From Minisyncoccota bacterium (lineage in GTDB: Bacteria; Patescibacteriota; Minisyncoccia; Phycocordibacterales; UBA9973), in NCBI GenBank assembly GCA_031413715.1, contig JANOFO010000010.1, positions 302 through 64,301 on the forward strand: DNA of 64,000 nt. The letters are read 5' to 3'. Below are positions 1 to 64,000 of the stretch, piece after piece; positions within the stretch are counted from its first letter, which is position 1; every line of letters starts with the position of its first letter. The translations under genes were made by a program, and so were the position numbers. The notes below the pieces were generated by a model. The model did not search any database. It was not told the origin of the DNA and saw only the letters and a program-made list of their open reading frames with translations.

Positions 1-2
1 AG

Positions 3-260
3 GCTGCACACTATCTCGCTGGATTCTTTTGGACGTTTATGGTGATGGTGACGTTTGTGGTTATGTTCTCGGGCGTTGCATACGGCGCATGGGAATTTCT
101 CCAGCCGCTTCGCCCGTCCGCTGCCGAATCGGTTTCGGTGCCGCAAAAAAAGGTATTTAGTACGAGTGAATTGCAAAAAATGCTCGAGACACTCGGCAAC
201 CGTGCGCAGCAATATCAAAATGCAAAAATCGCTCCGGTTCCCGTGAAAGATCCATCGTGA
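3..260 (+). CDS. C-terminal part of a gene running off the window start (hydrophobic, membrane-like); no recognisable family
   Basis: Reading frame is open back to position 3 with no upstream stop; first in-frame ATG at 39; higher GC than surrounding sequence. Confidence 0.3.
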   Translation, partial: AAHYLAGFFWTFMVMVTFVVMFSGVAYGAWEFLQPLRPSAAESVSVPQKKVFSTSELQKMLETLGNRAQQYQNAKIAPVPVKDPS

Positions 261-314
261 TCTAGGGTTGGATTGCGAGGTGGGGAGCTGGTAGGATGGG
301 GAAGTGGAAAAAGC

Positions 315-386
315 GCCCTTGTAGTTAAATGGATATAACTGCGGACTTCTAAGCCGTAATTCGAGGTTCGATTCCTCGCGGGGGCA
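315..386 (+). tRNA. tRNA-Arg (anticodon TCT)
   Basis: Cloverleaf built by hand: acceptor gcccttg/cgggggc (two G-U pairs), D-stem gtta/taac, anticodon loop cttctaa with U33 and A37, T-arm cgagg-ttcgatt-cctcg; 72 nt; no encoded CCA. Confidence 0.55.
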
Positions 387-535
387 CAAAAGCGTAAAGT
401 TCAAAAGAGTACTCTGCAGTACTCTTTTGCGCTTTTGTGAACCGGAGCGATATTTTGCGAGCACGCAAAATCGCGAGGTCGGGTCGGGAAAGTTTTGCCT
501 GACGAGGCAAAACTTATCGTAACCAAATTTATTCC

Positions 536-865
536 CTATATACTCGGATCTCTATATGAAGGAGGGTTTGATTTCAATTCACCCTCTGTATTGGCTTTCT
601 GATCGAACAAATCAGTCGTAGTTTTAAAAAGATCTTCTCTAAGCAAATTAGTATTCTCTTCAAAGGCAGGCGTAGCTTGAAATACTTGGTCATTCTTTAT
701 CTCATAGAGAAGATAGAGGCTAAATATTATAAGGATCAAAACAATCACAAAGAAAACCCAGAGGAGCATCTTCCAATGTCTATGAGGATTCGGAAGCATG
801 CGTGGAGATACACTTTTTGTAGGTTTTTTAAATATATTTTTAATTTTATCAGTGAAATTTTTCAT
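536..865 (-). CDS. small membrane protein, possibly pilus-assembly associated
   Basis: Single TM helix; immediately downstream of the PilM/N/O-like genes on the same strand. Confidence 0.3.
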   Translation of the reverse strand: MKNFTDKIKNIFKKPTKSVSPRMLPNPHRHWKMLLWVFFVIVLILIIFSLYLLYEIKNDQVFQATPAFEENTNLLREDLFKTTTDLFDQKANTEGELKSNPPSYRDPSI

Positions 866-868
866 AAT

Positions 869-1423
869 TTATGATGATGTAAGTACACTAAAGGATATAA
901 CCGCCTGCCACGATGTGACTTCGGTTGTCTTGGATACTCCTTTTACGTCTGTACGTACTAACTGCGTCATTTCACTAAGATACGTATTGATTATGTGGAT
1001 CTGGTACGGAGAATTTTCAAGAAGCATGATAGTCCGCATGATGCTTGTAAAAGTTCCATTGGCGGTTATGTCCAACATAAGTCTGTTTGAAGTGTTAGGT
1101 GACAGATTAAATCCTTTGACTTTTATCTGTGCCCCTGTTATTGGTCCTAGTCTTTCCAGATATTCAATAAACGAATCAATTGCGGCGGAGCTTACAAAAT
1201 GACTATCAATGATATCTTTTGTATTTTGTATTTCCGCAATTCTTTTCTCCAAATCAGTCGCATTTTCTTTCTTGGCGATTTTACTTGCAAGTGTCGCAGC
1301 CAGATTAGAGGTGTGTTCGTTTTTATTTTTTATGATATGAAAGAAAAATAAGAGAGTAGCGCATGAAAAGAGCGCGAGGAATATTGAGAGTGAAAATATG
1401 AAGTTGGTGCGACTTTTTTTCAT
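869..1423 (-). CDS. PilO-like type IV pilus assembly protein (N-terminal TM anchor)
   Basis: TM anchor, then coiled-coil and globular domain; adjacent to the pilM-pilN fusion gene. Confidence 0.35.
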   Translation of the reverse strand: MKKSRTNFIFSLSIFLALFSCATLLFFFHIIKNKNEHTSNLAATLASKIAKKENATDLEKRIAEIQNTKDIIDSHFVSSAAIDSFIEYLERLGPITGAQIKVKGFNLSPNTSNRLMLDITANGTFTSIMRTIMLLENSPYQIHIINTYLSEMTQLVRTDVKGVSKTTEVTSWQAVISFSVLTSS

Positions 1424-1424
1424 A

Positions 1425-3050
1425 TTACTTCATGATAATTGAAATAGTAAAAGAAATATTGGATGGCTGTATGAAATTTGAGATTGGAATGATCACAGAG
1501 GCAAAGAGCGGGTTGTTATCAAGACTCGTTTTAAAATTCCTCAACGTAATACGATCGATAGCTGTGCCGTCTATCTTTATCGCGCGTTTACCTTGCGCAT
1601 CTTCATTGTATAGCATCTGCGAAACTGTTATCCCTTTGGGGAGATTGGTGACAAAATTCTTTAGGATAACATCACTCACCGAAGGTGACACTGGTTTTTC
1701 AGAGAGTAGGAGAGCAAGTTTAGAGTTAATGTCCTTTATCGTCTTATCGATATCAGCCGTGGTAATCTCAGGATTAGCAATATTGAAAGCCTCGAGCCTT
1801 TGGGTGGCAATATTTAACTTGGAAATTGAGAAGAAGTAGGACGGGAGGACGAGGAGTATCGCGACTACTGTGGAAAGAGCGAGAAACGAGAAACACATGC
1901 TGGCAAATCGTAGCCAGTATGTGCGACGGAGGTTATTTTTTTCCTTACTCGGGAGAACATTGATCATTGTCTGAGGTTTTTGTATGTAGTCACCGAGCGC
2001 AAGCCCGAGAACAGTCGCGTAGCCGAATGATTGTTCAAAAGACATAGAAGGAACCGAGATCTTCATATCTGAAATATTGACCCATGCATTCGCATTCTCC
2101 ACTTTGAGCATCATACTGGCTGCCAAATAATTAGAAAGGCCGACAAGATTAGCATCACCACCGCAGAGTATAATGCGATCAAGCGTCTCGTGTTTGGTCT
2201 CATCGTCTTCATGCGTCTTCCAGTATACATATTGCTTGTTAAGTTCATCGCGTAAAACTGAAATGCCGTTTAATATCGCCGGAAATATATCGTCTGCGTT
2301 AGAGGTACTCGAGAGACCGTACGAGAACTTCATCTTCTCGGCTTCCTCAAATGATATGGAGAAATTCTTGGCGATCATATTCGTAATAGAGATACCTCCA
2401 ATATCGAGGGTCGTAGTGAAAAATACCCGTCCTTTATGAGCAATCGATGCTCCGGTCCGCGCCTCGCCAAAATCTACAATGAGTATGGCACTTTCATCGC
2501 CTCGAGGTATAACCGCGCGCGCAATAGCCTGAGCCTCAAGCTCAAATGAAAGCGGAATGAGATCTGCTTTTTTAAATACAGACAAATAACTCTCAATTGT
2601 CACAGTCGCGATAGCCAGAACTTCGACGAAAATATTTTCCGCGTTTTCACTGACGATATCATAATCAAAAATAGTATCTGATGCTTTGAGGGGGATATGA
2701 TCTTCGAGCGATAGCTCGATGGCCTCTCGCAGATTTCCACTCGAGATTTTTGGAAGCTTGATTATAAAGAGATACATCTGCTCTTCGGGAAGTGAGACTC
2801 GCACGAAATGCAGACGTTCACGACGAGCAAGATCTTTGAGAATATGTATCAATTTTTCTTCATCCTCAATCTTTCCTGAAACTACTATCCCAGCTGGCAT
2901 GCTTTCGTGGCCAAAACGGCCGAGCCGCAAACCGAACGGCGTAGCTAAAAGCTCGCCATATTTTATCGATTGATCTGAAATATCAAGCGCGCATGAATTC
3001 ATCGCCAAAAATGCTGGCGTAGGAAAATAGCGACTGTACAATTGCTTCAT
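1425..3050 (-). CDS. pilM: type IV pilus assembly protein PilM (actin-like ATPase) fused to a PilN-like TM/coiled-coil C-terminus
   Basis: Actin/FtsA-like motifs (ILIVDFGEARTGASIA, TLDIGGISITN), C-terminal TM helix plus coiled coil typical of PilN. Confidence 0.7.
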   Translation of the reverse strand: MKQLYSRYFPTPAFLAMNSCALDISDQSIKYGELLATPFGLRLGRFGHESMPAGIVVSGKIEDEEKLIHILKDLARRERLHFVRVSLPEEQMYLFIIKLPKISSGNLREAIELSLEDHIPLKASDTIFDYDIVSENAENIFVEVLAIATVTIESYLSVFKKADLIPLSFELEAQAIARAVIPRGDESAILIVDFGEARTGASIAHKGRVFFTTTLDIGGISITNMIAKNFSISFEEAEKMKFSYGLSSTSNADDIFPAILNGISVLRDELNKQYVYWKTHEDDETKHETLDRIILCGGDANLVGLSNYLAASMMLKVENANAWVNISDMKISVPSMSFEQSFGYATVLGLALGDYIQKPQTMINVLPSKEKNNLRRTYWLRFASMCFSFLALSTVVAILLVLPSYFFSISKLNIATQRLEAFNIANPEITTADIDKTIKDINSKLALLLSEKPVSPSVSDVILKNFVTNLPKGITVSQMLYNEDAQGKRAIKIDGTAIDRITLRNFKTSLDNNPLFASVIIPISNFIQPSNISFTISIIMK

Positions 3051-3090
3051 ACTACTCCATTATACGCTACTTATAAATGTTATAAAAGCA

Positions 3091-3687
3091 TTATTTGCGC
3101 TTCGAGATAAGATAGTGGGCAAGTTTAACGAAAAATGGGAGGAAAGAAAACCCAATGATAAGTAAAGCTGTCGGCAAGAGGAATCGATCAGGATTAGGGA
3201 TCATCCCTCCAAGATAATATCCGAGAAGTGGGACAACAATCGCCCAAAGAATCCCACCAGAGACATTGTAAAAGAAGAATTTTTTATAATCCATCCCTGC
3301 TACGCCTGCGACAATAGGAGCAAAGGTTCTCATGATCGGCACAAAACGCGCGGCTATTATAGTTATAGGCCCGCGCTTTTTATAAAAGTTCTCTGCTCTC
3401 TCTAGTCCCTTCTTATTAAAAAATGTCGAGTTTTCTCTCTCAAATAATTTTCTCCCCATTCGCTTTCCTATCCAGTATCCGGTATTGTCTCCAAGTATTG
3501 AACCAAGCGCAACAATAATAATAAGGAGAGGGAGGGAGAAGTACCCTTCTAATGCAAAAATTCCAGCAGCGAAAAGCAATGTATCCCCTGGCAAGAAGAA
3601 CCCGATCAGCAAGCCAGATTCGGCAAAGACAACTAAGAAAATTCCGAGGAGCCCTGCTGTTTTTATAATTAAGGTAGGATCAAGCAT
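3091..3687 (-). CDS. DedA/SNARE-associated family membrane protein
   Basis: LLGIFLVVFAESGLLIGFFLPGDTLLFAAG motif; start taken at the internal Met (MLDPTLII) so it does not overlap the next gene. Confidence 0.7.
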   Translation of the reverse strand: MLDPTLIIKTAGLLGIFLVVFAESGLLIGFFLPGDTLLFAAGIFALEGYFSLPLLIIIVALGSILGDNTGYWIGKRMGRKLFERENSTFFNKKGLERAENFYKKRGPITIIAARFVPIMRTFAPIVAGVAGMDYKKFFFYNVSGGILWAIVVPLLGYYLGGMIPNPDRFLLPTALLIIGFSFLPFFVKLAHYLISKRK

Positions 3688-3688
3688 A

Positions 3689-4042
3689 TTAGCGAACGCG
3701 TGCCCCAGGATTGACCTCCCTTTCCGGCACAAGAAAAACCGGCATACCATCAATTCCATCAACTGCCATGAGCATACCATTTGATTCAACTCCTTTTATT
3801 GTGCGGGGTTCTAAATTCACTATATACAGGACTTGCTTGCCTATTAGTTTTTCATATTCTGGATAAAATTCATGGATGCCTGAAACAATCTGTCGTAATT
3901 TTCTATTCCCTTCTTCATCTTTCTCATCAAAATCTATCTGAAAGCGCAAAAGCTTATCAGTCTCTGGCACAGGTTCGACTTCTTTGATCGTCCCTAGCCT
4001 AATATCCATCTTCTTAAATTCTTCGTATGATACGTACTCCAT
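3689..4042 (-). CDS. tRNA-binding domain protein (CsaA / Myf / EMAP-like OB fold)
   Basis: KVGKIVSVE-like core (LGTIKEVEPVPETDKLLRFQIDF...VSGI), ~117 aa. Confidence 0.65.
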   Translation of the reverse strand: MEYVSYEEFKKMDIRLGTIKEVEPVPETDKLLRFQIDFDEKDEEGNRKLRQIVSGIHEFYPEYEKLIGKQVLYIVNLEPRTIKGVESNGMLMAVDGIDGMPVFLVPEREVNPGARVR

Positions 4043-4049
4043 AAATCTA

Positions 4050-5804
4050 TTATATCACTTCCGCTTGATAACACTTTTCGCAGTAAATTTTCTCAGGTCT
4101 ATCGGGAGTATACGGTGTCTCAAATTCTACTTGGCATTTCCCTTTGTGAGAATGATTAGTAAGATCACACATACAAGACCGCTGCCAAAGCTTCCAGGGC
4201 AATGTCCGCTTTGCTTGGCGTTCTGAATGTCGACAGTTGGGACAAAACGTAGGTAATGCGATGCCAAATCGCTTGTAGAAAACAAGTTCTTCTTTGCTTA
4301 TTTTAAATGCATAGGTACAAACTTCATTACATTCTGACTTATGCGCACAAGGCAAAACTTCATTGATTACCGTATCAGGAATATCATTGATCGCATCAGG
4401 GAGATCACCAAGGGTGAGAGTTGGCTGATGTTCTCGTTTGATAGGATCTCGCCAGCGGAATCCTTGGACTAAAACTTTTTCTTTCTCGATGGGAAAAAAT
4501 TCAAATGCTGCACTTTCATTATAAGCAAAGCGAGACAGATTGATTGGAAAATATTCTCCATATTTATAGACCGCTCCATTCCCTTCTATATAAGGCATCT
4601 CATTCATATGAGTGATAATCCTAGGCAGAAGTGCTTCGTATTCCTCTTTTGTATACTGCTTATTTAAAATGCAGTACTCTTTGTGCTTGATACTGGCACA
4701 ACCAAAGCAATTTTTGATATGACTAGGTCCGTCACAGTATGCAACAGTATCGGTATCACCAAGATTGTACGAAAAGAGGCAATGACTATTCCCTCGTCCG
4801 GCAACTGCAAACTCGTACGAAGATTCAGATCGCCCCGACATAGAGAAGTCATAGACATCAACAAGGTGGTTGGTAGTTATCGCTCCATATTTGAGGTTCT
4901 CACAATCTTGAATCGAGAAAGAATGTCGTACGTTTTTAGAATTAAAAATAGAATCACCCGTACAATTTTCAGACTGGAGGATGTTTGCATATTTATGGAT
5001 TGAATTCTTTATCAAGCTTTCATATTCATCATGGAGAGATTCAGCAAGGGATTGTTTACCGAGGCGATATTCAGTAATTTTTTCTTTGTAGGCTTCGGGA
5101 GTATATTGAGTATTGCGAAAAACATATGATTTATTGCGTAGATTAGAGGACATAAAGCAATTCGTGCAATTACTGCAGTCAAACAAGAATTGGGAATCAA
5201 TACACTGATGAGAGCGAGTCAGGGAGATACAGTTATAATTCCCTTTTGAATCAACAAGATCATAGCAGTTCTCGTCTTCGCGTATATTTGTACAGTCCAT
5301 GCACATTCGGTTGCCATTCTCACCTCCCCAAGAATAAAAAATATCTTCAGACCGAACAATCCCATAGGAAAGATATGTCCGTGAACTGCGATATATATAA
5401 TTAGAAAAAATAACTCCTTCGCCATTGTTGTTTTGATGTTCGAGGTGTATCTGAGGAACAGTCTTTAAAAGATCATAAAATTGCTCAAAGAATGGCCTTG
5501 AGAAATCATAGTCACGTCCACAATCCATCGCATCCCAATCATCAGAGAAATAACATTTCGTACAATACACAATAAAAGGAGAATCGGGGTGATACATAGA
5601 AAACATGGGGTCGCTGCAACGAGAACAATCTCGCTTGTAAAGTGATCGATGGTTAAGAGATGCGAGTCTTCGCCTCAATCGACAGTCTGGGCAGAACGTC
5701 GGAGGAGGAACATTCATTTTCGTATAAAAATCAAAATCTTCGGTTTCAATAATGAAATCTCGTTTACAATTCTGACAATTTTTGGTTTCTGGACTCATAA
5801 TCAT
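4050..5804 (-). CDS. cysteine-rich multi-zinc-ribbon protein, unknown function (paralog A)
   Basis: ~35 Cys, mostly in CxxC pairs; N-terminal CQNCK...FYTKMNVPPPTFCPDCRLRRRL and C-terminal FYKRFGIALPTFCPNCRHSERQ ribbons; clear paralog of 41887..43653. Confidence 0.6.
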   Translation of the reverse strand: MIMSPETKNCQNCKRDFIIETEDFDFYTKMNVPPPTFCPDCRLRRRLASLNHRSLYKRDCSRCSDPMFSMYHPDSPFIVYCTKCYFSDDWDAMDCGRDYDFSRPFFEQFYDLLKTVPQIHLEHQNNNGEGVIFSNYIYRSSRTYLSYGIVRSEDIFYSWGGENGNRMCMDCTNIREDENCYDLVDSKGNYNCISLTRSHQCIDSQFLFDCSNCTNCFMSSNLRNKSYVFRNTQYTPEAYKEKITEYRLGKQSLAESLHDEYESLIKNSIHKYANILQSENCTGDSIFNSKNVRHSFSIQDCENLKYGAITTNHLVDVYDFSMSGRSESSYEFAVAGRGNSHCLFSYNLGDTDTVAYCDGPSHIKNCFGCASIKHKEYCILNKQYTKEEYEALLPRIITHMNEMPYIEGNGAVYKYGEYFPINLSRFAYNESAAFEFFPIEKEKVLVQGFRWRDPIKREHQPTLTLGDLPDAINDIPDTVINEVLPCAHKSECNEVCTYAFKISKEELVFYKRFGIALPTFCPNCRHSERQAKRTLPWKLWQRSCMCDLTNHSHKGKCQVEFETPYTPDRPEKIYCEKCYQAEVI

Positions 5805-5831
5805 TGTAAGCTATCGCTTGGGTTGATTACA

Positions 5832-6254
5832 TTATTTCTGGTTCTTTTTATCCAAATATCTCTGCAAGATTAATGCGGCAGCGGACGCATCGACGGATGT
5901 AGCTTCCTGTTTGCTCACTTTGCGAGCATTGTTCACTTCTTTGCCACTTCTCCCCCGTGCTTCGACTGTCGTCATAAATTCTTTTTGAAAATAAATCGGC
6001 AGATCAAGCTCGGCTTCCAAGTTTCTTTTGAATTCTTCTATACTGCCCATAATCTTGTTTGGAGCACCAGAGAGATCATGAGACTCGCCGAGAACTATAC
6101 CTGCAATATTTTCTTCTCCACATATGTTATGAATAGTATCAACAAGTTCCATATTGTTCGGCACAATTTTATATGGAAAAGCCATCGTTCCTCCGTCGTC
6201 TGAAATCGCAATTCCTACTCTCTTTAAACCGTAATCTATAGCTAAATGCTTCAT
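5832..6254 (-). CDS. yqgF: YqgF/RuvX Holliday-junction-resolvase-like pre-16S rRNA nuclease
   Basis: MKHLAIDYGLKRVGIAISD N-terminus typical of YqgF. Confidence 0.8.
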   Translation of the reverse strand: MKHLAIDYGLKRVGIAISDDGGTMAFPYKIVPNNMELVDTIHNICGEENIAGIVLGESHDLSGAPNKIMGSIEEFKRNLEAELDLPIYFQKEFMTTVEARGRSGKEVNNARKVSKQEATSVDASAAALILQRYLDKKNQK

Positions 6255-6310
6255 CTATTATATAGACTATCATAATTGCGGGAAAAGGGTATTTCTGCTA
6301 TTATCTGCCT

Positions 6311-6538
6311 ATGGAAACATTTGGAGTAAGCAACATATGGGTCGTTGTTGTAGCACTAGCGTGGACGCTGCCATGGAAAGGCTATGCACTCTGGACTGCA
6401 TCAAAACAAGGGCACAAAAGGTGGTTTATCGCGCTCATTGTCTTGAATACTTTTGCACTACTAGATATTTTCTATATATTCTATATTGCCAAGAAGACTC
6501 CAAAAGATATCGGTGTCGCGCTAAAGACAAAAGTTTAA
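6311..6538 (+). CDS. small two-TM membrane protein
   Basis: Two hydrophobic helices; no family recognised. Confidence 0.3.
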   Translation: METFGVSNIWVVVVALAWTLPWKGYALWTASKQGHKRWFIALIVLNTFALLDIFYIFYIAKKTPKDIGVALKTKV

Positions 6539-6549
6539 AAATTAAATAT

Positions 6550-6636
6550 GGAAGCGTGGCGGAGTTGGTCTATCGCACTCGTCTTGAAAACGAGAGTCCC
6601 TTTAAAGGACCGTGAGTTCGAATCTCACCGCTTCCG
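6550..6636 (+). tRNA. tRNA-Ser (anticodon TGA), type II with long variable arm
   Basis: Acceptor ggaagcg/cgcttcc, anticodon stem ctcgt/acgag with loop cttgaaa, variable arm gtcc-ttta-aagg-ac, T-arm gtgag-ttcgaat-ctcac, discriminator G. Confidence 0.85.
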
Positions 6637-8199
6637 CAATACTGGTGAAGAGGTGGCGAAAGCCATCTCTCTTCCTTTATCTGCTTGGGTTTTTAGCAGT
6701 TCGTAATCTTGATTCAGCTTCGGTACCCATTCAACCAATAATTGAGCCGCATCTGTATAGAATCTCCTTATTTCAAGCCTGTTTTGCTGTAAGTTCGTAA
6801 AGATTTGAGAAAAGAGTAATCGCTTCTCATCATTGTTAGCTTTCTCATAAATTTCTCGTGCTTTGTACGCGAGTTCATGCACCGCAACTCCTAACTGTAA
6901 GTATTCATCGTTCTTGTCGCCACAACGAACCAGGGCGCTTTCAAGAGCCTCTTCCTCGGTTATCAAATCTCCAATCTTCCTCTCGAAAAATTCTGCTGGA
7001 GCCTCATGATTTATTTTTGCTTCATAGAGCTTATCCTTTTTGGTGCGAACACCTTGGAGTAGTCCATTGATGCGCTTTACGTCATTTTCGCGTTCAGTAA
7101 TCTGCTCACTGTGCTGACTTCTTAAAATATCTTCGATAGCCGAAAGTACACGCTCATCTTTTGGGGCGATGCTATCGAAAATATCAATGAGCTGTAATTC
7201 AACCCTGTCTTCTCGAATACCTGTCTTTTGAGGGCAGTTCTTGAAGGCGGTACTGTTATTACAGTGCCCGTACCAATTACCTTTCTTTTGATACCACGTA
7301 ACCATCCCACCACATCCCTCACAGAAAATCTTGCTCTTAAATAAAGCGTTGTGCTTTTGATACTTTGGATTCTTCATCTGTCGTCTCAAGACAAGTTGCA
7401 CTTTCTCAAAAACATCCCTAGCGACAAGCGACTCGTGAGTGCCAGGGTACACTTCTCCTAGCCATCGTATTTTGCCGATATAGAAAGGGTCTTGGAGTAA
7501 GTTATAGATTCGAGATTTCAATAGCATTTTGCCGCTCGTATTGCGCAATCCAGCATCGTAAAACTCTTTTTCAAGTCTCTTGAGTGAATAATCTCCCGTT
7601 GCGTACAACTCAAACATTTTCTTTATATGCACGGCAACAGCGTCATTTGGCACGTGGATTTTGTGTCCTTTCTCTCCGTCACACCTGTAACCGATAAGTG
7701 GCTTGGCAGGTAATCCACCTTGTGCGATTTTTTCCTTTTGCCCCTTCTTCACTTCTTCTGAAAGATTTGTGACATATTTTTTTGCTAGGACAATTTCAAT
7801 ATCCCATCTGAATTTCTCATCAGATTTGGCATTTTTATGAATGACAAGATTTTGTTTTACAAAATGGATTTGTCTTTCCTCATTAGCCTCAAGCCAATCG
7901 TTGATAGCTAAAGCGTCTTTAAGGTTTCTGGTAAGACGGTCAACTTTTTCGCAAAGGATATTAGTGACTTTATTTTTCTCCGTGAATTTAATCATCTCAT
8001 CAAATACCTTACGTTGCTTTGCTCCGCTTGCTGATTCTGCCATCGAAAATATCTTTACGACGGTCAACTTCTTTTTATTATCAGCATACTCTTTGAGTAA
8101 TTTTTCCTGTGAATCGAGAGAATACCCAGTTTCTTCCTGTTCTCTTGATGAGACTCGACAGTACAGTACGGCTTTTGGTTTTAGTTGGTTAGTAGTCAT
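6625..8199 (-). CDS. large serine recombinase (integrase); its 3' end overlaps the tRNA-Ser 3' end
   Basis: Resolvase catalytic domain (VLYCRVSSREQ, DRLTRN), recombinase domain, zinc ribbon (CEGCGG...HCNN...CP), C-terminal coiled coil; 524 aa. Confidence 0.85.
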   Translation of the reverse strand: MTTNQLKPKAVLYCRVSSREQEETGYSLDSQEKLLKEYADNKKKLTVVKIFSMAESASGAKQRKVFDEMIKFTEKNKVTNILCEKVDRLTRNLKDALAINDWLEANEERQIHFVKQNLVIHKNAKSDEKFRWDIEIVLAKKYVTNLSEEVKKGQKEKIAQGGLPAKPLIGYRCDGEKGHKIHVPNDAVAVHIKKMFELYATGDYSLKRLEKEFYDAGLRNTSGKMLLKSRIYNLLQDPFYIGKIRWLGEVYPGTHESLVARDVFEKVQLVLRRQMKNPKYQKHNALFKSKIFCEGCGGMVTWYQKKGNWYGHCNNSTAFKNCPQKTGIREDRVELQLIDIFDSIAPKDERVLSAIEDILRSQHSEQITERENDVKRINGLLQGVRTKKDKLYEAKINHEAPAEFFERKIGDLITEEEALESALVRCGDKNDEYLQLGVAVHELAYKAREIYEKANNDEKRLLFSQIFTNLQQNRLEIRRFYTDAAQLLVEWVPKLNQDYELLKTQADKGREMAFATSSPVLRKR

Positions 8200-8216
8200 A
8201 AATTTAATAGGGAATG

Positions 8217-8573
8217 TTATTTCTTGGTGAAGTGTCTTGTAAGAAGCACTGTCACAAGAATCGTTATTGTTAAAATAAGCGCGAACACGATTACATTTCC
8301 ATATTCATTTATGCCTACTTGTGAAGGCGCGTTCTCTGCGGTAGTTGTCGGTTGAATTTTCAAGGCATCAAGCTCACTTCGGATTTCTTGGACTTGTGTT
8401 TTCAGTTCAGTATTTTCTTGCTGGAGATTTGAGCTTGGTTGCTGATTCTGCTGTCTTTGATAGTAAGTCTGTATACACGTTTGAAACGCAGCCTCATCAG
8501 TGGTCTTACAACCTGTTGCGGTATCTTGATATTCTTTTTTGAAGTGAAGTAGGGTTGCCATTGTTGCTGGCAC
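8217..8573 (-). CDS. hypothetical Gln-rich coiled-coil protein with C-terminal TM helix
   Basis: ORF only; compositional features. Confidence 0.3.
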   Translation of the reverse strand: MPATMATLLHFKKEYQDTATGCKTTDEAAFQTCIQTYYQRQQNQQPSSNLQQENTELKTQVQEIRSELDALKIQPTTTAENAPSQVGINEYGNVIVFALILTITILVTVLLTRHFTKK

Positions 8574-8940
8574 CTACAGCTATCCATAATGCAAAAAGGA
8601 GTAGCCGAGGAGCCTGCTACCCACAAGATTGAATTGCACGAGGCAACCAATTGCGGAGGTCTCGACTACTCCTTTTCGCCCACAATTGGGGCTTAAAAAA
8701 GCAGAGACCTCGTGCACTGTTCAAAACTTATGGGTAGCATAGTAAGTATAGCAAGATGGCAGGTTTTGGCAAGTCTACTTTTTCAGATGTGGATAACGCA
8801 TCTCTTTGTAGTAGGCGTTGAAAACTTCCATAACAGTGTTTCGGAATTTCTCTGCGGGGCTGATTTCACTCCTAATTACTTTTTTATTTTTTCGCATAAT
8901 TCTAGTTGGTTAAAAATAATAATTACTATAGGGGGCAATT

Positions 8941-10686
8941 TTACCCATCATCAGCCCCAAGGGATGTTAGGGAGCAGAACATGCTGTTTTTACCGCCCTT
9001 CTTTGTGAAAAGCTGTGAGTCCTTAATCATCTCCTCAATGGCGGTCTTGAATGTGGAATGACCTGTTTTTGCACCAGTCTTTTCAACCAATTTCCATATC
9101 TCACTTTTGATTAAAGGTGTTGGCGATGCCTCTAATACTTGTTTAATAGCGACCTTCAACACTTCTTTCTTGCTCGTTTTTCCTTTGCTTCGTCCTCCAT
9201 ATTCAAAGTGCCCCTTAACGCTATCGGAGTGAAAGTTGACTACAAAAGGTTCCATTTCCTGCGCTTCTCGTAATTTATTTTGGTATATAACGACACTGGC
9301 ATCATTGCCTTTTCTATCAACTGCAAGATGACAATCAACCTGCGCAAGAATATCTGATGAGCCACGCATTTCTTGAGACGAGGTGCTAGTATCGTTTCCT
9401 TTCTTACGATGATGGTGTATGACGATGACAGCAATACCATGATTAGTAATTTCTTTTAGAAATTTCATCACTCCGCGCATTTCAGTTGCTGAATTTTCAT
9501 CTGCATTGTGAATGCAATTAAGAGCATCAAAAATGACAAGTTCAATGCTTTTACTTTTGGCATATTCAATGAGTTTTCCTACGCTCTCCTTTGTGAGCAT
9601 AAAATCTTTTTTTGAAGAGATAAAAATAGGCAGCTCTGCATTCTGTAAAAGCAACTTCGCTCTATCTTTCAAAATCCGTGGATGGTTCTCTTCATCAATA
9701 ATTAGCACTGGGCTTTGCCTAGTCTGAAATTCACCAAATACTTTTTCGCCCCCAGCTATCTTTAATGCAATATCCAGAGTAATAAAAGTCTTATAAGACC
9801 TCGGTACTCCAGAAATGATTGTGAGAGCTTCGTGTGGAATCAAACTCTCCACAAGCCACTCTGTATTTTTATATTCAGTCGTAACTAGCTGTGAAAGTGG
9901 TATTGCATCTATGCCACGGCTAGTTTTAGATTCGGTTTTTCCCGCTCTCTGTTTCAACTCTCGATTAGCGATACTGTTGAAGACTGTTTTTAATTCTTTC
10001 TCTGGAAGAGGTGGCTTATTATTTTGATTCCAGCGCTGCATACCAAACCACACCATCTCCCAAGTATCTTCTGGAAGATAGCCAAGCATTTTCCCTGCCA
10101 TCTGCGCCGATACCTCATTTCTACTTCCTTCCAGCACTGGGCTTTCGATGGTGGTTTTCCAGTCGGCAGGTTTTTCATTTTCTTCTTCAAGTACCCATTG
10201 TGGCAGGTCTGCAAAGCTAGAATCATCGGGAGAAATAATCCACTCGTAGTAATTTCCAGATTTGTGTAAGGACGGAGGCATTACTACATATCCGCCATCA
10301 GCGCGGATGTCTACTTTAGGTAAAATACCTCCTCTGGTTTTTACTTCTTTTCCTGGATGTTTATAAAAATAATGCGAACCACCTCGACCTGTTCGTGAGA
10401 CTACCGTAGGCGGTAATTCACGGGAGATACTTTCAGTAGTGTCTATATCCACAACAACAATTCCAGATATAGCGCCTGTAATAACTCCTATGTTTGCTTT
10501 TGGGAATTGCTTAAACCATTCCTCGATTTGTTCCTTTGAAGCACGGGTAGCTTGAAATGGCTTCCATTCTTTAATAAGTGGGGTTTTCCCAGCCCCTCTT
10601 ATTGGAATCACAGAGAATCCCAAGTCGTAATACCGTAGTGCAGCTATTAGGTTTTGGTTGTTATTTTCCATAAAATTATTTGGCAT
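8941..10686 (-). CDS. bifunctional primase-polymerase (Prim-Pol N-terminal domain) fused to a RecA-like AAA_25/DnaB-like ATPase; mobile-element replication protein
   Basis: N-terminal YYDLGFSVIPI...GK.P prim-pol motif; Walker A SGVPRSYKTFITLD and Walker B VLIIDEEN in the C-terminal half. Confidence 0.7.
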   Translation of the reverse strand: MPNNFMENNNQNLIAALRYYDLGFSVIPIRGAGKTPLIKEWKPFQATRASKEQIEEWFKQFPKANIGVITGAISGIVVVDIDTTESISRELPPTVVSRTGRGGSHYFYKHPGKEVKTRGGILPKVDIRADGGYVVMPPSLHKSGNYYEWIISPDDSSFADLPQWVLEEENEKPADWKTTIESPVLEGSRNEVSAQMAGKMLGYLPEDTWEMVWFGMQRWNQNNKPPLPEKELKTVFNSIANRELKQRAGKTESKTSRGIDAIPLSQLVTTEYKNTEWLVESLIPHEALTIISGVPRSYKTFITLDIALKIAGGEKVFGEFQTRQSPVLIIDEENHPRILKDRAKLLLQNAELPIFISSKKDFMLTKESVGKLIEYAKSKSIELVIFDALNCIHNADENSATEMRGVMKFLKEITNHGIAVIVIHHHRKKGNDTSTSSQEMRGSSDILAQVDCHLAVDRKGNDASVVIYQNKLREAQEMEPFVVNFHSDSVKGHFEYGGRSKGKTSKKEVLKVAIKQVLEASPTPLIKSEIWKLVEKTGAKTGHSTFKTAIEEMIKDSQLFTKKGGKNSMFCSLTSLGADDG

Positions 10687-10858
10687 TGTCTTTATTTGAT
10701 TCCTGATGGAGACGCAAATTTATTTTGGCGAGCGTAACGTAAAATGTTGCAAAGTCTTTTAGAAGTTTCTGTATCTCACTTTCAGAACGTCCCACAAATA
10801 CACCCGTCTCTTCAATAGGGATTCGCAGCTTCTCAAGTTGTTGAGCTGTGAATTCCAT
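10676..10858 (-). CDS. small hypothetical protein, translationally coupled to the primase gene
   Basis: Start taken at the internal Met (MEFTAQQ); the upstream part of the annotated ORF overlaps the preceding gene. Confidence 0.25.
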   Translation of the reverse strand: MEFTAQQLEKLRIPIEETGVFVGRSESEIQKLLKDFATFYVTLAKINLRLHQESNKDNAK

Positions 10859-10859
10859 A

Positions 10860-11102
10860 TTATTTGAGGGAATACAATCTATTTTTAAGCTGGCGAAAAT
10901 TTTGAAAAAGCGTTTGAATCGGAACATTAACAGCCTTGTCCTGCCAAAAGTCCTCAATCACTTTCTTGATGTCGTCAGTTGCGGAAAATACAAACTCGAC
11001 CCGCTTTTCGCTGGTTCGCTCCAAATCTAGCAACTCAAATTTGAGTGTGAGCAGCAAGGCTGCCAAGCCAGTGTCGCCGATGAATATCTTTGCGTTTTCC
11101 AT
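10860..11102 (-). CDS. small hypothetical protein
   Basis: ORF in a tight operon with the prim-pol gene. Confidence 0.3.
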   Translation of the reverse strand: MENAKIFIGDTGLAALLLTLKFELLDLERTSEKRVEFVFSATDDIKKVIEDFWQDKAVNVPIQTLFQNFRQLKNRLYSLK

Positions 11103-11254
11103 ACTGCGCCAGCATACTTTGGAGCAGGGTTAGGTTTATACATCAGCTTTGTGAGCCAATAAAAATAAATGATGGATAGCGTTACAGAAGAAAACAGAAA
11201 AATCCACCCATTTTAAGAGTGGCTAACTTTTTGCCTCATTGGGACTAACCCAAA

Positions 11255-11980
11255 TTAAGAGCGTATCACTAACATAAAACCATTTTGTGCCAGAATTTCG
11301 ATTGGTGCACCAATTTTTTTAATAGCATCTCTAAAATCTTGGACGGCATCTCTAACGCTTCGGTCAGTAGTGACTGGCTTATCGTCATATTCTTCGGAAT
11401 TTTTTACAAATTTACCTGCGATTGCCAGCTCCCAGATGGGTTTAAAAGCGCCTTCACGTCCAACAATTCCTTTTTTCTCTATCCGTCGAGCTTCCCACAA
11501 TAAGGCAAACATTTCCCCTCTACCTTTAGCTTTCTGGAATTTATGAAATTTATTACCGTGTGATATGCGACAAGCCTTTTTGTCAAAGAATACAGATACC
11601 TCATTTGTTACTGATTGACTTGTTTCTGGTACTGGCAATTTACTTTTATTTATCAAAATCTCATATACTTCAATATCCTCATCCGTCTGCGTATTTTCGC
11701 GTGCAACAATAAATTCTTTCTTTCCATCCTCTTTAATTTCAAATGTGCCCCAACAATACTTATATTTATTCAAAAAACCCTTCTCTTTAAGACGAAGTAA
11801 GGTGTTACGAGTATCAGGTAGGTCAAAATCTTTGGCGGTTAAGTGCTCAATGGGTACATAGAAAGGATTGGTTTTATAAGTGTGAAAATGCTCGGAAATA
11901 ATCCCCGTAAGCAGTGAGTCTTTTTCTTCGATACTCATCTCCATTTTCATAATTAAAGTCATTATATCAGAATATGCCAA
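11255..11980 (-). CDS. hypothetical protein, possible N-terminal winged-helix domain
   Basis: ORF; helix-rich N-terminus; no confident family. Confidence 0.35.
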   Translation of the reverse strand: MAYSDIMTLIMKMEMSIEEKDSLLTGIISEHFHTYKTNPFYVPIEHLTAKDFDLPDTRNTLLRLKEKGFLNKYKYCWGTFEIKEDGKKEFIVARENTQTDEDIEVYEILINKSKLPVPETSQSVTNEVSVFFDKKACRISHGNKFHKFQKAKGRGEMFALLWEARRIEKKGIVGREGAFKPIWELAIAGKFVKNSEEYDDKPVTTDRSVRDAVQDFRDAIKKIGAPIEILAQNGFMLVIRS

Positions 11981-12027
11981 TACTTGCCACAGGTGAATAA
12001 AAGAGCTACACTACAAAGGCATATCTT

Positions 12028-12222
12028 ATGAAAGAAGAAAAATACTTAACACTAAAACAAGCAGCCGAAAAATTGCATGTAAAGATGCGTACAATTTACC
12101 GTTATGTTGCCGAGAAAGAACTGCGCGCCACAAAAATCGGTTCTTGGAGAGTTGAGGAGAAAGACCTTCAGGATTTTATTGACTCCCGCTCAAACATTGG
12201 GCAACGTAAACGCTCCAAGTAG
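12028..12222 (+). CDS. excisionase-family / MerR-like HTH DNA-binding protein
   Basis: LTLKQAAEKLHVKMRTIYRYVAEKELRATKIGSWRVEEKDL is an HTH_17 excisionase-type helix-turn-helix. Confidence 0.6.
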   Translation: MKEEKYLTLKQAAEKLHVKMRTIYRYVAEKELRATKIGSWRVEEKDLQDFIDSRSNIGQRKRSK

Positions 12223-12228
12223 TCGTCT

Positions 12229-15200
12229 ATGAGTACATCACCCTACAATCGAGGTTCAGAATGGAGGAAGTGGGATTTGCAGATTCACACGCCTGCTTCC
12301 GCGCTAAATAACGGTTTCGGTTCAGACTGGGATACATACTTACAAAAACTCTTCAAAGCAGCAATAAAAGAAGACATTGCTGCGGTTGGTGTTACTGACT
12401 ATTTCCACATCGAGGGATACAAAAAGGTTAAATCTTACCTAGGTGACACCGCCAAGATGAAGGCACTATTTTCCGATGAAGAAAGAGAAGCCATTTCAAA
12501 AATACTTATTTTGCCGAACGTAGAGTTCAGACTCTTTCCAATAAATGGCAGCCGTCTAAATTTTCACGTCATATTTTCTGACACGGTTTCAGAGAGAGAT
12601 ATTGAAGATAATTTTCTTCATAACCTTCACTTCGTTCGGGAAGGTAAACCATTTGAGCCAGATGAAAAGAGCAAGCTTAAAATTGGCAACCTTGAGGAAC
12701 TTGGAAAAAAACTTAAAAGCGAGCATGAGCCTTTCCGAACAGACAGTGACCTATTCGTTGGAATGAAAAATGCCGTAGTTTCCGATGAAGAAATTTCAGA
12801 AGTATTGAGTGCAAGACCATCTGCCTTTGCAGGTAAATACGTGCTAGTAATGCCATGCGATGAGGACTTGAGCACTATTCCCTGGGATGGACAAGACCAC
12901 AACACCCGCAAGAAGATGGTACAAAAAACCAACTTCTTTCTCTCATCAAACAGGAATACTATCGACTGGGGTTTGGGCAAGAAACATGAAAATTCAGAAG
13001 ATTTCAAAAATGAATTCAAGTCTTATAAACCTTGTTTGTGGAGTTCTGATGCGCATGACTTTGATAAATTATTCAAACCCGATGAAAATCGTTTTTGTTG
13101 GGTAAAAGCTGACCCCACGTTTGCTGGTCTTCGCCAAATCATTAACGAACCTGAACAGAGAGCTTTCGTTGGAGAACAGCCCCCAAACTATAAGTATGAC
13201 CATCTAGTCATAGAAAAAATTAGTATCCCCACTTCAAATGGATGGTTTAGTGAAAATCTGGAATTGGAACTAAACAGAGACTTGGTAACCATTATTGGTG
13301 GCAGAGGTTCTGGTAAGTCCGCCCTAGCAGAGATGATTGCCTATGGAGGAGGAAGTTGGAGTGGAGGCGAAGAAGCCTTTGTTACGAAAGCCAGTGACCA
13401 CGCACAGGGTATTGAAGGTACGGAAATTACTCTTACCTGGAGTGATGGGCACACAACCACATTTCGTGTAGGCGAAAACCAGGGCGATGAGAAAAGTATT
13501 CGCTATCTTTCTCAAAACGAAATTGAAAGACTTTGCTCACATAAGAATAGTAAAGTTCTTCTTGAACAGATTGAAAGTGTTATTTTCCAAGCTTTGGATG
13601 AGACCGAACGAATGGGCACCTCATCATTTTCTGAACTCACTTCTAAAACCCTAAAGGGATTTAAATTAGAAAAGGAACAGGAAGTGAGAAAGATAAAATC
13701 TAGCGCAAATAATCTTGCATCACTACTCGAAGCAATACGACAGAAACCAGAAAAAGAGAGAACTCTTAAAGATAAAGATGTTGAGTTGAAAAAGCTCAAA
13801 AAGAGTCTCCCTGAACTTCCCGCAGAAGACAAGAAGGGTCAAGACGAACTTGCATCATTGTTATCATTAAAAACAAAGTTTGATGAGAAAATTATCGGAC
13901 TCCAAGCAAAAATTGCCGACCTTTCTGAAGTTACAACAAAGATAGGTCTTTTCCGTAGTGATGTAACGAAATTCGAGAAGGATGTAAATGTTTCAGTTAA
14001 AAAACTTCTCCCAGACTTTGGCTTATTCGCTGTGGGTCTCGATACTTCGAAGCTTGAAGGAGCAATAAAAAAAGAGAGCGGTGAAGTCGCTGACGCGCTA
14101 AAAGCATTGAAAGAGGGCGACAAAAATAAGAACGCTCAACTTTTGGGTATTGAAGTTGCAGAACTAGTATTTCCGAATGCCACAAAACTTGCAGAGGCAA
14201 TAAAGAAAAAACAGGAAGAAACTAAAGCTTCCGAGACTACTAAAATTAAGTACCAACAACAGAAAAAGACGATTGCTGAACTAGAAGCAGTAATAAAGTC
14301 ACTAGAAGTTGAAATAAAGAAAATCAATGAAGAAAGTCTGCCTGAAAGTGAAAAGGCAAAAGCTGATTGTGTAGAGGCTTATTGTGCATACATCGCTATT
14401 CTTGAACGAGAAAAGACAGAGCTTGAGAAACTTTATGAACCATTACAGAGAAATCTCCAGTCAGGTACAGAAACTAATAAGAGATTGGAATTTGAAGCAC
14501 GTCTTGATTTTGAGGTTGAGAATCATATCGAGAGAGGGTTAGGAATAATTGACCGTAATAAAAAAGGTAACTTTAAAGATAAACCAGCGTTAAAAGAAGC
14601 GTTAGAAAAATTCTGGAGCAATATCAAGAAGGATGGATTTTCCACCACAAAAATAAAGGAAGAGCTTGCCGTTCTTGATTCACAGTTTCAAGTTTATGAA
14701 GGTAAACCACGAGATGTTCAAGAACAACTACGTGCTGGCTACGGCGTGGGAGATTTCTATGAATGGTTATTTGACCCAACAAATGTAGATGTTGTCTCTA
14801 CAATCAATTTTGACAAAACAGACCTCTATCTTCTCTCACCTGGCAAGAAAGGAATCGTTCTACTTATTCTTTTCTTGCAAATAGATGGTGACGATACGCG
14901 CCCACTCATCATAGACCAGCCAGAAGAGAATCTAGACAATCTGTCTGTATACCAAGATTTGATTACTTTCTTCAAGGAAAGGAAGCTTTACCGTCAAATT
15001 TTTATTGTTACTCACAACCCTAACCTTGTAGTTAACACGGATGCAGAGCAAGTAATCGTAGCCAACTATAACGGCACTGGTACACCTCGCATTCAATACT
15101 CTGCTGGGTCACTTGAGAATCAAGCCGCTGAATTGCCAGGTGTTGAACTGGAAGATTTAGAGGACGGCATTATTGAGCAGGTCTGCAAAATTCTTGAAGG

Positions 15201-15267
15201 TGGAGAAACTGCGTTTGAAAGTCGTAAGAGGAAATACGAACTGTCAGTAAAAAGCTTCAAAAAGTAA
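12229..15267 (+). CDS. PHP-domain phosphoesterase fused to a coiled-coil ABC/SMC-like ATPase; Ppl-like candidate anti-phage protein
   Basis: PHP motifs WDLQIHTPAS, VGVTDYFH, NFHVIF, WSSDAHDF; Walker A GGRGSGKS; ~500 aa K/E-rich coiled coil; signature LSPGKKG, Walker B LIIDQPEENLD, H-loop VTHNP. Confidence 0.65.
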   Translation: MSTSPYNRGSEWRKWDLQIHTPASALNNGFGSDWDTYLQKLFKAAIKEDIAAVGVTDYFHIEGYKKVKSYLGDTAKMKALFSDEEREAISKILILPNVEFRLFPINGSRLNFHVIFSDTVSERDIEDNFLHNLHFVREGKPFEPDEKSKLKIGNLEELGKKLKSEHEPFRTDSDLFVGMKNAVVSDEEISEVLSARPSAFAGKYVLVMPCDEDLSTIPWDGQDHNTRKKMVQKTNFFLSSNRNTIDWGLGKKHENSEDFKNEFKSYKPCLWSSDAHDFDKLFKPDENRFCWVKADPTFAGLRQIINEPEQRAFVGEQPPNYKYDHLVIEKISIPTSNGWFSENLELELNRDLVTIIGGRGSGKSALAEMIAYGGGSWSGGEEAFVTKASDHAQGIEGTEITLTWSDGHTTTFRVGENQGDEKSIRYLSQNEIERLCSHKNSKVLLEQIESVIFQALDETERMGTSSFSELTSKTLKGFKLEKEQEVRKIKSSANNLASLLEAIRQKPEKERTLKDKDVELKKLKKSLPELPAEDKKGQDELASLLSLKTKFDEKIIGLQAKIADLSEVTTKIGLFRSDVTKFEKDVNVSVKKLLPDFGLFAVGLDTSKLEGAIKKESGEVADALKALKEGDKNKNAQLLGIEVAELVFPNATKLAEAIKKKQEETKASETTKIKYQQQKKTIAELEAVIKSLEVEIKKINEESLPESEKAKADCVEAYCAYIAILEREKTELEKLYEPLQRNLQSGTETNKRLEFEARLDFEVENHIERGLGIIDRNKKGNFKDKPALKEALEKFWSNIKKDGFSTTKIKEELAVLDSQFQVYEGKPRDVQEQLRAGYGVGDFYEWLFDPTNVDVVSTINFDKTDLYLLSPGKKGIVLLILFLQIDGDDTRPLIIDQPEENLDNLSVYQDLITFFKERKLYRQIFIVTHNPNLVVNTDAEQVIVANYNGTGTPRIQYSAGSLENQAAELPGVELEDLEDGIIEQVCKILEGGETAFESRKRKYELSVKSFKK

Positions 15268-15295
15268 GTCTGCTTTTAATGAAACATCTTTTTGA

Positions 15296-15324
15296 TTGAC
15301 ATATACCCCTAGGGGGTATATACT
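15296..15324 (+). promoter_or_regulatory. sigma70-like promoter (TTGACA-17-TATACT) with embedded CsoR-type operator palindrome ATATACCCCTAGGGGGTATAT
   Basis: Perfect 21-bp GC-tract palindrome at 15301-15321 sits exactly between the -35 and -10 hexamers; the csoR ATG is 8 nt after the -10. Confidence 0.55.
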
Positions 15325-15331
15325 CTTTGGT

Positions 15332-15607
15332 ATGAAATACTTAAACGAAAAAGATAAGGCAAAGATAATTCGCCGTCTTAAACTCATTGAGGGGCAAGTT
15401 CGTGGATTGCAAAAGTTAGTTGAGAATGACACCTACTGCATAGATGTCATCACCCAAACCTCTGCTGTAAAGCAGGGTCTTTCAGGCGTTGAGGATGTTC
15501 TTCTTGAAAACCATCTTGGTCATTGTGTGCGCCATCAAATGTCTTCAGGACAAGTTGATAAGGCGCAAGAAGAAGTGTTGAAAGTTTATAAGCTAAAGCG
15601 CAAATAA
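15332..15607 (+). CDS. csoR: CsoR/RcnR family copper-sensing transcriptional repressor
   Basis: [29 protein letters not shown]...HCVRH, a DUF156 metal-sensor fold; ATG at 15332 rather than the upstream TTG. Confidence 0.8.
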
Positions 15608-15612
15608 ACATT

Positions 15613-17907
15613 ATGAGCCACACAGAGACTTACAAAATAAGAGGAATGCACTGTGCATCATGCGCGGGCATCATTGAAAAAACTCTCAAGAAAACGGATG
15701 GTGTCAGTTCTGTTGAAGCAAACTATGGAACCGAGGCTGCAAAGATTACTTTTGATGAATCAAAGACAAACCCACATCACCTTTCAGAAAAGATAGAGAA
15801 GTTAGGTTATTCACTTATTGTTCCTACTGCCGATGAAATGGGTATGTCTGCCAACGAGCACGCGGCACACCTTGGTTTGAATCAATCAAAGAAAGAAAAG
15901 TTAGCGGAACTTTCAGATATGAAAAATAAAGTCATATCGGTAATTCCTCTTACCATTTTTAGTATTTTCGTGATGGGCTGGGATATTCTTGCTCAATTTA
16001 ATATCGTTTCTGTCGCTCCTTATTTCTGGAGCGAGTTTTTTCACCACCTGTTGCCTCTGATGGCTACCTATACCTTGTTCGTAGTTGGTAAACCGTATCT
16101 TCTGGGTTTTTACCGATTCCTTCGCTATGGCAAAGCAAATATGGATACGCTCATTGGTATTGGTACATCGGTTGCGTATCTCTACAGTTTTATTGTTACC
16201 GCCTTTGAAGAATCGCTCCGACCATTCATCAGTGTTGAGCATACGTACTATGACGTTACGATTGTCGTTATAGCTTTTATTACTCTCGGCAAATATCTGG
16301 AGGCGCGTTCCAAAATTAAAACAGGAGACGCAATTGAAAAGCTCTTAAATCTTCAAGCAAAAACTGCTTTAGTCATACGTGATGGTAAAGAAGTGGAAGT
16401 ACCTATTGACCAGGTGGTTCACGGTGACTTGATTGTGGTTAAACCAGCAGGCAAAATCCCCGTTGATGGCGTACTTACAGAAGGCTCATCATACGTAGAT
16501 GAAGCAATGATTTCTGGGGAACCCGTCCCCGTGGAAAAGAATGTGGGAGACACTGTGGTCGCTGGAACCATCAATACCACTGGCTCATTCACTTTCAAAG
16601 CAACAAAAGTTGGTTCGGAGACACTTCTTGCAGGTATCATCAAAATGGTGGAAGAGGCTCAAGGAAGTCGAGCACCCATACAAGCATTAGCAGATAAAAT
16701 TTCAAGTGTCTTTGTTCCAGTTGTTTTAGTTCTTTCGTTCGTTGCACTCGGCTTATGGATTGCCATTGGAACCCAGTATTTTGGCTTCTCGCAGGCGTTT
16801 TCATACGGCTTGGTGTCGTTTGTGGGAATCCTTGTGATTGCTTGCCCCTGCGCTTTGGGACTTGCCACACCAACAGCAATCATAGTAGGGGTTGGTAAAG
16901 GCGCAAAGGAAGGTATCCTCATCAAAGATGCAGGGACACTGGAAAAACTCCATAAGGTAAATGTGTTGGTTGTAGACAAAACAGGAACCATTACGAAAGG
17001 AAAACCAGAATTAGTATCAATCCAAAACTCCTCTCAAAAAAGTGATGAGGAGCTGGTTTCGTTACTTGCCTCACTTGAAAAAAAGTCAGAGCATCCTATT
17101 GCTCACGCCGTAGTTTCTTATGCAAATGAAAAGAACATTCCTCTGGCATCTGTAAGTAATTTTGACGCTATTAAAGGCAAAGGCTTGAAAGGGATGATTG
17201 AAAACACAGAATACTACGCAGGCAATACGAAGCTCATACAAGACCTCAATCTTTCATTTGATGTTCGTACTCTTGAAAAAGAAACTATGGAAGGCAAAAC
17301 GCCCGTCATTCTTGCAACTAAAGAAAAAGTATTGGGTGTGGTGATGGTAGCTGATGCTATAAAACCAGAAGCGATTGAAGCGGTGTCACGTCTCCATAAG
17401 CTCGGAATTAAAGTAGTGATGCTTACAGGGGATAATAAAAACACAGCAGCGTATGTTGCAAACCAGGTTGGTATTGATGAAGTGATGGCGGAAGTGATGC
17501 CAGAAACAAAATTGAATAAAATCAAAGAGCTGCAATCGCAAGGCAAAATTGTTGCTATGGCAGGTGATGGAGTAAATGACGCTCCTGCTCTTGCCCAGGC
17601 TGATGTTGGTATCGCTATGGCAACGGGAACCGATGTAGCGATTGAAAGCGCAGGCATCACACTTCTTCATGGTGATATTTCAAAACTCGTCAAAGCTGTG
17701 AATCTCTCGAAAATGACAATGCGCGGTATTAAACAAAATCTTTTCTGGGCATTTATCTACAACATTGTGGGTATCCCGCTTGCGGGCGGATTATTCTTCC
17801 CGATTTTTGGATGGCTGCTGAATCCAGTATTTGCAGGTTTAGCGATGGCGTTTTCAAGCGTGTCAGTGGTCGGTAACTCGCTTCGCCTTAAAGCAAAGAA
17901 ATTATGA
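15613..17907 (+). CDS. copA: copper-translocating P1B-type ATPase CopA
   Basis: N-terminal [15 protein letters not shown] motif (ACPCALG), [13 protein letters not shown]. Confidence 0.9.
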
Positions 17908-18296
17908 TTTCAAATAAATTAAAAACTATATTTGCGGTTTCTATACCAGTTTTCATAGCTCACGGAATAGAGGAGTATTTTACTGGTTTATATAATGTTG
18001 ATTCTTTCTATCAATCTTTTTCTAATCCCAAACTGGTATTTGTTATTATGGTTCTTCTTTTAGCAAATATGCTACTGATAGTTTCTTATTTTCTTGTCTT
18101 AAAAAACAAATGGGTGTTTGGATTATCAGTTTTACTTGGACTAGCCCTGATTTTTGAATTAGTTCACATTTACGAAGCTATCAAGATAGGGGGATATTAC
18201 TCTGGATTATATACCGCATTGATTTTTCCAATCGTAGGGTTTCTGCTTTGGAAAGAATTATTCAAACATTATAAAGGTCGGAAATTATTAGCTTAA
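17904..18296 (+). CDS. membrane protein (4 TM), unknown; part of the cop operon
   Basis: Hydrophobic ORF overlapping the copA stop. Confidence 0.35.
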
Positions 18297-18309
18297 CTAA
18301 AAAATTATT

Positions 18310-18531
18310 ATGAAAATATCAAAAGTATTACATACCGTTAGTGTTATCGTTGGGTTCATTGGAGTAATTACATTTCTAGGGGCAATGTTGGGTGGAGCTG
18401 ACAATAGCGTATTTGGAGTTACAAAGATAGATGCTCTTTTCTGCACAGCAATTCTTATTCTGATTGCTATCTGGATGCAAGTCGCAACAATGCATCATAT
18501 GATGCTTGAAAAAAGAGGAGAAATTGTTTAG
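18310..18531 (+). CDS. small membrane protein
   Basis: Two TM helices. Confidence 0.3.
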   Translation: MKISKVLHTVSVIVGFIGVITFLGAMLGGADNSVFGVTKIDALFCTAILILIAIWMQVATMHHMMLEKRGEIV

Positions 18532-18549
18532 TCACACCACCACGAAACT

Positions 18550-19569
18550 ATGAAAACATATACCTTTCACATAAACGGAATGCATTGCAAGGCTTGTATC
18601 TTTCTTACAGAAAGCGAGTTGATGGATGTTCCTAATGTTAGTTCTGCAAAATCAAATCTTAATACTCATACAGTAGAACTCACGGGAGATTTTGGAAATA
18701 AATCAGAAGAAGTAATTGCATCAGAATTGACTGATGTTCTCAAAAAACACGGCTACACCCTCTCTGTAGAAAAGCAAAAAAAAACTAAAAATTGGTCTGA
18801 TTTCAAAATTGCTATACCCGTAGCAATTGGGTTTGCCGTTCTTTTCGTTGCTCTGCAAAAAATGGGCATAGTGAACCTCGTAAATACGAGCAATGTTTCC
18901 TATGGTACTGCATTTGTAATTGGCATTATCGCATCGCTTTCAACCTGTATGGCGGTGGTGGGTGGGTTGCTTCTTTCTATGTCGGCAACATTTGCTAAAG
19001 AGGGAGATAAGATAAAACCACAACTTCTATTTCACGGAGGCAGAATTGTCTCATTCTTTATTCTCGGTGGTGTAATTGGAGCAATCGGTTCTGCTTTCGC
19101 ATTAAATACATCGGGGACATTTATATTGAGTGTAATTATTGGCATAGTGATGCTTATTCTTGGAATCAATCTTTTGGATGTATTCCATTTTGCAAAAAAA
19201 CTCCAGCCATCAATGCCAAAATTCTTTTCACGACACGCTCTTGGTGTATCGAAGTTCAATCATAGATTCACTCCACTTTTAGTAGGCATAGTCACTTTCT
19301 TTTTGCCTTGTGGGTTTACCCAATCAATGCAGATTTATACTCTTTCCACAGGGAGTTTTCTTAAAGGTGGCTTCACAATGCTTGCGTTTGCTTTAGGAAC
19401 TTTGCCCATACTTGCTTTAATTAGTTTCAGTTCTTTCAGTATTCATAACAGCTCCAAAGCAGGTATTTTCTTCAAGTCAGCAGGGCTTATTGTAATAATG
19501 TTTGCCCTGTTTAATCTTATCAATAGCTTGGTGGTAATCGGTTGGATACCACCTATATTTAATTTTTAG
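18550..19569 (+). CDS. HMA-domain-fused polytopic membrane protein (CcdA/DsbD- or TauE-like), putative metal handling
   Basis: N-terminal GMHCKAC heavy-metal-associated motif; Cys in TM helices (LSTCMAVVGG, FFLPCGFTQ). Confidence 0.45.
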   Translation: MKTYTFHINGMHCKACIFLTESELMDVPNVSSAKSNLNTHTVELTGDFGNKSEEVIASELTDVLKKHGYTLSVEKQKKTKNWSDFKIAIPVAIGFAVLFVALQKMGIVNLVNTSNVSYGTAFVIGIIASLSTCMAVVGGLLLSMSATFAKEGDKIKPQLLFHGGRIVSFFILGGVIGAIGSAFALNTSGTFILSVIIGIVMLILGINLLDVFHFAKKLQPSMPKFFSRHALGVSKFNHRFTPLLVGIVTFFLPCGFTQSMQIYTLSTGSFLKGGFTMLAFALGTLPILALISFSSFSIHNSSKAGIFFKSAGLIVIMFALFNLINSLVVIGWIPPIFNF

Positions 19570-19581
19570 TATAATTACTTT

Positions 19582-19971
19582 ATGAAAGGAACGATAATAT
19601 CAATCATAGCTGTAGTTGTCCTCATCGGAGGGGCTATTGTACTTACCCAAGGGGGTGGAAAGACAAATGACAATATACCCGTAAAAAATGTAACTGTGGT
19701 AGATGGAAAACAGATTATTGAAGTAACGGCAAAAGGTGGTTATCTTCCAGAGAAGAGTATCGCTAAAGCAGGCATTCCTACTGTATTAAGGTTCAATACG
19801 AGTGGAACCTTTGATTGTTCGGCTTCTGTGCGTATTCCTAGTATGGATATTAGTAAAAATCTTCCTGCGTCAGGAGCTACCGATATAGAACTTGGCAACC
19901 CTAAACTCGGCACACTGCAAGGAACCTGTGGAATGGGGATGTATCCTTTTGAGATTGAATTTCAGAGCTAG
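19582..19971 (+). CDS. secreted/anchored putative copper-binding protein with C-terminal CGMGMY motif, cupredoxin-like size
   Basis: N-terminal TM/signal; Cys/Met-rich TCGMGMYPF near the C-terminus; no His at all; sits in the cop cluster. Confidence 0.35.
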   Translation: MKGTIISIIAVVVLIGGAIVLTQGGGKTNDNIPVKNVTVVDGKQIIEVTAKGGYLPEKSIAKAGIPTVLRFNTSGTFDCSASVRIPSMDISKNLPASGATDIELGNPKLGTLQGTCGMGMYPFEIEFQS

Positions 19972-20665
19972 AAACAAAAAACCAAATAGGTAAAATTTCC
20001 CACTATAGGTATATAGAATTTTACCCATAAGAAAGAGAGGTCTACGCCCTTTTTAGTGTATCTGTTTATATTTGGTGCTAGATGGTACACAAACGTACAA
20101 CCTGGTACACATTTTGCTTATACCAGTAGGCTATCAGGTTGGTACTTTGATGGTATAGACATGACAATGAATACCTTGACCCAAATCTAGGAACAGACAC
20201 TACGTACTGGTACGTACCCAGACAAGAAAACTTTTTCTAGAAATAGCTCCTGTGACATGGGCTGTCCCTCCTAAAATAAAATCTCGCGCCAGGAAAACAC
20301 CCACCACCCCAAATACGAAAAATGGAGCTTCTATGCTCCTTTCCTTGAACCGAGTATAATAAGCCTATTAGGGGGCTGTTTAAGCCACAATAGCGAGCAA
20401 CTGACGCATCTGTTGCAGGGAGACGCTAGGATAAGGGAAGATTTCTTCCCATTTAACAGTTCGTACATAGTCCCCCCAAGCCCGCTAGCATAAATTGCTT
20501 TGCAATTTTGCGCGTAAGCGAGAAAGAGAACTACTTCTCTTTCGTGTGCGATCAATAGATTGTAACGTGAGGAAGATTCGAAAGACTTTTCGCTATCGAG
20601 TTTACTCGATCGAAAAGTACCTGGCTACGTGGTAGCTGAAAAGCGTAATCGCGGTCTCTCATTTG

Positions 20666-21274
20666 CTATAAAAGTTTGAAGTTATCTTCTTTTACCAAGA
20701 CCGCTTCATCATCTCGTAGAAGCTGTAATTTCACTTTGCCTGACCAATCCTTAAGAATCGATTGAAATTCTTGTTCGTGCTTCTCTTTTCCATAATGTGG
20801 AAGTATGACAAGATCAATTAATCCGAAACTTTCAAAGGATTTAAGATTAGGTGCCTCATCTGGATCATCGAATACTTTCACTGGCTCAATTGTTGGGCCT
20901 GCTATTACCGAACCAGCACTTGATCCAATATATATCTTACCTTCATCTATTAGTTTTACGATCACTTTATCGAATCCGCTTTTCTCGGCATAATAGAGAA
21001 GATAGAATGTATTGCCTCCAGAAACAAAAATGATATCTTTTTTGCTTAGAAACTTATAAAGTTCTTCTTCATTTTTATCTTTAATATCAAGATCTTCAAC
21101 TTCCATTCCGAGATCGACAAGTGCTTGTCGATCGGCATCCATCCAAGGCTTAGTATCGTACATATCCGCAGCTGTGGGTATAAAAGCGACTTTCATACTA
21201 GGAGTAACATGTATATTTTCTTTGAATTTATCTGTAACTACGCTAAACATAGATGTAAGAAATAGAGTTTTCAT
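20666..21274 (-). CDS. peptidase E / S51 family (cyanophycinase-like) peptidase
   Basis: IFVSGGNTFYLL and GSSAGS motifs. Confidence 0.65.
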   Translation of the reverse strand: MKTLFLTSMFSVVTDKFKENIHVTPSMKVAFIPTAADMYDTKPWMDADRQALVDLGMEVEDLDIKDKNEEELYKFLSKKDIIFVSGGNTFYLLYYAEKSGFDKVIVKLIDEGKIYIGSSAGSVIAGPTIEPVKVFDDPDEAPNLKSFESFGLIDLVILPHYGKEKHEQEFQSILKDWSGKVKLQLLRDDEAVLVKEDNFKLL

Positions 21275-21391
21275 ATGAAGATAGTATATCAGAAGACTGA
21301 CTCACATGCCTCAGCTAGGCACTCCAAAACATGCTAAAATACCCTTACAAAGGTTACAGTATATATAAATACGAAGAGCCTATTGATAAAC

Positions 21392-22156
21392 TTATTCCAG
21401 AAAAACGAGGCCGACCATTAGAACTACTCCCAAAATTAGAGAAAGCAATTGCAAGAAGGAGTCGCTTCCTTTTTTAGTTTTATGAAGTTCAGGGATCAAA
21501 TCTGCAACTGCAATATAAATAAATCCTCCGGCAGCTACTGGTAAAATCCAACTAGCAAAGCTCTCACTCGCCTCTCCCAATAGAAACACCAAAAGAACGC
21601 CGAGCACTGCTGTAATCGCTGACAAGAAGTTGAGCCATAAGGCTCGCTTTCTTGTATACCCTGCATGAAGCAATACGGCAAAATCGCCTATTTCCTGAGG
21701 TATTTCGTGAAGCATGACCGCGAGTGTGGTAGCAATACCTAATGGAACACTGACTAGAAAGCTTATTCCGATAATTACTCCATCTATAAAGTTATGAACA
21801 CCGTCTGAAAAAAGTACTAGTTTTCCCACGGGATGAATATGAGATTCATGAGTATCATCACCATGATGATGCCAATGCATAAACTTTTCCAATACGAAAA
21901 ATACAAAAATCCCTAGGATTATGAGTAAACTAATCGTAAGAGGATTAGTTGAAGTTTCAAATGCTTCTGGAATCAAGTGTATTAATGCATCTCCCAAAAG
22001 GGCTCCTACTGCCAAGCTGACCAGTAAGAAAATATACTTTTTTATAAGTTCTTCTTTCATAGAAAGAGCAAAGACTCCAATTAAAGAAATCGAGCTTACT
22101 ATGATAACAGCTATTAATGCATAGAGATATGGGGTAATCATAATTATTGGTAACAA
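21392..22156 (-). CDS. zupT: ZIP-family zinc transporter (ZupT-like)
   Basis: HEIPQEIGDFAVLL motif; His-rich loop HWHHHGDDTHESH. Confidence 0.8.
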   Translation of the reverse strand: MLPIIMITPYLYALIAVIIVSSISLIGVFALSMKEELIKKYIFLLVSLAVGALLGDALIHLIPEAFETSTNPLTISLLIILGIFVFFVLEKFMHWHHHGDDTHESHIHPVGKLVLFSDGVHNFIDGVIIGISFLVSVPLGIATTLAVMLHEIPQEIGDFAVLLHAGYTRKRALWLNFLSAITAVLGVLLVFLLGEASESFASWILPVAAGGFIYIAVADLIPELHKTKKGSDSFLQLLSLILGVVLMVGLVFLE

Positions 22157-22557
22157 CTCTTACAAAGCCCAAAGAGTTCCAAAGAGTGGTCTTTTATGTT
22201 AATAAATTTGGAAGAATTGCGAGCTATTCCTCCTAAAACTTTTTCTATAGTTTTATTTTCAAAATCCTCAACCGTATCGCATTTTAAGCAAATAATATGA
22301 TGGTGATGTTTTTCGGCAAGTTCAAAAAAGGCTGATTCCTTTCTAAAATCAATTTTTCTTAAAATTTCCGCTTGTTCAAGCAAAGATAGAGTTCGATATA
22401 CTGTTGCTTCGTTTATATCTTTATTTTTCTTTTCTTTCACTAGCTCGCGACAAACATCTTCTGCTGTTAGAGGGAGTTTGCTTTTATTAAAAATACTAAG
22501 AATAGCCAGTCGTGCTGGTGTCACCTTATACCCATTTTCTTTCAGTATTTCCTGCAT
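22144..22557 (-). CDS. zur: Fur-family regulator, probably Zur
   Basis: PARLAILSIF...TVYRTL; HHHHIIC and LKCDTVEDF metal sites; directly upstream of the ZIP transporter. Confidence 0.8.
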   Translation of the reverse strand: MQEILKENGYKVTPARLAILSIFNKSKLPLTAEDVCRELVKEKKNKDINEATVYRTLSLLEQAEILRKIDFRKESAFFELAEKHHHHIICLKCDTVEDFENKTIEKVLGGIARNSSKFINIKDHSLELFGLCKSCYQ

Positions 22558-22693
22558 TGGTTAACTATATTCTAAATGCAAATCATTTGCAAGTGGATAA
22601 CAAAGATACAAGTAACGAGCTTATCATAACTGGAAAATAAAAAGACTACTCTAAAGTAGTCTTTTTGCATGAGTGTTGTTATACTATATATAC

Positions 22694-23164
22694 ATGGAAG
22701 AGAAGAATATAAGAATAATGGAGTGGGAGGCTCCTGAATATACTCACAAGGAAAAAAGCATGGATTTCTTGTGGACAATCGCCCTTATCGCGCTCGCTGT
22801 TGCGATACTCGCACTCTGGTTCCACAATTATGTGTTTGCAATTTTTATCTTGATTTCTGGCGCATGTCTTATATTCTTTACTTTGCGTAAACCCGAGAAT
22901 ATGCACTTTGCCATTAGCACCGAAGGTGTCCAGATGGGCAAAGACAAGCATCCATGGAAAAGCATCAAGAGCTTTGATATAAAAAATGGCGAGCCTTACA
23001 ACAAACTGATGATAGTTACCTCGCGGTATTTTTTGCCGGTATATGCTATTCCCTTACCTCAATCCCTCGCAAAAGAAGTAACCGAAGATTTACTCACTGT
23101 TATTCCTAGAATTGAAATGGAGGAATCGCGTTCAATGCTTTTCATGGAGAAGCTCGGGTTCTAA
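22694..23164 (+). CDS. hypothetical membrane protein
   Basis: Start at the internal Met (MEEKN); two TM helices. Confidence 0.3.
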   Translation: MEEKNIRIMEWEAPEYTHKEKSMDFLWTIALIALAVAILALWFHNYVFAIFILISGACLIFFTLRKPENMHFAISTEGVQMGKDKHPWKSIKSFDIKNGEPYNKLMIVTSRYFLPVYAIPLPQSLAKEVTEDLLTVIPRIEMEESRSMLFMEKLGF

Positions 23165-23188
23165 ACCTTATATGCCATTTTTTATCTC

Positions 23189-23794
23189 TTAATATTCTAG
23201 CAGTTTCCCTGCTTTGATCTCTATTGGGTCGGCTTTTCTAAAATTCTTAATCATTTTTGGACTAACGATTTTGATATGAGGCGAGTCATCAAGGGAAGCC
23301 CCTATATTCCAAAGATCGTCCTCCTCGATAATCCATGACACCCCAAACTTTTTTAAATTAAATGGCTTCGAAAAGCTCTCGAGTGTTTTTCTGCCGTCGT
23401 GGTTGGTAAAGTATTCATGGAAGTAGGACATTGCCAGTTCTCGGACATTTTTATATACAGGCTCGCGATAACGGAGCACTGCGTGATTCGTTTTAGATAT
23501 GGCACCCCACCGGTCATCTTTTTTAAAGAGGGCAACGACATGATCAAAGTCTTTCTTAGAACTTTTCAAATCAAGGAGAAGTGGCTTGTGTCCATGGAAC
23601 CATAATATTGCTGCGGCCAGATACGCGCCTTCGAGGCAATGAGCTGTCCCGCGCGCAAGCGTAACACGTGGAGATGAACATGTTTCGCCATTCTTCTCAA
23701 AGTTGGGAGGAAGCGTATCGATAAAATCCTGGATCTTAGCCGGGGTATTTAATTTCTTAAAAATTTTTATTTCTTTTTTAGTGAGCCCGAACAT
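23189..23794 (-). CDS. hypothetical protein, possible transglutaminase-like Cys-His fold
   Basis: HCLEGAYLAAAILWFHG region; weak call. Confidence 0.3.
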   Translation of the reverse strand: MFGLTKKEIKIFKKLNTPAKIQDFIDTLPPNFEKNGETCSSPRVTLARGTAHCLEGAYLAAAILWFHGHKPLLLDLKSSKKDFDHVVALFKKDDRWGAISKTNHAVLRYREPVYKNVRELAMSYFHEYFTNHDGRKTLESFSKPFNLKKFGVSWIIEEDDLWNIGASLDDSPHIKIVSPKMIKNFRKADPIEIKAGKLLEY

Positions 23795-23877
23795 AAGAGA
23801 ATTATATCACTAAATAATATAAAAAAGCGCCGGTATCGACGCTTTTTAAAAATGATGAGGAGGTTATAGTTTTGAAG

Positions 23878-24333
23878 TTACTTTGAATTAAACCGCCAGT
23901 TGCTCAGCTTGATCAAAGTTATCCATTCATACCAACTTTCAATACAGAAAGCTCTGGGTTGTATCGGGATAATATCTGTCGTTTCGAACTCCTGTTTCCT
24001 TGATAATTTGATTTCTGCATCATACATCAACCCTTCATTGAAAGGGTTATCTATTTTGAGCATTGTCAAATGCTCTGTTTTTTCTCCTTTAACTTTAACC
24101 ACGCAGAGCATGGTTATTACAACAGTTTTTGCCGGGTCTATTATTTTACTTACTCGTGTAACAGATTCGACGGAGCCATTAGTACGGCGTTGGACCTCAA
24201 TCAGGATTTTCTGGCCACAGCTGATTGTATCAGATTGAATGTTTGTAGATCCTAGAAAATTTTGTTCATAGTTGTTCTGGTTCCTCACAAAAATAAAAGC
24301 AAGGAAGACCCAGATAAACAGGATACTTTTCAT
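23878..24333 (-). CDS. secreted hypothetical protein
   Basis: N-terminal signal peptide. Confidence 0.35.
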   Translation of the reverse strand: MKSILFIWVFLAFIFVRNQNNYEQNFLGSTNIQSDTISCGQKILIEVQRRTNGSVESVTRVSKIIDPAKTVVITMLCVVKVKGEKTEHLTMLKIDNPFNEGLMYDAEIKLSRKQEFETTDIIPIQPRAFCIESWYEWITLIKLSNWRFNSK

Positions 24334-24501
24334 TTTTTGTATTTTTTATGTTAAATAATTACAATACCTACAAACGTTCAAATCTTGAGCCCTTGTAGGT
24401 ATTGTAATCAGACTTTTCCTCATACTGACAGATTATGGATATTTGTCAAATAAAAATTACCTATAGCTCGTTTGTCTTATAGAATCTGATATACTCGATA
24501 T

Positions 24502-24936
24502 ATGTGGATCATCTTTGCTATAGGCGCTTCTCTATTTTGGGGACTTACCTATGTTTTCAATGAGCAGATATATAAAAAGATCTCTATCTCTACGTTCTTG
24601 GGACTAGCATCGCTTTTCATCTGTATTGTTACCATCGCCTTTTCCTATTTCTCTGGCAACTTTAGCAAAGATCTGACGACTCTCGCTTCATCACGTACGC
24701 TCATCCTATATGTTGGACTCAGTATGATATTCCTCCTCGTCGCGGAGTTGTTCATCGGATCTTCGATAACTGCCAAGAATGCCACGCTCGCCGGACTTAT
24801 CGAGATATCATACCCGATATTCATAGCTCTTTTTAGTTTCCTTCTCTTCAAGAATAGTCAAATCACCTCTTCGACCATCGTCGGAGGAGTTTTGATCTTT
24901 GCAGGAATATTTATCATCTATTATTTCAATAGATAG
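24502..24936 (+). CDS. small EamA/DMT-like 4-TM membrane protein
   Basis: Four hydrophobic helices, ~144 aa. Confidence 0.4.
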   Translation: MWIIFAIGASLFWGLTYVFNEQIYKKISISTFLGLASLFICIVTIAFSYFSGNFSKDLTTLASSRTLILYVGLSMIFLLVAELFIGSSITAKNATLAGLIEISYPIFIALFSFLLFKNSQITSSTIVGGVLIFAGIFIIYYFNR

Positions 24937-25024
24937 GATGATCGCGCTTGGCAGATTCTGGAATATAAAAGATTTAGAAATACCAAGAACTTCAAAAAGG
25001 CCATTTATATGGTAAAATCAACTC

Positions 25025-25483
25025 ATGGAATTTTCACCCCTCAATGCAAGGCCAAAAACCAAAGAAGAACTAGGAATTGAAGTTGCCCCACAATTTCATG
25101 AAAAAACAAAAGAATGTTTATCGATTTCCAATAAAATTGCCTTGTTTGTTACAAATGCTGTAGGTACACTTTGGTGTGCATTAGTATTTGCCATTTTAGC
25201 CCTTATCAGCCTTCCACAAGAAATTCATGGAGGGACTACTTCTATCATCGATTGGATAACGCAAACATTCTTGCAATTAGTCTTGCTTTCTATCATCTTG
25301 GTTGGGCAAAACATTCAAACAAAGCGTTCTGAATTAAAATCAGAAATAGACCTCAAAACTGATCTAGCTATAAAAAAAGAACTGGAAATACTAATAGGTA
25401 GGGTAGATATAATTGAAGCCGGACAAGCTAAAAAACTTGATAAAATTCTAAAAATTTTAGAAAGCAAAGGGTCTGCTAAATAA
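25025..25483 (+). CDS. hypothetical membrane protein with C-terminal coiled coil
   Basis: ORF; TM helices. Confidence 0.3.
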   Translation: MEFSPLNARPKTKEELGIEVAPQFHEKTKECLSISNKIALFVTNAVGTLWCALVFAILALISLPQEIHGGTTSIIDWITQTFLQLVLLSIILVGQNIQTKRSELKSEIDLKTDLAIKKELEILIGRVDIIEAGQAKKLDKILKILESKGSAK

Positions 25484-25564
25484 ATATGAAATTTGTAGCT
25501 AAATAGGGGCCGCTCCTGCTTCAAGGGATACTTGATCCAACATTAGTGTTTATCAAAGATATAT

Positions 25565-28441
25565 TTATAATCCTGTCACTACTTTAAGCATATGCCGTGT
25601 CTTCGAGCCGACGATACCGCTCGGTGGCTTAACAAAATATTTCAACTGGAATGCACGGACCGATACTTGTGTTTGCCTGCCATATTTTCCATCAATGATG
25701 TCCTGGTGACTTCCCTCATCGGCAAGGAGTTGTTGGAGACTCTTGACCGCTTCGCCAGCATCTCCTGGTTTCAAGTCTTTTTCGAGCACTCGAGCATCAC
25801 CCGGGATATCAAGGGTGACAAGGGATTGTGATACGAGGTTAAGTTGTTTCTGAGTTGCTACATCTGTGACACCAGTGATCGGCAGTTTGTATTTTGACTG
25901 AAATTGTTTCAAACCTTTTTCTGTCACGGCACCAAACTTTCCGTCGATAATAGTTGTCGGATAGAACTCGCCATCTAATGCAAGTACATGCTGAACATGT
26001 TCGATTTCGATATGAGTATCGCCTTTTTCCCAAACAGTTGTGAAATGTTCTTCTACGCCGAGTGGCATGATAACCGGTGTCTCACGCAACACCACTTGTC
26101 CAACTGATCCGCCACCCGATGATTTTCCGGAAGAACCTCCTCGTGAAGAAGAAAGTACTGCAATCGGTGCAAGTGAGACGCGGACTGATTCTGAATACGT
26201 TCTAGCGTGGTCGTATGAATAGAATGCGTAATAGTAGGTGGTGCCATTGTTCACATCCGTGTCAGTGAATGTTTCGCTGTCGCTTTCAAAAACGACGGTG
26301 CCATCCGCGGGCGTTGTCGGATAATTTCCCGCTTTCTTAACAATGATTGTTCGAACAAAATCGGCTTCATTTGGATTGTTCCAGGTGAAGACAATCTGCT
26401 CATCGAGGCCGGTGGCATTCACGAATGTCGGATGTGCGATTGGAAGTGAGGTTGTCGTTTCGGGAATGAACGGTTCTGCTGTTCCAGAATCTCCTCCTGT
26501 TGTGGAATTTCCGCTTTCAACAACCAACCCGTTGCCAGAATTGTCATTGATTATTTCGTTGAGAGAATCATTAGGCGATCCCACTGGAACCGAAGCAAGA
26601 GTCGTCGCTGAAACGACATTAGAAAGAACTGACCAGTCGCCAGTCTCGTACTTTTGTTTGAGAGCGAAATAATACATGGTGTTTGGACTAAGTCCTGCAA
26701 CCAGATATGTTCGCGCGGTTCCAGATGGCGAAAGTTCTGGGTATATAATCGGCGTTAGTTGTGCGGATATTGCAGCGTTCCAATTCGATTCAGTGATTAG
26801 ACTCGTGCTGTAACGCACTTCAGTGAACATACCCGCGTCGGAATCTGCTGATGAAGTGTTCCATGAAAGCTGTGCCGATGTGGCGTCATGTCCAGAAACG
26901 GAAAGGTTCGAGATCGCGCTCGGTGCAGAAACTGTTGTTGTGGCATGCGTCGTCGTGAAAGTATGATCATCCGAATAAGTAATGTCGCCTGCCACAGTTA
27001 CTGCCTTGATGCGATAGTGGTACGTCGTACTCGGGACGAGATCGTCCAAGCCAACACTCTGAGAAGACTGACTTGTTTGCATTGTTGTCGTCTGTCCGTA
27101 TTGGGTTGAGATTCCGTATTCAACGTGTCCTGTCGCAGCTATGTCCGTCGTCCATGAGACATTTGCGCTCGTAGTACTGACATTACTCGAAGAAACCGAG
27201 AGAATAGTTGCCGGAGTGGTGACGAAGATCGGCACGATAAGCGTCGAGAATTCATGAAGGTTCGACACTGTTGCAACGCTTGCGGGAGTGGGCTTGGACT
27301 TCACGCGGAAGTAATAACTAGTGTCGGGTGAAAGATTTGAAATGGTAACTGAATGGTTTGTGGTGAGATTTGAATTGAGAGTCGTATGCAAGCCAAGATT
27401 GATATTGTTGCCATATTCCGCTTGCGAATCGCTTAGTAGATCCGTCGTCCATGTGATTGTTGCAGATGTTTCCCCGATAGTCGAAGCCTCGACGCTTGAG
27501 ACAAGGAGTGTCGGCGCGATCAGTGTTCCTGTCGGAGCTGTTACGATTGTCTCACCTGTTCCCACAAGTGCCGCTGTGGTGAATGTCTCATCAGGCGTGT
27601 ACGCCGTATTTCCGATACCGTCGTGCGACGTAATGCGGTAGTGATACGTCGTGTTCGGTAACAAACTTGAGAGAGTAACGCTGTGAGCTGGTGCGTAGTC
27701 ACTGCTTGCATTAACCGTTGTGCCATAGTTCATTGTTGTGCCATATTCCACATACCCGTTAGCAACCTGGTCGGTTGTCCACGATATTCCGGCAGAAGTG
27801 GTCGTGACAGGAGAAACCGAAACTGTGAGGATGGTCGGCGGATTCGTATCAGCTTGCACCACTTCTATCGCGGTCGTGAACGAATGACCACAAGAATCCG
27901 AGGTATTATTGAAAAGGTCAGTCGCGTCAATACAGTAATAATAGGTGGTTGCTGGAGATAAGTTGAGCATCGTCGCTACATGAACAAGAGCACCGCCTGT
28001 CCCAAGAGTTACTGTTGATCCATAACTTGTCGTCGTTCCATAACGAAAATGAGAAACTGCGAGCTCGTTTGTCACCCATGCGACGGTTGCCTCAGTCGGC
28101 AACAGCGATGCCGAGACAATATCGGTTATGACCGGCGGTGTCGTATCGAAAACTGTTATTGTAGGAACAGTCGTCTCTGATCCTGTTGATGTATTAGCAG
28201 AGACAGTTGTATCCCCAACAGTGGTTGAGGTCGTATCAGTACTCGTCGTCGTTTCCGTCGTCACTGTAGGAGTAGGTTCTGGTGCCGGAGGTGTAGCCTC
28301 GACAACTGTCGGCGCGGAATTGGTCGTCCCTACATCCACTTCACCGAGTGCGAGCGCCGGAGCGATCGGCGCGAAAAGAAAAGTTATGATAATAATGAAA
28401 GATGAAAACGATTGTAATTTTTTCATAATGCATTGGGCCAA
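25565..28441 (-). CDS. large secreted surface protein: Thr-rich linker, multiple Fn3/Ig-like repeats (recurrent TTYHYRI), C-terminal tandem peptidoglycan-binding (PG_binding_1-like) domains
   Basis: Signal peptide; repeated ...TTYHYRI / TTYYYC blocks; C-terminal ITGVTDVATQKQL and DGKYGRQTQVSVRAFQLKY. Confidence 0.55.
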   Translation of the reverse strand: MAQCIMKKLQSFSSFIIIITFLFAPIAPALALGEVDVGTTNSAPTVVEATPPAPEPTPTVTTETTTSTDTTSTTVGDTTVSANTSTGSETTVPTITVFDTTPPVITDIVSASLLPTEATVAWVTNELAVSHFRYGTTTSYGSTVTLGTGGALVHVATMLNLSPATTYYYCIDATDLFNNTSDSCGHSFTTAIEVVQADTNPPTILTVSVSPVTTTSAGISWTTDQVANGYVEYGTTMNYGTTVNASSDYAPAHSVTLSSLLPNTTYHYRITSHDGIGNTAYTPDETFTTAALVGTGETIVTAPTGTLIAPTLLVSSVEASTIGETSATITWTTDLLSDSQAEYGNNINLGLHTTLNSNLTTNHSVTISNLSPDTSYYFRVKSKPTPASVATVSNLHEFSTLIVPIFVTTPATILSVSSSNVSTTSANVSWTTDIAATGHVEYGISTQYGQTTTMQTSQSSQSVGLDDLVPSTTYHYRIKAVTVAGDITYSDDHTFTTTHATTTVSAPSAISNLSVSGHDATSAQLSWNTSSADSDAGMFTEVRYSTSLITESNWNAAISAQLTPIIYPELSPSGTARTYLVAGLSPNTMYYFALKQKYETGDWSVLSNVVSATTLASVPVGSPNDSLNEIINDNSGNGLVVESGNSTTGGDSGTAEPFIPETTTSLPIAHPTFVNATGLDEQIVFTWNNPNEADFVRTIIVKKAGNYPTTPADGTVVFESDSETFTDTDVNNGTTYYYAFYSYDHARTYSESVRVSLAPIAVLSSSRGGSSGKSSGGGSVGQVVLRETPVIMPLGVEEHFTTVWEKGDTHIEIEHVQHVLALDGEFYPTTIIDGKFGAVTEKGLKQFQSKYKLPITGVTDVATQKQLNLVSQSLVTLDIPGDARVLEKDLKPGDAGEAVKSLQQLLADEGSHQDIIDGKYGRQTQVSVRAFQLKYFVKPPSGIVGSKTRHMLKVVTGL

Positions 28442-28680
28442 AAAATGTAGAGTGTGCGGTCCAATACAAAGGTTGGTTTATTATTTTTAATAATAAAGAC
28501 TGATTTATTATAACATCTGCAATAGGAAATAGCTTGCAACGACAAGATTAAAACTTTTAAAAAATTTATTCATAGATTCTTATTTCACTTTAAAATAAGA
28601 CAACCGAGACACTAAAAGGCATATTCTTAATCGAGGGAATATCATTGACATAAATAATAAATCATTGTAATGTAACTTCC

Positions 28681-29754
28681 ATGAAATTACATTGTCGTAT
28701 CTGCGGAACACCGATGCAAAAATGGGGCCATACGAGGCAAGGCAAGCCCCGATTTTTTTGTCCAAACTGCAAAAAGACGGCGACTCCCCAGCGTGATGAT
28801 GTCGAGCTTCGACAAACGGTTCATGAGATGAAAAAATGGCTTGGCGGAAAAGAAAGTCTGAGCCACATGGCTGCGCAATCTCATGTTACTCGCCAAGCAT
28901 TATGGAAACGCTTCCACCCTGTTATGGAAGCTGCTTCTATAGAACCTGATATGCCAGACCTGATCAAAACAAAAATGTTGATCGTTGATGGAACATATAT
29001 CCATGGACATACACTCTGTGCTTTGATCGCCGTCGACGAGTTCGACAAGATTTACTGGAAATTTGCATCATATGAATCATGCGCTGTGTGGATGAAATTT
29101 CTATCCTCGTTCGTCGAACCTGAGATCATTATCATGGATGGGCAGAAAGGATTGTTTTTAGCTGCCAAAACTCTATGGCCAAAAGTTGCGATTCAGCGAT
29201 GCCAATTTCATCTTGTCGCATTCGCTATTCAATATATCGGCAGACGCCCAAAAGAAAAAGTTGGTCAAGCGTTAATGGATATCCTCTATACACTCAAAGA
29301 TGCGAAAACAAAAGAGAGTCGTGATTTATGGATACGTTCATATCGAAAATGGGAAGAGACATATGAGATGTTAATTTCAGCGAAGGATACTAATAAGCAG
29401 TACCTTCGTCCTCGATTGCGTGGTGCACGATTAATTATTCGAAGAGCTCTTCCATACCTATTCACATTTCTTGATCATCCGGGATCACCCAATACTACTA
29501 ATTTAGTTGAAGGTTGGATTAATGGCGCTATGGCTGAAGCGTTGCGACTTCATCGAGGATTACGAATTAATGAAAAGAAAACGCTTGCAACCGTCATCCT
29601 TTCTGATCTGATACGCAAAAAGACGAGGGATAAATCTGTGATGGAAAGATTGAAATACGCTGCTCGCGTACGCAATGCACGAAGATTTGGAAAAAGGAAA
29701 TCGAGAAGTAATATAATACAACCTGCACTTGTTAATACAATGAAGTTGTTCTAG
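28681..29754 (+). CDS. DDE transposase with N-terminal zinc ribbon (ISL3/IS256-like catalytic signature)
   Basis: CRICG...CPNC ribbon; LIVDGTY, IIMDGQKG, and WPKVAIQRCQFHL resembling the IS256/ISL3 'P.A..QRC.FH' motif. Confidence 0.55.
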   Translation: MKLHCRICGTPMQKWGHTRQGKPRFFCPNCKKTATPQRDDVELRQTVHEMKKWLGGKESLSHMAAQSHVTRQALWKRFHPVMEAASIEPDMPDLIKTKMLIVDGTYIHGHTLCALIAVDEFDKIYWKFASYESCAVWMKFLSSFVEPEIIIMDGQKGLFLAAKTLWPKVAIQRCQFHLVAFAIQYIGRRPKEKVGQALMDILYTLKDAKTKESRDLWIRSYRKWEETYEMLISAKDTNKQYLRPRLRGARLIIRRALPYLFTFLDHPGSPNTTNLVEGWINGAMAEALRLHRGLRINEKKTLATVILSDLIRKKTRDKSVMERLKYAARVRNARRFGKRKSRSNIIQPALVNTMKLF

Positions 29755-29845
29755 TTTGGGTTAAGTAAACATTAGTGTTGGTTTTTAATTTGGGCGGCAC
29801 GAAATTCAACACAAGTGTTTATTAAAAATATCCTTGTTTAAAAGC

Positions 29846-29875
29846 ACAAAACACCTCTTGAAGAGGTGTTTTGTG
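29846..29875. terminator. stem-loop acaaaacacctctt-gaa-gaggtgttttgt, probably a bidirectional terminator
   Basis: Perfect 13-bp stem flanked by A/T runs. Confidence 0.4.
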
Positions 29876-30298
29876 TGTATCAGGATCTTCTACTTAGGTC
29901 TTCTAAAGAAGCCAGACCATATATTCATTCAAAACAGAGAAAAGTACTTATATATTAAGTATTTTTCTCTATCTTGACCAACACTTTAGTTGACTTAGGC
30001 CTAAGGACTAGATAAAAACAAACTAACTCCAGATTTCTCTGGAGCTGATTTGCCATTATCAATAACCCTACAAAACTATGAACCACATGAAGGGATAAGT
30101 CTGCCGACAACTTACCCCATGTTTAGCATAGAAATTATTTCAAAAGAAGATAAGGCAGGGTAATTTGCGCAATATGCAAACTCTGGAGATTAAGTAATCT
30201 TTTTTAAAGATTTAGATATTTAGGTCTGCCCGATACGGTAATAAAACTTGACAAATAGAAAATAGTTTGTTAGAATGCAAGTAGCCAATTGGTTTTTA

Positions 30299-31345
30299 CT
30301 AATTAATCCACAAACCAAAATAATTTCTTAACCTCATCGATAGCTTGTATGCATTCGCATGAGACAGTACTCCCAGATATGAATGGAGTGTCGCTACTAT
30401 CTTCTCCTTTTCGACCTTTCCTTTCGTGTAATCTTTAATCTTAGCTTCAAACTTTCTAATAACTCGTTTTTTAGTTCTCTTTCGCAGTAAAGTATGATTT
30501 GGGAAAACCACATATCCTAAGAAATCTACTCCTTTTGCGTACGTTAATATCTCAACTTTGTTCGGATGCAGATTCACTCCTAATCTATCTCTCAAAAAAA
30601 CATTCATTGGCTTGATAAGTTTCTCAAGATACTCCTTATCCCTTGAAACAATTATAAAATCATCAGTATATCGGGCATAATAACGAACCTTTAGAATGTG
30701 CTTCATATATTGATCAAACTCATTCATGTATACGTTGGCAAAAAGCTGTGAAGTTAAGTTGCCTATCGGCACTCCTTTCTTCTTGAATAGATCTGATTGC
30801 GTTCCACTGTAGCTTTCAACAAGATTATCTAAAAGCCATAATAAGTCAGCATCCTTAATCCTCCTTCGTAGAATTGACAACAGAATATCATGATCAATCG
30901 AATCAAAGAATTTCCTCACATCGCATTTGAGCGCATAGCATGTCTTGGTATTATTCTTGCTCTCTTTGCGCAGCATTCCTTGAACCACTTCCACTCCTTT
31001 ATGCGATCCCTTGCCAACACGGCAAGAGAATGATTCAGGAATGAAAGTAGGATCAAACACATGATTGATCGTAGACATAATTGCATGATGCAGAACTCTA
31101 TCACGAACAGTCGCTTTGTGAATATGCCGCAGCTTCGGATCGGAGATATAAAATCCGGTATACCCGGAATGCACATACGTTTTAGTTTTTAACTCCCTTG
31201 ATAATTGAAAAATATTATGTTCCAACTCCCTCTCGAATAAAAGGACATCGGGTTTTCTACCTTTACCAACTCTAAATTCCTTCCATGCTTGAAATAGCGT
31301 TTCAGGTTGAACAATCTTATTAAATAAATCTCGATATATAATCAT
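30299..31345 (-). CDS. DGR reverse transcriptase
   Basis: RT motifs present, including KFFDSIDHD and YTDDFIIV (YxDD); the DGR-diagnostic IGNLTSQLFANVY replaces the group-II QGxxxSP motif; start at MIIYRDLFN. Confidence 0.8.
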   Translation of the reverse strand: MIIYRDLFNKIVQPETLFQAWKEFRVGKGRKPDVLLFERELEHNIFQLSRELKTKTYVHSGYTGFYISDPKLRHIHKATVRDRVLHHAIMSTINHVFDPTFIPESFSCRVGKGSHKGVEVVQGMLRKESKNNTKTCYALKCDVRKFFDSIDHDILLSILRRRIKDADLLWLLDNLVESYSGTQSDLFKKKGVPIGNLTSQLFANVYMNEFDQYMKHILKVRYYARYTDDFIIVSRDKEYLEKLIKPMNVFLRDRLGVNLHPNKVEILTYAKGVDFLGYVVFPNHTLLRKRTKKRVIRKFEAKIKDYTKGKVEKEKIVATLHSYLGVLSHANAYKLSMRLRNYFGLWIN

Positions 31346-31696
31346 ATGAATGAAAACGACATACCAGTGCTGAATAAATCGTACGAACTCTACAAGTTGT
31401 TCCACGAATATCGTAAGGTTGTTCCCAAACAAGATCGCTTCACGATTTATGAACGAAGTGAGCATGTCATGCTTGGAACTATAGAACTTCTACTCGAAGC
31501 AAGCTATGGAGACAAAGCGAGGAAGTTGGTAACACTTGAAAAAGTAAGCGTGAAACTCAATGTGCTTCGTTTTCTTATTAGGTTAATGAAAGAAACAAAG
31601 ACATTTGATACCAAGAAATATATAGCACTACAAGCACTCATCGACGAGATCGGTCGCATGACCGGCGGATGGATGCGATCGCTCATAAACAAATAG
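31346..31696 (+). CDS. avd: DGR accessory variability determinant Avd (four-helix-bundle family)
   Basis: 116 aa; YELYKLFHEYRKVVPKQDRFTI...LRFLIRL...LIDEIGRMTGGWMRSL matches the Avd / 23S-IVS four-helix-bundle pattern; divergent from the RT. Confidence 0.65.
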   Translation: MNENDIPVLNKSYELYKLFHEYRKVVPKQDRFTIYERSEHVMLGTIELLLEASYGDKARKLVTLEKVSVKLNVLRFLIRLMKETKTFDTKKYIALQALIDEIGRMTGGWMRSLINK

Positions 31697-31719
31697 AATA
31701 AATAGAAAAGAGAATATTG

Positions 31720-31754
31720 CTACAAAAGGTATCCGAGAGGATACCTTTTGTAGT
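31720..31754. other. 15-bp perfect stem-loop (ctacaaaaggtatcc / ggataccttttgtag) between avd and TR
   Basis: Seen in sequence; lies 3' of TR on the minus strand. Confidence 0.4.
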
Positions 31755-31770
31755 GCAAAAAGAGATACTT

Positions 31771-31888
31771 CGGAGAACCCGGACGCAGAACCGTAATTGG
31801 CATTCGCATTGGACACATCGTTCGCGTCCATCTTAACCTTGTCGTCATTGAAGTTGACGTTCGGAGCATGACCGAAGACACCATCGCC
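31771..31888 (-). repeat. DGR template repeat (TR), 118 bp
   Basis: Aligns to 32272-32389; all 17 mismatches are T on the plus strand (A on the minus strand) in this copy against C/A/G in the other. Confidence 0.8.
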
Positions 31889-32174
31889 ACCCGGAATTTA
31901 CTCCCATCAATCCGAGCCACCAAAAATTGAAACAGTATATCGCATCTGATTCTTTCTTTTGAATTTAATTCGACAACACGCGAGGTGCGTTTGTCTTTGA
32001 TAGGAGTAAGCAGTATCTCATTTACTCGGGTTCGCTCTCGCAAGCCGTAGCCGGCGGGATTCTGACTCGTTTCTCGCAAAGAGAAAGAGTTCGGCGACAG
32101 TCATCCGTAGACGGCTGTGCATGAGCCTATACTCACTGTCACTATAGCAGATTTCAGTAGTAAAAATAGTAAAA

Positions 32175-32205
32175 GGGTTATCCGATTGTGGATAACCCTT
32201 TTTTT
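32175..32205. terminator. hairpin gggttatcc-gattgt-ggataaccc followed by T7, bidirectional terminator between the target gene and TR
   Basis: Perfect 9-bp stem with T-run on the plus side and T-rich sequence on the minus side. Confidence 0.4.
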
Positions 32206-32257
32206 AAAAAATTCGAATTCAAGATTAAAGAAATCAAAAGATCCGAGAACTCAATAT

Positions 32258-33193
32258 TCAAGATCCAATCGCGGAGAACCCGGACGCAGAACCGAAATCG
32301 GCAAACGCATAGGACACACCGTACGCGCCCATCCCAACCTCGCCGTCATGGAAGAAGACGCGCGGAGCATGACCGAAGACACCATCGCCCTTATCACTGT
32401 ACTCATCACCGGGGCAATCAATCCAAAGATCGTTGACATTGCTCAGGCGTTCAGGATGAGTGAAGATTAATGTCAGCACTTCGTATGCGCCGAGGCCAAA
32501 CTCACCGAACATAACTTCCCGGGCTCTTCTGACACTTTTTCCGGCATGATTGATGCCGAACTGAAACGGAACGAGCAGAACTCCACTCGGACGGCCTTGT
32601 GCGATCCATAATGCTTCTGTGTTCTCAGTAAGCTCACTTCCACGGCGATAATATTGCCGGCTCCATTTGCCTTCACGGTAATCTTGGAAATTTCCTCTGG
32701 ATTTTTTAATAAATCCCTGGATACGCTCCATCGGTTTTCCGTAATCCATAGCCGGATCATTTTCATGGTTGGTAAACATGCTTTCATCAAGCACGATTAC
32801 GCCCAGTCCTTCACCGAGGGATTTCTGGGAAACCATAACTTTCTGCTTTTCGGTAAGCGTCCAATTCACTTCCCGTCCCCAATCGTAAAATTGAAGAAGG
32901 GTAATTTGCAAATTAACGGGTTTAGGAACCCGATAGCCGGAAAGATAACCGTAGGCCGAGGTGACCTGCTCTTTGATGTACTTGTCCGGGGTGGCCATGT
33001 CCCGCAGGATTTCTCTGGCAGCTTTTTCCAAACGATTTTTAAAATCACTTGGTTTCATAATGATACGTTGCTGGATCAGATCTCGTGAGAGATTTGATTC
33101 TGTTGTAACCACAGCTTTAACAGCTTGTCTGCCAAATTCTACAATGCTGTCGCGTTGGTCAGGTGTCATGGATGTCATCTTGGTAGTGATCAT
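32258..33193 (-). CDS. DGR target (variable) protein with C-terminal VR, probably a C-type-lectin/FGE-like fold
   Basis: VR occupies the last ~40 codons and ends 12 nt before the stop. Confidence 0.65.
   Translation of the reverse strand: MITTKMTSMTPDQRDSIVEFGRQAVKAVVTTESNLSRDLIQQRIIMKPSDFKNRLEKAAREILRDMATPDKYIKEQVTSAYGYLSGYRVPKPVNLQITLLQFYDWGREVNWTLTEKQKVMVSQKSLGEGLGVIVLDESMFTNHENDPAMDYGKPMERIQGFIKKSRGNFQDYREGKWSRQYYRRGSELTENTEALWIAQGRPSGVLLVPFQFGINHAGKSVRRAREVMFGEFGLGAYEVLTLIFTHPERLSNVNDLWIDCPGDEYSDKGDGVFGHAPRVFFHDGEVGMGAYGVSYAFADFGSASGFSAIGS
32272..32389 (-). repeat. DGR variable repeat (VR)
   Basis: 118-bp near-copy of TR differing only at TR adenines. Confidence 0.8.
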
Positions 33194-33419
33194 CTTGTTT
33201 TAATTTATAAATGAACAAATATCTCAACAACCCTGAGATTTGGGTACTATAAAATAAAGATTACAGTGGTTATATTATATCATATATAAGTCAGATTGTA
33301 AAGCTCATTTAACCTTTAAAATCAAGCCATTTAGAGGAAATAATTACCAACATGTTGCCAACAACTCGAGCCTGGGGCTGCTTTTTAAGCTCCTCGTGCA
33401 CTAAAACCTCGCACGACCG

Positions 33420-33434
33420 TGTGATCCCGGCAGG
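33420..33434. repeat. 15-nt direct repeat of the tRNA-Arg(GCG) 3' end (tgtgatcccggcagg)
   Basis: Identical to 33681-33695. Confidence 0.5.
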
Positions 33435-33682
33435 GTAATCTCGCCTACGGCGCGTGATTGGTGGTTTGTAAACAAACAACACCAATCTTTCGCTTCCTGC
33501 ACGCGACTGAAGCAGTTCAGTCGCTCGGGAACGATTTACTTGTGACTACAAATATTTCCATCTCGTCAGCCGGAAATTTCGCAGCCCGCCCCTCGTGGTT
33601 TTGCGTGGTCGCAAAACATCACTGCGGTCATCACAAAGTGTAAAAGACCTCCGCAGGGAGCTCTTTTTGAATACGCGCTTTG

Positions 33683-33754
33683 TGATCCCGGCAGGAATCG
33701 AACCTGCATCGCAACTTCCGCAAAGTTGCGTCCTATCCATTGAACGACGGGACC
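33683..33754 (-). tRNA. tRNA-Arg (anticodon GCG, unusual for bacteria)
   Basis: Acceptor ggtcccg/cgggatc (one G-U), D-arm gttc-aatggata-ggac, anticodon stem caact/agttg with loop ttgcgga, T-arm gcagg-ttcgatt-cctgc; 72 nt. Confidence 0.55.
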
Positions 33755-33757
33755 AAT

Positions 33758-33997
33758 TTACTTTAACTTATTTTTTAAATATCTTCTCCCTGCGGCACTT
33801 TTCCAATACTTTTCTTTCTTTACAGCTTCTTCTTTTGTCTCACATTGCTCGTGATAGGCAATTTCAAAAGGAATATAGTTCTTGATTGATTTTGTCATTC
33901 CTGAATTATGTTGAGATAATCGTACTTTTAAGTCTTCAGAAAATCCCTTGTAATAGAAATTCTTGATCTTACTTTTCAAAACATAAACATAATACAT
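33758..33997 (-). CDS. small GIY-YIG nuclease domain protein (UPF0213-like)
   Basis: YYVYVLKS...YYKGFSEDLKVRLSQHNSG is a classic GIY-YIG motif; 79 aa. Confidence 0.7.
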   Translation of the reverse strand: MYYVYVLKSKIKNFYYKGFSEDLKVRLSQHNSGMTKSIKNYIPFEIAYHEQCETKEEAVKKEKYWKSAAGRRYLKNKLK

Positions 33998-34003
33998 ATG
34001 TGT

Positions 34004-34070
34004 GTCCTATCCCCGCCCGACTGAACGATCACTCCAGTCGTTCGGGCGGGCATTGAACGACGGGACCAAT
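34004..34070. repeat. duplicated 5' portion of tRNA-Arg(GCG) (9 nt + 19 nt) interrupted by a 39-nt GC-rich hairpin insertion
   Basis: gtcctatcc[ccgcccgactgaacgatcactccagtcgttcgggcgggc]attgaacgacgggaccaat compared with 33730-33757. Confidence 0.5.
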
Positions 34071-34128
34071 ATGGTTTAATCTATCTCAAAAGAAAGATAT
34101 TAGCAAGTTCTTTTATAGACTCTCGCTT

Positions 34129-35403
34129 GTGAATTTGTTAAACTTTTATAGTAAATATATGTACCGATTTGTTGCAATTTTCCGAAGCGAAACAATATAC
34201 TTCAAAGAGCATATTAGCCCTAATGTAAGGCGAGTCTTTACTTCTAATATTTTTAAGTCAATTTCTAGTCCATTAATGACGACATTTCTTAATGCGTTCG
34301 TTTTCCGGGCTAGTGGGACACTTGCTGGCGTAGCAATATATAACGTGGGGCTCTTTGTATGTTTACCGATAGCATTTTATATAAACGGTCTTTTTCTGCG
34401 CCACATAAATATTCGCATAATGCTTGCTTGGGGAGCAATTTTAGGTGGTGGTGCAAGTATCGCATTCGTTTTAGCAGGACCTACGACCATGCTTACAACG
34501 TTCTTATATGGATGTGCTTGGGGTTTAGGTAATGGTTTTTATTGGGCAAATCGTAATTATCTCGAATTTCAAGAGACGATCACATCAATGCGCCAATACT
34601 TTTATGGGCTAATTTTATCGATTACATCAATTGCAAACATCGCAGTTCCATTTATTGCTGGATGGTTTATTGTCATAGGAGAGCGCTTGAATTTATATTC
34701 AACAAAACATGCTTACTGGATAATTTTCGGTTTTTCTTTTATTCTTTTACTGATATGTGGGGCTATCATTCGCAGAGGACAGTTTGATTCACCTGCGCCT
34801 CCTGCTATTTCACGTTTGAGAATACGTCCTTTTTTAAACACTCGTAGACTTCTTTCGATAGCGTCAGGATTCACTGACGGCACAATTTCACTTACTGTGG
34901 TTCTACTTGTGCTTCTTTTGGTTGGAAATGAAGGAATTTTGGGAAGTTTGACGGGATTGGTATCTTTTGCAACTGCCGTTGCTATGTATTTATACGGAAG
35001 ATATGTAAACATAAAATATGAACTTCGAACAATGCTTGTTTCAAGTATTGTTTTTTTCCTAGCAGCAATATGCCTGATTGTTTTACCAGGTATTATAGGG
35101 ATTATGCTATATATTCTTCTGGTTGGAATCTCAACAAACTTTTTTGCGATGTCATCGAGTCCCCTACTCTTTTCCCTCGCTGAAACAGAGATGGGTCAAG
35201 ATAGTACAATGCGCTATTCTTTTATTTTTGACAATGAGCTTTTTCTTAATATCGGAAGGCTTATTGCTATAGGTATTCTTTTTCTATTTTCTTACTTTCA
35301 AACTGAAACATCTACTCTTATTTTCGGATCAGTAGCTATAGCGGGACTGCATCTCTTTATCATGGCGGCCTTTTTTGCACGCAATCAATACTCCCTAAAA
35401 TAG
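34129..35403 (+). CDS. polytopic membrane transporter (MFS-like, ~12 TM)
   Basis: Hydropathy pattern; Gly-rich helices. Confidence 0.45.
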   Translation: MNLLNFYSKYMYRFVAIFRSETIYFKEHISPNVRRVFTSNIFKSISSPLMTTFLNAFVFRASGTLAGVAIYNVGLFVCLPIAFYINGLFLRHINIRIMLAWGAILGGGASIAFVLAGPTTMLTTFLYGCAWGLGNGFYWANRNYLEFQETITSMRQYFYGLILSITSIANIAVPFIAGWFIVIGERLNLYSTKHAYWIIFGFSFILLLICGAIIRRGQFDSPAPPAISRLRIRPFLNTRRLLSIASGFTDGTISLTVVLLVLLLVGNEGILGSLTGLVSFATAVAMYLYGRYVNIKYELRTMLVSSIVFFLAAICLIVLPGIIGIMLYILLVGISTNFFAMSSSPLLFSLAETEMGQDSTMRYSFIFDNELFLNIGRLIAIGILFLFSYFQTETSTLIFGSVAIAGLHLFIMAAFFARNQYSLK

Positions 35404-35498
35404 TATTTATCATGCTAACTTTACTTGTAATACTAAACAAAATTTCTGGCCCGTATTCTGACTACTAAGTAAGAGAGGACATTTTACCCACTTGCATT

Positions 35499-35855
35499 TT
35501 GTATGACATTGTCATACAATATCACTATATGGAAAATAATAATAAAGACTATATTCTGAATATCAGGGTCTCAAAAGAGACCTACAAAAAAGTGAAGGAT
35601 ATGGCTAAAGATAACAGTGAATCTGTCTCGGCTCTAATTCGTAAGGTCCTTAAAGATAGTGAAGAGATTCTTGGAGATATTTTCCCTCATAAAAGTGGTT
35701 GGGATAGCATCAAGACGTTTAGTACAGAAAAAGCTGCACGAGACATTGTTTGCGAAAAAACAGGAAAGAAGGTAAAAAAAGGAAGTCCTGTTGTTGTCGG
35801 TCAAACGTCCTCGGGAAAACGCTACTATTTCGCTCCTGGCCATGAACCACGCTAA
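35499..35855 (+). CDS. ribbon-helix-helix (CopG-like) DNA-binding protein
   Basis: ILNIRVSKETYKKVKDMAKDNSESVSALIRKVL beta-strand/helix pattern; start uncertain (Met1 or Met11). Confidence 0.45.
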   Translation: MYDIVIQYHYMENNNKDYILNIRVSKETYKKVKDMAKDNSESVSALIRKVLKDSEEILGDIFPHKSGWDSIKTFSTEKAARDIVCEKTGKKVKKGSPVVVGQTSSGKRYYFAPGHEPR

Positions 35856-35859
35856 TCAT

Positions 35860-37266
35860 ATGGAAAGAAAAACTTTCAGACGGTGGATTAAAATCATCTC
35901 TGTTATTTCCAAATATTTCTTATTCTACAAGCTCGGGAAACACAGAAAGGATATATTTGGCAAGAGGCTTCGCTATGCTTGCGAAGAACTAGGACCCATA
36001 TTCATAAAGCTTGGGCAGATTTTGAGTACCCGGTATGATGTTCTCAGCAACGAGAACTGTACCGAGCTTCAAAAACTACTCGACCAAGTTGAACCTATCC
36101 CTCTCCAAAAGGTTGAGAATATAATTCAAAAAGATTTCGGGAAGAAATATACAGCATTATTCAAGACTTTCGATACGATACCGCTCGCATCTGCTTCAAT
36201 TGCCCAAGTACACCGAGCGACTTTGCTAAATGGCAAAAAAGTCGCTGTTAAAATACGTCGGCCGGAGGTCAGCGAGCATGTCGAATCAGACATACGTGTT
36301 CTCAAGCAAGTGGTCTCCGCATTAGAACTGTTTTCACCTACCTTGCGTCATGTTGATGGAAAACAAGTTGTCAGTCAGTTGCATGACTGGATATTGGTGG
36401 AGATGAATTTCAAGCAAGAGGTGCAGAATATTAAACAGATGAAAAGCTACCTAGCCCACGCAGCAGAATATACTAATACGTCAGATGAAGAAGCGAACAA
36501 TTTAGTAATTCCAGATGTGTATGAAGAGTACTGCACGGAAAATGTGATCGTCATGGAATTTATCGACGGTGTCCCGCTTTCAAAATTTGAGACAATCAAG
36601 GACAATCCGGAGTATAACATCATGGGATCTGCAAAAGCGATTGCAATGCTCGTTTTACGCCACTGGCTTGTCGCGTGTGACGATGAGTATGTCTTCCACG
36701 CAGACCCTCATCCCGCGAATGTGCTCATATTACCGCATGGCAGGCTCGCTCTTGTGGATTTTGGTCTGATCGGGCATCTATCTCCCGAACAAACGCGACA
36801 CACGGCTGATCTCTTTTTGGCCGTCTATGCGCGCAATCTCGAGCTTTCAATCAAATATGCACTTGCGATTCCGGGTGTCGACCATGAGAAGTACTCAGAG
36901 AAAGTACGTCCCGATATCCAAGCATACCTTCGCAAAACTCCTGCGAAAGGAATCGGCTTTTGGTTCATGGGATTTGTACGCATATTCGTAAAACACAGGG
37001 TGCCAATTCCATATGACATAATCCTCTTTGGCCGCCAGAACACCGTGGGAGATGGATTGATAAGTACAATTCTTCCCGGCAAGACGACTATTGATATCAT
37101 GGGAGAGGAACTTGCGCGAGCGCTCCGTAAAAAAATTGCCCAGAACATATTGGATGTGGATTTCACGCGACTAGCGTATGCTGTTTCCGAGGAGGTGAAA
37201 AATAGCCCAGAGAAAGTTGTTTCAATTCTTGATCGGCTTAGTAAAGACCCGTCTGCGATTTATTAG
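35860..37266 (+). CDS. ABC1/UbiB/AarF-family atypical protein kinase
   Basis: LGPIFIKLGQILSTRYDVL...ASASIAQVHRA...VAVKIRRP; start at MERKTF. Confidence 0.75.
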   Translation: MERKTFRRWIKIISVISKYFLFYKLGKHRKDIFGKRLRYACEELGPIFIKLGQILSTRYDVLSNENCTELQKLLDQVEPIPLQKVENIIQKDFGKKYTALFKTFDTIPLASASIAQVHRATLLNGKKVAVKIRRPEVSEHVESDIRVLKQVVSALELFSPTLRHVDGKQVVSQLHDWILVEMNFKQEVQNIKQMKSYLAHAAEYTNTSDEEANNLVIPDVYEEYCTENVIVMEFIDGVPLSKFETIKDNPEYNIMGSAKAIAMLVLRHWLVACDDEYVFHADPHPANVLILPHGRLALVDFGLIGHLSPEQTRHTADLFLAVYARNLELSIKYALAIPGVDHEKYSEKVRPDIQAYLRKTPAKGIGFWFMGFVRIFVKHRVPIPYDIILFGRQNTVGDGLISTILPGKTTIDIMGEELARALRKKIAQNILDVDFTRLAYAVSEEVKNSPEKVVSILDRLSKDPSAIY

Positions 37267-37400
37267 GATCACACGGTCGTGCTAGTACCAGGAGGTTATT
37301 CTATAAAACTTTTTTCCTCACATTTACACCAAAGAGAATAGGATGGAAGTACGAGCGATGCCAAGGAGAGAGATTTATAAAAATTGCTAGATGCAAATAT

Positions 37401-37679
37401 TTAAAAGCACTGCCATTCAGGCATATGCATTGCATATCTTGGAATATCAATTAGCAAACTTTTGTATGAGATATCATTGGAAGAGCTCTGTTCTTTTTCT
37501 TTAGAAACAGCTAAAATTATACGCTCACCATCTTCTCCATAATACTTTTTGAAATCGGCTTCTGCTTTTATAACAAGCAAATCAGAATGCTCTTCAAAAG
37601 AAGCGGGCTTTTTTGTTTTAGATTTTTGATCACCAATTTTAGGAGGTTTATATTCGCTCATATACAGATACTTTACCAT
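37401..37679 (-). CDS. hypothetical protein
   Basis: ORF only. Confidence 0.3.
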   Translation of the reverse strand: MVKYLYMSEYKPPKIGDQKSKTKKPASFEEHSDLLVIKAEADFKKYYGEDGERIILAVSKEKEQSSSNDISYKSLLIDIPRYAMHMPEWQCF

Positions 37680-37809
37680 GAAATGATTATTTGTATAAGT
37701 AAAGTAAGGTCAGGCGCCTTACTTCCTAAAAACATCTGTTCAAACTTCTTGAATCACTTTAGGTCATTTGTGATCTGTTCTTTCATAGGTACGGTCTGTG
37801 GAGTGTGTT

Positions 37810-38121
37810 TTAGTTTCCCTCAGCCCAAGCTTTGAGTTCTTTGTAGGTCACTTCCCCACAGACAGTCTTGTGACTTTTTTGATTTAAAAAGAAGGGTACG
37901 CCGCCGCACGGTTCCGGCTCGCAGTCGAGTTTTTCCATCAGCTTGTTATTATCTTTATTGTGCCAGATCTCTATTTTTTCAATCTTATAGCCTTCTTTTG
38001 TGAGCTTGTTTACAAGCTTTTCCATTCGTATGCAGTGGGGGCACTCAGTTCCATAAAAGAAAAGTAGGTCTGTATTTGTTTGATTCATGAACTCATTATA
38101 CCCGCACCCATGATAAAACAA
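37810..38121 (-). CDS. thioredoxin/glutaredoxin-like protein (CPHC active site)
   Basis: FFYGTECPHC motif; ~100 aa. Confidence 0.5.
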   Translation of the reverse strand: MFYHGCGYNEFMNQTNTDLLFFYGTECPHCIRMEKLVNKLTKEGYKIEKIEIWHNKDNNKLMEKLDCEPEPCGGVPFFLNQKSHKTVCGEVTYKELKAWAEGN

Positions 38122-38146
38122 AACCCCGATATGATCGGGGTTTTGT

Positions 38147-38401
38147 TTACTTTGTAATCTTTGAGAGTCTAGATTTCTTGCGAGAAGCGTTATTTTTTTT
38201 GAATATTCCCTTCTTTGCTGCCTTATCTATTGCGCTATAGGCAATTGAGAGTAATTTCTTTGCTTCGTCTTTTTTCTTTTCTTTGACGAGTTTCTCAATA
38301 TTCTTGATAGCTTCTTTGACGGCTTTTTTGTTGCGGTCATTGGCAGCTTTCTTGACGAGAGATCCTCGAAGGGCTTTTTTTGCTGATTTTGTAATTGGCA
38401 T
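38147..38401 (-). CDS. rpsT: 30S ribosomal protein S20
   Basis: MPITKSAKKALRGSLVKKAANDRNKKAVK... Confidence 0.85.
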   Translation of the reverse strand: MPITKSAKKALRGSLVKKAANDRNKKAVKEAIKNIEKLVKEKKKDEAKKLLSIAYSAIDKAAKKGIFKKNNASRKKSRLSKITK

Positions 38402-38609
38402 AATGTGTATAATTATTTATGCCTGCCTGTGCAGGCAGGTTCCCTTCCATACGAGACACGAATAAAAGGTAGTAAAGCCATCCTAACAGAAAAGGTCTAC
38501 AATGTAAACGCCCAAAGAGTAGTGCCCCGAATAATCATAGTAAGCGATCGCTTACTATGATTATAGTGGAAATATTACTAAATCAGCGCAATCTCTGTAT
38601 AATACAAAT

Positions 38610-39188
38610 ATGATCGCCTATCTAGAAGGAATAATACAAAGTTTAAACGAGAAATATCTCATTATAAATGTGGGAGGTGTCGGATACAAGGTCTTTGTTG
38701 TGGCCGATACGCTCGGTTCATATACTGTGGGCAATAGGGCTACGCTCTCCATTTATACGGCTGTTCGAGAGAACTCAATAGATCTCTATGGCTTCGTCAC
38801 TATAGATGAAATGTCATTCTTTGAACTTTTGCTTGATGTCTCAGGTATCGGGCCAAAATCCGCACTTTCCATTATTGCTCTTGCGTCAATTGATACATTG
38901 AAGCGCGCCATCGCGACCGGTGATACAAGCTACTTGAATAAAGTCTCCGGTATAGGCAAGAAGACTGCAGAGAAGATCGTCATAGAACTGCGCGACAAAA
39001 TGAAGGCGCATAAAGGAGAAGAGGGCTCGTCAAGCACACTCCGCGGTGAGAGCGACATCGTTGAAGCTCTTAAATCACTCGGCTACTCTCAATCAGAAGC
39101 TCGCGATACATTGAGACAGATACCCCCTACTATCGAAGGAACGAATGCTCGCATTAAAGAAGCTCTTAAAATCTTAGGTGGAAAATAG
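38610..39188 (+). CDS. ruvA: Holliday junction DNA helicase RuvA
   Basis: MIAYLEGIIQS...INVGGVGYKVFV N-terminus; HhH region. Confidence 0.85.
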   Translation: MIAYLEGIIQSLNEKYLIINVGGVGYKVFVVADTLGSYTVGNRATLSIYTAVRENSIDLYGFVTIDEMSFFELLLDVSGIGPKSALSIIALASIDTLKRAIATGDTSYLNKVSGIGKKTAEKIVIELRDKMKAHKGEEGSSSTLRGESDIVEALKSLGYSQSEARDTLRQIPPTIEGTNARIKEALKILGGK

Positions 39189-39200
39189 TTGATACTAAAT

Positions 39201-40136
39201 ATGCCTGAACTGCCAGAGGTTACAACTACGGTAAAAGGTTTACAAAAAGTCTTGCCAAGATTGGTTATTAAAAGTGTCTGGACTGATTTGGCAAAGAAAA
39301 ATCCTATAAAACAATTTAAAGAAACTGTTAAAAGCGAATTTTTCTTCAAAAAGTTTAAAAAGGAAGTAAGAGGTGCAAAAGTTCTAAATGTTGAACGTAG
39401 AGCGAAAAATATTCTAATCAACTTAGACAACAAAAATACCATTCTGATTCATCTAAAAATGACTGGCCATATCATCTATGGGAAATACAATTATGATAAA
39501 AAGACTAATAAATGGACCCCTGGTAAAAATGAGCGTGATGCCCTTCGCGATCCATACAATAGATTCATACATGTAGTGTTTTCACTTTCCAACGGAAAAC
39601 AGTTCGTACTTTGTGACTCCCGCAAATTTGGAAAGGTTACGATTATGCCCACGGATACTGCTCATGAAACTGTACATCTAAAAGGACTAGGTCCCGAACC
39701 TTTGGAGAAAGAATTCACATTCACTAAATTCAAAGAAGGTCTCCTAACAAAGCCAAATGGCTATATAAAAACAGTCCTTATAGATCAGAGTGTTATCGCA
39801 GGGATCGGCAACATTTACTCGGATGAAATGCTTTGGCTCTCAGGCATTCATCCTGAATCAAAACCAAAAAATATCCCAATCCCCCAACTAAAAATGCTTT
39901 ACGAGGCCATGAAGAAAGTGCTAAACAAGGGCATAGATTTTGGCGGCGACTCTATGTCTGACTATCGAGATATAAACGGCGAGAGAGGTAAATTTCAGAA
40001 CCATCACAATGTGTACAGAAAGAAGGGAGAGAGGTGTGGTAAGAAAAACTGCAAGAGTGTTATAATGAGAAAAGTTATTAATGGTCGCAGTGCGCACTTT
40101 TGTAATAAACATCAAAAATTGTATGAAAACAAATAA
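39201..40136 (+). CDS. formamidopyrimidine-DNA glycosylase / endonuclease VIII (Fpg/Nei family)
   Basis: MPELPEVTT N-terminus; C-terminal zinc finger CGKKNC...C. Confidence 0.75.
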   Translation: MPELPEVTTTVKGLQKVLPRLVIKSVWTDLAKKNPIKQFKETVKSEFFFKKFKKEVRGAKVLNVERRAKNILINLDNKNTILIHLKMTGHIIYGKYNYDKKTNKWTPGKNERDALRDPYNRFIHVVFSLSNGKQFVLCDSRKFGKVTIMPTDTAHETVHLKGLGPEPLEKEFTFTKFKEGLLTKPNGYIKTVLIDQSVIAGIGNIYSDEMLWLSGIHPESKPKNIPIPQLKMLYEAMKKVLNKGIDFGGDSMSDYRDINGERGKFQNHHNVYRKKGERCGKKNCKSVIMRKVINGRSAHFCNKHQKLYENK

Positions 40137-40179
40137 AGGCCTACCCGCAATACCTACGCGAGCAAGGCAGGCGGGAGAG

Positions 40180-40329
40180 ATGGATTTCCTTATGATGATT
40201 CTTGGATTCCTCGTACTTATATTTATCTTATGGGTCCTTTCCGGGGGTCAGAATAATGAAAGCAGCAAAAAGCCTTTTATAACACCGGGCAATGACGAAG
40301 AAGTTCCTCTGCAACCGTACGGCCGCTAA
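40180..40329 (+). CDS. small membrane protein
   Basis: MDFLMMILGFLVLIFILWVLSGG TM helix. Confidence 0.25.
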   Translation: MDFLMMILGFLVLIFILWVLSGGQNNESSKKPFITPGNDEEVPLQPYGR

Positions 40330-40817
40330 GGTCTTAATATTCTAAACAAAGCCACTCCTGCTGCGACTGCGACATTGAGCGATTCTTTTTTGCCATGCAT
40401 TGGGATTTCAGCGATGATATCGCACTCTTTTAATATTTTTTTGTCTAGGCCTTCAACTTCTGGGCCAAGGATGATTGCAATATTCTCTTTTGTTTTTATC
40501 TTGCGATAATCTTTAGATTTCTGATCTTGTTCGATCGCGATAATTGTAAAATTTTCTTTTTTAAGTTGCTTTATGAGTGGAGAGAGAGTTTTCTTGTATT
40601 CCCAAGGAATCCATGTCTCAGCCCCGAGAGCACTCTTTTGTATATCTTTTTGAACTCTTCCAAATCTATCAGTAGGTCTAGGGGTCACTCCTACGAGATA
40701 TATCTTGGATATACCTACAGCATCAGCAGTCCGGAAAATCGCCCCGACGTTTATCGCAGAGCGAATATCGGGGAGGATGAGGACAGAAGTGAATTTATTA
40801 GAGGATTGTGTTTTCAT
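40326..40817 (-). CDS. SpoU/TrmH-family RNA 2'-O-methyltransferase
   Basis: AIILGPEVEGLDKKILKECD...IPMHG...SLNVAVAAGVALF SPOUT motifs. Confidence 0.75.
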   Translation of the reverse strand: MKTQSSNKFTSVLILPDIRSAINVGAIFRTADAVGISKIYLVGVTPRPTDRFGRVQKDIQKSALGAETWIPWEYKKTLSPLIKQLKKENFTIIAIEQDQKSKDYRKIKTKENIAIILGPEVEGLDKKILKECDIIAEIPMHGKKESLNVAVAAGVALFRILRP

Positions 40818-40854
40818 TAAATCAGTTTAGAATAAGTTGGGTAGTTTTCCTTAA

Positions 40855-41739
40855 TTATTTTTTATAGGAAGAATTTATTTTCCACACACCTTTTTCGCGA
40901 AAGGCAGGGATCGTCTGTCGTTTCCCGGCATTAATAAGACTCGCCAGCGCCAATGAATGTTTTTTTGCATATTCGGCCAAAGTAATTATCTGAGATCCTT
41001 CTAAATATGCAATCCTTTTGTGTAACCCTTCAGCAAGAGCCAAGTATAGAACTTGCTCCATCTGTTTGGCTGATTTTGTATCTCTGAAATACGAGAAGGT
41101 TTTATAATAAATCTGCTTTTCTTTATCACGGATAATGATATTGGGGTATCCAAATTCTTGAAGTTGTAAATTTATCAGCACTCTACCAATGCGTCCATTG
41201 CCATCACAAAATGGATGGATAGTTTCAAACTGTAAATGAAAATATGCGATCTTTGTGAGTATATTCGCACTATGATTTTCTTTGTACTCATTAAGCAATA
41301 CTTCAATCATCCGTACCACATGTTCTGGAGCTGGAGCAATATGTTTACCAACACGTACATATTCTCCATGCTTTCGAAACCGACCTGCGATAGAGTCATC
41401 AATGCCACCTATGAGCAAGCCATGAATGAAAAGTATTATCTCTTTGTTTAGAACAATACTATCTTTTTTGACTTTGATATATTCATATACTCGAGCAAGG
41501 TTCTTCGCTTCAAATACCTCACGTAGTGAATAGTTTTTTGAAACTTCTAGATCAAGAAGGATTTTCTCAGTATCAGAAAGTGTCAATGTGCTATTTTCGA
41601 TAGCATTTGAGTTATATACTGACTCTGCAACTTCTACTTCCTCGAGCACAGTCAAAAGTGAGCCCTTTCCTTTTTTAAGAGCGTCATATTCTTTCTTTAA
41701 ACTTAAAATAGTTTGAATCTTTTTAGGAATGGTAGTCAT
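40855..41739 (-). CDS. Fic/DOC family protein (AMPylator)
   Basis: HPFCDGNGRIGR is the Fic motif HPFx[DE]GNGR. Confidence 0.8.
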   Translation of the reverse strand: MTTIPKKIQTILSLKKEYDALKKGKGSLLTVLEEVEVAESVYNSNAIENSTLTLSDTEKILLDLEVSKNYSLREVFEAKNLARVYEYIKVKKDSIVLNKEIILFIHGLLIGGIDDSIAGRFRKHGEYVRVGKHIAPAPEHVVRMIEVLLNEYKENHSANILTKIAYFHLQFETIHPFCDGNGRIGRVLINLQLQEFGYPNIIIRDKEKQIYYKTFSYFRDTKSAKQMEQVLYLALAEGLHKRIAYLEGSQIITLAEYAKKHSLALASLINAGKRQTIPAFREKGVWKINSSYKK

Positions 41740-41886
41740 AAATTAATAAGTTTATTATAGTCTATTTACGTTAAATAGTCAAGTAAAACGTAAATTTACT
41801 CTAAAATCAATACATATTTACGTTTTCCTAAACTGGAAGTCTTATATAATAAGCTGTTATTTATCGAGGCTGTGAAGAAGAGGAGT

Positions 41887-43653
41887 TTAGATTACTTCTT
41901 GTTGATAACAACCTTCACAATAGACAATTTCTGGTCGATTCGATTCATAACTTGTCTGAAACTTATTTGGACATCTATTTTCATGATTATGTTTCAAAAC
42001 TTCACACATACATTGTCTACTCCAGAGTTGAATTGGGTTTCTAAGTTGTACTCTATCGTTATGTCTACTGTTAGGACATTTACGAGGAATAGGTAAATTC
42101 ATTCTTTTGTAAAAAGATAACTCCTGAGGAAGGATTTTAAATGCTTTTGTGCAGTTATGATTCATAGCTTGCACTGAATCCGTATCCCAAGATTCACATA
42201 ATATAATGTCATTGATTATATTATCTTCTGTTTCTTTTATAGTATATGGTAATTCGTTCCATGACTTAGTAGGGGTATAATTCTTCTCTCCTGTTTCTTT
42301 CCATTGATACCCCTTATTTTGTGCTTCATTTTTATCTAATGGGAAAAACTCTTGCGCAGTGGATTCATTATACGAAAATGAAGAAAGTTCCAATGGGAAG
42401 AATTCTCCATACTGATATTCTCGTCCGTATGAATCAATATAAGGCATATCTTTCATATGTTGGCGAATTTTAGGTACTAATTCATCATATTCTTCCTTAG
42501 AATATTGTTTATTCAAAATACAGTACTGCTTTCCTCGTACTCCGATACAGCCAAATAAATGGGCAGAACTTGCTATACCGTAGCAATACTCTACATCGCG
42601 AACATTTGAAACTGCCTGCACTGTAAACCTGACATTTGCACCGCCATCGCCAAGCAATAGTGTTTCATATACCATTTCAACATTTTCTCCATACTCAGTA
42701 TAGTCATAACAGTCTCTTGAAGTTTTTGTGCTTGCAAATTGACAGTATTTGCAATCTTCAGCACCAACCATCTCATAAGACACAAGGGTATTTTTAGAAT
42801 TCTGTATATAGTCACCAGAACTATTTACATTATTTCTACTATGCATGTACTTCTGTGGATACTTTAGCCAGAGTTCTTGGGCTTCTTTATAATACTTCTG
42901 GATATTTTGGTAATTTGATAAGTCTAATTCTTTCAGTTTCTCTTCGTAATCCTCTTTTGAATACTGCTGATTAAAAATACAATATTTTTGATTTCGTAGA
43001 TTTACACACCCTACGCAATCTGTACAGTTCATGCAATTCTTTGAAAAGTAGATGTTTGAACATTCTTCACAATCCACTGAGTATAAATTTTTGTAGCCTT
43101 TTGTAATGTTTACTGACTCATAACACAAGTCTGATTTTTGGAGCATTAACACATCTTGACTGTCATTGGACATCTTTAATCCACTAGCATACATGCACCT
43201 CTCATTATGATCAGCATGGAATACCATATAACAATTCTTGAGATATCCGGCAAGATTATTATAATCACTATCAACAATAGTCTGATAATGAAGAAAAAGA
43301 CTTTGTACTGCCGCTTTTTCTTGCAATTCTTTTAACTGTTCAAAGAAAGGTTTTGAGAAATCGTAATTTGTTCCACTCTCAAGTTGATCCCAATTATCAC
43401 TCCACCAACATGCAGGACAGAAGACTTTTCTATTTACATTTGGTCCATACACAGAAAGTATGTCCTTATTACAGAGTCCACAAATACGTTTATATAAATA
43501 GCGTTCATTTCGAAAGACTAGTCTTCTTACAAGTCTGCATTCCGGACACCATGTTGGTGAAGGAACTTTTATCTTTTCGTAAAATGAAAAATCATCAGAC
43601 TCAATATTAAAGGAATTTTTACAGTTTTGGCAGTTCCGAGTTTTTTGATCCAT
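41887..43653 (-). CDS. cysteine-rich multi-zinc-ribbon protein (paralog B)
   Basis: Same architecture and conserved blocks as 4050..5804 (CQNCK..F.IE..DF.FY.K..VP.PT.CP.CRL.RRL ... CILNKQY[TS]KEEY ... CE.CYQ.EVI). Confidence 0.6.
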   Translation of the reverse strand: MDQKTRNCQNCKNSFNIESDDFSFYEKIKVPSPTWCPECRLVRRLVFRNERYLYKRICGLCNKDILSVYGPNVNRKVFCPACWWSDNWDQLESGTNYDFSKPFFEQLKELQEKAAVQSLFLHYQTIVDSDYNNLAGYLKNCYMVFHADHNERCMYASGLKMSNDSQDVLMLQKSDLCYESVNITKGYKNLYSVDCEECSNIYFSKNCMNCTDCVGCVNLRNQKYCIFNQQYSKEDYEEKLKELDLSNYQNIQKYYKEAQELWLKYPQKYMHSRNNVNSSGDYIQNSKNTLVSYEMVGAEDCKYCQFASTKTSRDCYDYTEYGENVEMVYETLLLGDGGANVRFTVQAVSNVRDVEYCYGIASSAHLFGCIGVRGKQYCILNKQYSKEEYDELVPKIRQHMKDMPYIDSYGREYQYGEFFPLELSSFSYNESTAQEFFPLDKNEAQNKGYQWKETGEKNYTPTKSWNELPYTIKETEDNIINDIILCESWDTDSVQAMNHNCTKAFKILPQELSFYKRMNLPIPRKCPNSRHNDRVQLRNPIQLWSRQCMCEVLKHNHENRCPNKFQTSYESNRPEIVYCEGCYQQEVI

Positions 43654-43740
43654 ATATTTATTATAGCAATTAATTACAGTTTGGGTCAGTAAAAACTACC
43701 TCGGTAGGATATCTCGGCTACCGCCACGGGATTGGGAAAA

Positions 43741-43793
43741 GGTTTTCGATTCCTACACACGAGACGCGTAGGTGTCTCACTCGAGGGCACAAA
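43741..43793. repeat. inverted partial copy of the tRNA-Lys T-arm plus 3' acceptor strand with a 25-nt hairpin insertion
   Basis: ggttttcgattcctac[acacgagacgcgtaggtgtctcact]cgagggcacaaa against tRNA-Lys gtaggttcgattcctaccgagggcacaaa; also a 12-nt direct copy of the tRNA 3' end at 43699-43710. Confidence 0.45.
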
Positions 43794-43895
43794 TATATTT
43801 CTTTTGTGGTCAGGCATAGTTTTCTGCTGAAAACTTGCACGACCCTGGCTCGGCACGTCTGCCTCCGCCCGGCACAAAAGTGTCCCACACTTTTG

Positions 43896-43968
43896 TGCCC
43901 TCGGTAGGAATCGAACCTACGACCATCTCCTTAAAAGGGAGCTGCTCTACCAACTGAGCTACGAGGGC
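43896..43968 (-). tRNA. tRNA-Lys (anticodon TTT)
   Basis: gccctcg-ta-gctc-agttggta-gagc-a-gctcc-cttttaa-ggaga-tggtc-gtagg-ttcgatt-cctac-cgagggc-a; followed by a terminator hairpin. Confidence 0.8.
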
Positions 43969-44367
43969 ATATAATACTATCCCGATTAGACAAAAATACC
44001 ATATTTAAAGGATTTAATCAATTTATCCACATCCATCCTTGTGGAGAATTAATTTAGGTTGTATAATGTACGTAAGTTGTTTTGTTATAAAGACTTTCCA
44101 AATCTCGCCCTGATCAAAAGGGTTCATATCGTTTTGGGAAAGGATTATATACGATTAGTTATTCAGCACTATTTTTAGATAGAGAGTGCGCAATGTTCTT
44201 TCTTTAAAAAGCCAAAAGGCTTAGGAGCTATTTCTCAAAAATTCTTTGAGGGCTTGCTCCTAAGCCTTTTCTTTTTGTCTAAAATGGAGTTATACTTAAT
44301 ACGTAATCGCTAGATATGATTGAGTAGTTTACTTGATGTCACATTATTAATTAATTTTATATAATAT

Positions 44368-44520
44368 ATGCTTACTACAATTGCAGTTATTCTTATTATT
44401 TTATGGTTACTTGGTATAATAACTTCCTATACTATTGGAGGTTTCATACACGCACTTCTCGTAATAGCAATTATTATTTTGCTTGTGCGCGTTATCAAGG
44501 GCAAAAACCCTGTAGCGTAA
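44368..44520 (+). CDS. Lmo0937-family small membrane protein (50 aa)
   Basis: MLTTIAVILIILWLLGIITSYTIGGFIHALLVIAIIILLVRVIKGKNPVA; not in the ORF track (<60 aa). Confidence 0.5.
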   Translation: MLTTIAVILIILWLLGIITSYTIGGFIHALLVIAIIILLVRVIKGKNPVA

Positions 44521-44550
44521 AGTTTCCATACTTCACTTCTAGTATGTCAC

Positions 44551-45192
44551 TTATTTAGACAAGGAGGAAAGAATGAATTGTTCAAGCCCTACAACAAAGT
44601 CAGCCTCGCCTCTATGAGAGAGGTGGTAGAGCGATACGAGTTCGCTTGACTGTCGCTTGAGACTCTCTGATGAAAATGTTTTGGTTCCATTTTGTATCAT
44701 ATTTTTTATTTTCCAGAAAAGTATGCCTGAAATCGGCTCCGGATCCACTCCTTTTGTTATAGCTTCTCTGTAGAGTATCCAGGTGTCGATTTTATCTCCC
44801 CGGCTGAATGCATCGGCTATGGAAAAAGTGTTAAATTTCAAGGATGCAGGAGAACTCTTCTCATCAAAGCGCTCAATTGTAGCGTACTTTGCGTACTTCT
44901 TATCGCTAGAACTGAGGAGCTTATCTTCAAGCAAGATAAATACTGCGGGCGAATCTTTTAGCTCTGTAAGTAATTTAGTTGAAGGAGTAATTTCACTTTG
45001 TGTTATAAAATTCTCCATTACGAATATTTGTGAGTCGCCAAAAAGACTCGCACTCGAAGCATAGGCAGTAAGTACGTCTTCTGATATGTCAGATAATGAA
45101 ATAAACGTAGGAGAGTTTGGATGGGCTACGGATTTTAAGCGTGAGTTTTTTTTCTTTGTATCATTACCAACAAAAATATAGATCATAGCCAA
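44551..45192 (-). CDS. possible DNA polymerase III delta subunit (HolA-like)
   Basis: MIYIFVGND N-terminus and overall size; weak call. Confidence 0.35.
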   Translation of the reverse strand: MAMIYIFVGNDTKKKNSRLKSVAHPNSPTFISLSDISEDVLTAYASSASLFGDSQIFVMENFITQSEITPSTKLLTELKDSPAVFILLEDKLLSSSDKKYAKYATIERFDEKSSPASLKFNTFSIADAFSRGDKIDTWILYREAITKGVDPEPISGILFWKIKNMIQNGTKTFSSESLKRQSSELVSLYHLSHRGEADFVVGLEQFILSSLSK

Positions 45193-45680
45193 GCGCTAAC
45201 CTTTTTCTTGTAATCAAGATAATCCTGTCCGTATTTCTTCTCGAGGAGAATTTCTTCTTTTTTAAGAAAAATAAATTTTGTAATGAGTGAAGCAATGACC
45301 ACAAGGATAATAGAAAATAGTGAATTAAGAACAAAAGCAAGCCCGAGTGTCATAATAGTAAGCCCAATATGCGTGGGATTGCGGCTATATTTATAAGGAC
45401 CACAGGCAAAATTGCGCTTGGAAGATTCTTCTTGTGCCATTTTTTCTTTAGAACAACTTGAAGCATGTTGTGCCCAATAAATCAGGATAGAGCCTAGAAG
45501 GATCAAAATGGCCCCTATTTGCTGATAAATATAGTCTGCAAAAATACTTATCGGAATCACAATATCAAAAACAAGCCCCAGTATTACAGCAAAAAAGAAC
45601 ATGGTGTACGAATGAGAGAGTATTATATGTACCATCCCTTCGCGACCCGATTCCTTTGTGTTTTTTTCTTCTCCTATCAT
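45183..45680 (-). CDS. isoprenylcysteine carboxyl methyltransferase (ICMT/PEMT)-family membrane protein
   Basis: C-terminal ...YSRNPTHIGL...KKEEILLEKKYGQDYLDYKKKV. Confidence 0.55.
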   Translation of the reverse strand: MIGEEKNTKESGREGMVHIILSHSYTMFFFAVILGLVFDIVIPISIFADYIYQQIGAILILLGSILIYWAQHASSCSKEKMAQEESSKRNFACGPYKYSRNPTHIGLTIMTLGLAFVLNSLFSIILVVIASLITKFIFLKKEEILLEKKYGQDYLDYKKKVSAWL

Positions 45681-45722
45681 ATATGGTTAATCCTACCACT
45701 CGGGGCATCTTTCCGCTACCCT

Positions 45723-48131
45723 TTATAAATCTCCCCACGTTTTGCCAGAGACAAAGGAAACTTCAATCGGAACTGGCTCTAGATTGGCTAAGAATTCGTT
45801 TGGAATTGCATGTTTCATGGCCTCTTCTATGATAGATACAGCTTCAGAAAGCTTTTCCTCTTTGACTTCATAGACCAGTTCATCATGCACCTGCAGAATC
45901 AGATGAGCATGCTCGGAGAGTCCTCTTTTTTTCAAATTATCTTCCGCCTGCTTCATCCCAATTTTGATAATATCAGCCGTGGCAGTCCCTTGAATCGGAG
46001 CATTCACTGCCATCCGCTCAGTCATCGCTTTAATAAATGGAATAGACGAGCGGATCCCAGGAAAGTAGCGTTTACGTCCGAACAGCGTCTCTGTGTAGCC
46101 ATGTGATTTGGCAAAATTTTTGATGCTTTCGAGATACGCTGCGATCGTGGGAAATTCTGAAAAGTAATTATCGTAGAAAATTTGTGCTTCTTTTCGGTCA
46201 GTGCCAAGATTAGCACGCAGGGCGTTTACCCCCATGCCGTACAGTATGCCGAAGTTTATAACCTTTGCGCGCCTACGCATATCGTACGTAACTTCGCTCT
46301 CAGAAACTCGGAAAACTTTCATCGCAACTGCTGTGTGAATATCTTTCCCTTCTTTAAAGGCTTTTATGAAGTATGGATCTTGTGACAAGAGTGCTGCCAC
46401 TCGAAGCTCAATCTGCGAGTAGTCAAAAGACACCAGAAGAAATCCTTTTTGAGCGATGAATGCATGGCGGATATTCTTGCCGAGTTCTGTCTTGATAGGG
46501 ATATTTTGTAAATTAGGATTGTGGGAAGAGAAGCGACCTGTCGTCGAGCCTGCGGGGATAAAATGGGCATGCAACCGGCCATCGCTTGAGACTTGATTAG
46601 GTAGCGTATCTATATATGTAGAGAGTAGTTTTTGTAATTCACGGTATTTTATAATCTCGCTTGCAATTGGGTGCAATTGGCGAAGCTTTTCAAGCTCGCT
46701 CTCTCGAGTTGACCTCGCGCCACCTGCACTTTTCTTCATGCCTTTTGCTGAGAGCTTGAGTTCGTCAAAGAGAACTTCCGCAAGCTGCTTGGGTGAATTG
46801 ATATTGAATTCCCTGCCACCCATTTTCCAAATACTTTTTTCTATTTTAGTGAGTTCATGGTGATATTCTTTGGATAATTTCTTGAGATATTCTACATCGA
46901 CTTTAATCCCATTCTTTTCCATATTTTCTATAATGGGAATAAGCGGAACTTCAATCTCTTTATAGACATAGGTGAGCCTTTCTTTCTCTATATCAGACTC
47001 TAGTTTTTTGAAGGCTTCATCCAGGGAATTACTGCCTTTATAATGAATAACATCATCGAGACTTGGATCAGTGCGCTCAGAGTTGAGTAACCAAAAGGCA
47101 ATTTTGGCTTTAGCTATTGTATATTTATCTTCTTTAGAATATGAATCTTCCGATATCTTTTCTTCTGTCGAAGTTGCAGTAACCTCAGTATCGGTAGTTG
47201 CTGTGTCTTTGTCTATTATAGCGAGAAATCTATTTTGTAAACTTTTAAATTCAACATCGCGGAAAAATCCAGCAGCCTCTTCTTTGTCCACTGTGTCCTG
47301 CCATCTATTTTTGGGTAATGCGAACGTAATAGGCGCATCGCGACGGATCGTCGCCAATGTTTTAGAGAATAGTGCTTCATCCTCCCCATCCTTTAGTAAA
47401 TTAAAAACTCTTTCAGTGATTCCAAGCGCGCGAACTTTTTCTGCGCTTTTTTTTATAGCTTGGTACATCTTCTCTATGGTTCCATACTCTACGATAAGGA
47501 TTGTGGCTGTCTTCTCGCCAATTCCTTTAATGCCAATAATATTATCAGATGGATCACCGCGGAGCCCTTTGTAGTCGGGCAAGTATTTTGGTTCGAAGCC
47601 AAATCGCTCTTTGACTTTTTCTTCATTATATAAAATAGTATCGTTGATCCCCTTCTTGAGTGTATAGACGCGAACTTTGTCATCATCTACAAGTTGAAGT
47701 GTATCCATGTCCCCTGAGGCGATAATGACATCAATATTTTTTTTGTCTCTCATTTGCTCGGTGATAGTGCCGAGTAAATCATCAGCTTCAAAACCTTCAC
47801 ACTCATACATGGGGATAGAAAAAGCTTTAAAGAAATCTCTTGAACGGATAATCTGCGCGATTAAAGCATCGTCAGTTTTCGCACGACCAGCTTTGTAATT
47901 ATCATAGACTTCATGACGGAATGTCTTCTTGGGCAAGTCAAAACAGGCCACAATATAATCGGGCTTGAGTTCAGTAACAATTTTGAAAAGCATGGTCGTC
48001 AAGCCATAGAGCGCGCCAGTTGGCTCGCCTTTGGAATTGGAAAACTCTGGCAAGGCATGATACGCCCGGTGGATAATCGCATGAACATCAAGCAAAACAA
48101 GCCTTTTATTTGTTGTTTTTTTGGCTCTCAT
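45723..48131 (-). CDS. polA: DNA polymerase I (5'-3' exonuclease + polymerase domains)
   Basis: 5' nuclease N-terminus (LLDVHAIIHRAYHA); pol motifs (RRRAKVINFGILYG, HDELVYEV); start at MRAKK. Confidence 0.9.
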   Translation of the reverse strand: MRAKKTTNKRLVLLDVHAIIHRAYHALPEFSNSKGEPTGALYGLTTMLFKIVTELKPDYIVACFDLPKKTFRHEVYDNYKAGRAKTDDALIAQIIRSRDFFKAFSIPMYECEGFEADDLLGTITEQMRDKKNIDVIIASGDMDTLQLVDDDKVRVYTLKKGINDTILYNEEKVKERFGFEPKYLPDYKGLRGDPSDNIIGIKGIGEKTATILIVEYGTIEKMYQAIKKSAEKVRALGITERVFNLLKDGEDEALFSKTLATIRRDAPITFALPKNRWQDTVDKEEAAGFFRDVEFKSLQNRFLAIIDKDTATTDTEVTATSTEEKISEDSYSKEDKYTIAKAKIAFWLLNSERTDPSLDDVIHYKGSNSLDEAFKKLESDIEKERLTYVYKEIEVPLIPIIENMEKNGIKVDVEYLKKLSKEYHHELTKIEKSIWKMGGREFNINSPKQLAEVLFDELKLSAKGMKKSAGGARSTRESELEKLRQLHPIASEIIKYRELQKLLSTYIDTLPNQVSSDGRLHAHFIPAGSTTGRFSSHNPNLQNIPIKTELGKNIRHAFIAQKGFLLVSFDYSQIELRVAALLSQDPYFIKAFKEGKDIHTAVAMKVFRVSESEVTYDMRRRAKVINFGILYGMGVNALRANLGTDRKEAQIFYDNYFSEFPTIAAYLESIKNFAKSHGYTETLFGRKRYFPGIRSSIPFIKAMTERMAVNAPIQGTATADIIKIGMKQAEDNLKKRGLSEHAHLILQVHDELVYEVKEEKLSEAVSIIEEAMKHAIPNEFLANLEPVPIEVSFVSGKTWGDL

Positions 48132-48139
48132 ACTAGTGA

Positions 48140-48574
48140 TTATAGCATTTTGATCATTCTTGTATTCTCTTTGTCGTGGGTGAGTTCTATATATATGGCA
48201 TTCTTTGGAATACATTCGGGCACATTTTCAGGCCACTCTACTATTATGAGATTATCCTTATCTTCGAGAAGTTGTACCCAACCAAGATGCAAAAGTTCCG
48301 AACCTCTACTAAGACGATAAGCATCGATGTGAGTTAATTTTTTGAAAACTGTATCTGTAGTATTATAACTTTTTATTATGACAAAGGTGGGTGAGGTGAT
48401 GTTCTCCTTTACTCCCAACTGCCGAGCGATTTCTTGAGTGAGAGTCGTCTTGCCACTGCCAAGTTCTCCTGATAAGGCAACTACCTTGGCAGTATTTAAT
48501 CCTGCCTTTTTGGCTTTACTGATCAGATCCTGTGCGACCTTGGGAAGTTGGTCGAGGGTGGTTGTCATCTTCAT
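48140..48574 (-). CDS. tsaE: tRNA t6A37 biosynthesis protein TsaE
   Basis: LSGELGSGKTTLTQEIARQLGV P-loop; IDAYRL. Confidence 0.8.
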   Translation of the reverse strand: MKMTTTLDQLPKVAQDLISKAKKAGLNTAKVVALSGELGSGKTTLTQEIARQLGVKENITSPTFVIIKSYNTTDTVFKKLTHIDAYRLSRGSELLHLGWVQLLEDKDNLIIVEWPENVPECIPKNAIYIELTHDKENTRMIKML

Positions 48575-48632
48575 CTTGACATACTAACACAAAATCCCAG
48601 AGCCAAGGCTCTGGGATTTTGCTAGAAATTTA

Positions 48633-50627
48633 TTAGTAATTTGTTGTAGTCGTATGAGCTCCTGTTGGAGTTGTCGTATGAACGACTGAACGATTACTGT
48701 AGTATCTGCGAGTAAGTAGTATGATGAGAAGAATCAAGATAAGGATCAGTAACCAGCCGATAAGGCCAATACCGAGGAACCCTGACCAGAACGCGGATGC
48801 ACCCAGAACGTTGAGATCGCGAGGATTATTCAACACATAGGCAATTGCATTTTCTTGCGCACCATTTGGACTCGTGTAAACCAAGATTGCAGTCGTGACG
48901 ATCTGCGCTGTGCCTGAAGTTATAGCTTCAACACGGCCTTGCAAATACACGACACCTTCTGCCTGAGGAAGTAAATCTTCGAGCGGAACAGTAAGTGTAT
49001 TAGTATCTAGTGAATATGTACCGCGAGAAGCGTTCGTAAGAACGATGCCTCGTGGAATGATCACTTGCAATACCGGACGAGTAAGAGTTGACTTACCGAT
49101 ATTCTTGTAAGTAACAGTGTAGTCAACGAAGTCACCAACACCGATATATTGATAACGATTTTCGATTTTTAGCATGATCGGTGACTGTGTACCGATGACA
49201 GTTGTACCCTGGACAATAACCGGTCGAACTACTGTTGTTGCGAGTGTCTGGAAAACCTGAATCTGACCGTATGAGAGGCCGCCTGAACATTGAGAAACAA
49301 GGCGGAAATAGTAAGGAAGTCCAGGAACAAGTCCACTGATCACTTCACTAAAAGCACCGTTACCAACACGAGATATTGTCTGTGAGCCAAGGTTTACTGT
49401 TGTTCCATACTGGAAGTATGAAGTACTTACATTGCCTGTAATAAGACCATTGAGTGTAGCTGTAGTCTGAGTTACATTTGTCGCAACGGTTGTAACCGCA
49501 CAGTTGTTGATGACCGGTGGCTGAATGATAATAGGATTTACATTCACGTATACAGTCTGAGATGGAGCTGATCCATTCTGACCATATGCAGTGAGCACGT
49601 AGTTGCTGTTGTTTGTGGGATAGACAGTTGCGCTGCCGCTTATATTATTGCTGATAGTTCCATTAGGACCAGATAGAGTTGCTGATGTACAGTTGTATGT
49701 ATTCCAGACAAGATTTACTGGATTACCAGACTGTACTGTAGTAGTTGTCGAACCATTACCTGTGAAGTTTGAAATTGTACAATAATTTTGCTGAACATTG
49801 TTTACATTCACATATACGCTCTGTGTTTGTGTACTACAATTATTACCGCCACTTGCGGTAAGATTGTATGAACCCGAGTATGTCGGGTATACCGTTGCGC
49901 TGCCGCTTGTGTTTGAACTTGAGAAGTTTGGACCTGAAATATTAACTGATGTATAACCAGTTGTATTCCAAACCAAATTTACAGAATTACCTGATTGAAT
50001 AGTTGTACTCTGTGAGCCGTTGGCAGTGAAGTTTGAGATTGAACAGTTGCCACCACCTCCCGTATTACCAACTTGAAAGCTGACAACAACAGAACCTTGG
50101 CTATTCCAACCTGGAGCAATTGCACCGATAGAAAGACCGCCACTTTTAATCTCAGAACCATTTTGTCCATTTAGGAATGACGCTTGTGATTGAGTCTGAT
50201 TCGGATACCAACGAGTCGATCCAAAGGTAAGTGTCTGAGAACTTGGAAGATTCACTGTGACCGTGCCTGAGGAAATACTCCCTTGATCAGAAGTAACCTG
50301 TGCAGAGAATGAATGTGATGTAGACGAACCACTCGGTGTATTTAATATGACTCGAGTATTGTTTGCAGTCTGCGGAGAACCGTTTAGATCACTTGAGTTA
50401 TGATAATAAATGCGAACGTTAATTGTTTCTCCCGGATTCGCACTGACGGAAGAGAGAGGCCAACATGGATTGTTGAGTCCTGTGTTAGTCGTAAAATTAG
50501 CGACCGCGAGTGTAGGACAGTCATTAGATGCTCCGTTCCAAAGTTCCGTAGCGAAAACACTCTGACTCCCCAAAAGGAAAACAAGAGCAAAAGATGCGAC
50601 TATTAGTTTTTTTATATATTTTTTCAT
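48633..50627 (-). CDS. large surface protein with repeated Ig/Fn3-like domains and a C-terminal TM anchor
   Basis: Signal peptide; repeated NVSGSATVYPT... blocks; C-terminal LIGWLLILILILLIILL. Confidence 0.5.
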   Translation of the reverse strand: MKKYIKKLIVASFALVFLLGSQSVFATELWNGASNDCPTLAVANFTTNTGLNNPCWPLSSVSANPGETINVRIYYHNSSDLNGSPQTANNTRVILNTPSGSSTSHSFSAQVTSDQGSISSGTVTVNLPSSQTLTFGSTRWYPNQTQSQASFLNGQNGSEIKSGGLSIGAIAPGWNSQGSVVVSFQVGNTGGGGNCSISNFTANGSQSTTIQSGNSVNLVWNTTGYTSVNISGPNFSSSNTSGSATVYPTYSGSYNLTASGGNNCSTQTQSVYVNVNNVQQNYCTISNFTGNGSTTTTVQSGNPVNLVWNTYNCTSATLSGPNGTISNNISGSATVYPTNNSNYVLTAYGQNGSAPSQTVYVNVNPIIIQPPVINNCAVTTVATNVTQTTATLNGLITGNVSTSYFQYGTTVNLGSQTISRVGNGAFSEVISGLVPGLPYYFRLVSQCSGGLSYGQIQVFQTLATTVVRPVIVQGTTVIGTQSPIMLKIENRYQYIGVGDFVDYTVTYKNIGKSTLTRPVLQVIIPRGIVLTNASRGTYSLDTNTLTVPLEDLLPQAEGVVYLQGRVEAITSGTAQIVTTAILVYTSPNGAQENAIAYVLNNPRDLNVLGASAFWSGFLGIGLIGWLLILILILLIILLTRRYYSNRSVVHTTTPTGAHTTTTNY

Positions 50628-50761
50628 ATATTTGCTATTAATTATAATTTACAATTTTAAACCTTCAACGCGTTCGACAGCGTTCAAGACTTAAAAAAGC
50701 ATTGGATCGATCATATGTTAGTACAATTGATCCAATGAAATGTTTTTAGCACAAGAAAGGA

Positions 50762-51721
50762 TTAATGGCCGGGAACCCAAACAGGTTGCCCATTGACCAC
50801 TCCCCAGTGACCTGGTGCGCCGACAGGGCCGCCAGTATTATGTGGGGGGGACCAAACAGGACCTCCTTGTCGTGGCCAAGGTTGAGGTTGATTTCTTCCT
50901 CCAAACGTAACTCCGGCAATAACAAGGGTGAAGTTCGTTTCCTTTTTTACCTTTACAGTTGGTGCGGGATTAGGATTATTGGAGTAAGTGAGAGGTGGAT
51001 TCATACCCAGAGGTGGTAAGGGTCTTTGTTCCTCTTTTTCTTCCTCTATAACAACCTTTTTTTCAGTTAAAACTTTTTCAATAACTGTTGTTGTATCCAC
51101 AACATTTTTACATGTTGTGGAGATCGTTCCGATTAATTCGGAATAATCCGGTTTGGTTGAGTTATTTTTTTCATCCACAAACTTGTGGATGATGAGTTTT
51201 AACCTGTTTTCACACAACAGGCGTGGAGCTATAACAGGAGGAGCAACATAAGGGGTGTAGTTTTTCGGATCTTCAGGATTTCCGCACGCAATCTTTGCGT
51301 AGATATCCTCAACATCTTCGTACCGCAATCCCACCCAATCACTACGCAGTCCAAGCGAACTTGTATAAACAAGTTTGTTTTGACTTCTCCCACCATTATA
51401 GTAGTTTTGACCATCATAAAATGATTGATCATAAACCGTAGAATGGTTGAGGAGCCATGTCATACTCCGTAGATCAGCTCGTAAAACGAGCTGCCTGACT
51501 TGTGGTAGTTTTGAGGTCTGCAAAATCTGGTTACCCAGCTTTGCATACTCTGGCCATAACTCGTTCCTTATAAAAGGATCTTTGGCATCCAAAATGATTT
51601 TCTGGAAGCCTTCCATTGTACGGTTAGGGTCATAACCCAGACAGGGGCTGATTTTTTGTGCTGTTGATTTTGATATGCCCAACAAAATGAGGGCAGAGAT
51701 CAAGAATGTAATGTACTTCAC
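50762..51721 (-). CDS. secreted hypothetical protein with Pro/Gly-rich C-terminus
   Basis: Signal peptide; PQPWPRQGGPVWSPPHNTGGPVGAPGHWG tail. Confidence 0.4.
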   Translation of the reverse strand: MKYITFLISALILLGISKSTAQKISPCLGYDPNRTMEGFQKIILDAKDPFIRNELWPEYAKLGNQILQTSKLPQVRQLVLRADLRSMTWLLNHSTVYDQSFYDGQNYYNGGRSQNKLVYTSSLGLRSDWVGLRYEDVEDIYAKIACGNPEDPKNYTPYVAPPVIAPRLLCENRLKLIIHKFVDEKNNSTKPDYSELIGTISTTCKNVVDTTTVIEKVLTEKKVVIEEEKEEQRPLPPLGMNPPLTYSNNPNPAPTVKVKKETNFTLVIAGVTFGGRNQPQPWPRQGGPVWSPPHNTGGPVGAPGHWGVVNGQPVWVPGH

Positions 51722-51892
51722 GATTGTTGGGTTTAAGTTAATTAATGATGTTATATCTCAACCCCAAAAAAGAGATGTAGATATCACACCATTAACTAAA
51801 CTATAGAAAACCCATTTGTCTGTATCATATCATATTCTGCAACAAATGTCAAGGACCTAGAGCTAGGGGTTATAAGCTATAATGAGTCGAGT

Positions 51893-53590
51893 ATGACCAT
51901 CCAATTTGACGATGAAAAAGAGGAGAAAGAGCTATCTGACCTACGAAAACAGGAAGAGGAAGATCTTGTACAAGCTCTCGCGGAATCAAAATATGGAGTT
52001 CCCGCAATAAATCTAAGCGCAATGCCAATCGACAACGATGCACTGCGCTCTATCGAAGAGAAAGAAGCCATCGCGCTTGAAATCGCACCATTTAAGATAC
52101 TCGGGCGTGATATTCACATCGCAGTTCGTGCGCCTCACAAGGAAAAACTAGAAAGCTTGACCCAGTACTTCACCGCGCACGGGTATATTCCGCATTTTTA
52201 TATGGCATCGCTCGGAAGCCTCAATAAAGCATGGGAGAGATACAAGGAAATATCATATGCCTCAGAATCAAAAGCAGGATCTATCGCTATCTCAGGTGAT
52301 GCGCTCAAGAAAATCATGGCTGGTATCAAAAATATAGATGATATCAAGAGTGCTATCGTCGAGACAGAAAAAGATAAATCTCATATGACATCTCACATAC
52401 TCGAGATTGCCCTTGCGGGTGCTATTGCTATAAACGCATCTGATTTGCATTTCGAACCAGAAGAAAAAACAGTGCGGTTACGTTTCCGTCTAGATGGAGT
52501 ACTCCACACTGTGATGGAAATACCGCCAGAAATACATAGATTCATAAATTCAAGAATCAAACTTTTGGCCGGACTTAAAATTACCGCTTCGTCCATAGCT
52601 CAAGACGGGCGCTTTAGCATTTTCCTCGATGAAGACGAGATCAGTCTCCGTGTCTCGCTCATCCCCGGAGCATATGGGGAATCGATAGTTATGCGTATCT
52701 TGAATCCTAAATCTATCCAAGTAAAACTTGAAGATATGGGGATAGAAACCAAGCTCTATGAAGTCTTTATGCGAGAAATAAAGAAACCGAACGGTATGAT
52801 TCTCCTTACCGGTCCGACTGGTTCGGGTAAGACGACGACGCTTTATTCCTTCCTCCAAAAGATTTATTCAACCGAGATTAAAATAATAACGATCGAGGAT
52901 CCGATCGAATATCACTTAGCAGGCATCACTCAAACTCAAACTGATTCCGAAAAAGGCTATACATTCCTAGAAGGTCTTCGCTCTGCGCTTCGTCAGGACC
53001 CAGATGTGATCATGGTCGGAGAAATTCGCGACAGTGAAACTGCGAAAATCGCAGTCGAGTCCGCGCTTACTGGCCACTTGGTGTTCTCTACTCTTCATAC
53101 AAACAACGCCGCCGGAGTTATCCCCCGCTTGATAGACCTTGAAGTAAATCCAAAAATATTAGTTTCGGCGCTTTCGCTTTCTATAGCCCAGCGTCTGGTT
53201 CGCAAGCTATGCAGTGTCTGCAAGAAAGAAGAAGCTCCTTCAGAAGAAGAGGTGAAGATAACAAGAAAAGTGAGCGATAATGCCAAGGTTCACAACAAAG
53301 ACTTCAATAATTACGGAGTAGATATGAGCTCTCTAAAGATATATAAAGCCGTCGGCTGCGGAGAATGCAACAATACCGGCTACAATGGCCGTATTGGAGT
53401 ATTTGAAGCAATTCACAATGATGCTCAGATAGAAAAAATGATTCCAAACAACCCAAGTGAACGCGAAATCAAAGAAGCAGCTCAAAATCAAGGCACTCTC
53501 GATATGAAAGAGGATGGCATAGTAAAGATTCTCAAAGGCATAACTTCTTATGAAGAAGTCGGATCTGTTGTAGACTTTTACGAAGAGTAA
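51893..53590 (+). CDS. pilB: type II/IV secretion ATPase PilB/GspE
   Basis: Walker A LTGPTGSGKTTT, GEIRD, C-terminal tetracysteine CSVCKK...CGECNNTGY. Confidence 0.85.
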   Translation: MTIQFDDEKEEKELSDLRKQEEEDLVQALAESKYGVPAINLSAMPIDNDALRSIEEKEAIALEIAPFKILGRDIHIAVRAPHKEKLESLTQYFTAHGYIPHFYMASLGSLNKAWERYKEISYASESKAGSIAISGDALKKIMAGIKNIDDIKSAIVETEKDKSHMTSHILEIALAGAIAINASDLHFEPEEKTVRLRFRLDGVLHTVMEIPPEIHRFINSRIKLLAGLKITASSIAQDGRFSIFLDEDEISLRVSLIPGAYGESIVMRILNPKSIQVKLEDMGIETKLYEVFMREIKKPNGMILLTGPTGSGKTTTLYSFLQKIYSTEIKIITIEDPIEYHLAGITQTQTDSEKGYTFLEGLRSALRQDPDVIMVGEIRDSETAKIAVESALTGHLVFSTLHTNNAAGVIPRLIDLEVNPKILVSALSLSIAQRLVRKLCSVCKKEEAPSEEEVKITRKVSDNAKVHNKDFNNYGVDMSSLKIYKAVGCGECNNTGYNGRIGVFEAIHNDAQIEKMIPNNPSEREIKEAAQNQGTLDMKEDGIVKILKGITSYEEVGSVVDFYEE

Positions 53591-53864
53591 CAAAACACCC
53601 GATTAATCGGGTGTTTTGTTATGGAAGAAAAAATAAATCTCTAAACAATCTTTTGAGGGCATGCGCCCCCAAAATAACGTATGATTAGAGGATAGACCCA
53701 GTAGATATAAATATAACCAGAACGTCCTCCGCACATATATAGAGCACGGGGCCGATTGCTTAGAGATTTATGTCCTCTTCACGAAAATGCTATAATTGAT
53801 GGATAAATCAGAGTAAAAAGACTTGCTAGATTTCTGAGTAAGAGTATAGCATATCAAAAGCCCG

Positions 53865-54866
53865 ATGTCAAGCGAAACTAATAAAGAACCAATAACTAAA
53901 GACGAGGGATTTTTGGACCAAACACTGCGTCCAGGAGCTTGGGATGACTATATAGGACAAGAAAATATCAAGGCTAACCTTAAAATTTTGCTTACTGCTG
54001 CAGAGGAGCGCTCTCATCCAGCCGAGCACATCCTTTTCTACGGACCTCCAGGCTTGGGCAAGACAACGCTCGCTCATCTGATAGCTAAAGAGACGCGCAG
54101 GCAGATCAAGATCACTTCTGGCCCAGCTATTGAGAAGGTGGGTGACCTAGCATCTATATTAACCAATCTCTCCTCGGGGGACATTATATTCATAGACGAG
54201 ATACATAGGCTGAACAAGATGGTGGAAGAAGTCCTCTATCCTGCTATGGAGTCAGGCATGCTCGATATCATAATCGGCAAAGGCCCATCAGCTCGAACAA
54301 TTCAGCTTGAGCTACCGCCATTTACTCTTATTGCTGCAACAACACGCATTGCACTTCTCTCTGCTCCCCTTCGCTCGCGTTTCTCGGGCGGGACATTTAG
54401 ATTGGAATTTTATACAGATGAAGAAATCAAAAAGATCTTGGCTCGCTCCGCAAAAATCTTGGGTATTGAAATATCGGGCGAAGCATTCGACGAGATCGCC
54501 AAGCGAGCCCGCTTCACACCGCGTACTGCAAACTACCTCCTAAAGCGTTGTCGTGATTACGCTCAAGTCCACAAGATACCTATGTCTAAAGATGCTGTAA
54601 AGAAAGCCTTGGCTCTACTTGAAATAGATGAGCTTGGCTTGTCTGCTTCTGATAGAAGAATATTGGAAATAGTAATCAGTAAATTTAATGGTGGACCGGT
54701 AGGACTTAAAACGATAGCAGCCGCAACATCAGAAGAAGAAGGAACGATAGAAGAAGTCATCGAGCCATACTTGATCCAACTCGGACTCCTCGAGCGCACA
54801 ACCCGCGGACGCACTGTCACCAAGAAAGGGTATGAACATTTAGGATTTGATTATAAAGAAAAATAA
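53865..54866 (+). CDS. ruvB: Holliday junction branch-migration helicase RuvB
   Basis: LRP...DYIGQE...LFYGPPGLGKTTLA; arginine finger region. Confidence 0.9.
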   Translation: MSSETNKEPITKDEGFLDQTLRPGAWDDYIGQENIKANLKILLTAAEERSHPAEHILFYGPPGLGKTTLAHLIAKETRRQIKITSGPAIEKVGDLASILTNLSSGDIIFIDEIHRLNKMVEEVLYPAMESGMLDIIIGKGPSARTIQLELPPFTLIAATTRIALLSAPLRSRFSGGTFRLEFYTDEEIKKILARSAKILGIEISGEAFDEIAKRARFTPRTANYLLKRCRDYAQVHKIPMSKDAVKKALALLEIDELGLSASDRRILEIVISKFNGGPVGLKTIAAATSEEEGTIEEVIEPYLIQLGLLERTTRGRTVTKKGYEHLGFDYKEK

Positions 54867-54921
54867 CCCTTTGCCTCAGCTTGGGGTTATTATTTTAATA
54901 TCTTTCTTATTAAATTAAAGG

Positions 54922-55416
54922 TTAAAAAATTGGAGCCGGTTGAGGTATGATAATGAGTGTTTTTTCCTTTTTAACAACCTCAAAGATGTCGTCAATGTTA
55001 CTGTATCCTATATAACTTGAATCAACTATCCAGTCATCCCCCTCTCCACTCCAAAACAGTTCGCAAATTAATTTATGACCTTCCTCGTTTTTTAAAAAAA
55101 AGAAATAAGTATTTTCTGAAGTAATAATTTTGGGGCCTACTTCAAAAATATCGCTGATCTGTTTTATATTTTGCCAGAAAATCTTTTTCCGGTCATCAAC
55201 TATTAATGATACTCCGATTAATGTCTGTGAAAGATTGATATCTCTCTTTAACAATTGTTGGAAATGAAAAACATCAACCGGAATTACTTCTTTATCGAAT
55301 TTAAATTCTTCGAGTTCAGTACTTAAACTAACAATTTTTTCTTTTCCTTTGTTTTCTTTGTTATATTTAAGATTACTTGAAGCAACCTTAAAATAACTTT
55401 CATAATTTTTTTTCAT
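54922..55416 (-). CDS. hypothetical protein
   Basis: ORF only. Confidence 0.3.
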   Translation of the reverse strand: MKKNYESYFKVASSNLKYNKENKGKEKIVSLSTELEEFKFDKEVIPVDVFHFQQLLKRDINLSQTLIGVSLIVDDRKKIFWQNIKQISDIFEVGPKIITSENTYFFFLKNEEGHKLICELFWSGEGDDWIVDSSYIGYSNIDDIFEVVKKEKTLIIIPQPAPIF

Positions 55417-55648
55417 ATATTTAGTTTAGTGGGTTTATCTAAAGCCTCAAAACAAGGACTTAAATAAACTAACTAAACTAAATAGATACGTGGTTATTTT
55501 TATTGTTTATAACATAAAAAACCGACTTTTGTCAAGATCAACTATACTTTGGCTTTTTTATACCGCTATTGGTGGAAAATTGTGTTTTCTCAATATTAAT
55601 GAGATTTTTTATTGCAAACTACTGTCATTAAACGTAAAATCTACCTAT

Positions 55649-56194
55649 ATGAAAATACTAGCCATAGATCCGGGGTTTGAGCGAGTAGGAATCGCCGTCA
55701 TAGAACATATTGAGAAGCAAAAGGATGTTTTGCTTTATTCAGATTGCTTTAAAACCAAGAAAGAATTTCGCTTCCACGAACGTCTATCTCAAGTAGGCAA
55801 GGAGATTGAGAAGATAATCAAAAAATACAAGCCTGAAGTTATGGCGATTGAGAAGCTTTATTTTACTACCAATGCAAAGACAGTTATGAATGTCGCTGAA
55901 GCTCGGGGAGTAATTGTTTACTCTGGATCGAGGAATGGCCTAGAAATATGCGAATATACTCCCCCTGAGATAAAGGTAGCAGTTACAGGATACGGAAAAG
56001 CTAGCAAGGACATGGTTATCCGTATGGTTCCTAAGCTTATAAATATGAAGACAAATATAAGCCGTGCTTCAAAGGACGTTGCACGGCATGATTTCGCTAA
56101 ATCAGACGATGAATTAGACGCAATAGCAGTAGGTCTTACTTGCTTGGCCCAAGAGAGGTTTTCCACAGGGGGTAAGGTATTGCAAAGGAAATAG
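55649..56194 (+). CDS. ruvC: crossover junction endodeoxyribonuclease RuvC
   Basis: MKILAIDPGFERVGIAV; start at the internal Met of the annotated ORF. Confidence 0.8.
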   Translation: MKILAIDPGFERVGIAVIEHIEKQKDVLLYSDCFKTKKEFRFHERLSQVGKEIEKIIKKYKPEVMAIEKLYFTTNAKTVMNVAEARGVIVYSGSRNGLEICEYTPPEIKVAVTGYGKASKDMVIRMVPKLINMKTNISRASKDVARHDFAKSDDELDAIAVGLTCLAQERFSTGGKVLQRK

Positions 56195-56248
56195 TATTTT
56201 GTTACAAATAGTGCATTACAATGTTTGTGAAAAAATAATTAATTTAAC

Positions 56249-56413
56249 ATGAGTTATAACGATGACGAAGAATTAAAAATAGGAGAAATTGCAGAAGAAG
56301 ATGATGATCTAGGCATAGGTCCTGATGCTGATGGACCGATTGATGACGATATATTAGGCAATGATGACGATCTTATAGAAGGCTTCGCTGATATAGATGG
56401 ATCATCTTACTAA
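56249..56413 (+). CDS. small highly acidic protein (54 aa, Asp/Glu-rich)
   Basis: MSYNDDEELKIGEIAEEDDDLGIGPDADGPIDDDILGNDDDLIEGFADIDGSSY; ORF only, below the track cutoff. Confidence 0.25.
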   Translation: MSYNDDEELKIGEIAEEDDDLGIGPDADGPIDDDILGNDDDLIEGFADIDGSSY

Positions 56414-56428
56414 AAACGAAAACAAACT

Positions 56429-56459
56429 AAAACCCCGCACTGTGCGGGGTTTTAGTTTT
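56429..56459. terminator. rho-independent bidirectional terminator aaaaccccgcac-tgt-gcggggtttt
   Basis: GC stem flanked by A-run and T-run, between convergent genes. Confidence 0.55.
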
Positions 56460-57650
56460 CTAGTTAATTATCTTGCAGAATCTTTTTTTGCCGATGCGAT
56501 AGACGCCTGTCTTTGCTTTGACATTATGATCTGCTATTTTTTCATTACTATCGAGATTCGTAATCGCGTGTTCGTCTACAAGGCGACGAAATTCGCTCTT
56601 TGAAGAAACAAGTTCGTGCCTAAGAAATACATCTACTAAGAAAGTATCTTTTTCTGCTTTTATCTCCGGAAGATTGAAAGGGATTTCACTCTTTTGAAAT
56701 ATTTTTGTGAAATTTGCTTCAGCATCTTTTGCTTTCTTTTTTCCATGATAGATAGTTGTAATATCGCGAGCTAGTCTCATCTTCAAATTTTTTGGATTTA
56801 CCCCTTCTGCCATTTCTTTAGCTATATTTTCAAGTTCCATTATAGAGACATCCGTGCAAAGTTCGAATGCAGGGATGATAAGTCCATCGGTCCAGCTCAT
56901 AATCTTGCCATACATGTCGGTGGCACTATCCGACAGTGTAACCATATTACCTTCGGTTTTTCCCATTTTCTTGCCGCTACTATCTTCTAGTAATTTTACG
57001 GTCATTACAAACTTTTCTTTATTTTTGAGAGTCTTCATAAGGTCACGGCCGACTAGCATGTTGAATGTCTGGTCATTGCCACCAATCTCACCATCAACAT
57101 CCATAGCTACACTGTCATAGCCTTGCATGAGTGGATACATGAATTCGTGTATTAAGATAGGTTTGCCTTCTTCGTTACGTTTCTTGAACATGTCGCGCTC
57201 AAGCATTTGACTAACAGTCATATTAGAACCAAGAGAGAGTACCTCTGCAAAATTCATTTTGCCAAGCCATTTGGAGTTGAATTTAAATTGCGCGGCATTT
57301 TTTCCAGAAAACGATATTATGTGGCTTGCTTGCTTTTTATAAGTCTTTAAATTAGAAAGGACCTCTTTATGAGTTAATTGCTTGCGGGTTGCTGATTTAT
57401 CAGTTGGATCCCCGATCATCGCAGTGAAATCTCCCATAAGAAGAATAACCTTATGTCCCAGTTTTTGAAATTCCCCTAGTTTTTTAAGAGGTATAGCATG
57501 CCCCAAGTGCAATGTAGGACCAGTAGGATCAATACCTAAATAGATAGTGAGTTTCTCTCCGCGAGCAATTTTTGAGGTGACAAACTCTTTTGAAGGATAT
57601 ATGTTTGATATTCCTCGAGTAAGCAATTCATCATCTTTGTCATCAGTCAT
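56460..57650 (-). CDS. tyrS: tyrosyl-tRNA synthetase
   Basis: HLGHAIPLKKLGEFQKLGH (HIGH region), KMGKT (KMSKS), C-terminal S4-like domain. Confidence 0.9.
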   Translation of the reverse strand: MTDDKDDELLTRGISNIYPSKEFVTSKIARGEKLTIYLGIDPTGPTLHLGHAIPLKKLGEFQKLGHKVILLMGDFTAMIGDPTDKSATRKQLTHKEVLSNLKTYKKQASHIISFSGKNAAQFKFNSKWLGKMNFAEVLSLGSNMTVSQMLERDMFKKRNEEGKPILIHEFMYPLMQGYDSVAMDVDGEIGGNDQTFNMLVGRDLMKTLKNKEKFVMTVKLLEDSSGKKMGKTEGNMVTLSDSATDMYGKIMSWTDGLIIPAFELCTDVSIMELENIAKEMAEGVNPKNLKMRLARDITTIYHGKKKAKDAEANFTKIFQKSEIPFNLPEIKAEKDTFLVDVFLRHELVSSKSEFRRLVDEHAITNLDSNEKIADHNVKAKTGVYRIGKKRFCKIIN

Positions 57651-57718
57651 GTGCCTATTTTACCATATAAATAAGGCTTTGTCCGTAGTCTTTGTCGGGT
57701 ATGATATGATAGTAAGAC

Positions 57719-60313
57719 ATGAAAAAAAATAGAAATTATAGAAAGATTTTCAAAAAACATTATAAAAGAGTAAAAATTTACCTCGATAAGCTAGAAGATG
57801 GGATCCTCAAGAGACTGCGGAAGCATTCCTTTAAGAATTGGATCTTTACGGTAATCGGGGCCGGAGTCCTTTTGTTTGGGATTTTCGCTATTTGGGTCAG
57901 CACACTTAAACTACCGGACTTTAAAACATTTACGGAGCAGAAGATACAGAGCTCGACTAAAATATATGATCGGACAGGAGAAATACTCCTATATAATGCA
58001 AACCAAGATCTAAAGCGGACGGTCATTCCTTATGAAGCGATGGGTACGAATATAAAAAATGCTGCAGTCGCTATAGAAGATTCAGAATTTTATAACCATA
58101 ATGGCATACGATTAAAGTCAATCTTCCGAGCAACCATCTGGGCAAAACTGACAGGAAAGAGAGTGACTGGCGGATCGACAATAACCCAGCAATTAATTAA
58201 GAATACCCTGCTCACTGCAAAAAGGACGCCATCGCGAAAAATAAAAGAATGGATACTGTCAATCAAGCTTGAGCGCGTCATGAAAAAAGATGAGATCCTT
58301 GCTTCATATTTAAACGCCGCGCCCTATGGCGGAAATATATACGGAATAGAAGAAGCATCAAAAGCATTTTTTGGGAAAGAACCATTAGAACTTTCTCTCG
58401 CAGAGTCAGCATACCTAGCTGCTATCCCCAATTCCCCGACATACTACTCTCCATACGGAAAAAACAAAGCGCGGTTGGACGAGCGCAAGAACCTCGTGCT
58501 CAATAGAATGCTTGATCTTGCGTTTATAACAAAAGAACAATATGACAGCGCGCGAAGCGAGGCAATCGTTTTTCAAACACAACAGCCGCTTCATATCGCA
58601 GCGCCTCATTTTGTTTTCTTTATTATGAACTACTTACAGGAAACATATGGAGATGATGCAGTTACTTCAGGAGGACTTAAGATTATAACAACTCTCGATT
58701 ATGAACTGCAGAAAAAAGCAGAAGAGATCGCCCTTAAACATGCTACAGAAAATGAAAAAAGTTGGAATGGCAAGAATGCCGCCGTGGTTGTGATAGATCC
58801 AAAAACCGGACAGATACTTTCGATGGTTGGGTCACGCAATTACTTCGACAAAACAATAGATGGCAACTTTAATGTCACGACTGCTGCTCGTCAACCGGGG
58901 TCGTCTTTCAAACCTATTGTCTATGCCAAAGCTTTCGAAGAAGGTTTTACTGAGAGTACGACACTATTTGACTTGAAGACTGAATTCAATTCATCATGCG
59001 GACCGACTAGTACTCCCCTGCCAGGACATGGTGGAGCAGATTGTTATTCGCCGGTTAATTTCGATTCCAATTATCGCGGACCAATGACACTCAAAGAGGC
59101 TCTTGCTCAGTCGATAAACGTAGTTGCGGTAAAACTGCTATATCTAGTTGGTGTACCAGACTCTCTTAAGATGGCTCATGATTTGGGCATCAGCACACTC
59201 AACGACCCGACCAGATACGGACTCTCGCTTGTGATTGGAGGTGGAGAAACAACACTTCTTGATATGACGTCTGCATATGGAGTCTTTGCAAATAGTGGTA
59301 TCCGAAATCCCACAACAGGTATTCTTTCTATAAAAAATGACAAGGAAAATATTTTAGAAGAATATAAAGATAAATCGTATCAAGTGCTTGATCCAAACGT
59401 TCCGAGAATATTAGCAGATATATTATCAGATAATAACGCTAGAACTCCGACATTTGGAGCAAATTCGGCTTTGGTGATACCTGGAAGAGAAGTTGCGGTT
59501 AAAACAGGTACTACTAATGACAATAAAGATGCGTGGACTATAGGCTACACTCCTTCAGTGGCCGTCGGAGTATGGGTGGGTAACAATGAGAATACTCCGA
59601 TGAAAAAAGGCGGTGTGGCTCTTGCTGGTCCGATATGGAATCAAGTTATAAAAGAAGCGCTTAAAAATAAGCCAGTCGAGTCCTTCGAGGAGCCGGCTCC
59701 TATTGATCCGAATTTGTCTCCAATACTTCGAGGCTTCTGGCAAGGTGGAGATACGTTTGTTACTGATACTATTTCCGGAGGGCTTGCTACTGAATACACA
59801 CCAACAGGTACTCAGAAGGAGCAATCGATTACAAATGTGCATACAATCCTTTATTGGATAGACAAGAGTAATCCAGTGGGACCACGGCCTATAAATCCAC
59901 AAAGCGATCCTCAGTACCCAAACTGGGAATATGGAGTACAGAAGTGGTGGGGAGTAAATAGAGGTAGCTACCCTGCTATTACCGAAGCAAACCAGCCTAT
60001 TGGTTATGATCCTGTTCATACAATCAGCTCTAAGCCGGTATTCCAAGTTAATGGACTTCAAAACACACCTTATAAAAAGAATCAGATTATCCCCATCATG
60101 ATTACAAATCAAAGTCATTACCCAATTAAGAAAATCGATGTCTTTGTAAACAGCACCTATCTTACTTCGTTAAAATCAAGTCCATGGAATACATCATTTA
60201 CCCCGAGTAACATAGAGAGTATTTCATTGAACAATACGATCAAGGTTATCGGTTACGACATCTTGGGAAATTCTGGAGAAGTAACAGTTCCATTCTCAGT
60301 GGAAAGTAATTAA
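57719..60313 (+). CDS. class A penicillin-binding protein (PBP1a: glycosyltransferase GT51 + transpeptidase)
   Basis: GT51 motifs (EDSEFYNHNGI, GGSTITQQL); TPase SSFKP and KTG(T); N-terminal TM. Confidence 0.85.
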   Translation: MKKNRNYRKIFKKHYKRVKIYLDKLEDGILKRLRKHSFKNWIFTVIGAGVLLFGIFAIWVSTLKLPDFKTFTEQKIQSSTKIYDRTGEILLYNANQDLKRTVIPYEAMGTNIKNAAVAIEDSEFYNHNGIRLKSIFRATIWAKLTGKRVTGGSTITQQLIKNTLLTAKRTPSRKIKEWILSIKLERVMKKDEILASYLNAAPYGGNIYGIEEASKAFFGKEPLELSLAESAYLAAIPNSPTYYSPYGKNKARLDERKNLVLNRMLDLAFITKEQYDSARSEAIVFQTQQPLHIAAPHFVFFIMNYLQETYGDDAVTSGGLKIITTLDYELQKKAEEIALKHATENEKSWNGKNAAVVVIDPKTGQILSMVGSRNYFDKTIDGNFNVTTAARQPGSSFKPIVYAKAFEEGFTESTTLFDLKTEFNSSCGPTSTPLPGHGGADCYSPVNFDSNYRGPMTLKEALAQSINVVAVKLLYLVGVPDSLKMAHDLGISTLNDPTRYGLSLVIGGGETTLLDMTSAYGVFANSGIRNPTTGILSIKNDKENILEEYKDKSYQVLDPNVPRILADILSDNNARTPTFGANSALVIPGREVAVKTGTTNDNKDAWTIGYTPSVAVGVWVGNNENTPMKKGGVALAGPIWNQVIKEALKNKPVESFEEPAPIDPNLSPILRGFWQGGDTFVTDTISGGLATEYTPTGTQKEQSITNVHTILYWIDKSNPVGPRPINPQSDPQYPNWEYGVQKWWGVNRGSYPAITEANQPIGYDPVHTISSKPVFQVNGLQNTPYKKNQIIPIMITNQSHYPIKKIDVFVNSTYLTSLKSSPWNTSFTPSNIESISLNNTIKVIGYDILGNSGEVTVPFSVESN

Positions 60314-60573
60314 CGTATATCATTAAAGCGCTTGGCTGGAAGGAGACTGGAGAGGTCTTTGAGTATTCCTTGTTTATGAATTAAAATTTCATTACGAAGC
60401 ATTGGAGAGCCTTGTATATATATGTTTATACCGCGGACTTTGATTGCTGAAGCTTTGATCGGCACCGATATGTGTTTTGTTATTATGTTTGCAATAATTT
60501 CATTACTGGCTTCGCCTTCAAAAAGAATTTTTTTAAACTTATCGAGAAAATTTACAATAGGGTTGTAGTCCAT
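60310..60573 (-). CDS. DUF721/DciA-like small protein downstream of dnaN
   Basis: 87 aa; VRGINIYIQGSPMLRNEILIHKQGILKDL pattern; position immediately after dnaA-dnaN. Confidence 0.4.
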   Translation of the reverse strand: MDYNPIVNFLDKFKKILFEGEASNEIIANIITKHISVPIKASAIKVRGINIYIQGSPMLRNEILIHKQGILKDLSSLLPAKRFNDIR

Positions 60574-60574
60574 A

Positions 60575-61672
60575 TTACCTATTCATTGGCATCACCAAAT
60601 ACATAAAGGATGGGTCGCCGACAGGGTGTATGATCATAGGTCTATTGTTGCCATTGAGCTCGAGATTAAGGCTATCAGAGGCAATAGACTGGAAACAATC
60701 AATAATATATTTATAGTTAAAATTCGCTGATACGCTTTCACCTTTGAGCGCTCCAGTTAGAAATGTGCTGTTCTCGCCAATGTCTGCATTTTTGGCTTCT
60801 ATCTCAAATACTTTTTCTTGGGGCTTAACTGTGATTGTAATCTGGTTGAATTTATCGGAAAAAATATTAGAAACCTTTAGAGAGGATATAAAGTCCTGCT
60901 TGAGAACTGTAGCTTCTGTACCAGAACTTTTGGGAATGATTTGCTTATAGTCAGGGAATGATCCATCTACAACACGGGATGTCAGATATATGCTTGGGGT
61001 GGATAAGGATAATTGATTTTTAGCAAGGGTTATTTTAAGGTCGTCACTTGATCCTTCAAATACTTTTATTATTTCAATACTATTTTTGAGAGGTATAAGA
61101 ATCCCACCAAAGGAAAGTTTTTGTTTGATTTTAACTTTTTTCTCTGCTAGGCGAAACGAGTCAGTTGATACGAATACAAGAGTATCATCTTCTGGGTATA
61201 TATAAATACTACCAATCTCGGGTTTAATTTCAGAAATTGAAGCTCCGTAATAAACTGATTTTATACCTTCAATAAATTTTTTTGCCGGTATGATGAATTC
61301 TTCCCCTGTAATACTTGGAATGGTTGGGAAATCTTCGTGAGAAATACTTTTTAGTAAAATAGTGTTTGTTTCTGTTTTCACCGACAGGTTACCATTAATT
61401 AATTCAAAGTTAATATTTTTATTTCCACTTATAACTGAGAATAATGATGAGAGTATATCTCCACGAATAGCCACCATACCCTCCTTTTCAACTTTGGCTG
61501 GTATGGTTATTTCTATACCTATACTCAGATTGGTGGCACGAAGCTTAAGTGTATTTAGAGAAGCAACCCACAGAACTGAGCCTAAAACAGGCAGTGTAAG
61601 ATTTTTACCTGTTAGTCGTTCAGCAATGATGAGAGCGCTCTTAATTTTTTCTACATGGCATTCTAATTTCAT
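60575..61672 (-). CDS. dnaN: DNA polymerase III beta sliding clamp
   Basis: MKLECHVEKIKSAL...; three-domain size, 365 aa. Confidence 0.85.
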   Translation of the reverse strand: MKLECHVEKIKSALIIAERLTGKNLTLPVLGSVLWVASLNTLKLRATNLSIGIEITIPAKVEKEGMVAIRGDILSSLFSVISGNKNINFELINGNLSVKTETNTILLKSISHEDFPTIPSITGEEFIIPAKKFIEGIKSVYYGASISEIKPEIGSIYIYPEDDTLVFVSTDSFRLAEKKVKIKQKLSFGGILIPLKNSIEIIKVFEGSSDDLKITLAKNQLSLSTPSIYLTSRVVDGSFPDYKQIIPKSSGTEATVLKQDFISSLKVSNIFSDKFNQITITVKPQEKVFEIEAKNADIGENSTFLTGALKGESVSANFNYKYIIDCFQSIASDSLNLELNGNNRPMIIHPVGDPSFMYLVMPMNR

Positions 61673-61882
61673 ATTATTCTTATAACTATCTATTAATAAT
61701 TTATTACTATTACTATCTCTGTTAATATGTGGATTACTTTTTTTAATATTACTACATAAGAACTTTTACAGTATTTATAATTCATAACTCTTTGACTATT
61801 TGTGGATTACTTTCAAGAAATTTTATTAACCAAACTTTTCAACATTCTTGATTTCTTTAAACAGATCTTATCCACATCATTA
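61673..61882. promoter_or_regulatory. AT-rich dnaA-dnaN intergenic region with DnaA boxes (oriC candidate)
   Basis: ttatccaca at 61868-61876 (perfect); two tgtggatta (one mismatch) starting at 61736 and 61801; very AT-rich. Confidence 0.5.
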
Positions 61883-63244
61883 TCATTTAAACATAATTCG
61901 TATTTTTTCTATCTCTTGTAATAATGATGGATCAGTTTTTAAATCATCTCGTATTTTTAAATGAGAGTGTATGACCGTTGTATGATCCCTACCCCCCATT
62001 TTTTGTCCTATAAGTGGATATGAGATATTAAAATCTTCCCGTAGTATATACATCGCTACTTGACGCGCCCGAACGATCTCTTTTCGGCGGGTTTTTTCGT
62101 AAATTATATCCTCTGTTATTCCATACTGATCAGCGATAATACGTACGATATCTTTAATAGCAACGGTTTTCTTGGGTTTGATATTATTTTTAATTAATGT
62201 TTTAACCTCATTCAAACCCAGAGATTTATTTTTAAGCTCTGACTGGCAGATAATGGTATTAAGGCTACCCTCCAATTCGCGGATATTACCCTCTAAAGAT
62301 GTTGCCAAATATGCTACGACATCAGGTTCGACAATGCAGCTCGTAGACTCAAATTTCGCTTTTATAATAGCCACTCTAGATTCATAATCCGGCTCTACGA
62401 TCTGAACGGTCATACCCGAGGCAAACCTAGACTGTAGCCGATCTTCTAATCCTTGGATGAAGTTCGGGTGTTTGTCGGATGAGAATATTATTTGTTTGTT
62501 GCTTTCATAGAGAGTATTAAACAGATGGAAGAGTTCTTCTTGCGTCTTATCCTTACCGGATATGAACTGAATATCGTCCATGATGATAACATCGTATTTG
62601 CGATACTTCTCCTTAAAAGAATTTGGATTCTTGTTTTGGATTGAATTTATATAATCGATTGCAAAACGTTCCAAGCTTACGTAATATATCTTTTTCCCTG
62701 GGTGCTTCACTTTTATTGTGTTTCCAATAGCTTGAATCATATGAGTCTTACCAAGTCCTGTTCCGCCATAAATGAAGAATGGGTTATAATTTTGCCCAGG
62801 ATTTGTAATAATGGCCTGTGCGACAGCATACGCAAGTTCATTGAAAGGTCCTACAATAAAGGAATTAAAATTATATTTAGGATTTAAATTATCATCTTTG
62901 TTTATATAAAGATCACCAAGAGGTAATTCTTTATTTATATTTATAACTGTCTTCACTATCTCATCATCGGAAGATTTATTTGTTTCTGTGTGTTTAGAAA
63001 TTATATACTCAATACTTCTGATACTATCTTCATGAGTAATGAGAGTTTTTAATATGAGTTTATGAAATTTATTATACAACCAGTCCTTAACGAATTCATT
63101 TGGTACCCCAATATAGAGTGTACCTGTATCTTCTTTAACAATAGATGTATTCTTAAACCAGGTAGTGAAATTAGCCTTTGATATATTTTGTTCTATCTCG
63201 GTGAGACTTTTAGTCCACAACTCTTTTGTATTCATAGTGCGCAT
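61883..63244 (-). CDS. dnaA: chromosomal replication initiator DnaA
   Basis: AAA+ Walker A GGTGLGKTH; C-terminal DNA-binding HTTVIHSHLKI. Confidence 0.9.
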   Translation of the reverse strand: MRTMNTKELWTKSLTEIEQNISKANFTTWFKNTSIVKEDTGTLYIGVPNEFVKDWLYNKFHKLILKTLITHEDSIRSIEYIISKHTETNKSSDDEIVKTVININKELPLGDLYINKDDNLNPKYNFNSFIVGPFNELAYAVAQAIITNPGQNYNPFFIYGGTGLGKTHMIQAIGNTIKVKHPGKKIYYVSLERFAIDYINSIQNKNPNSFKEKYRKYDVIIMDDIQFISGKDKTQEELFHLFNTLYESNKQIIFSSDKHPNFIQGLEDRLQSRFASGMTVQIVEPDYESRVAIIKAKFESTSCIVEPDVVAYLATSLEGNIRELEGSLNTIICQSELKNKSLGLNEVKTLIKNNIKPKKTVAIKDIVRIIADQYGITEDIIYEKTRRKEIVRARQVAMYILREDFNISYPLIGQKMGGRDHTTVIHSHLKIRDDLKTDPSLLQEIEKIRIMFK

Positions 63245-63362
63245 TATACTACTTTTTAAAATTTTGCTAATTATTAAATATCTGGATTAACCTGTTAACA
63301 ACATGTGGATATGTAAACACCTATCCCTTGACAACATAACTGTTTTCCGATAGTATCCAGTT
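63245..63362. promoter_or_regulatory. dnaA upstream region with DnaA-box-like sites
   Basis: tgtggatat (63305) and tctggatta (63282) resemble TTATCCACA in reverse complement. Confidence 0.3.
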
Positions 63363-64000
63363 ATGTTAAAAGAAGACCGTTATGGGATAAAATCCCTCCA
63401 CAGAGATTTCCCCACAGACGAGGCTTGCCTTGAATTCATTTTCAATGCGCTTCATTCTAAAACTTGTTCTTGCGGTGGAATTTACCGGCTCATCTCCGGA
63501 AGAAGGCAGTTTCAATGTTCTCAATGCCGCTTTCAGATCGCTCCCACTGCAAATACTATCTTCCATAAATCAGAAACACCGCTCACAACTTGGTTCTCGG
63601 CTATTTTAATATTCTCAAATGCCAAGAGTGGCATATCAGCCAATGAACTAGCACGACAGCTTGAACTTTATTACAAGACAGCATGGAGAATATTATATTT
63701 GATTCGAAAAGCCCTTACCCAAGATACTGACAAACTCTCCGGTGATGTCGAAATGGATGGAGCATACTTCGGTGGCCGGAGATATGGAGGCAAGGATAAT
63801 AAGGGAAGCAAGGCTTTGAAGGCTAAGTCAGCAGTTATGGCTGCCGTTGAGCGCGGAGGAGATATCAAAGCCGAGGTAGTATCGGATATGACAGCCGATA
63901 GCCACTGGGGATTTATCCAGAAGAATATCAGTCAAACAAATACAAGATTATTAACAGACAAAAGTAACCGGTATGATAATGCAGCTTCTGGATATAAAAG
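63363..64000 (+). CDS. IS1595-family transposase, N-terminal part (runs off the window)
   Basis: Own translation: ...CSCGGIYRLISGRRQFQCSQCRFQIAPTANTIFHKSETPLTTWFSAILIFSNAKSGISANELARQLELYYKTAWRILYLIRKAL...VEMDGAYFGG matches the IS1595/ISXO2 zinc-ribbon plus DDE N-terminus. Confidence 0.75.
   Translation, partial: MLKEDRYGIKSLHRDFPTDEACLEFIFNALHSKTCSCGGIYRLISGRRQFQCSQCRFQIAPTANTIFHKSETPLTTWFSAILIFSNAKSGISANELARQLELYYKTAWRILYLIRKALTQDTDKLSGDVEMDGAYFGGRRYGGKDNKGSKALKAKSAVMAAVERGGDIKAEVVSDMTADSHWGFIQKNISQTNTRLLTDKSNRYDNAASGYK

Follow-up and report, generated by a model that had tools for sequence, protein, structure and literature searches.

Two small putative zinc-binding domains of treble-clef or ribbon type and of unknown function, zf_Tbcl (PF13451) and zf_Tbcl_2 (PF23477), are known from proteins in which they occur as single small domains or as C-terminal tags. 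The second of these corresponds to NCBIfam TIGR04272, the 'CxxC-x17-CxxC domain', and small proteins of M. mazei with the CxxC-x17-CxxC pattern have been found by ICP-MS to bind Zn (PMC12704099). Stacked parallel coils, on the other side, are common to the parallel beta-helix proteins, including MfpA/Qnr, the TibA passenger, AlgE4, pectate lyases and phage tailspikes. The antifreeze protein of Tenebrio molitor (TmAFP), a secreted, disulfide-bonded, ice-binding protein of 84 aa, is a Cys-rich beta-helix with 12-residue coils of the consensus TCTxSxxCxxAx and a TxT face. In protein export, IcmS, IcmW and LvgA serve as substrate adaptors on DotL, a coupling protein of the VirD4/TraD/DotL type. 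Most VirD4-like coupling proteins (T4CPs) of Patescibacteria are orphans encoded far from virB4 (PMC12102498), and a 2025 survey described VirD4-like ATPases as widespread, unexplained orphans in these bacteria. The protein family analysed here shares features with each of these systems.

Two family genes, A and B, are present in the window, that is, the whole 64-kb stretch of DNA analysed, and tblastn located only these two copies. Both open reading frames reported on the minus strand by the initial annotation were recovered exactly (584 and 588 aa). The genes and their predicted domains are as follows.

4050..5804, minus strand: gene A, a 584-aa ORF of subtype 'c', whose product probably starts with the Met at 5798 (582 aa)
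5541..5789, minus strand: N-terminal Zn module of A (residues 6-88), treble clef plus ribbon
5103..5423, minus strand: beta-solenoid 1 of A (residues 128-234), about 8 coils of 12 residues
4980..5102, minus strand: helical hairpin of A between the solenoids (residues 235-275), AF2 helices at 236-246 and 251-267
4653..4979, minus strand: beta-solenoid 2 of A (residues 276-384), ending in FGC369...YC378ILNKQY
4359..4652, minus strand: long helix and acidic alpha/beta domain of A (residues 385-482), conserved
4053..4358, minus strand: C-terminal Zn module of A (residues 483-584), treble clef plus ribbon
41887..43653, minus strand: gene B, a 588-aa paralogue of A, of subtype 'a', the commonest subtype of the family
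43396..43644, minus strand: N-terminal Zn module of B (residues 4-86), with C8, C11, C36, C39 and C58, C61, C79, C82
42961..43278, minus strand: solenoid 1 of B (residues ~126-231), its last coil a complete CxxCxxCxxC (C207, C210, C213, C216)
42502..42837, minus strand: solenoid 2 of B (residues ~273-384)
41890..42195, minus strand: C-terminal Zn module of B (residues ~487-588), fourth treble-clef Cys replaced by Ser (CPNSRH)

Translation of A probably starts at the third codon, since an identical database protein (P0001; 100%, 582 aa) and the homologues begin there. The end-to-end BLASTP alignment of A and B has 598 columns, of which 38% are identical and 57% positive (E = 5e-142), in agreement with the initial view of a paralogous pair with a common architecture, and the global alignment score stands at 52 SD over 200 shuffles of B. 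The likeness goes beyond cysteine spacing, since identity is 37.2% when every Cys-containing column is left out and Cys-free identical blocks, such as PFFEQ, are common to both proteins. Chance or low-complexity similarity between Cys-rich sequences (34 Cys in the 584 aa of A, 32 in the 588 aa of B), the alternative raised when the pair was first noticed, is ruled out by the E-value and by the Cys-excluded identity. The shared motifs had been read correctly overall, except that the C-terminal CP.CRH is CPNCRH in A and CPNSRH in B; with Ser in place of Cys, B lacks the fourth Cys of its C-terminal treble clef. Scans for promoters and terminators around A and B gave chance-level signals only.

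Domain order is the same in A and B: Zn module, beta-solenoid, helical hairpin, second solenoid, acidic alpha/beta domain and second Zn module. Very probably, this order represents a single compact body that arose through two internal duplications, one of the Zn modules and one of the solenoids. The full-length AF2 model of A has a pLDDT of 82.6 and a pTM of 0.84, and hhalign matches solenoid 1 to solenoid 2 at 99.9% (E = 2e-37) and the N-module (6-88) to the C-module (482-582) at 99.7% probability (E = 1e-25), so that the earlier observation of a ribbon repeated at both protein ends is borne out. The N-module of A combines a zf_Tbcl-like treble clef (C10-x2-C13-x24-C38-x2-C41), in which AF2 places strand-strand-helix at 6-30 and thereby the intervening helix typical of zf_Tbcl, with a zf_Tbcl_2-like ribbon (C60-x2-C63-x17-C81-x2-C84); the corresponding parts of the C-module are C486/C496...C521-x2-C524 and C544-x12-C557-x17-C575-x2-C578. 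The terminal modules of the family thus share with zf_Tbcl and zf_Tbcl_2 the succession C-x2-C-x24-C-x2-C then C-x2-C-x17-C-x2-C, and the CxxC-x17-CxxC spacing is found in both A and B. In contrast to the single domains and tags described previously, however, two tandem pairs here flank a solenoid and alpha/beta core of ~400 aa. At the profile level, zf_Tbcl aligns to residues 7-46 of A with 16.5 bits (E = 0.008) against a gathering score of 24 bits; with a limit of E <= 0.1 it matches 13 of 45 family members, the best value being 0.0016. Matches to zf_Tbcl_2 were obtained for 17 of the 45 members (best E = 6.4e-6) and not for A, while B had no match in Pfam and reached E = 0.63 with TIGR04272 (9.8 bits, cut-off 36).

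Among 171 sequences, the Cys residues of site 1 in the N-module (C10/C13/C38/C41) are ~100% conserved. Site 2 of this module is complete in 64% of the family and has been lost in one third, and conservation of the C-module Cys is 86-100%. In total, ~22 conserved Cys fall into four to five Cys4 sites, of which the four terminal ones are likely structural zinc sites and a possible fifth would cap solenoid 1 (C201/C210/C213/C216, with position 219). Four Arg residues are invariant (R42, R525, R529 and R542). The calculated pI is 8.1-8.5 for the Zn modules, 4.7-6.1 for the core, ~4.7 for the alpha/beta domain and ~6.3 for the whole protein. Neither a TM segment nor a signal peptide was found in the family proteins, which are predicted to be soluble and cytoplasmic.

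The description of A and B as multi-zinc-ribbon proteins applies to the two terminal modules, whereas the central CxxC pairs belong mostly to a period-3 Cys/Ser ladder inside the two solenoids. Hydrophobic residues recur there with a period of 12.0 and Cys/Ser with a period of 3.0, neither periodicity being present in the control region 385-485, and AF2 predicts a strand every 12 residues, in the full-length model (solenoid pLDDT ~70) as well as in the domain model (80-87). Solenoid 1 of A, whose ladder has Cys or Ser at every third residue, ends with C201, C210-x2-C213-x2-C216 and an NLRNKSYVFRN cap. Central Cys columns contain 30-56% Cys and swap with Ser. For most of these columns, additional zinc ribbons or Fe-S centres were rejected on the basis of the Cys/Ser interchange, the period of 3 and the lack of a Fer4 match; instead of the ferredoxin-type [4Fe-4S] pattern CxxCxxCxxxCP, the family centre reads C-x8-C-x2-C-x2-C(-x2-C/S), with no CP. 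Only C201/C210/C213/C216 (with position 219) and C369/C378 are left as candidate central ligands, and the other central Cys are best read as small core residues interchangeable with Ser.

The 12-residue strand repeat, together with top PDB matches that are all beta-helix proteins, agrees with a generic parallel beta-solenoid. Foldseek comparison of the domain model with the PDB returned parallel beta-helix proteins only, as weak matches with E-values of 3e-3 to 4e-2, rmsd >15 A and TM of 0.10-0.15; for MfpA and Qnr, TM is 0.09-0.12. Nothing was retrieved from the PDB with the full model (best E = 5.8), the BFVD search with the same model yielded small zinc-ribbon proteins only, and sequence and profile searches of the PDB gave no match. 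The family differs from known beta-helix proteins in its coil, which has 12 residues with a small Cys/Ser at each third position and not 5x4, 6x3 or ~22 residues, and it has no sequence similarity to them. Periods of 3.0 and 12.0 likewise differ from the period of 5 or 6 and the 20- or 18-residue coils of pentapeptide and hexapeptide (LbH) repeats; consistently, no Pentapeptide or Hexapep Pfam match was found in A, B or 45 relatives. The likeness to TmAFP, with small residues (C/S/A) at each third position of a 12-residue coil directed into a very narrow core, is one of geometry only, because the family proteins are of predicted cytoplasmic location, swap Cys with Ser and are devoid of the TxT ladder, and no antifreeze protein appeared in the PDB profile search. 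A double 12-residue Cys/Ser-ladder solenoid with flanking duplicated Zn modules has no match among the solved structures searched (PDB). The alpha/beta domain, with invariant columns in the motif MPY.D..G..Y.YGEFFP...YNE[ST].A.E.FP and a pLDDT of 87-96, also matched no family or structure in Pfam, NCBIfam or the PDB. The hairpin is the most variable segment, with the lowest identity both within and between subtypes.

Clustering at 50% identity divides the family into at least 5,039 groups, with a uniform length of ~580 aa and taxon labels from Patescibacteria only, which upholds the initial proposal that it is lineage-specific and multi-copy. That it could not be placed was equally justified: no full-length match and no catalytic family or motif was found in Pfam, NCBIfam, PHROG, PADLOC or the PDB, and no description was found in the literature on the Pfam/TIGR domain, on cysteine-rich Patescibacteria/Parcubacteria or on VirD4-DnaK. 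These thousands of sequence clusters of invariant architecture are thus without a name, a model or a literature. In related genomes, family genes form co-directional arrays of up to 9 copies, with a median spacing of 8 nt and, in the 9-copy array of locus L088, overlaps of 4 nt. Patescibacteria have genomes of ~1 Mb that have shed most biosynthesis, and some of them still keep up to nine copies, or ~15 kb, of this family.

The impression of an expanding family did not survive comparison with other genomes. Identity between adjacent array copies has a median of ~41% and in no case exceeds 70%, and 96% of the 130 copies from multi-copy loci resemble a family member from a different genome more than they resemble a neighbour, so that the family is not currently expanding; recent lineage-specific expansion and concerted evolution are ruled out by the same figures. 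The window copies conform to this pattern, since the closest relatives in other genomes are 60% identical for A and 49% for B, against 38% between A and B, and both occupy conserved syntenic positions. The duplications are ancient, with subtypes stably retained in a conserved order. Identity within subtypes exceeds that between subtypes by a factor of 1.47 in the solenoids, 1.43 in the hairpin and 1.27-1.34 in other regions, a modest contrast.

The immediate neighbours of A in the window are the following.

5832..6254, minus strand: RuvX/YqgF gene (Pfam RuvX, E = 1e-28), co-directional with A and 27 nt upstream of it
3689..4042, minus strand: tRNA_bind gene (CsaA/EMAP-type; Pfam E = 7e-22), start 8 nt past the stop of A

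The RuvX gene and A are probably in one operon, and the order RuvX-[family gene(s)]-tRNA_bind recurs in three other loci (L001, L010, L049). A tRNA-Ser island encoding a serine recombinase and a Prim-Pol lies beyond RuvX; the same three syntenic loci do not have it, and att repeats were not found. A Fic gene adjoins B and is missing from the loci syntenic with B (L011, L029, L033). The initially suggested check for association with tRNAs or mobile genes therefore had a negative outcome: neither copy is mobile cargo or tied to the neighbouring tRNA, given the position of the island outside RuvX, its absence from syntenic loci and the lack of an att repeat. Many family genes, A and B included, reside in unrelated housekeeping contexts (RuvX/tRNA_bind, PEMT/SpoU, SecY-Adk-Map). 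No gene for DnaK, DnaJ, GrpE, the ATPase described below, CutA or DUF8128 was found within the 64-kb window, where A and B are singletons at conserved positions other than those of the ATPase-linked arrays.

A VirD4/TraD-like ATPase is encoded in 20 of 81 family-centred loci, usually directly adjacent to a family gene (gaps of 1-66 nt). In the reverse direction, a set of 53 metagenome loci centred on the ATPase, each 8 kb or longer and with ATPase identity down to 60%, was searched, and 43 contained a family gene, located <=2 kb away in 41 and <=300 nt away in 25. This two-way linkage provides a concrete handle on the family. Matches of the ATPase are sub-threshold for every named T4CP equivalog, TraD and CedD among them. 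A long form of the ATPase carries the ribbon of the family, with zf_Tbcl_2 (E = 3.5e-12) and TIGR04272 (E = 5.7e-13) both over the cut-off, and is the only other protein in the window and loci with the Zn module. A DUF8128 membrane partner is fused to the ATPase in two loci (L086, L078). A 178-aa protein is also encoded between the genes for the ATPase and DUF8128. Arrays lie beside the ATPase and DUF8128 genes, often inside a grpE-dnaK-dnaJ cluster, with GrpE directly upstream of the array in all eight GrpE loci and DnaJ within one or two genes in seven of seven; the GrpE sequences of these eight loci are 65-79% identical, which confines the evidence for chaperone linkage to a narrow clade. 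It should be noted that synteny among streamlined, related genomes does not count as independent support. CutA1 directly adjoins family genes in several loci, some arrays are in or beside ribosomal-protein operons, and no T4SS channel genes were seen in family loci.

Gene neighbourhood and one shared small domain, the CxxC-x17-CxxC ribbon, lead us to propose, tentatively, that the family proteins are non-enzymatic, Zn-stabilised binding adaptors for the VirD4/TraD-like ATPase. They would act as binding scaffolds without catalysis, in which the conserved parts, namely the alpha/beta domain and the mildly basic Zn modules, dock onto a common machinery, and the two solenoid faces and the hairpin, the most subtype-specific parts, set the target of each paralogue. 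That machinery would most likely be the orphan VirD4/TraD-like coupling ATPase with its DUF8128 membrane partner, in view of their adjacency to the arrays and of the same ribbon in the long ATPase, and the paralogues may together supply an ATP-driven translocation or remodelling machine with a repertoire of regulators or of selectors for cargo or clients. The described T4CP adaptors offer a parallel, as searches from either side place family genes next to a VirD4/TraD-like ATPase and a set of paralogues with different surfaces fits a selector repertoire, although there is no relation in sequence or fold and T4SS channel genes are not nearby. It is conceivable, if doubtful, that the family, DUF8128 and the orphan ATPase make up a Patescibacteria-specific machine independent of the T4SS channel, with up to nine or more Zn-stabilised double-solenoid proteins as its selectors or cargo. 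Such a machine would explain why about two 'orphan' coupling proteins are kept in thousands of Patescibacteria and could be tied to their host-dependent lifestyle. If the ATPase link is functional, it would define a cellular machine not described before in a large and little-understood part of the bacterial tree; if it is not, the family would still be among the larger uncharacterised, lineage-defining ones and a good structural and biochemical target.

An alternative that we regard as unlikely, yet worth weighing, is that the proteins bind nucleic acids, with four Zn knuckles and conserved Arg gripping RNA or DNA and solenoids acting as spacers or DNA mimics, either in rRNA/tRNA maturation or in DNA handling with an FtsK/HerA/VirD4-type ATPase. 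The basic Zn modules and the four invariant Arg would suit this role, CxxC-x17-CxxC ribbons have been treated in a transcription context (PMC12704099), and the partner ATPase family includes DNA translocases, in line with the sub-threshold TraD and CedD matches. The whole protein is nevertheless acidic to neutral, the alpha/beta domain has a pI of 4.7, and no known nucleic-acid-binding fold or family was matched in Pfam, NCBIfam or the PDB. RuvX, tRNA_bind, a SpoU methylase and tRNA genes in the window, as well as the ribosomal-protein operons next to certain arrays, also point towards nucleic acids, but housekeeping neighbours are the default expectation in a ~1 Mb genome, and a single nucleic-acid substrate would hardly account for as many as 9 divergent paralogues.

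The evidence from the ATPase and DUF8128 neighbourhood that suggests adaptors would apply equally to cargo, that is, to a repertoire of effectors that the DUF8128/VirD4-like ATPase would feed into an export route and that would end up in the host of the episymbiont. Rows of paralogues located downstream of a gene for a coupling protein are reminiscent of effector clusters, and Patescibacteria are host-dependent, the T4SS being essential in Saccharibacteria (PMC12857230). We nonetheless consider this improbable: the proteins have neither a signal peptide nor a TM segment, and their compact fold, for which the pTM is high and some four Zn-stabilised knuckles are predicted, would make them poor candidates for unfolding-dependent export. 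Moreover, far from evolving fast, the subtypes are ancient and conserved, the family loci are without channel genes, and T4CPs, mostly distant from virB4, are not essential in Ca. S. epibionticum (PMC12102498).

Whereas the arrays interleaved co-directionally with grpE, dnaK and dnaJ, the immediate CutA1 neighbours and the many conserved Cys4 sites recall zinc or redox proteostasis, it is quite improbable that the family consists of Zn-Cys holdases or co-chaperones of the Hsp33/DnaJ kind, or of zinc buffers, co-expressed with DnaK-DnaJ-GrpE and CutA. The DnaJ zinc finger (PF00684) with its CxxCxGxG repeats, the J domain and any Hsp33 match are absent from A, B and 45 relatives, while the CxxCxGxG repeats are present in the neighbouring bona fide DnaJ. 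The loss of Zn site 2 in one third of members would be odd for a metal store, and the ATPase linkage is broader than the narrow-clade chaperone linkage.

A repertoire of anti-phage or conflict sensors working with a HerA/VirD4-like ATPase is highly improbable, since the multiple copies with variable surfaces, the weak HerA_antiphage match of the ATPase (E = 2.6e-4, far below the cut-off) and the Fic gene beside B, itself missing from the syntenic loci, are set against core, syntenic loci that are not islands, ancient orthologous subtypes, no viral relatives and no nuclease, NADase or protease effector domain, and a known defence system is ruled out by the lack of any match in PADLOC-DB at E <= 0.1. 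A phage origin was also rejected, as A has no PHROG match and IMG/VR contained no relatives except one partial match at a contig end; B matched only two PHROGs of unknown function, at E-values of ~0.008-0.01.

The initial annotation had placed two cysteine-rich paralogues, here genes A and B, on the minus strand, and the coordinates proved exact:
4050-5804, minus strand, gene A: 584 aa, 34 Cys
41887-43653, minus strand, gene B: 588 aa, 32 Cys
The two proteins align end to end with 38% identity and 57% positives (BLASTP, E 5e-142). The global alignment score lies 52 SD above 200 shuffles, and identity is 37% with all Cys-containing columns taken out, so that the similarity represents true homology over extended blocks, as had been proposed, and a likeness due to mere cysteine spacing could be rejected. 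The motifs listed in that annotation also hold, apart from one detail: CPNCRH in A reads CPNSRH in B. The 64-kb window contains no third copy detectable by tblastn.

A word-indexed search returned at least 7,219 significant relatives, the best 120 of which are 553-654 aa long (mostly 570-600) with query coverage of 95-100%. When 1.84 billion representatives (50% identity) were searched exhaustively with a profile, 5,039 clusters passed E <= 1e-3, and 2,081 of them also E <= 1e-30; the best 150 of the 5,039 are mostly 520-612 aa with near full-length matches, and the shorter entries among them look like truncated sequences. Where database names are given, they read "hypothetical protein," "Uncharacterized protein," or "Zinc-binding domain-containing protein." Organism labels point to Patescibacteria of the Paceibacteria/Parcubacteria type (Nomura-, Jorgensen-, Giovannoni-, Lipton-, Staskawicz-, and Brenner-bacteria, Minisyncoccia); the numerous labels reading "uncultured Ca. 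Saccharibacteria" seem generic and were left out of the taxonomic reading. When each GTDB species was represented by a single genome, relatives were encoded in at least 573 stretches. One contig labeled Burkholderiales (JAMPXW010000002.1, locus L036) carries family genes with the ATPase discussed below, DnaJ, and CysRS arranged as is usual in Patescibacteria, and is therefore probably mis-binned or mis-labeled. On viral contigs no relatives were found except one partial match at a contig end. A and B are two ancient paralogues of a huge family that has an invariant architecture and is known from Patescibacteria alone, a striking investment for genomes of ~1 Mb.

Searches of NCBIfam, PHROGs, PADLOC, and PDB sequences gave no significant match, and Pfam recognized small terminal domains only: zf_Tbcl at residues 7-46 of A, below threshold, and, among 45 relatives, zf_Tbcl_2 in 17 and zf_Tbcl in 13. 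AlphaFold2, run on a 45-sequence alignment, produced a confident single-body model (pLDDT 82.6, pTM 0.84), in which the ends and residues 380-584 reach pLDDT 77-96, and residues 120-235 and 270-385, at pLDDT ~70, form short strands every 12 residues. When residues 118-400 were modeled on their own, these solenoid blocks rose to pLDDT 80-87, with continuous parallel ladders of 12-residue period. In a 171-sequence alignment the dominant periods of both solenoid regions are 12.0 (hydrophobic) and 3.0 (Cys/Ser), both absent from the control region 385-485, so that each coil can be written as (x-x-[C/S]) x 4; the central region forms a solenoid of 12-residue coils with a Cys/Ser ladder. Profile-profile comparison matched the N-terminal module (6-88) with the C-terminal one (482-582) at 99.7% probability (E 1e-25), and solenoid unit 134-243 with 283-393 at 99.9% (E 2e-37), against 3% and 1.6% for controls. 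These profiles demonstrate that the domain plan (zinc module, solenoid 1, helical hairpin, solenoid 2, alpha/beta domain, zinc module) arose by two internal duplications, one of the zinc modules and one of the solenoids.

Conservation was used to tell likely metal ligands from core residues among the cysteines (numbering of A):
C10/13/38/41, Site 1: ~100% conserved
C60/63/81/84, Site 2, exact CxxC-x17-CxxC: complete in 64%
C486/496/521/524, C-terminal treble clef: 86-99%, the last one missing in B
C544/557/575/578, C-terminal ribbon: 99-100%
C201/210/213/216, end of solenoid 1: 85-99%
Position 219, C or S: 58% C, 42% S
C369 and C378, solenoid 2: 96% and 81%
Other central Cys columns, various: 30-56% C, alternating with Ser
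Per-site conservation divides the earlier estimate of about 35 cysteines per protein into three groups: four predicted Cys4 sites at the termini, a possible cap site, and the Cys/Ser ladder inside a very narrow solenoid core. [quoted passage not shown]

Genomic context was analyzed in 81 family-centered loci: L001 and 80 stretches of GTDB species genomes, each 13.7 kb long unless cut short by the contig. Two or more copies, all co-directional, occur in 46 of the 81, with up to eight filling the examined stretch. In a Brennerbacteria MAG (GCA_043799565.1, L088 3261-18789), nine tandem co-directional copies with 4-nt overlaps span ~15.5 kb, preceded by DUF8128, a 178-aa ORF, a VirD4-like ATPase, and CutA1, and followed by IF1-L36-S13. 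The median copy-to-copy spacing is 8 nt, and the arrays are operon-like. Adjacent copies share a median identity of 41% (range 28-68%, n = 89; none above 70%), 96% of the 130 copies in multi-copy loci are nearer to a copy from another genome than to one from their own locus, and the order of subtypes (sequence clusters) recurs, for example, e-d-(a)-b after grpE; the copies are old. The ratio of within- to between-subtype identity reaches 1.43-1.47 in the solenoids and hairpin versus 1.27-1.34 elsewhere; subtype specificity is greatest there. A belongs to a minor subtype (c); its best relative, 60% identical, is the third of three tandem copies in L001, a trio located between RuvX and tRNA_bind, which are A's own flanks. 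B belongs to the commonest subtype (a), with a best relative at 49% identity.

A recurrent neighbor in related genomes is a soluble P-loop ATPase of VirD4/TraD/HerA-like type (TrwB_AAD_bind, DUF87, TraG-D_C) that stays below the threshold of every named equivalog and occurs in short (~490 aa) and long (680-750 aa) forms. The long form carries, above cut-off, the zf_Tbcl_2/TIGR04272 ribbon, a domain also present in the family's modules. In L056 (2130-4394) and eight other loci, the ribbon is followed by a 200-300-aa low-complexity Pro/Lys/Glu-rich tail terminating in a conserved ...EVPEDVLRKILE motif. Another neighbor is a ~437-aa membrane protein homologous to DUF8128, and DUF8128-ATPase fusions of 907-921 aa (L086 13434-16157, L078 9059-11824) provide a Rosetta-stone link, suggesting that the two form a membrane-anchored coupling-protein-like unit. 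CutA1, a PaaX_M-like regulator, GrpE, DnaK, and DnaJ also recur. Two gene orders are typical (F, family gene; [F]n, tandem copies): S11-S4-RpoA-L17-L13-S9-GrpE-[F]n-(CutA)-PaaX(-)-DnaK-x-ATPase(long)-[F]-ATPase(short)-DnaJ-[F], and sigma-like/HARE-HTH - DUF8128 - 178 aa - ATPase - (CutA) - [F]n. Spacing is tight (GrpE-F, -32 to 76 nt; ATPase-F, mostly 1-66 nt; DnaJ-F, 29-43 nt).

The ATPase is present in 20 of the 81 family-centered loci, against ~3% of random 12-gene neighborhoods expected by chance (at ~2 per genome). A published survey of 2,918 Patescibacteria genomes (PMC12102498) counted 5,713 VirD4-like T4CP homologues, of which only 148 lie near virB4. In the reverse test, metagenome contigs were searched from the ATPase (80 loci, ATPase identity 60-93%); 53 of these loci are at least 8 kb long, and 43 of the 53 contain a family gene, within 2 kb in 41 and within 300 nt in 25, in DnaK/DnaJ and sigma/DUF8128 contexts alike. 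The family and an orphan VirD4-like ATPase sharing one zinc domain are thus linked in both directions, within certain limits: GrpE-linked loci represent a narrow clade (GrpE 65-79% identical), synteny is sticky in reduced genomes, and other family genes, including SecY-Adk-[F][F]-Map (L086), A, and B, occupy unrelated housekeeping slots. The treble clef, CxxC-x17-CxxC ribbon, and beta-solenoid are known fold types, but the whole protein, solenoid geometry, array organization, and ATPase linkage match no described family or system, and our literature search found no description of the family, although its sequences are already deposited under hypothetical-protein names.

No TM segment occurs in the protein, whose overall pI is ~6.3. 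By domain, the pI is 8.1-8.5 for the zinc modules (mildly basic), 5.2-6.1 for the solenoids (acidic), and 4.7 for the alpha/beta domain (strongly acidic). Tentatively, we read the family as non-enzymatic scaffolds with common docking and paralogue-specific partner choice. The conserved zinc modules and alpha/beta domain would attach to shared machinery, with the DUF8128/VirD4-like ATPase as the likeliest candidate and the DnaK system as a possible one, and the paralogue-specific solenoid faces would pick different partners. That the proteins bind nucleic acids is unlikely, and that they are themselves exported cargo is somewhat less probable still. A zinc- or redox-linked chaperone or buffer seems improbable, and a repertoire of defense sensors very improbable; what probability remains falls to something else. 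The family gives a testable starting point for work on Patescibacteria's orphan coupling proteins.

The partner genes of related loci are absent from the 64-kb window. B is flanked by tRNA-Lys and a Fic gene:
40855-41739, minus strand, Fic/DOC-family gene between B and a SpoU methylase
L011 has the same flanks as B (PEMT-like, 213-aa ORF ... SpoU), and L008, L029, and L033 share SpoU only. Since SpoU directly follows the family gene in L011, L029, and L033, the Fic gene looks like a local insertion. Upstream of B's locus lie a 664-aa protein with a DUF11 repeat (48633-50627, minus strand) and a full-length PolA (45723-48215, minus strand). RuvX, A, tRNA_bind, DedA/VTT, and PilM follow closely on one another on the same strand, the gaps being 27 nt before A and 8 nt after it. 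Nearby, tRNA-Ser(tga) (6550-6637, plus strand) marks a probable integrated mobile element, 6550-10686 and possibly extending to ~15267:
6625-8199, minus strand, large serine recombinase overlapping the tRNA-Ser(tga) 3′ end
8941-10686, minus strand, Prim-Pol/PriCT/AAA_25 primase-helicase, next after the recombinase
12229-15267, plus strand, SMC/AAA_23-like 1012-aa ORF beyond the primase-helicase
The element is missing from L001 and L010, which are syntenic, and no att direct repeat was found within 6400-26000. At 15613-17907 (plus strand), ~10 kb from A, lies a gene for a heavy-metal P-type ATPase with an HMA domain.

Follow-up and report, generated by a model that had tools for sequence, protein, structure and literature searches.

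The window (the whole 64,000-nt stretch of DNA that was analysed) contains a tRNA-Ser(TGA) gene whose 3′ end overlaps the gene of a large serine recombinase. The features from this tRNA to position 20485 are as follows.

6550-6637, plus strand: tRNA-Ser(TGA), forming the host-derived half (B arm) of attL (ARAGORN; Rfam RF00005 tRNA at 6550-6636, 60 bits)
6625-8199, minus strand: large serine recombinase of 524 aa as encoded in the integrated state, with the C-terminus ...SSPVLRKR-stop (Pfam; PHROG integrase, E 1e-69)
6634-6637, no strand: attL core CCGC, 4 nt that recur at the other junction, in L005 as in the window
8217-8573, minus strand: coiled-coil protein of 114-118 aa, directly upstream of the integrase gene and co-oriented (ORF list; gene call in L001)
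8593-8773, minus strand: promoter-like sequence and structured leader RNA (alignment, covariance model, covariation)
8941-10686, minus strand: replication protein with Prim-Pol, PriCT_1 and AAA_25 helicase-type ATPase domains (Pfam E 2e-35, 1.2e-9 and 2.4e-27; PHROG DNA primase/polymerase)
10676-11102, minus strand: two small overlapping ORFs, one of 60 aa (10676-10858) and one with DUF5659 (10860-11102), in identical order in L004
11255-11950, minus strand: 231-aa protein of no recognisable family
12028-12222, plus strand: HTH_17 (MerR/excisionase-type) DNA-binding protein (Pfam E 6.6e-15; PHROG excisionase)
12229-15267, plus strand: 1012-aa Ppl-like ATPase (PADLOC Ppl E 2.4e-25; SMC_N, AAA_23)
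15296-19971, plus strand: copper-resistance cargo, comprising CsoR, CopA P-type ATPase, an HXXEE protein, a 73-aa ORF, HMA-DsbD_2 and a cupredoxin (Pfam)
19991-20382, no strand: conserved non-coding tract, 86-92% identical to L005 and L089 and 98-100% near its end
20380-20484, minus strand: detached integrase 3′ end, 34 codons (RAWGDYVRTVKWEEIFPYPSVSLQQMRQLLAIVA) plus a stop at 20380-20382, also the P arm of attP
20482-20485, no strand: attR core CCGC, the right element end, where identity to L005 and L089 stops exactly

The recombinase belongs to the large serine recombinases by its catalytic serine, its Recombinase domain and its zinc ribbon with coiled coil. The Resolvase domain (PF00239, E 1.5e-20) covers residues 10-162, the Recombinase domain (PF07508) was matched at E 2.8e-10 and Zn_ribbon_recom (PF13408) scored 24.8 bits, slightly below the 25.3 cut-off. 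Residues R15, V16 and S17 and the zinc-ribbon cysteines C293, C296, C313 and C322 are invariant in an alignment of 39 sequences, and the AlphaFold model of a relative (P0087) has the long helices of a coiled coil (348-395 and 401-452). At least 1700 homologues were found at E<=1e-20, mostly from CPR bacteria, and the hosts of the family are mainly CPR/Patescibacteria. At approximately 42 of 79 genomic loci the 3′ end of a convergent tRNA abuts the integrase gene; tRNA-Asn predominates, and Gln, Ser, Tyr, Leu, Arg, Asp, Val and Glu tRNAs also occur. One relative (L086) has a 55-nt terminal repeat, and another from a different sample (L087) is a 100% identical circular permutation of it. Together they define a circle of 8,984 bp with an intact 553-aa integrase and no tRNA. 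The existence of both integrated and circular relatives suggests indirectly that the window's recombinase may catalyse attP x attB recombination.

Homology to two sister elements, L005 (Parcubacteria C7867-001) and L089, breaks off at 6637/6638 and at 20485/20486 (blastn, alignment). Identity to other elements begins or ends at the attL core (6634-6637), and on the right the host sequence (B′) runs from 20486 onward. The host flanks of the window, L005 and L089 are mutually unrelated, L089 being a third copy of the element with a third flank. The tRNA-Ser(TGA) is intact after the insertion and its sequence is unaltered, because merely its last 4 nt (CCGC) are common to tRNA and element. The att sites are accordingly short in the window, with these 4 nt as their common bases and no long flanking direct repeat. 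A direct-repeat search found no second copy of the tRNA 3′ end and no tRNA fragment elsewhere in the window, the outcome to be expected when a serine integrase uses a core of 4 nt. A shift in GC across the element, which had been suggested as a check, was not seen; values of 0.37-0.44 within and 0.35-0.44 outside (GC profile) are uninformative as a boundary marker. Taken together, the junctions make it very probable that 6638-20485 is a 13.85-kb integrative element, placed by a large serine integrase at the extreme 3′ end of tRNA-Ser(TGA). The initial annotation had proposed integration at this tRNA end by this recombinase, and the boundary homology with the sister elements bears it out. Its coordinates for the recombinase gene (6625-8199, minus strand) stand as well, but the overlap with the tRNA, given as 12 nt, is 13 nt (6625-6637), with the TGA stop at 6625-6627.

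Judged from the two junctions, the crossover dinucleotide is within the 4-nt CCGC core. Three dinucleotides are possible within this core; CG and GC are palindromic and CC alone is non-palindromic. The predicted attP at the circular junction is …CCAAGCCCGC joined to AATACTGGTG… (junction sequence ATAGTCCCCCCAAGCCCGCAATACTGGTGAAGAGG), and the predicted attB of the empty site is …CACCGCTTCCGC joined to TAGCATAAATTGC… (junction sequence GAATCTCACCGCTTCCGCTAGCATAAATTGCTTTG).

Joining 20485 to 6638 yields an in-frame integrase ORF of 555 aa with no stop or frameshift. A tail HMM built from 12 tails of full-length relatives (P0064 omitted, the window excluded) matches the minus strand at 20484-20383 with E 2.3e-16, and the tail motif 'LAW.D.LRT..W...FP.PS.SL.QI..LL' is present in 13 of the best 120 database homologues (~552 aa). 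In the integrated state the last residues of the integrase and its stop (KR-stop) are read from the antisense strand of the tRNA, and an in-frame stop lies directly upstream of the detached tail. From these reading frames, attP is placed inside the integrase ORF, 34 codons ahead of the stop, so that insertion detaches the last 34 codons. The overlap of integrase and tRNA is, on the same reading, not incidental; the genes overlap because attP lies within the ORF. The non-coding tract, suspected at the outset of being cargo or the distal end, is mostly inside the element and carries the detached integrase 3′ end.

The arrangement is not confined to the window. Detached tails were found on the integrase strand, 6-11 kb upstream of the integrase gene, at 22 of the 79 genomic loci (L005, L010, L011, L012, L013, L015, L016, L017, L021, L025, L028, L032, L033, L046, L047, L053, L054, L055, L062, L073, L076 and L082), and the split is present in at least four target-tRNA groups. 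Junction cores were read directly for the Ser, Asn, Tyr and Asp groups, automatic detection by longest common substring having given spurious cores. In five relatives (L018, L020, L023, L059 and L075) the full-length gene is intact and no tRNA occurs within 10 kb, several of these loci lying on long Bacteroidota MAG contigs; not every member of the family, therefore, has the split.

An end near 15290, as first annotated, would make the copper cluster and the non-coding tract host DNA, and is scarcely credible: a strand switch and a new operon start at 15296 speak for it and no GC shift marks a boundary either way, but the sister elements also have the 19991-20485 tract, homology to L005 and L089 is lost exactly at 20485, the detached tail (20383-20484) completes the integrase ORF in frame, and L005 carries another cassette between its Ppl gene and this tract. 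With the element ending at 20485, the copper cluster (15296-19971) is cargo, as had been suspected. The slot that it holds here is occupied in L005 by ArsR and a Cation_efflux (CDF) transporter; on this comparison the metal-resistance cassette is exchangeable, with copper resistance in the window.

The remaining genes complete an element made up of an integration module (integrase, 114-aa protein and HTH_17 protein), a Prim-Pol/helicase replication module, a Ppl-like gene and a metal cassette. The replication protein, the tiny coupled ORFs and the excisionase-family HTH protein named in the initial annotation were all recovered by family searches or in the ORF list. The HTH_17 protein is a candidate regulator or directionality factor. 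The 114-aa gene (8217-8561) is kept beside the integrase gene in L004 and L005; its Pfam matches are weak and of coiled-coil type, and its product is a candidate accessory or directionality factor. No Pfam or PHROG matches were obtained for the 231-aa protein (11255-11950). The gene at 12229-15267 had been read as a PHP-ATPase fusion. The ATPase holds, the PADLOC Ppl match lying mainly over this C-terminal part, but neither Pfam nor a PDB sequence search found an N-terminal PHP domain; the L005 homologue (1029 aa) has a weak PHP_C match (E 0.15). The gene is kept in both L005 and L089 and, by its similarity to Ppl, is a candidate anti-phage defence gene. At the right end, GGTAC repeats cluster at 20084-20218 (5 of the window's 56 GGTAC sites in 135 nt) and are candidate replication-origin repeats. 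A terminator scan placed a minus-strand hairpin at 20339-20324, downstream of the stop codon of the tail, and an Rfam search of the right-end tract gave no match. The element probably replicates autonomously.

Temperate phages commonly encode serine integrases, HTH proteins of excisionase type and primase-helicases, and PHROG families match the integrase, HTH and primase genes. That the element is a prophage or degraded prophage is nevertheless very unlikely. Pfam and PHROGs detected no capsid, portal, terminase, tail or lysis genes in 6638-20485, the sole 'structural' match being a weak coiled-coil one (E 1e-4), and the related 8,984-bp circle also lacks virion genes. When viral contigs were scanned with one protein at a time, the integrase or the Prim-Pol protein, no relatives were found, at a reach limited to close ones. 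Moreover, no relaxase, coupling protein or type IV secretion families were found by Pfam among the ORFs of 6638-20485.

We also searched for the free form and the empty site. Metagenomes were scanned for the host B′ flank, by which an empty site or attR would be caught; there were 0 matches, so that the empty tRNA-Ser site called for in the initial annotation was not recovered. An exact-protein look-up of the flanking host genes (RuvX and S51 peptidase) likewise found no empty site; all contigs retrieved were identical to the window and either broke in the tRNA or retained the right end. A scan with the P arm for the circular junction recovered one further integrated copy in metagenomes and none in viral contigs, and no circular junction. 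These results, together with a second sample (L084) that likewise has the right end in place, would suit a fixed genomic island whose genes are ancestral at the locus and whose mobility has been lost. We consider this improbable: near-identical elements lie in three host contexts and at two tRNA-Ser isoacceptors, integrases 96-97% identical to that of the window adjoining tRNA-Ser(CGA) in other neighbourhoods (L004, L005), and both ends of the window's element are intact and join in frame without a stop or frameshift. Ancestry of these genes at the locus was the condition under which the initial annotation would have been refuted, and the comparison with relatives speaks against it. We infer that the window's own copy has been mobile recently.

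The two half-sites differ in the spacing of a common motif. (C/T)GAAC lies at +17-21 from the first tail codon in the tRNA arm versus +22-26 in the P arm, that is, the distance from the crossover to the TTCGAAC motif is 5 bp greater on the element side than on the tRNA side. Serine integrases follow a rule by which the distal motif of an attB half-site is set ~5 bp nearer the centre than that of an attP half-site (PMC11722253), and this 5-bp rule held in all four target groups in which the spacing was read (Ser, Asn, Tyr and Asp). The T-loop TTCGAAC thus appears to act as the motif for the zinc-ribbon domain, and the integrase would recognise mainly the T-arm and acceptor half of the tRNA (the B arm). 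Among the three B′ flanks known, no relationship or conservation is seen, which is unusual for serine integrases and was counted against our main explanation.

Upstream of the 114-aa gene and the integrase gene lies a leader RNA of ~150 nt (core 8613-8739), preceded by a promoter-like TTGCCA-N17-TATACT at 8773-8745 and closed at its 3′ end by a helix and U-run at 8609-8593. Covariance-model matches were found in 11 loci. Helix P1 is 94% paired with 8/13 pairs compensatory and helix b is 88% paired with 6/13 compensatory, values reached in 0/500 shuffles. An Rfam search of the leader RNA gave no match.

The tail itself, from its codon pattern and predicted structure, is a protein feature beyond a mere DNA site. 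Beyond the half-site it is kept as protein among relatives with 40-60% identical integrases, and differences at the three codon positions are 0.46/0.34/0.64. In AlphaFold models it forms three short helices (pLDDT 83-90) preceded by a disordered linker. The tail-exon DNA is 100% identical to that of L005 while ~20% of the integrase codons differ, so part of the tail conservation may stem from constraint at the DNA level or recent recombination. The truncated integrase genes are, by their substitution pattern, intact ORFs under purifying selection, the window and L005 differing at 83 synonymous versus 19 non-synonymous codons.

Joined into a circle, the integrase gene encodes 555 aa, the last part of which is a conserved tail with three predicted helices. 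In the mechanism that we propose, recombination at the CCGC core of the tRNA end would leave the tRNA intact and carry the codons of the tail to the opposite end of the element, after which the integrase would terminate ...LRKR-stop on tRNA antisense sequence. An alternative, quite possible if on balance doubtful, is that the overlap of attP and integrase is neutral compaction and that loss of the tail either has no regulatory meaning or inactivates the enzyme as in the archaeal 'suicidal' integrases. The 524-aa form does keep all catalytic and DNA-binding domains, and third-position change is reduced (0.47 versus 0.64) over tail codons 1-9, a pattern that constraint by attP DNA rather than by the protein would produce. 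Set against this are the conservation of the tail as protein beyond the half-site together with its predicted fold, the persistence of the arrangement over at least four target-tRNA groups, and the retention of the truncated genes as intact ORFs under purifying selection.

Since only the excised circle would make the full-length protein, we speculate that the tail may couple the activity, stability or direction of the integrase to the physical state of the element. The fuller version of this idea, in which the 34-residue tail is a leader-gated state sensor or direction switch, the tail-less enzyme differs from the full-length one, and targeting of tRNA ends goes with a lax second half-site, is tentative and as a whole rather unlikely. 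Under it full-length integrase, able to carry out attP x tRNA integration, would come from the excised circle alone. An integrated copy would instead yield a tail-less enzyme that differs in stability or in activity (excision, perhaps together with the 114-aa or the HTH_17 protein), and integrase expression would be gated by the leader RNA as a covarying terminator/antiterminator.

Among the tools of genome engineering serine integrases hold a major place; the direction in which they act is, to our knowledge, ascribed solely to separate directionality factors and the geometry of the coiled coil. If integration rewrites the integrase's own C-terminus throughout a large natural family, this would offer a new coupling of activity to integration state. 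Recognition of the conserved 3′ half of the tRNA, together with a second half-site that appears to be free, would be relevant to the design of integrases with broad host range or predictable landing sites; if the tail is indeed a switch, this would be a natural family that targets the near-universal T-arm/acceptor end of tRNAs and requires little of its second half-site. The mobile elements of CPR/Patescibacteria are, as far as we know, poorly known, and the finding identifies a vehicle that carries metal-resistance and defence genes and is widespread among these bacteria.

With the phiC31, Bxb1, A118/LI and SPbeta integrases the window's enzyme shares Resolvase, Recombinase and zinc-ribbon domains with long coiled-coil helices, and with phiC31-type enzymes also the short att sites, the lack of a long direct repeat and the 5-bp motif rule. 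However, phiC31-type integrases target protein-coding or intergenic sequence rather than a tRNA 3′ end. They also differ from the window's integrase in that its attP lies inside the integrase ORF, integration swaps its C-terminus, its B′ half-site is apparently unconstrained and its hosts are mainly CPR/Patescibacteria. Literature searches for serine integrases with attP in their own gene, and for tRNA-targeting serine integrases in CPR, found nothing relevant in the library searched, which does not prove absence.

Tycheposons and PICI-like elements resemble the window's element in tRNA-adjacent integration, in an integrase with primase/helicase, and in exchangeable nutrient- or metal-homeostasis and defence cargo (bioRxiv 10.1101/2020.12.28.424599). 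Tycheposons use tyrosine recombinases in 910/937 cases and leave partial-tRNA direct repeats (bioRxiv 10.1101/2020.12.28.424599), whereas the element here uses a serine integrase and has no tRNA repeat. No packaging genes of PICI type were found in it. In mycobacteriophage integration-dependent immunity attP also lies in a coding gene, and a regulator has a different C-terminus depending on whether the phage is integrated or free. There, however, it is the repressor gene that is split and the integrase is of the tyrosine type, whereas in the window the split gene is that of the serine integrase itself.

In arrangement the window's integrase resembles the SSV-type 'suicidal' integrases of archaeal viruses and plasmids (SSV1, pTN3, pT26-2), which have the site within their own ORF, target tRNAs and have the gene partitioned to the element ends (PMC8371274, PMC7253208); in the window, too, attP lies inside the integrase ORF and the gene is partitioned upon insertion at a tRNA. 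In the reviews consulted, this self-splitting design is described for archaeal tyrosine integrases only, and our finding extends it past them. If the tail does act as a switch, the family would be a bacterial serine-recombinase counterpart of the archaeal self-splitting integrases. The SSV-type enzymes are archaeal tyrosine recombinases and the window's lacks the tyrosine fold, being a bacterial serine recombinase. Moreover, the SSV-type split separates essential parts of the protein, whereas the window's integrase loses the last 34 of 555 residues and all of its recognised domains remain.

The integrase gene ends within a tRNA-Ser gene: the T-arm and acceptor stem of the tRNA, read in antisense, supply the final codons and TGA stop (6625-6627) of the integrase. 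The genes at this locus are as follows.

6550-6637, plus strand: tRNA-Ser(tga), ARAGORN with Rfam agreeing
8199 to 6625, minus strand: 524-aa integrase ORF with Resolvase, Recombinase and Zn_ribbon_recom domains, the last match just under the cut-off
Upstream of the integrase gene, minus strand: coiled-coil protein, 114-118 aa
Upstream of the integrase gene, minus strand: replication protein, Prim-Pol/PriCT_1/AAA_25
Upstream of the integrase gene, minus strand: 60-aa ORF
Upstream of the integrase gene, minus strand: DUF5659 protein
Upstream of the integrase gene, minus strand: 231-aa orphan
Strand opposite to the integrase gene: HTH_17 protein
Strand opposite to the integrase gene: SMC-like ATPase, 1012 aa
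Next after the ATPase: copper cluster of CsoR / CopA / HXXEE / HMA-DsbD_2 / cupredoxin

The 1012-aa protein had been described as a PHP-ATPase fusion. The ATPase part stands, as the protein is SMC-like and matches the Ppl defence family (PADLOC, E 2.4e-25), but neither Pfam nor a PDB sequence search detected a PHP domain. From the genes flanking the element (PilM fusion, RuvX, DUF5652, S51 peptidase, ZIP and Fur) the host can be recognised as a CPR/Patescibacteria bacterium, and the nearest integrase relatives likewise come from CPR/Patescibacteria.

No second copy of the tRNA 3′ end was found elsewhere in the window and the far end was therefore sought by comparison. A genome scan with the integrase alignment returned 79 loci, the best being L005 from Parcubacteria C7867-001 (integrase 96% identical), which aligns with the window in four stretches.

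6609-8774, 92.6% identity: integrase gene and its neighbour
8885-10892, 77.5% identity: Prim-Pol region
11925-12299, 67% identity: HTH_17 region
19991-20485, 86% identity: 'non-coding' tract after the copper genes

The final 200 nt of the last stretch are 98-100% identical, followed by an abrupt loss at 20485/20486. At the other end, divergence of the window from L005 and a further locus, L004, begins exactly at the tRNA end; both carry tRNA-Ser(CGA) where the window has tRNA-Ser(TGA). When metagenomes were scanned with the terminal 27 nt of the right-end tract, a third integrated copy was recovered, L089, with the same end as the window's and a third, unrelated flank. Because homology ends at the tRNA end and at 20485, and CCGC is common to both junctions (6634-6637 and 20482-20485), the element spans 6638-20485 (~13.85 kb). 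The initial annotation was thus correct in calling an integrated element at tRNA-Ser, as seen from the sister-element comparison and the in-frame joining of its ends, but the end that it placed at 15290 moves to 20485, where homology to L005 and L089 stops. Its suggestion that the copper genes are cargo is borne out: the cluster falls within the boundaries, and the equivalent slot in L005 holds an ArsR regulator and a CDF cation-efflux transporter. This position is therefore an exchangeable metal-resistance cargo slot. At L072, a distant member of the integrase family (integrase 44% identical, target tRNA-Asn), a CsoR gene at 3291-3649 is 75% identical in DNA to that of the window, and copper cargo may be recurrent in the family.

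Contig look-ups and scans of metagenomes and viral contigs found neither an empty site nor a circular junction of this exact element. Independent assemblies of SRR20217197 (Logan contigs L001, L002 and L003 considered) break inside the tRNA T-arm, with one contig ending at 6625 and the next starting at 6609 (17-nt overlap), and one SRR20217205 contig stops at 6597. The breaks at 6609-6625 suggest that the assembly graph branches where the element integrated. The Logan contig starting at 6609 ends near 30000. In that part of the window, genes for a Mutator/IS256-type transposase (28681-29754) and a 388-aa reverse transcriptase (RVT_1, 30299-31465) lie on opposite strands and flank a non-coding gap of 540 bp. 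A gene at 25565-28441 (minus strand), within a region richer in GC than its surroundings (0.46-0.49 vs about 0.39), encodes a 958-aa protein that combines two peptidoglycan-binding domains with repeated Fn3/purple-acid-phosphatase-N domains.

Across the join expected in an excised circle (…20485 + 6638…), the integrase ORF continues in the same frame and reaches 555 aa, with the C-terminus …SSPVL-RAWGDYVRTVKWEEIFPYPSVSLQQMRQLLAIVA*. The C-termini of the best 120 database homologues were classed. Among these, one class (~520-530 aa) ends in …LLRG*, …WLRR* and similar, a second reads through to the tRNA antisense (T-loop signature '…DSN…'), and a third (~552 aa, 13/120) has the conserved tail 'LAW.D.LRT..W...FP.PS.SL.QI..LL'. 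An HMM made solely from 12 database tails of the ~552-aa class matches the window minus strand at 20484-20383 (E 2.3e-16). In the integrated state this is a tail fragment without a start codon, with a stop codon directly upstream, and it is followed by one further feature.

20339-20324, minus strand: terminator hairpin, 3′ of the tail stop (20380-20382)

The hairpin lies where the terminator of a full-length integrase gene would be expected. The joined ORF independently confirms both element boundaries and shows that the last 34 codons are detached on integration, the tRNA antisense strand supplying 'KR-stop' in their place.

Site positions were counted from the first tail codon, which overlaps the core. 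The tRNA (B) arm carries the T-loop motif (C/T)GAAC at +17-21 and the element (P) arm the equivalent CGAAC at +22-26, the latter coding for the conserved Arg-Thr of the tail; this arrangement is present in the Ser, Asn, Tyr and Asp groups. A zinc-ribbon-domain motif lying 5 bp further inward in attB than in attP is the accepted hallmark by which the two site types of large serine integrases are told apart (PMC11722253). The B′ host half-sites of the window element (20486-20520), L005 and L089 have no common sequence, and target recognition therefore seems to be mainly via the tRNA half-site.

Beyond the ~27-nt half-site, 27 tails differ at the three codon positions by 0.46/0.34/0.64, and this third-position excess is as expected for protein-level selection on the tail. 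Third positions are less free (0.47) in the first nine codons, consistent with an added DNA-site constraint. An AlphaFold2 model of a homologous integrase (P0087, 82-sequence alignment) places three short helices at 518-551 (pLDDT 83-90), preceded by a disordered linker. Between the window and L005 the integrase body has 83 synonymous vs 19 non-synonymous codon differences and is under purifying selection. The tail exon is 100% identical in DNA, above expectation from the remaining gene, a possible sign of constraint on the DNA itself or of recent exchange. That the tail couples activity, stability or direction to integration state is a tentative and rather doubtful proposal.

Detached tail fragments were found with the HMM at 22 other genomic loci, on the integrase strand and 6-11 kb upstream of the integrase. 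Moreover, a convergent tRNA 3′ end adjoins the integrase 3′ end in ~42/79 loci. The commonest target is Asn, next Gln, then Ser, Tyr, Leu, Arg, Asp, Val and Glu; several loci in which ARAGORN called no tRNA still have a tRNA-like antisense sequence after the integrase stop. Junction cores were read directly from the sequence.

Asn group: TTGCTC, with integrase C-terminus …LLRG* and tail start LLAW…
Tyr group: TTGTGC
Asp group: 11 nt
Ser group: GCGG

L086 (9,039 bp) has a terminal repeat of 55 nt; L087, from a different sample, is the same sequence circularly permuted (100% identity). The two define a free 8,984-bp circle in which the integrase (553 aa) is intact and a tRNA is absent. Five further loci (L018, L020, L023, L059 and L075) have an unsplit full-length integrase without a tRNA within 10 kb; several belong to Bacteroidota MAGs, where they lie on long contigs. 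A split gene is therefore frequent without being universal in the family, which is a large, mainly CPR group of tRNA-targeting serine integrases with attP within their own gene. L012 contains a detached tail (1834), an intact integrase (9977-11638) with a tail of different subtype, and a second integrase (about 18.7-20.3 kb) adjoining tRNA-Asn. It looks like a tandem array, as expected if a second element integrated into an attL already present, at its tRNA half. The integrases of L011 and L013 have short P-arm-like peptides at their C-termini (…LLRTWDDVRMEIMRKNY*, …MLPLYHKIRTFF…), not tRNA antisense, and a canonical detached tail lies upstream of both; these may be integrations into what was left of an earlier element.

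A ~180-nt segment (8593-8773, minus strand) separates the Prim-Pol gene from the operon of the 114-aa gene and integrase, and its conservation across distant elements exceeds that of the proteins. Within it, on the minus strand, a promoter-like TTGCCA-N17-TATACT is followed by a structured RNA of ~150 nt. A covariance model places this leader in 11 loci (the window, L004, L005, L006, L009, L015, L016, L022, L040, L072 and L079), usually a few hundred nt upstream of the integrase; no match was found in Rfam. Its helices are as follows.

P1 (closing helix): 94% of cells paired, compensatory changes in 8/13 pairs
P2: 80% paired, compensatory changes in 4/10 pairs
Helix a (central segment with upstream strand): 79% paired, compensatory changes in 4/10 pairs
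Helix b (same central segment with 3′ end, then U-run): 88% paired, compensatory changes in 6/13 pairs

None of 500 shuffles reached the observed covariation, and slid controls were ~45% paired. Helices a and b are mutually exclusive, one being terminator-like, and lie directly upstream of the integrase operon. The leader looks like an attenuator or riboswitch-like control of integrase expression.

The non-coding tract at 19991-20382 is likewise 86-100% conserved with sister elements. At 20241-20382 identity is 92-98%, as high as or higher than in the integrase gene (about 93%). Five GGTAC repeats occur in 135 nt (20084-20218), vs 56 in the whole 64-kb window, and may be replication-origin repeats.

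Searches of Pfam and PHROGs found no virion, packaging, lysis or conjugation genes in the element. In the literature covered, which is incomplete, we found no description of tRNA-targeting serine integrases in CPR, nor of a serine or bacterial counterpart to the archaeal SSV-type 'suicidal' tyrosine integrases, which the self-splitting design resembles. The element comprises four modules, namely integration, Prim-Pol replication, Ppl-like defence and metal-resistance cargo, and is functionally like tycheposons and other integrative replicative cargo elements. Most of the latter, however, integrate with a tyrosine recombinase and leave repeats of part of the tRNA, whereas the window element uses a serine integrase.

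Follow-up and report, generated by a model that had tools for sequence, protein, structure and literature searches.

The Ppl defence system is said to go back to the work of Gao et al. in 2020. It consists of a single gene, in which a PHP domain is combined with an ATPase, and provides defence against phages (PMC11482910). The Ppl protein is a single-stranded DNA 3'-5' exonuclease on which NTPs act as inhibitors and 3'-OH ends as activators (PMC12904381), and PMC13434339 credits its gating by NTP depletion and 3'-OH ends to Xu et al. (Mol Cell 2026). The TrlF family, in turn, takes its name from the trlF gene in the temperature restriction locus (TRL) of Photorhabdus laumondii, an operon of the composition trlR-trlF-trlG that also encodes the RecG-annotated TrlG and TrlR, a regulator of 79 residues (PMC7554251). 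Induction of TRL at 36 °C halts growth, while the locus can be deleted without harm; the suppressors of growth arrest all mapped to trlG, and trlF itself has no attributable phenotype (PMC7554251). The type trlF was annotated as a 'histidinol phosphatase' (PMC7554251), a label explained by its PHP domain. In the literature searched, the Photorhabdus study was the only paper on the function of TrlF, and there was no report of phage protection by any TrlF-family protein.

The locus described here lies in a window of 64,000 nucleotides, the whole stretch of DNA analysed, from a Minisyncoccota bacterium. That this is a CPR-like genome, as a preliminary description of the sequence had proposed, is confirmed by PolA, whose nearest named relatives (71-77% identity) are Patescibacteria, Paceibacterota and Nomurabacteria. 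The window protein is a member of the already-named TrlF family: the NCBIfam model NF045780 (TrlF_fam_ATP), for which the curated equivalog cutoff is 350 bits, matches it with 628.2 bits (E = 4e-188), aligning residues 8-1004 with model positions 1-944 of 944, and ten diverse relatives score 543-710 bits against the same model. A search turned up more than 1,600 homologs, and 1,797 clusters at 50% identity reach E ≤ 1e-30. Given the full-length match and these numbers, the open reading frame, which is full length and free of frameshifts, is far beyond chance.

The distribution of the family is patchy and includes plasmids, prophages and islands. Near-full-length copies occur in at least 180 plasmid records, where PGAP labels them 'TrlF family AAA-like ATPase', and on 26 IMG/VR contigs; nine of these 26 viral-contig copies lie less than 3 kb from a contig end, an uncontrolled count that is too weak to serve as evidence. 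Within one clade, copies from many genera of proteobacteria are 84-98% identical. Homologs are also common in CPR metagenome-assembled genomes, which weakens the earlier argument from the rarity of defence systems in CPR-like genomes.

Table 1. Features of the TrlF locus and the surrounding element (nucleotide positions in the window; residues refer to the TrlF protein).
Feature	Position	Strand	Basis or remark
tRNA-Ser(TGA)	6550..6637	+	ARAGORN, Rfam
Large serine recombinase, 524 aa	6625..8199	-	Pfam Resolvase + Recombinase + Zn_ribbon_recom
Prim-Pol + PriCT_1 + AAA_25 primase/helicase-type replication protein, 581 aa	8941..10686	-	Pfam
DUF5659 protein, small element gene	10860..11102	-	
241-aa ORF, small element gene	11255..11980	-	no family match
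Sigma-70-like promoter match TTGCCA-17-TACACT	11984..12012	+	9/12 positions, weak
HTH_17/excisionase-family DNA-binding protein, 64 aa	12028..12222	+	Pfam, TIGR01764, PHROG
TrlF-family gene, 1012 aa, PHP nuclease + SMC/Rad50-like ABC ATPase fusion	12229..15267	+	ORF, ATG start
PHP (polymerase/histidinol-phosphatase) domain, aa 1-325	12229..13203	+	
ABC-ATPase head, N-terminal lobe, aa 326-466	13204..13626	+	Pfam AAA_23, SMC_N; structural matches
Walker A GGRGSGKS, aa 357-364	13297-13320	+	
Antiparallel coiled-coil insertion, aa 467-745	13627..14463	+	model secondary structure
ABC-ATPase head, C-terminal lobe, aa 746-1012	14464..15264	+	
Signature LSPGKKG	14833-14853	+	
Walker B/D-loop PLIIDQPEENLD	14902-14937	+	
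H-loop VTHNP	15007-15021	+	

The preliminary description had read the gene as a 1012-residue fusion of a PHP nuclease and an ATPase, located six nucleotides 3' of a small HTH gene, and both the open reading frames and the motifs bear this out. The PHP motifs DLQIHT (residues 16-21), VTDYFH (55-60), FHVIF (112-116) and SDAH (273-276) are all present as claimed, as are the Walker A sequence GGRGSGKS, the ABC signature LSPGKKG (869-875), the Walker B/D-loop LIIDQPEENLD (893-903) and the H-loop VTHNP (927-931). Two domain extents had to be revised. The N-terminal PHP domain reaches approximately residue 325 rather than 290, and the coiled coil between Walker A and the signature, although present, comprises about 280 residues (467-745 in the model) rather than 500, as the approximately 500 residues that separate the two motifs also include globular segments of the head. 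The resulting arrangement, a PHP domain followed by an ABC/SMC-like ATPase that is split by a helical coiled coil, is that of the TrlF family.

The profile searches proposed at the outset support one half of the fusion directly. In addition to TrlF_fam_ATP, the Pfam models AAA_23 (28.6 bits, cutoff 27) and SMC_N (35.5 bits) match the ATPase, whereas the Pfam PHP model PF02811 gives no match at E ≤ 0.1; PDB sequence searches with the whole protein and with an N-terminal profile returned nothing meaningful. Structure prediction, the second check proposed, covered both halves. Since an AlphaFold model of the N-terminal part only was mediocre (pLDDT 59), the structural reading is based on the model of the full-length protein (pLDDT 88.4, pTM 0.74), in which the N-terminal domain adopts the distorted alpha/beta barrel of the PHP fold and the ATPase has RecF, RecN, Rad50 and SMC among its structural relatives. 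The coiled coil, which is rich in lysine (17%), glutamate (14%) and leucine (13%), consists in this model of a first arm (approximately residues 467-593), an apex (594-606) and a second arm (607-744). Among 84 homologs, conservation is lowest at the apex, and a CxxC zinc hook was found in the coiled-coil region of none of them. The earlier comparison with SbcD/SbcC therefore holds as a functional analogy only, as the PHP domain is not a calcineurin-type phosphoesterase and the zinc hook is missing; the Rad50 model NF003034, which has a cutoff of 700, gives the window protein 12.1 bits.

Across 139 representatives, the residues H20, D57, E99, H113, D274, H276, K363, Q429, S870, D896, D903 and H929 are 96-100% conserved. 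Lys363 of Walker A is invariant (139/139), as are Ser870, Asp896 and Asp903 of the C-terminal lobe, while the Q-loop residue of the N-terminal lobe, Gln429, is found in 138 sequences and His929 in 133. Gln897 is likewise present in 133 of the 139, and Glu899 in 133, the other six having aspartate. Walker B reads D-Q-P-E in 133 of 139 TrlF sequences, and it does so in Ppl as well. The C-terminal head lobe also bears an EGGE.AF..R motif at its C-terminus. In the window protein, the catalytic motifs of the family (HxH...D...E...H...DxH, Walker A, Q-loop, signature, DQPE, D-loop and H-loop) are all there, and the sole deviation concerns the putative PHP metal ligands, which are Gln18, His20, Asp57, Glu99, His113, Asp274 and His276. 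The first of these, Gln18 of the sequence DLQIH, replaces the first histidine of motif I, which is retained in 108 of 131 representatives and raises the question as to whether the window copy is catalytically impaired, decaying or regulatory only. We give very little credence to this reading. Glutamine occupies the same position in 22 of the 131 diverse representatives and in independent lineages (such as L013, L020 and P0002), so the variant appears to be tolerated; moreover, the remaining ligands and the ATPase motifs are intact in an undamaged reading frame.

The label 'Ppl-like', which the preliminary description had attached to the gene, proved apt. BLASTP of the window protein against E. 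coli Ppl (WP_015059139.1) yields three collinear blocks, and hhalign aligns the two over 625 columns with a probability of 99.7% (E = 6.4e-26). The homology spans nearly the whole length at approximately 23-35% identity, and is strongest in the C-terminal head lobe (35% identity, E = 4e-18); as in the E. coli protein, a PHP exonuclease-type domain is followed by an NTPase within one polypeptide. There is, then, real homology to the PGAP-annotated E. coli Ppl, but the protein falls below the cutoff of the Ppl family and belongs to TrlF instead. The Ppl model NF042955 gives 107.4 bits against a cutoff of 1000, with its best stretch at residues 862-1000, the PADLOC Ppl model gives 86.8 bits, and ten further TrlF proteins reach 93-152 bits with the Ppl model. 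The low score and identity together indicate that TrlF is a sister family of Ppl rather than Ppl proper. Because the identity is low and both the PADLOC and the NCBIfam Ppl models match mainly the C-terminal 140 or so residues, the transfer of a mechanism from Ppl is uncertain.

With this qualification, we lean towards the reading that TrlF acts as a Ppl-like, nucleotide-gated DNA-end exonuclease in defence, carried here as cargo of an element next to tRNA-Ser. By analogy with Ppl, TrlF would dimerise via its nucleotide-bound ABC heads. As a glutamine replaces the canonical catalytic glutamate after the Walker-B aspartate, nucleotide binding might serve as a sensor and not as a motor. At normal NTP levels, the ABC head would keep the predicted PHP exonuclease in check; upon infection, NTP depletion and free DNA 3' ends would lead TrlF to degrade invading or replicating DNA, and phage or plasmid propagation would thereby be stopped.

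The neighbourhoods of TrlF bear on this reading in several respects. No conserved partner gene was found around TrlF in 84 loci, which upholds the earlier designation as a single-gene system, and the contigs that carry homologs of 82%, 67% and 49% identity share only TrlF with the window. The neighbours, assessed qualitatively, include integrases, type I/III restriction-modification genes, SNF2 helicases, nSTAND3, RES, transposases and TrwB; on Yersinia ruckeri plasmids, TrlF adjoins an Abi_2 protein. A repair operon was never seen among the neighbourhoods examined, nor was there an Mre11/SbcD-type neighbour in the window or among the 135 nearest neighbours of the 84 loci. Neighbour genes, plasmid copies and IMG/VR copies thus agree with the preliminary description in placing TrlF in a mobile or defence context rather than in core DNA-repair operons. 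That description was to be given up should profile searches miss the PHP and ATPase domains or should homologs sit consistently in repair operons; since an ATPase match was found and a repair-operon context was not, it stands.

The same evidence speaks to the possibility that TrlF is a housekeeping enzyme of the host for the repair of double-strand breaks or hairpins, replacing SbcCD/Mre11-Rad50. In CPR genomes, which are reduced, standard repair genes are often missing, and a nuclease joined to a Rad50-like ATPase would suit such a role. Yet the spread of the family over plasmids, prophages and islands, the lack of synteny even with the 82%-identical homolog, the missing zinc hook, the negligible Rad50 score and the location of the window gene inside a recombinase-bearing element, and not among core genes, together render this explanation highly improbable.

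That element, inferred in the preliminary description as a recombinase-bearing island, is real, and comprises a tRNA-Ser gene, a large serine recombinase and a Prim-Pol/AAA_25 protein (Table 1). The recombinase belongs to the phrog_95 integrases (E = 1e-69), and its reading frame overlaps the 3' end of the tRNA gene by 13 nucleotides; the element has probably integrated at tRNA-Ser(TGA), which would form its left border. The Prim-Pol/AAA_25 protein matches multiple PHROG DNA primase/polymerase families, and the two small genes on the minus strand between 10860 and 11980 are divergent from the HTH-TrlF pair. A search for att sites showed the island to be delimited neither by a directly repeated 3' end of tRNA-Ser nor by any other repeat that would be convincing; as the element uses a serine recombinase, no delimiting repeat is expected. 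The TrlF gene is most likely cargo of this small integrative element. In the left flank, a gene of 584 codons has multiple family members arrayed in tandem and is therefore useless as a query for an empty integration site. Elsewhere in the window, a GC-rich stretch at 25.5-28.5 kb was considered as rRNA and rejected.

The small gene upstream of TrlF is an excisionase-type HTH gene, as had been suggested: Pfam HTH_17 (PF12728; 55.6 bits, cutoff 27) and TIGR01764 (excise; 40.7 bits, cutoff 28.8) both match above their cutoffs, and the PHROG label is 'excisionase and transcriptional regulator'. With six nucleotides between its stop codon and the TrlF start codon, it is probably co-transcribed with TrlF, and may be a local regulator of TrlF, the excisionase of the element, or both. 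A promoter match in the 47-nucleotide divergent intergenic region 5' of the HTH gene is only suggestive, since such sites are not above shuffle expectation in the region. The gene downstream of TrlF is csoR, which has its own promoter. An HTH gene beside TrlF was not found in the 83 other loci, and a conserved two-gene module of HTH and TrlF was therefore rejected.

The company of a Prim-Pol/helicase, a recombinase and an excisionase-like HTH gene raises the possibility that TrlF instead serves the element's own DNA, through replication intermediates, recombination or SMC-like partition, as a fused analogue of SbcCD or RecN. The structural relatives RecF, RecN, Rad50 and SMC would fit such a function, and some phage records call weak relatives 'chromosome partition protein'. 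However, TrlF occurs on unrelated elements and at chromosomal sites without a conserved replication or partition partner, its nearest characterised homolog is a defence protein, and among 50,697 phage genome records, there is only one with more than the C-terminal 150 or so residues of the protein (a 58% match). We therefore regard a role in element maintenance as rather improbable.

A further alternative sees in TrlF a component of a growth-arrest, toxin-like or addiction module whose purpose is to serve the mobile element or to respond to stress, and not to ward off phages. It draws on the TRL operon itself, which arrests growth and yet is dispensable (PMC7554251). TrlF travels on plasmids and integrative elements, and a small regulator gene lies upstream of it here, as in trlR-trlF. 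Conversely, arrest in Photorhabdus required trlG and not trlF (PMC7554251), and neither a trlG-like gene nor a relative of the Abi_2 neighbour on pYR3 was found in the window or in 84 other loci; an Abi_2/TrlG-like partner for the window gene was accordingly rejected. We consider this explanation unlikely. As growth arrest is a typical read-out of auto-activated abortive infection, it also largely overlaps with the defence reading.

Defence by a nucleotide-gated exonuclease thus remains the interpretation that we favour for the window copy, and the gene is a plausible defence gene. It does not represent a new type of system, since standard annotation (PGAP/NCBIfam) already names it and the sister family Ppl has a published mechanism. 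Its interest lies elsewhere: TrlF is a large family that moves horizontally, and its placement beside Ppl, based on shared folds, motifs and a solitary mobile setting, supplies a concrete, testable mechanism; the conserved glutamine after the Walker-B aspartate in both families suggests a nucleotide-sensor ATPase, in keeping with the NTP gating reported for Ppl; and a candidate nuclease-type defence gene is documented on an integrative element of a Patescibacteria genome. A broader proposal, to which we assign even chances, is that TrlF constitutes a distinct and widespread single-gene family directed against phages and plasmids, a Ppl-like nucleotide-gated PHP exonuclease with a natural 'E-to-Q' sensor head. 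The Photorhabdus phenotype would then reflect autoimmunity of a TrlF-containing defence operon, and the window copy would be HTH-controlled defence cargo of a tRNA-Ser integrative element in a CPR genome.

Compared with known systems, the window protein is closest to the TrlF family, with which it shares the size class of about 990 residues, the combination of PHP domain, split ABC head and coiled coil, and the conserved motifs. It is approximately 28-29% identical to enterobacterial plasmid TrlF proteins and differs by the QxH variant of PHP motif I. The type locus is a three-gene operon, whereas the window has no trlG-like gene and so does not contain a TRL operon. Ppl shows the same order of a PHP nuclease and an NTPase with a helical insertion, the motifs GS.W.K.D.H.HTP, SDAH, W.K..P.F.GL, G.RGSGKS, SPG.KG, DQPE..LD and EGGE.AF.SR are common to both families, and both are solitary genes on mobile DNA; TrlF is, however, about 120 residues longer.

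More distant are Rad50/SbcC with Mre11/SbcD and the SMC-like defence ATPases JetC (Wadjet), LmuB (Lamassu), AriA (PARIS) and GajA (Gabija). In these, the partner is a separate Mre11/SbcD (calcineurin-like), Toprim or Cap4 protein, whereas the predicted nuclease of TrlF is a PHP domain fused in cis. TrlF also differs from them in its much shorter coiled coil, which has neither zinc hook nor hinge, and in a Walker B motif that reads DQPE rather than DE. Finally, relative to the stand-alone PHP comparison set of RNase AM/YciV, EndoQ, TM0559, PsfC and the PHP domains of Pol III alpha/PolC, the TrlF domain is too divergent for PF02811, carries glutamine in place of the motif-I histidine, and is fused to an SMC-like ATPase.

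The 1012-residue protein encoded in the window matches the NCBIfam model NF045780 ("TrlF family AAA-like ATPase") over its full length (628 bits, cutoff 350; E = 4e-188), and the gene thus falls in a family with an existing name, which automatic annotation can assign. On the NCBIfam models for Ppl, a single-gene anti-phage protein, and for Spaf_1101, it attains 107 bits (cutoff 1000) and 130 bits (cutoff 475), respectively. The best PADLOC match is Ppl at 86.8 bits, arising mainly from the C-terminal ~140 residues, while Pfam yields weak SMC_N/AAA_23 signals and no match for a PHP domain. Some close homologs (P0007-P0010, P0014 and P0016) carry a precomputed match to PF27605, which may be a recent addition to Pfam that covers part of TrlF. 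The motifs quoted in the preliminary description are all present, both those of PHP type (DLQIHT, VTDYFH, FHVIF and SDAH) and those of the ATPase: GGRGSGKS (Walker A), LSPGKKG (signature), LIIDQPEENLD (Walker B/D-loop) and VTHNP (H-loop). The excisionase-type HTH that it placed upstream is likewise borne out by matches to the HTH_17/excisionase family, and TrlF would probably be co-transcribed with, or regulated by, this gene.

Features of the window and of its TrlF protein
Feature	Position	Strand	Remarks
Cys-rich protein	4050..5804	-	~585 aa; no family match
tRNA-Ser	6550..6637		
Large serine recombinase	6625..8199	-	
Fused Prim-Pol/PriCT_1/AAA_25 replication protein	8941..10686	-	
DUF5659 protein	10860..11102	-	
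241-aa ORF	11255..11980	-	no match in Pfam, NCBIfam, PADLOC or PHROGs
HTH ORF	12028..12222	+	64 aa; Pfam 55.6 bits, TIGR01764 40.7 bits
TrlF ORF	12229..15267	+	1012 aa; ATG-side gap to HTH stop codon, 6 nt
Alpha/beta barrel domain	residues ~12-325		AlphaFold model
ABC-type head	residues 326-466 and 746-1012		AlphaFold model
Antiparallel helical coiled coil	residues ~467-593 and ~607-744		AlphaFold model; between head lobes
DQPE of TrlF	14914-14925		aa 896-899
Near-consensus promoter	15296-15324		TTGACA-17-TATACT; directly after TrlF stop codon
Perfect palindrome	15301-15321		ATATACCCCTAGGGGGTATAT; overlaps promoter-like site, precedes csoR-copA
Paralog of Cys-rich protein	41887..43653	-	
DnaA	61883..63244	-	near right end of window

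An AlphaFold model of the protein, for which 84 homologs served as input, is of high confidence, with a mean pLDDT of 88.4 and a pTM of 0.74. Its coiled coil comprises about 280 residues, rather than the roughly 500 first estimated. The apex of the coiled coil is the least conserved part, and a zinc hook is absent, CxxC occurring in 0/84 homologs.

Conservation was evaluated over 139 sequences, comprising 137 representatives (≤50% identity), the window protein and Ppl. Both the putative PHP ligands (H20, D57, E99, H113, D274 and H276) and the ATPase residues (K363, Q429, S870, D896, D903 and H929) are 96-100% conserved. The first histidine of the HxH motif, which most members keep, is replaced by glutamine in the window protein, as might be expected of an impaired copy. 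However, 22 of 131 representatives carry the same glutamine, unrelated lineages among them, and the substitution is therefore a tolerated variant and not a sign of decay; impairment is accordingly ranked last among the alternatives, as very improbable.

In canonical ABC ATPases, the Walker B aspartate is followed by a catalytic glutamate, and changing this residue to glutamine traps the nucleotide-bound state. In 133 of the 139 sequences, Ppl included, glutamine occupies this position, with a glutamate two positions further on. The DQPE of TrlF and Ppl suggests a natural "E-to-Q"-like configuration, in which the head would sense nucleotide rather than turn it over. Such a head would fit the published view that bound NTPs inhibit Ppl.

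The family is widespread: two word-indexed searches returned over 1,600 and over 4,500 matches, and an exhaustive search gave 1,797 clusters at 50% identity (E ≤ 1e-30). Species-representative genomes account for at least 586 matches, in CPR, Proteobacteria, Actinomycetota, Bacteroidota, Acidobacteriota and one archaeon. Near-full-length TrlF is found on at least 180 plasmid records and 26 IMG/VR contigs, and sequenced phage genomes yielded a single, partial copy. Members of one clade (P0121-P0240) share 84-98% identity although they come from Rhizobium, Agrobacterium, Ensifer, Mesorhizobium, Bradyrhizobium, Sphingobium, Camelimonas, Nitrosomonas and a Sedimenticola symbiont. Such identity between genera points to recent horizontal spread of this proteobacterial clade, and implies that a common mobile element carried it from genus to genus, probably very recently.

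None of the genes next to TrlF is conserved across the 84 loci compared. Neither homologs of the window HTH nor an alternative family of small upstream ORFs adjoin the other TrlF genes in these loci, and the window has TrlF alone in common with the contigs bearing its 82%, 67% and 49% identical homologs. In locus L001, a 283-aa gene (6600-7451) without a Pfam match begins 5-6 nt after the 82% homolog, in the same orientation; this gene is absent from the window and may be a lineage-specific accessory partner. Domains frequent, in qualitative terms, among the 135 nearest neighbours are Phage_integrase, ResIII, SNF2, HSDR_N, Methylase_S, Resolvase, nSTAND3, RES, DDE transposase and TrwB, and PADLOC matches among them include type I/III restriction-modification, AriA-like, mad5 and PDC-S73. 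Neither Mre11/SbcD nor any other repair partner occurs among the neighbours; a role in housekeeping repair is ranked just ahead of impairment and is likewise very unlikely. PHP and ABC evidence was obtained, and the homologs do not lie in core repair operons, the two points on which the preliminary description had made its reading depend.

That description had also proposed a recombinase-bearing island, and upstream of HTH-TrlF there are indeed a tRNA-Ser, a serine recombinase and a Prim-Pol protein. The recombinase, Prim-Pol, DUF5659 and 241-aa genes all lie on the strand opposite to HTH-TrlF, and the 3' end of the recombinase ORF overlaps that of the tRNA by 13 nt (6625-6637). A search of the window for a second copy of the tRNA 3' end, as a mark of the element's far border, found none. 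The element contains no virion genes, and its content resembles that of a small element that integrates and replicates itself more than that of a prophage. TrlF would be cargo of this tRNA-Ser-linked element; that it serves the element's own DNA transactions is an unlikely alternative, placed second among the rivals. The window itself is chromosomal, with DnaA, PolA, PBP1A and PilB/PilM as markers; the nearest named relatives of its PolA (71-77% identity) are all of Patescibacteria/Paceibacteria type, and the source organism belongs to that group. Judging from the position of DnaA, the chromosome probably starts its replication ~50 kb from the island.

Downstream of TrlF, csoR, copA and other genes form a copper/metal cluster, which has a promoter-like site of its own and is preceded by a palindrome that looks like a candidate CsoR operator. 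Given the positions of the promoter and the putative operator, the listed csoR start (TTG, 15296) is probably too far upstream. The window also encodes a Cys-rich protein with the motifs DDWDAMDC, MCMDCTNI, SNCTNCFM and EKIYCEKC, together with a paralog of it, from a multi-copy Patescibacteria family; at least 582 metagenomic relatives (40-49% identity) were found, frequently as 2-6 tandem copies.

TrlF owes its name to Photorhabdus laumondii and its temperature restriction locus, a trlR-trlF-trlG operon that is switched on at 36 C and halts growth (PMC7554251). The gene trlF was annotated as a "histidinol phosphatase"; the paper makes no mention of phage, and cites Yersinia ruckeri pYR3 as syntenic. 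On the Y. ruckeri plasmids pYR3 and pYR4, a gene for a protein of the Abi_2 (abortive-infection) family precedes a co-oriented TrlF by 380 nt, and TrlF also adjoins a phospholipase D gene; on pYR3, where the two occupy 4572-5621 and 6001-8703, we infer that the Abi_2 protein is a putative TrlG homolog. A role in growth arrest or addiction is the foremost of the alternatives, albeit a doubtful one; the suppressors of the arrest all fell in trlG and none in trlF (PMC7554251). The "temperature restriction" phenotype might itself be defence-system autoimmunity. The literature searched contained no experiment that probed TrlF for a role in defence.

The reading we favour, and consider probable from the combined analysis, is that TrlF would act alone, as an exonuclease on DNA ends that is gated by nucleotide in the manner of Ppl. 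Defence by Ppl, a single-gene combination of PHP and ATPase, is established (PMC11482910), and the protein is described as a 3'-5' exonuclease on ssDNA that depletion of NTPs and 3'-OH ends set free (PMC12904381); its primary report is cited in PMC13434339 as Xu et al., Mol Cell 2026. Against the PGAP-annotated Ppl of an E. coli IncF plasmid (WP_015059139.1, 891 aa), BLASTP aligned the window protein in three collinear blocks: PHP motif I, the stretch from SDAH to Walker A, and the signature/Walker B/H-loop together with the C-terminal EGGE.AF..R (35% identity, E = 4e-18). In a profile comparison, 625 columns aligned with a probability of 99.7% (E = 6.4e-26), and the two proteins are therefore homologous over nearly their whole length, in support of the Ppl-like interpretation. 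All ten of ten diverse TrlF proteins reach 543-710 bits against the TrlF model but just 93-152 bits against that for Ppl; judged by these scores, the two are separate families. They nonetheless have their domain order in common, and that TrlF and Ppl are now firmly linked, in structure and in evolution, is the most useful outcome of the analysis.
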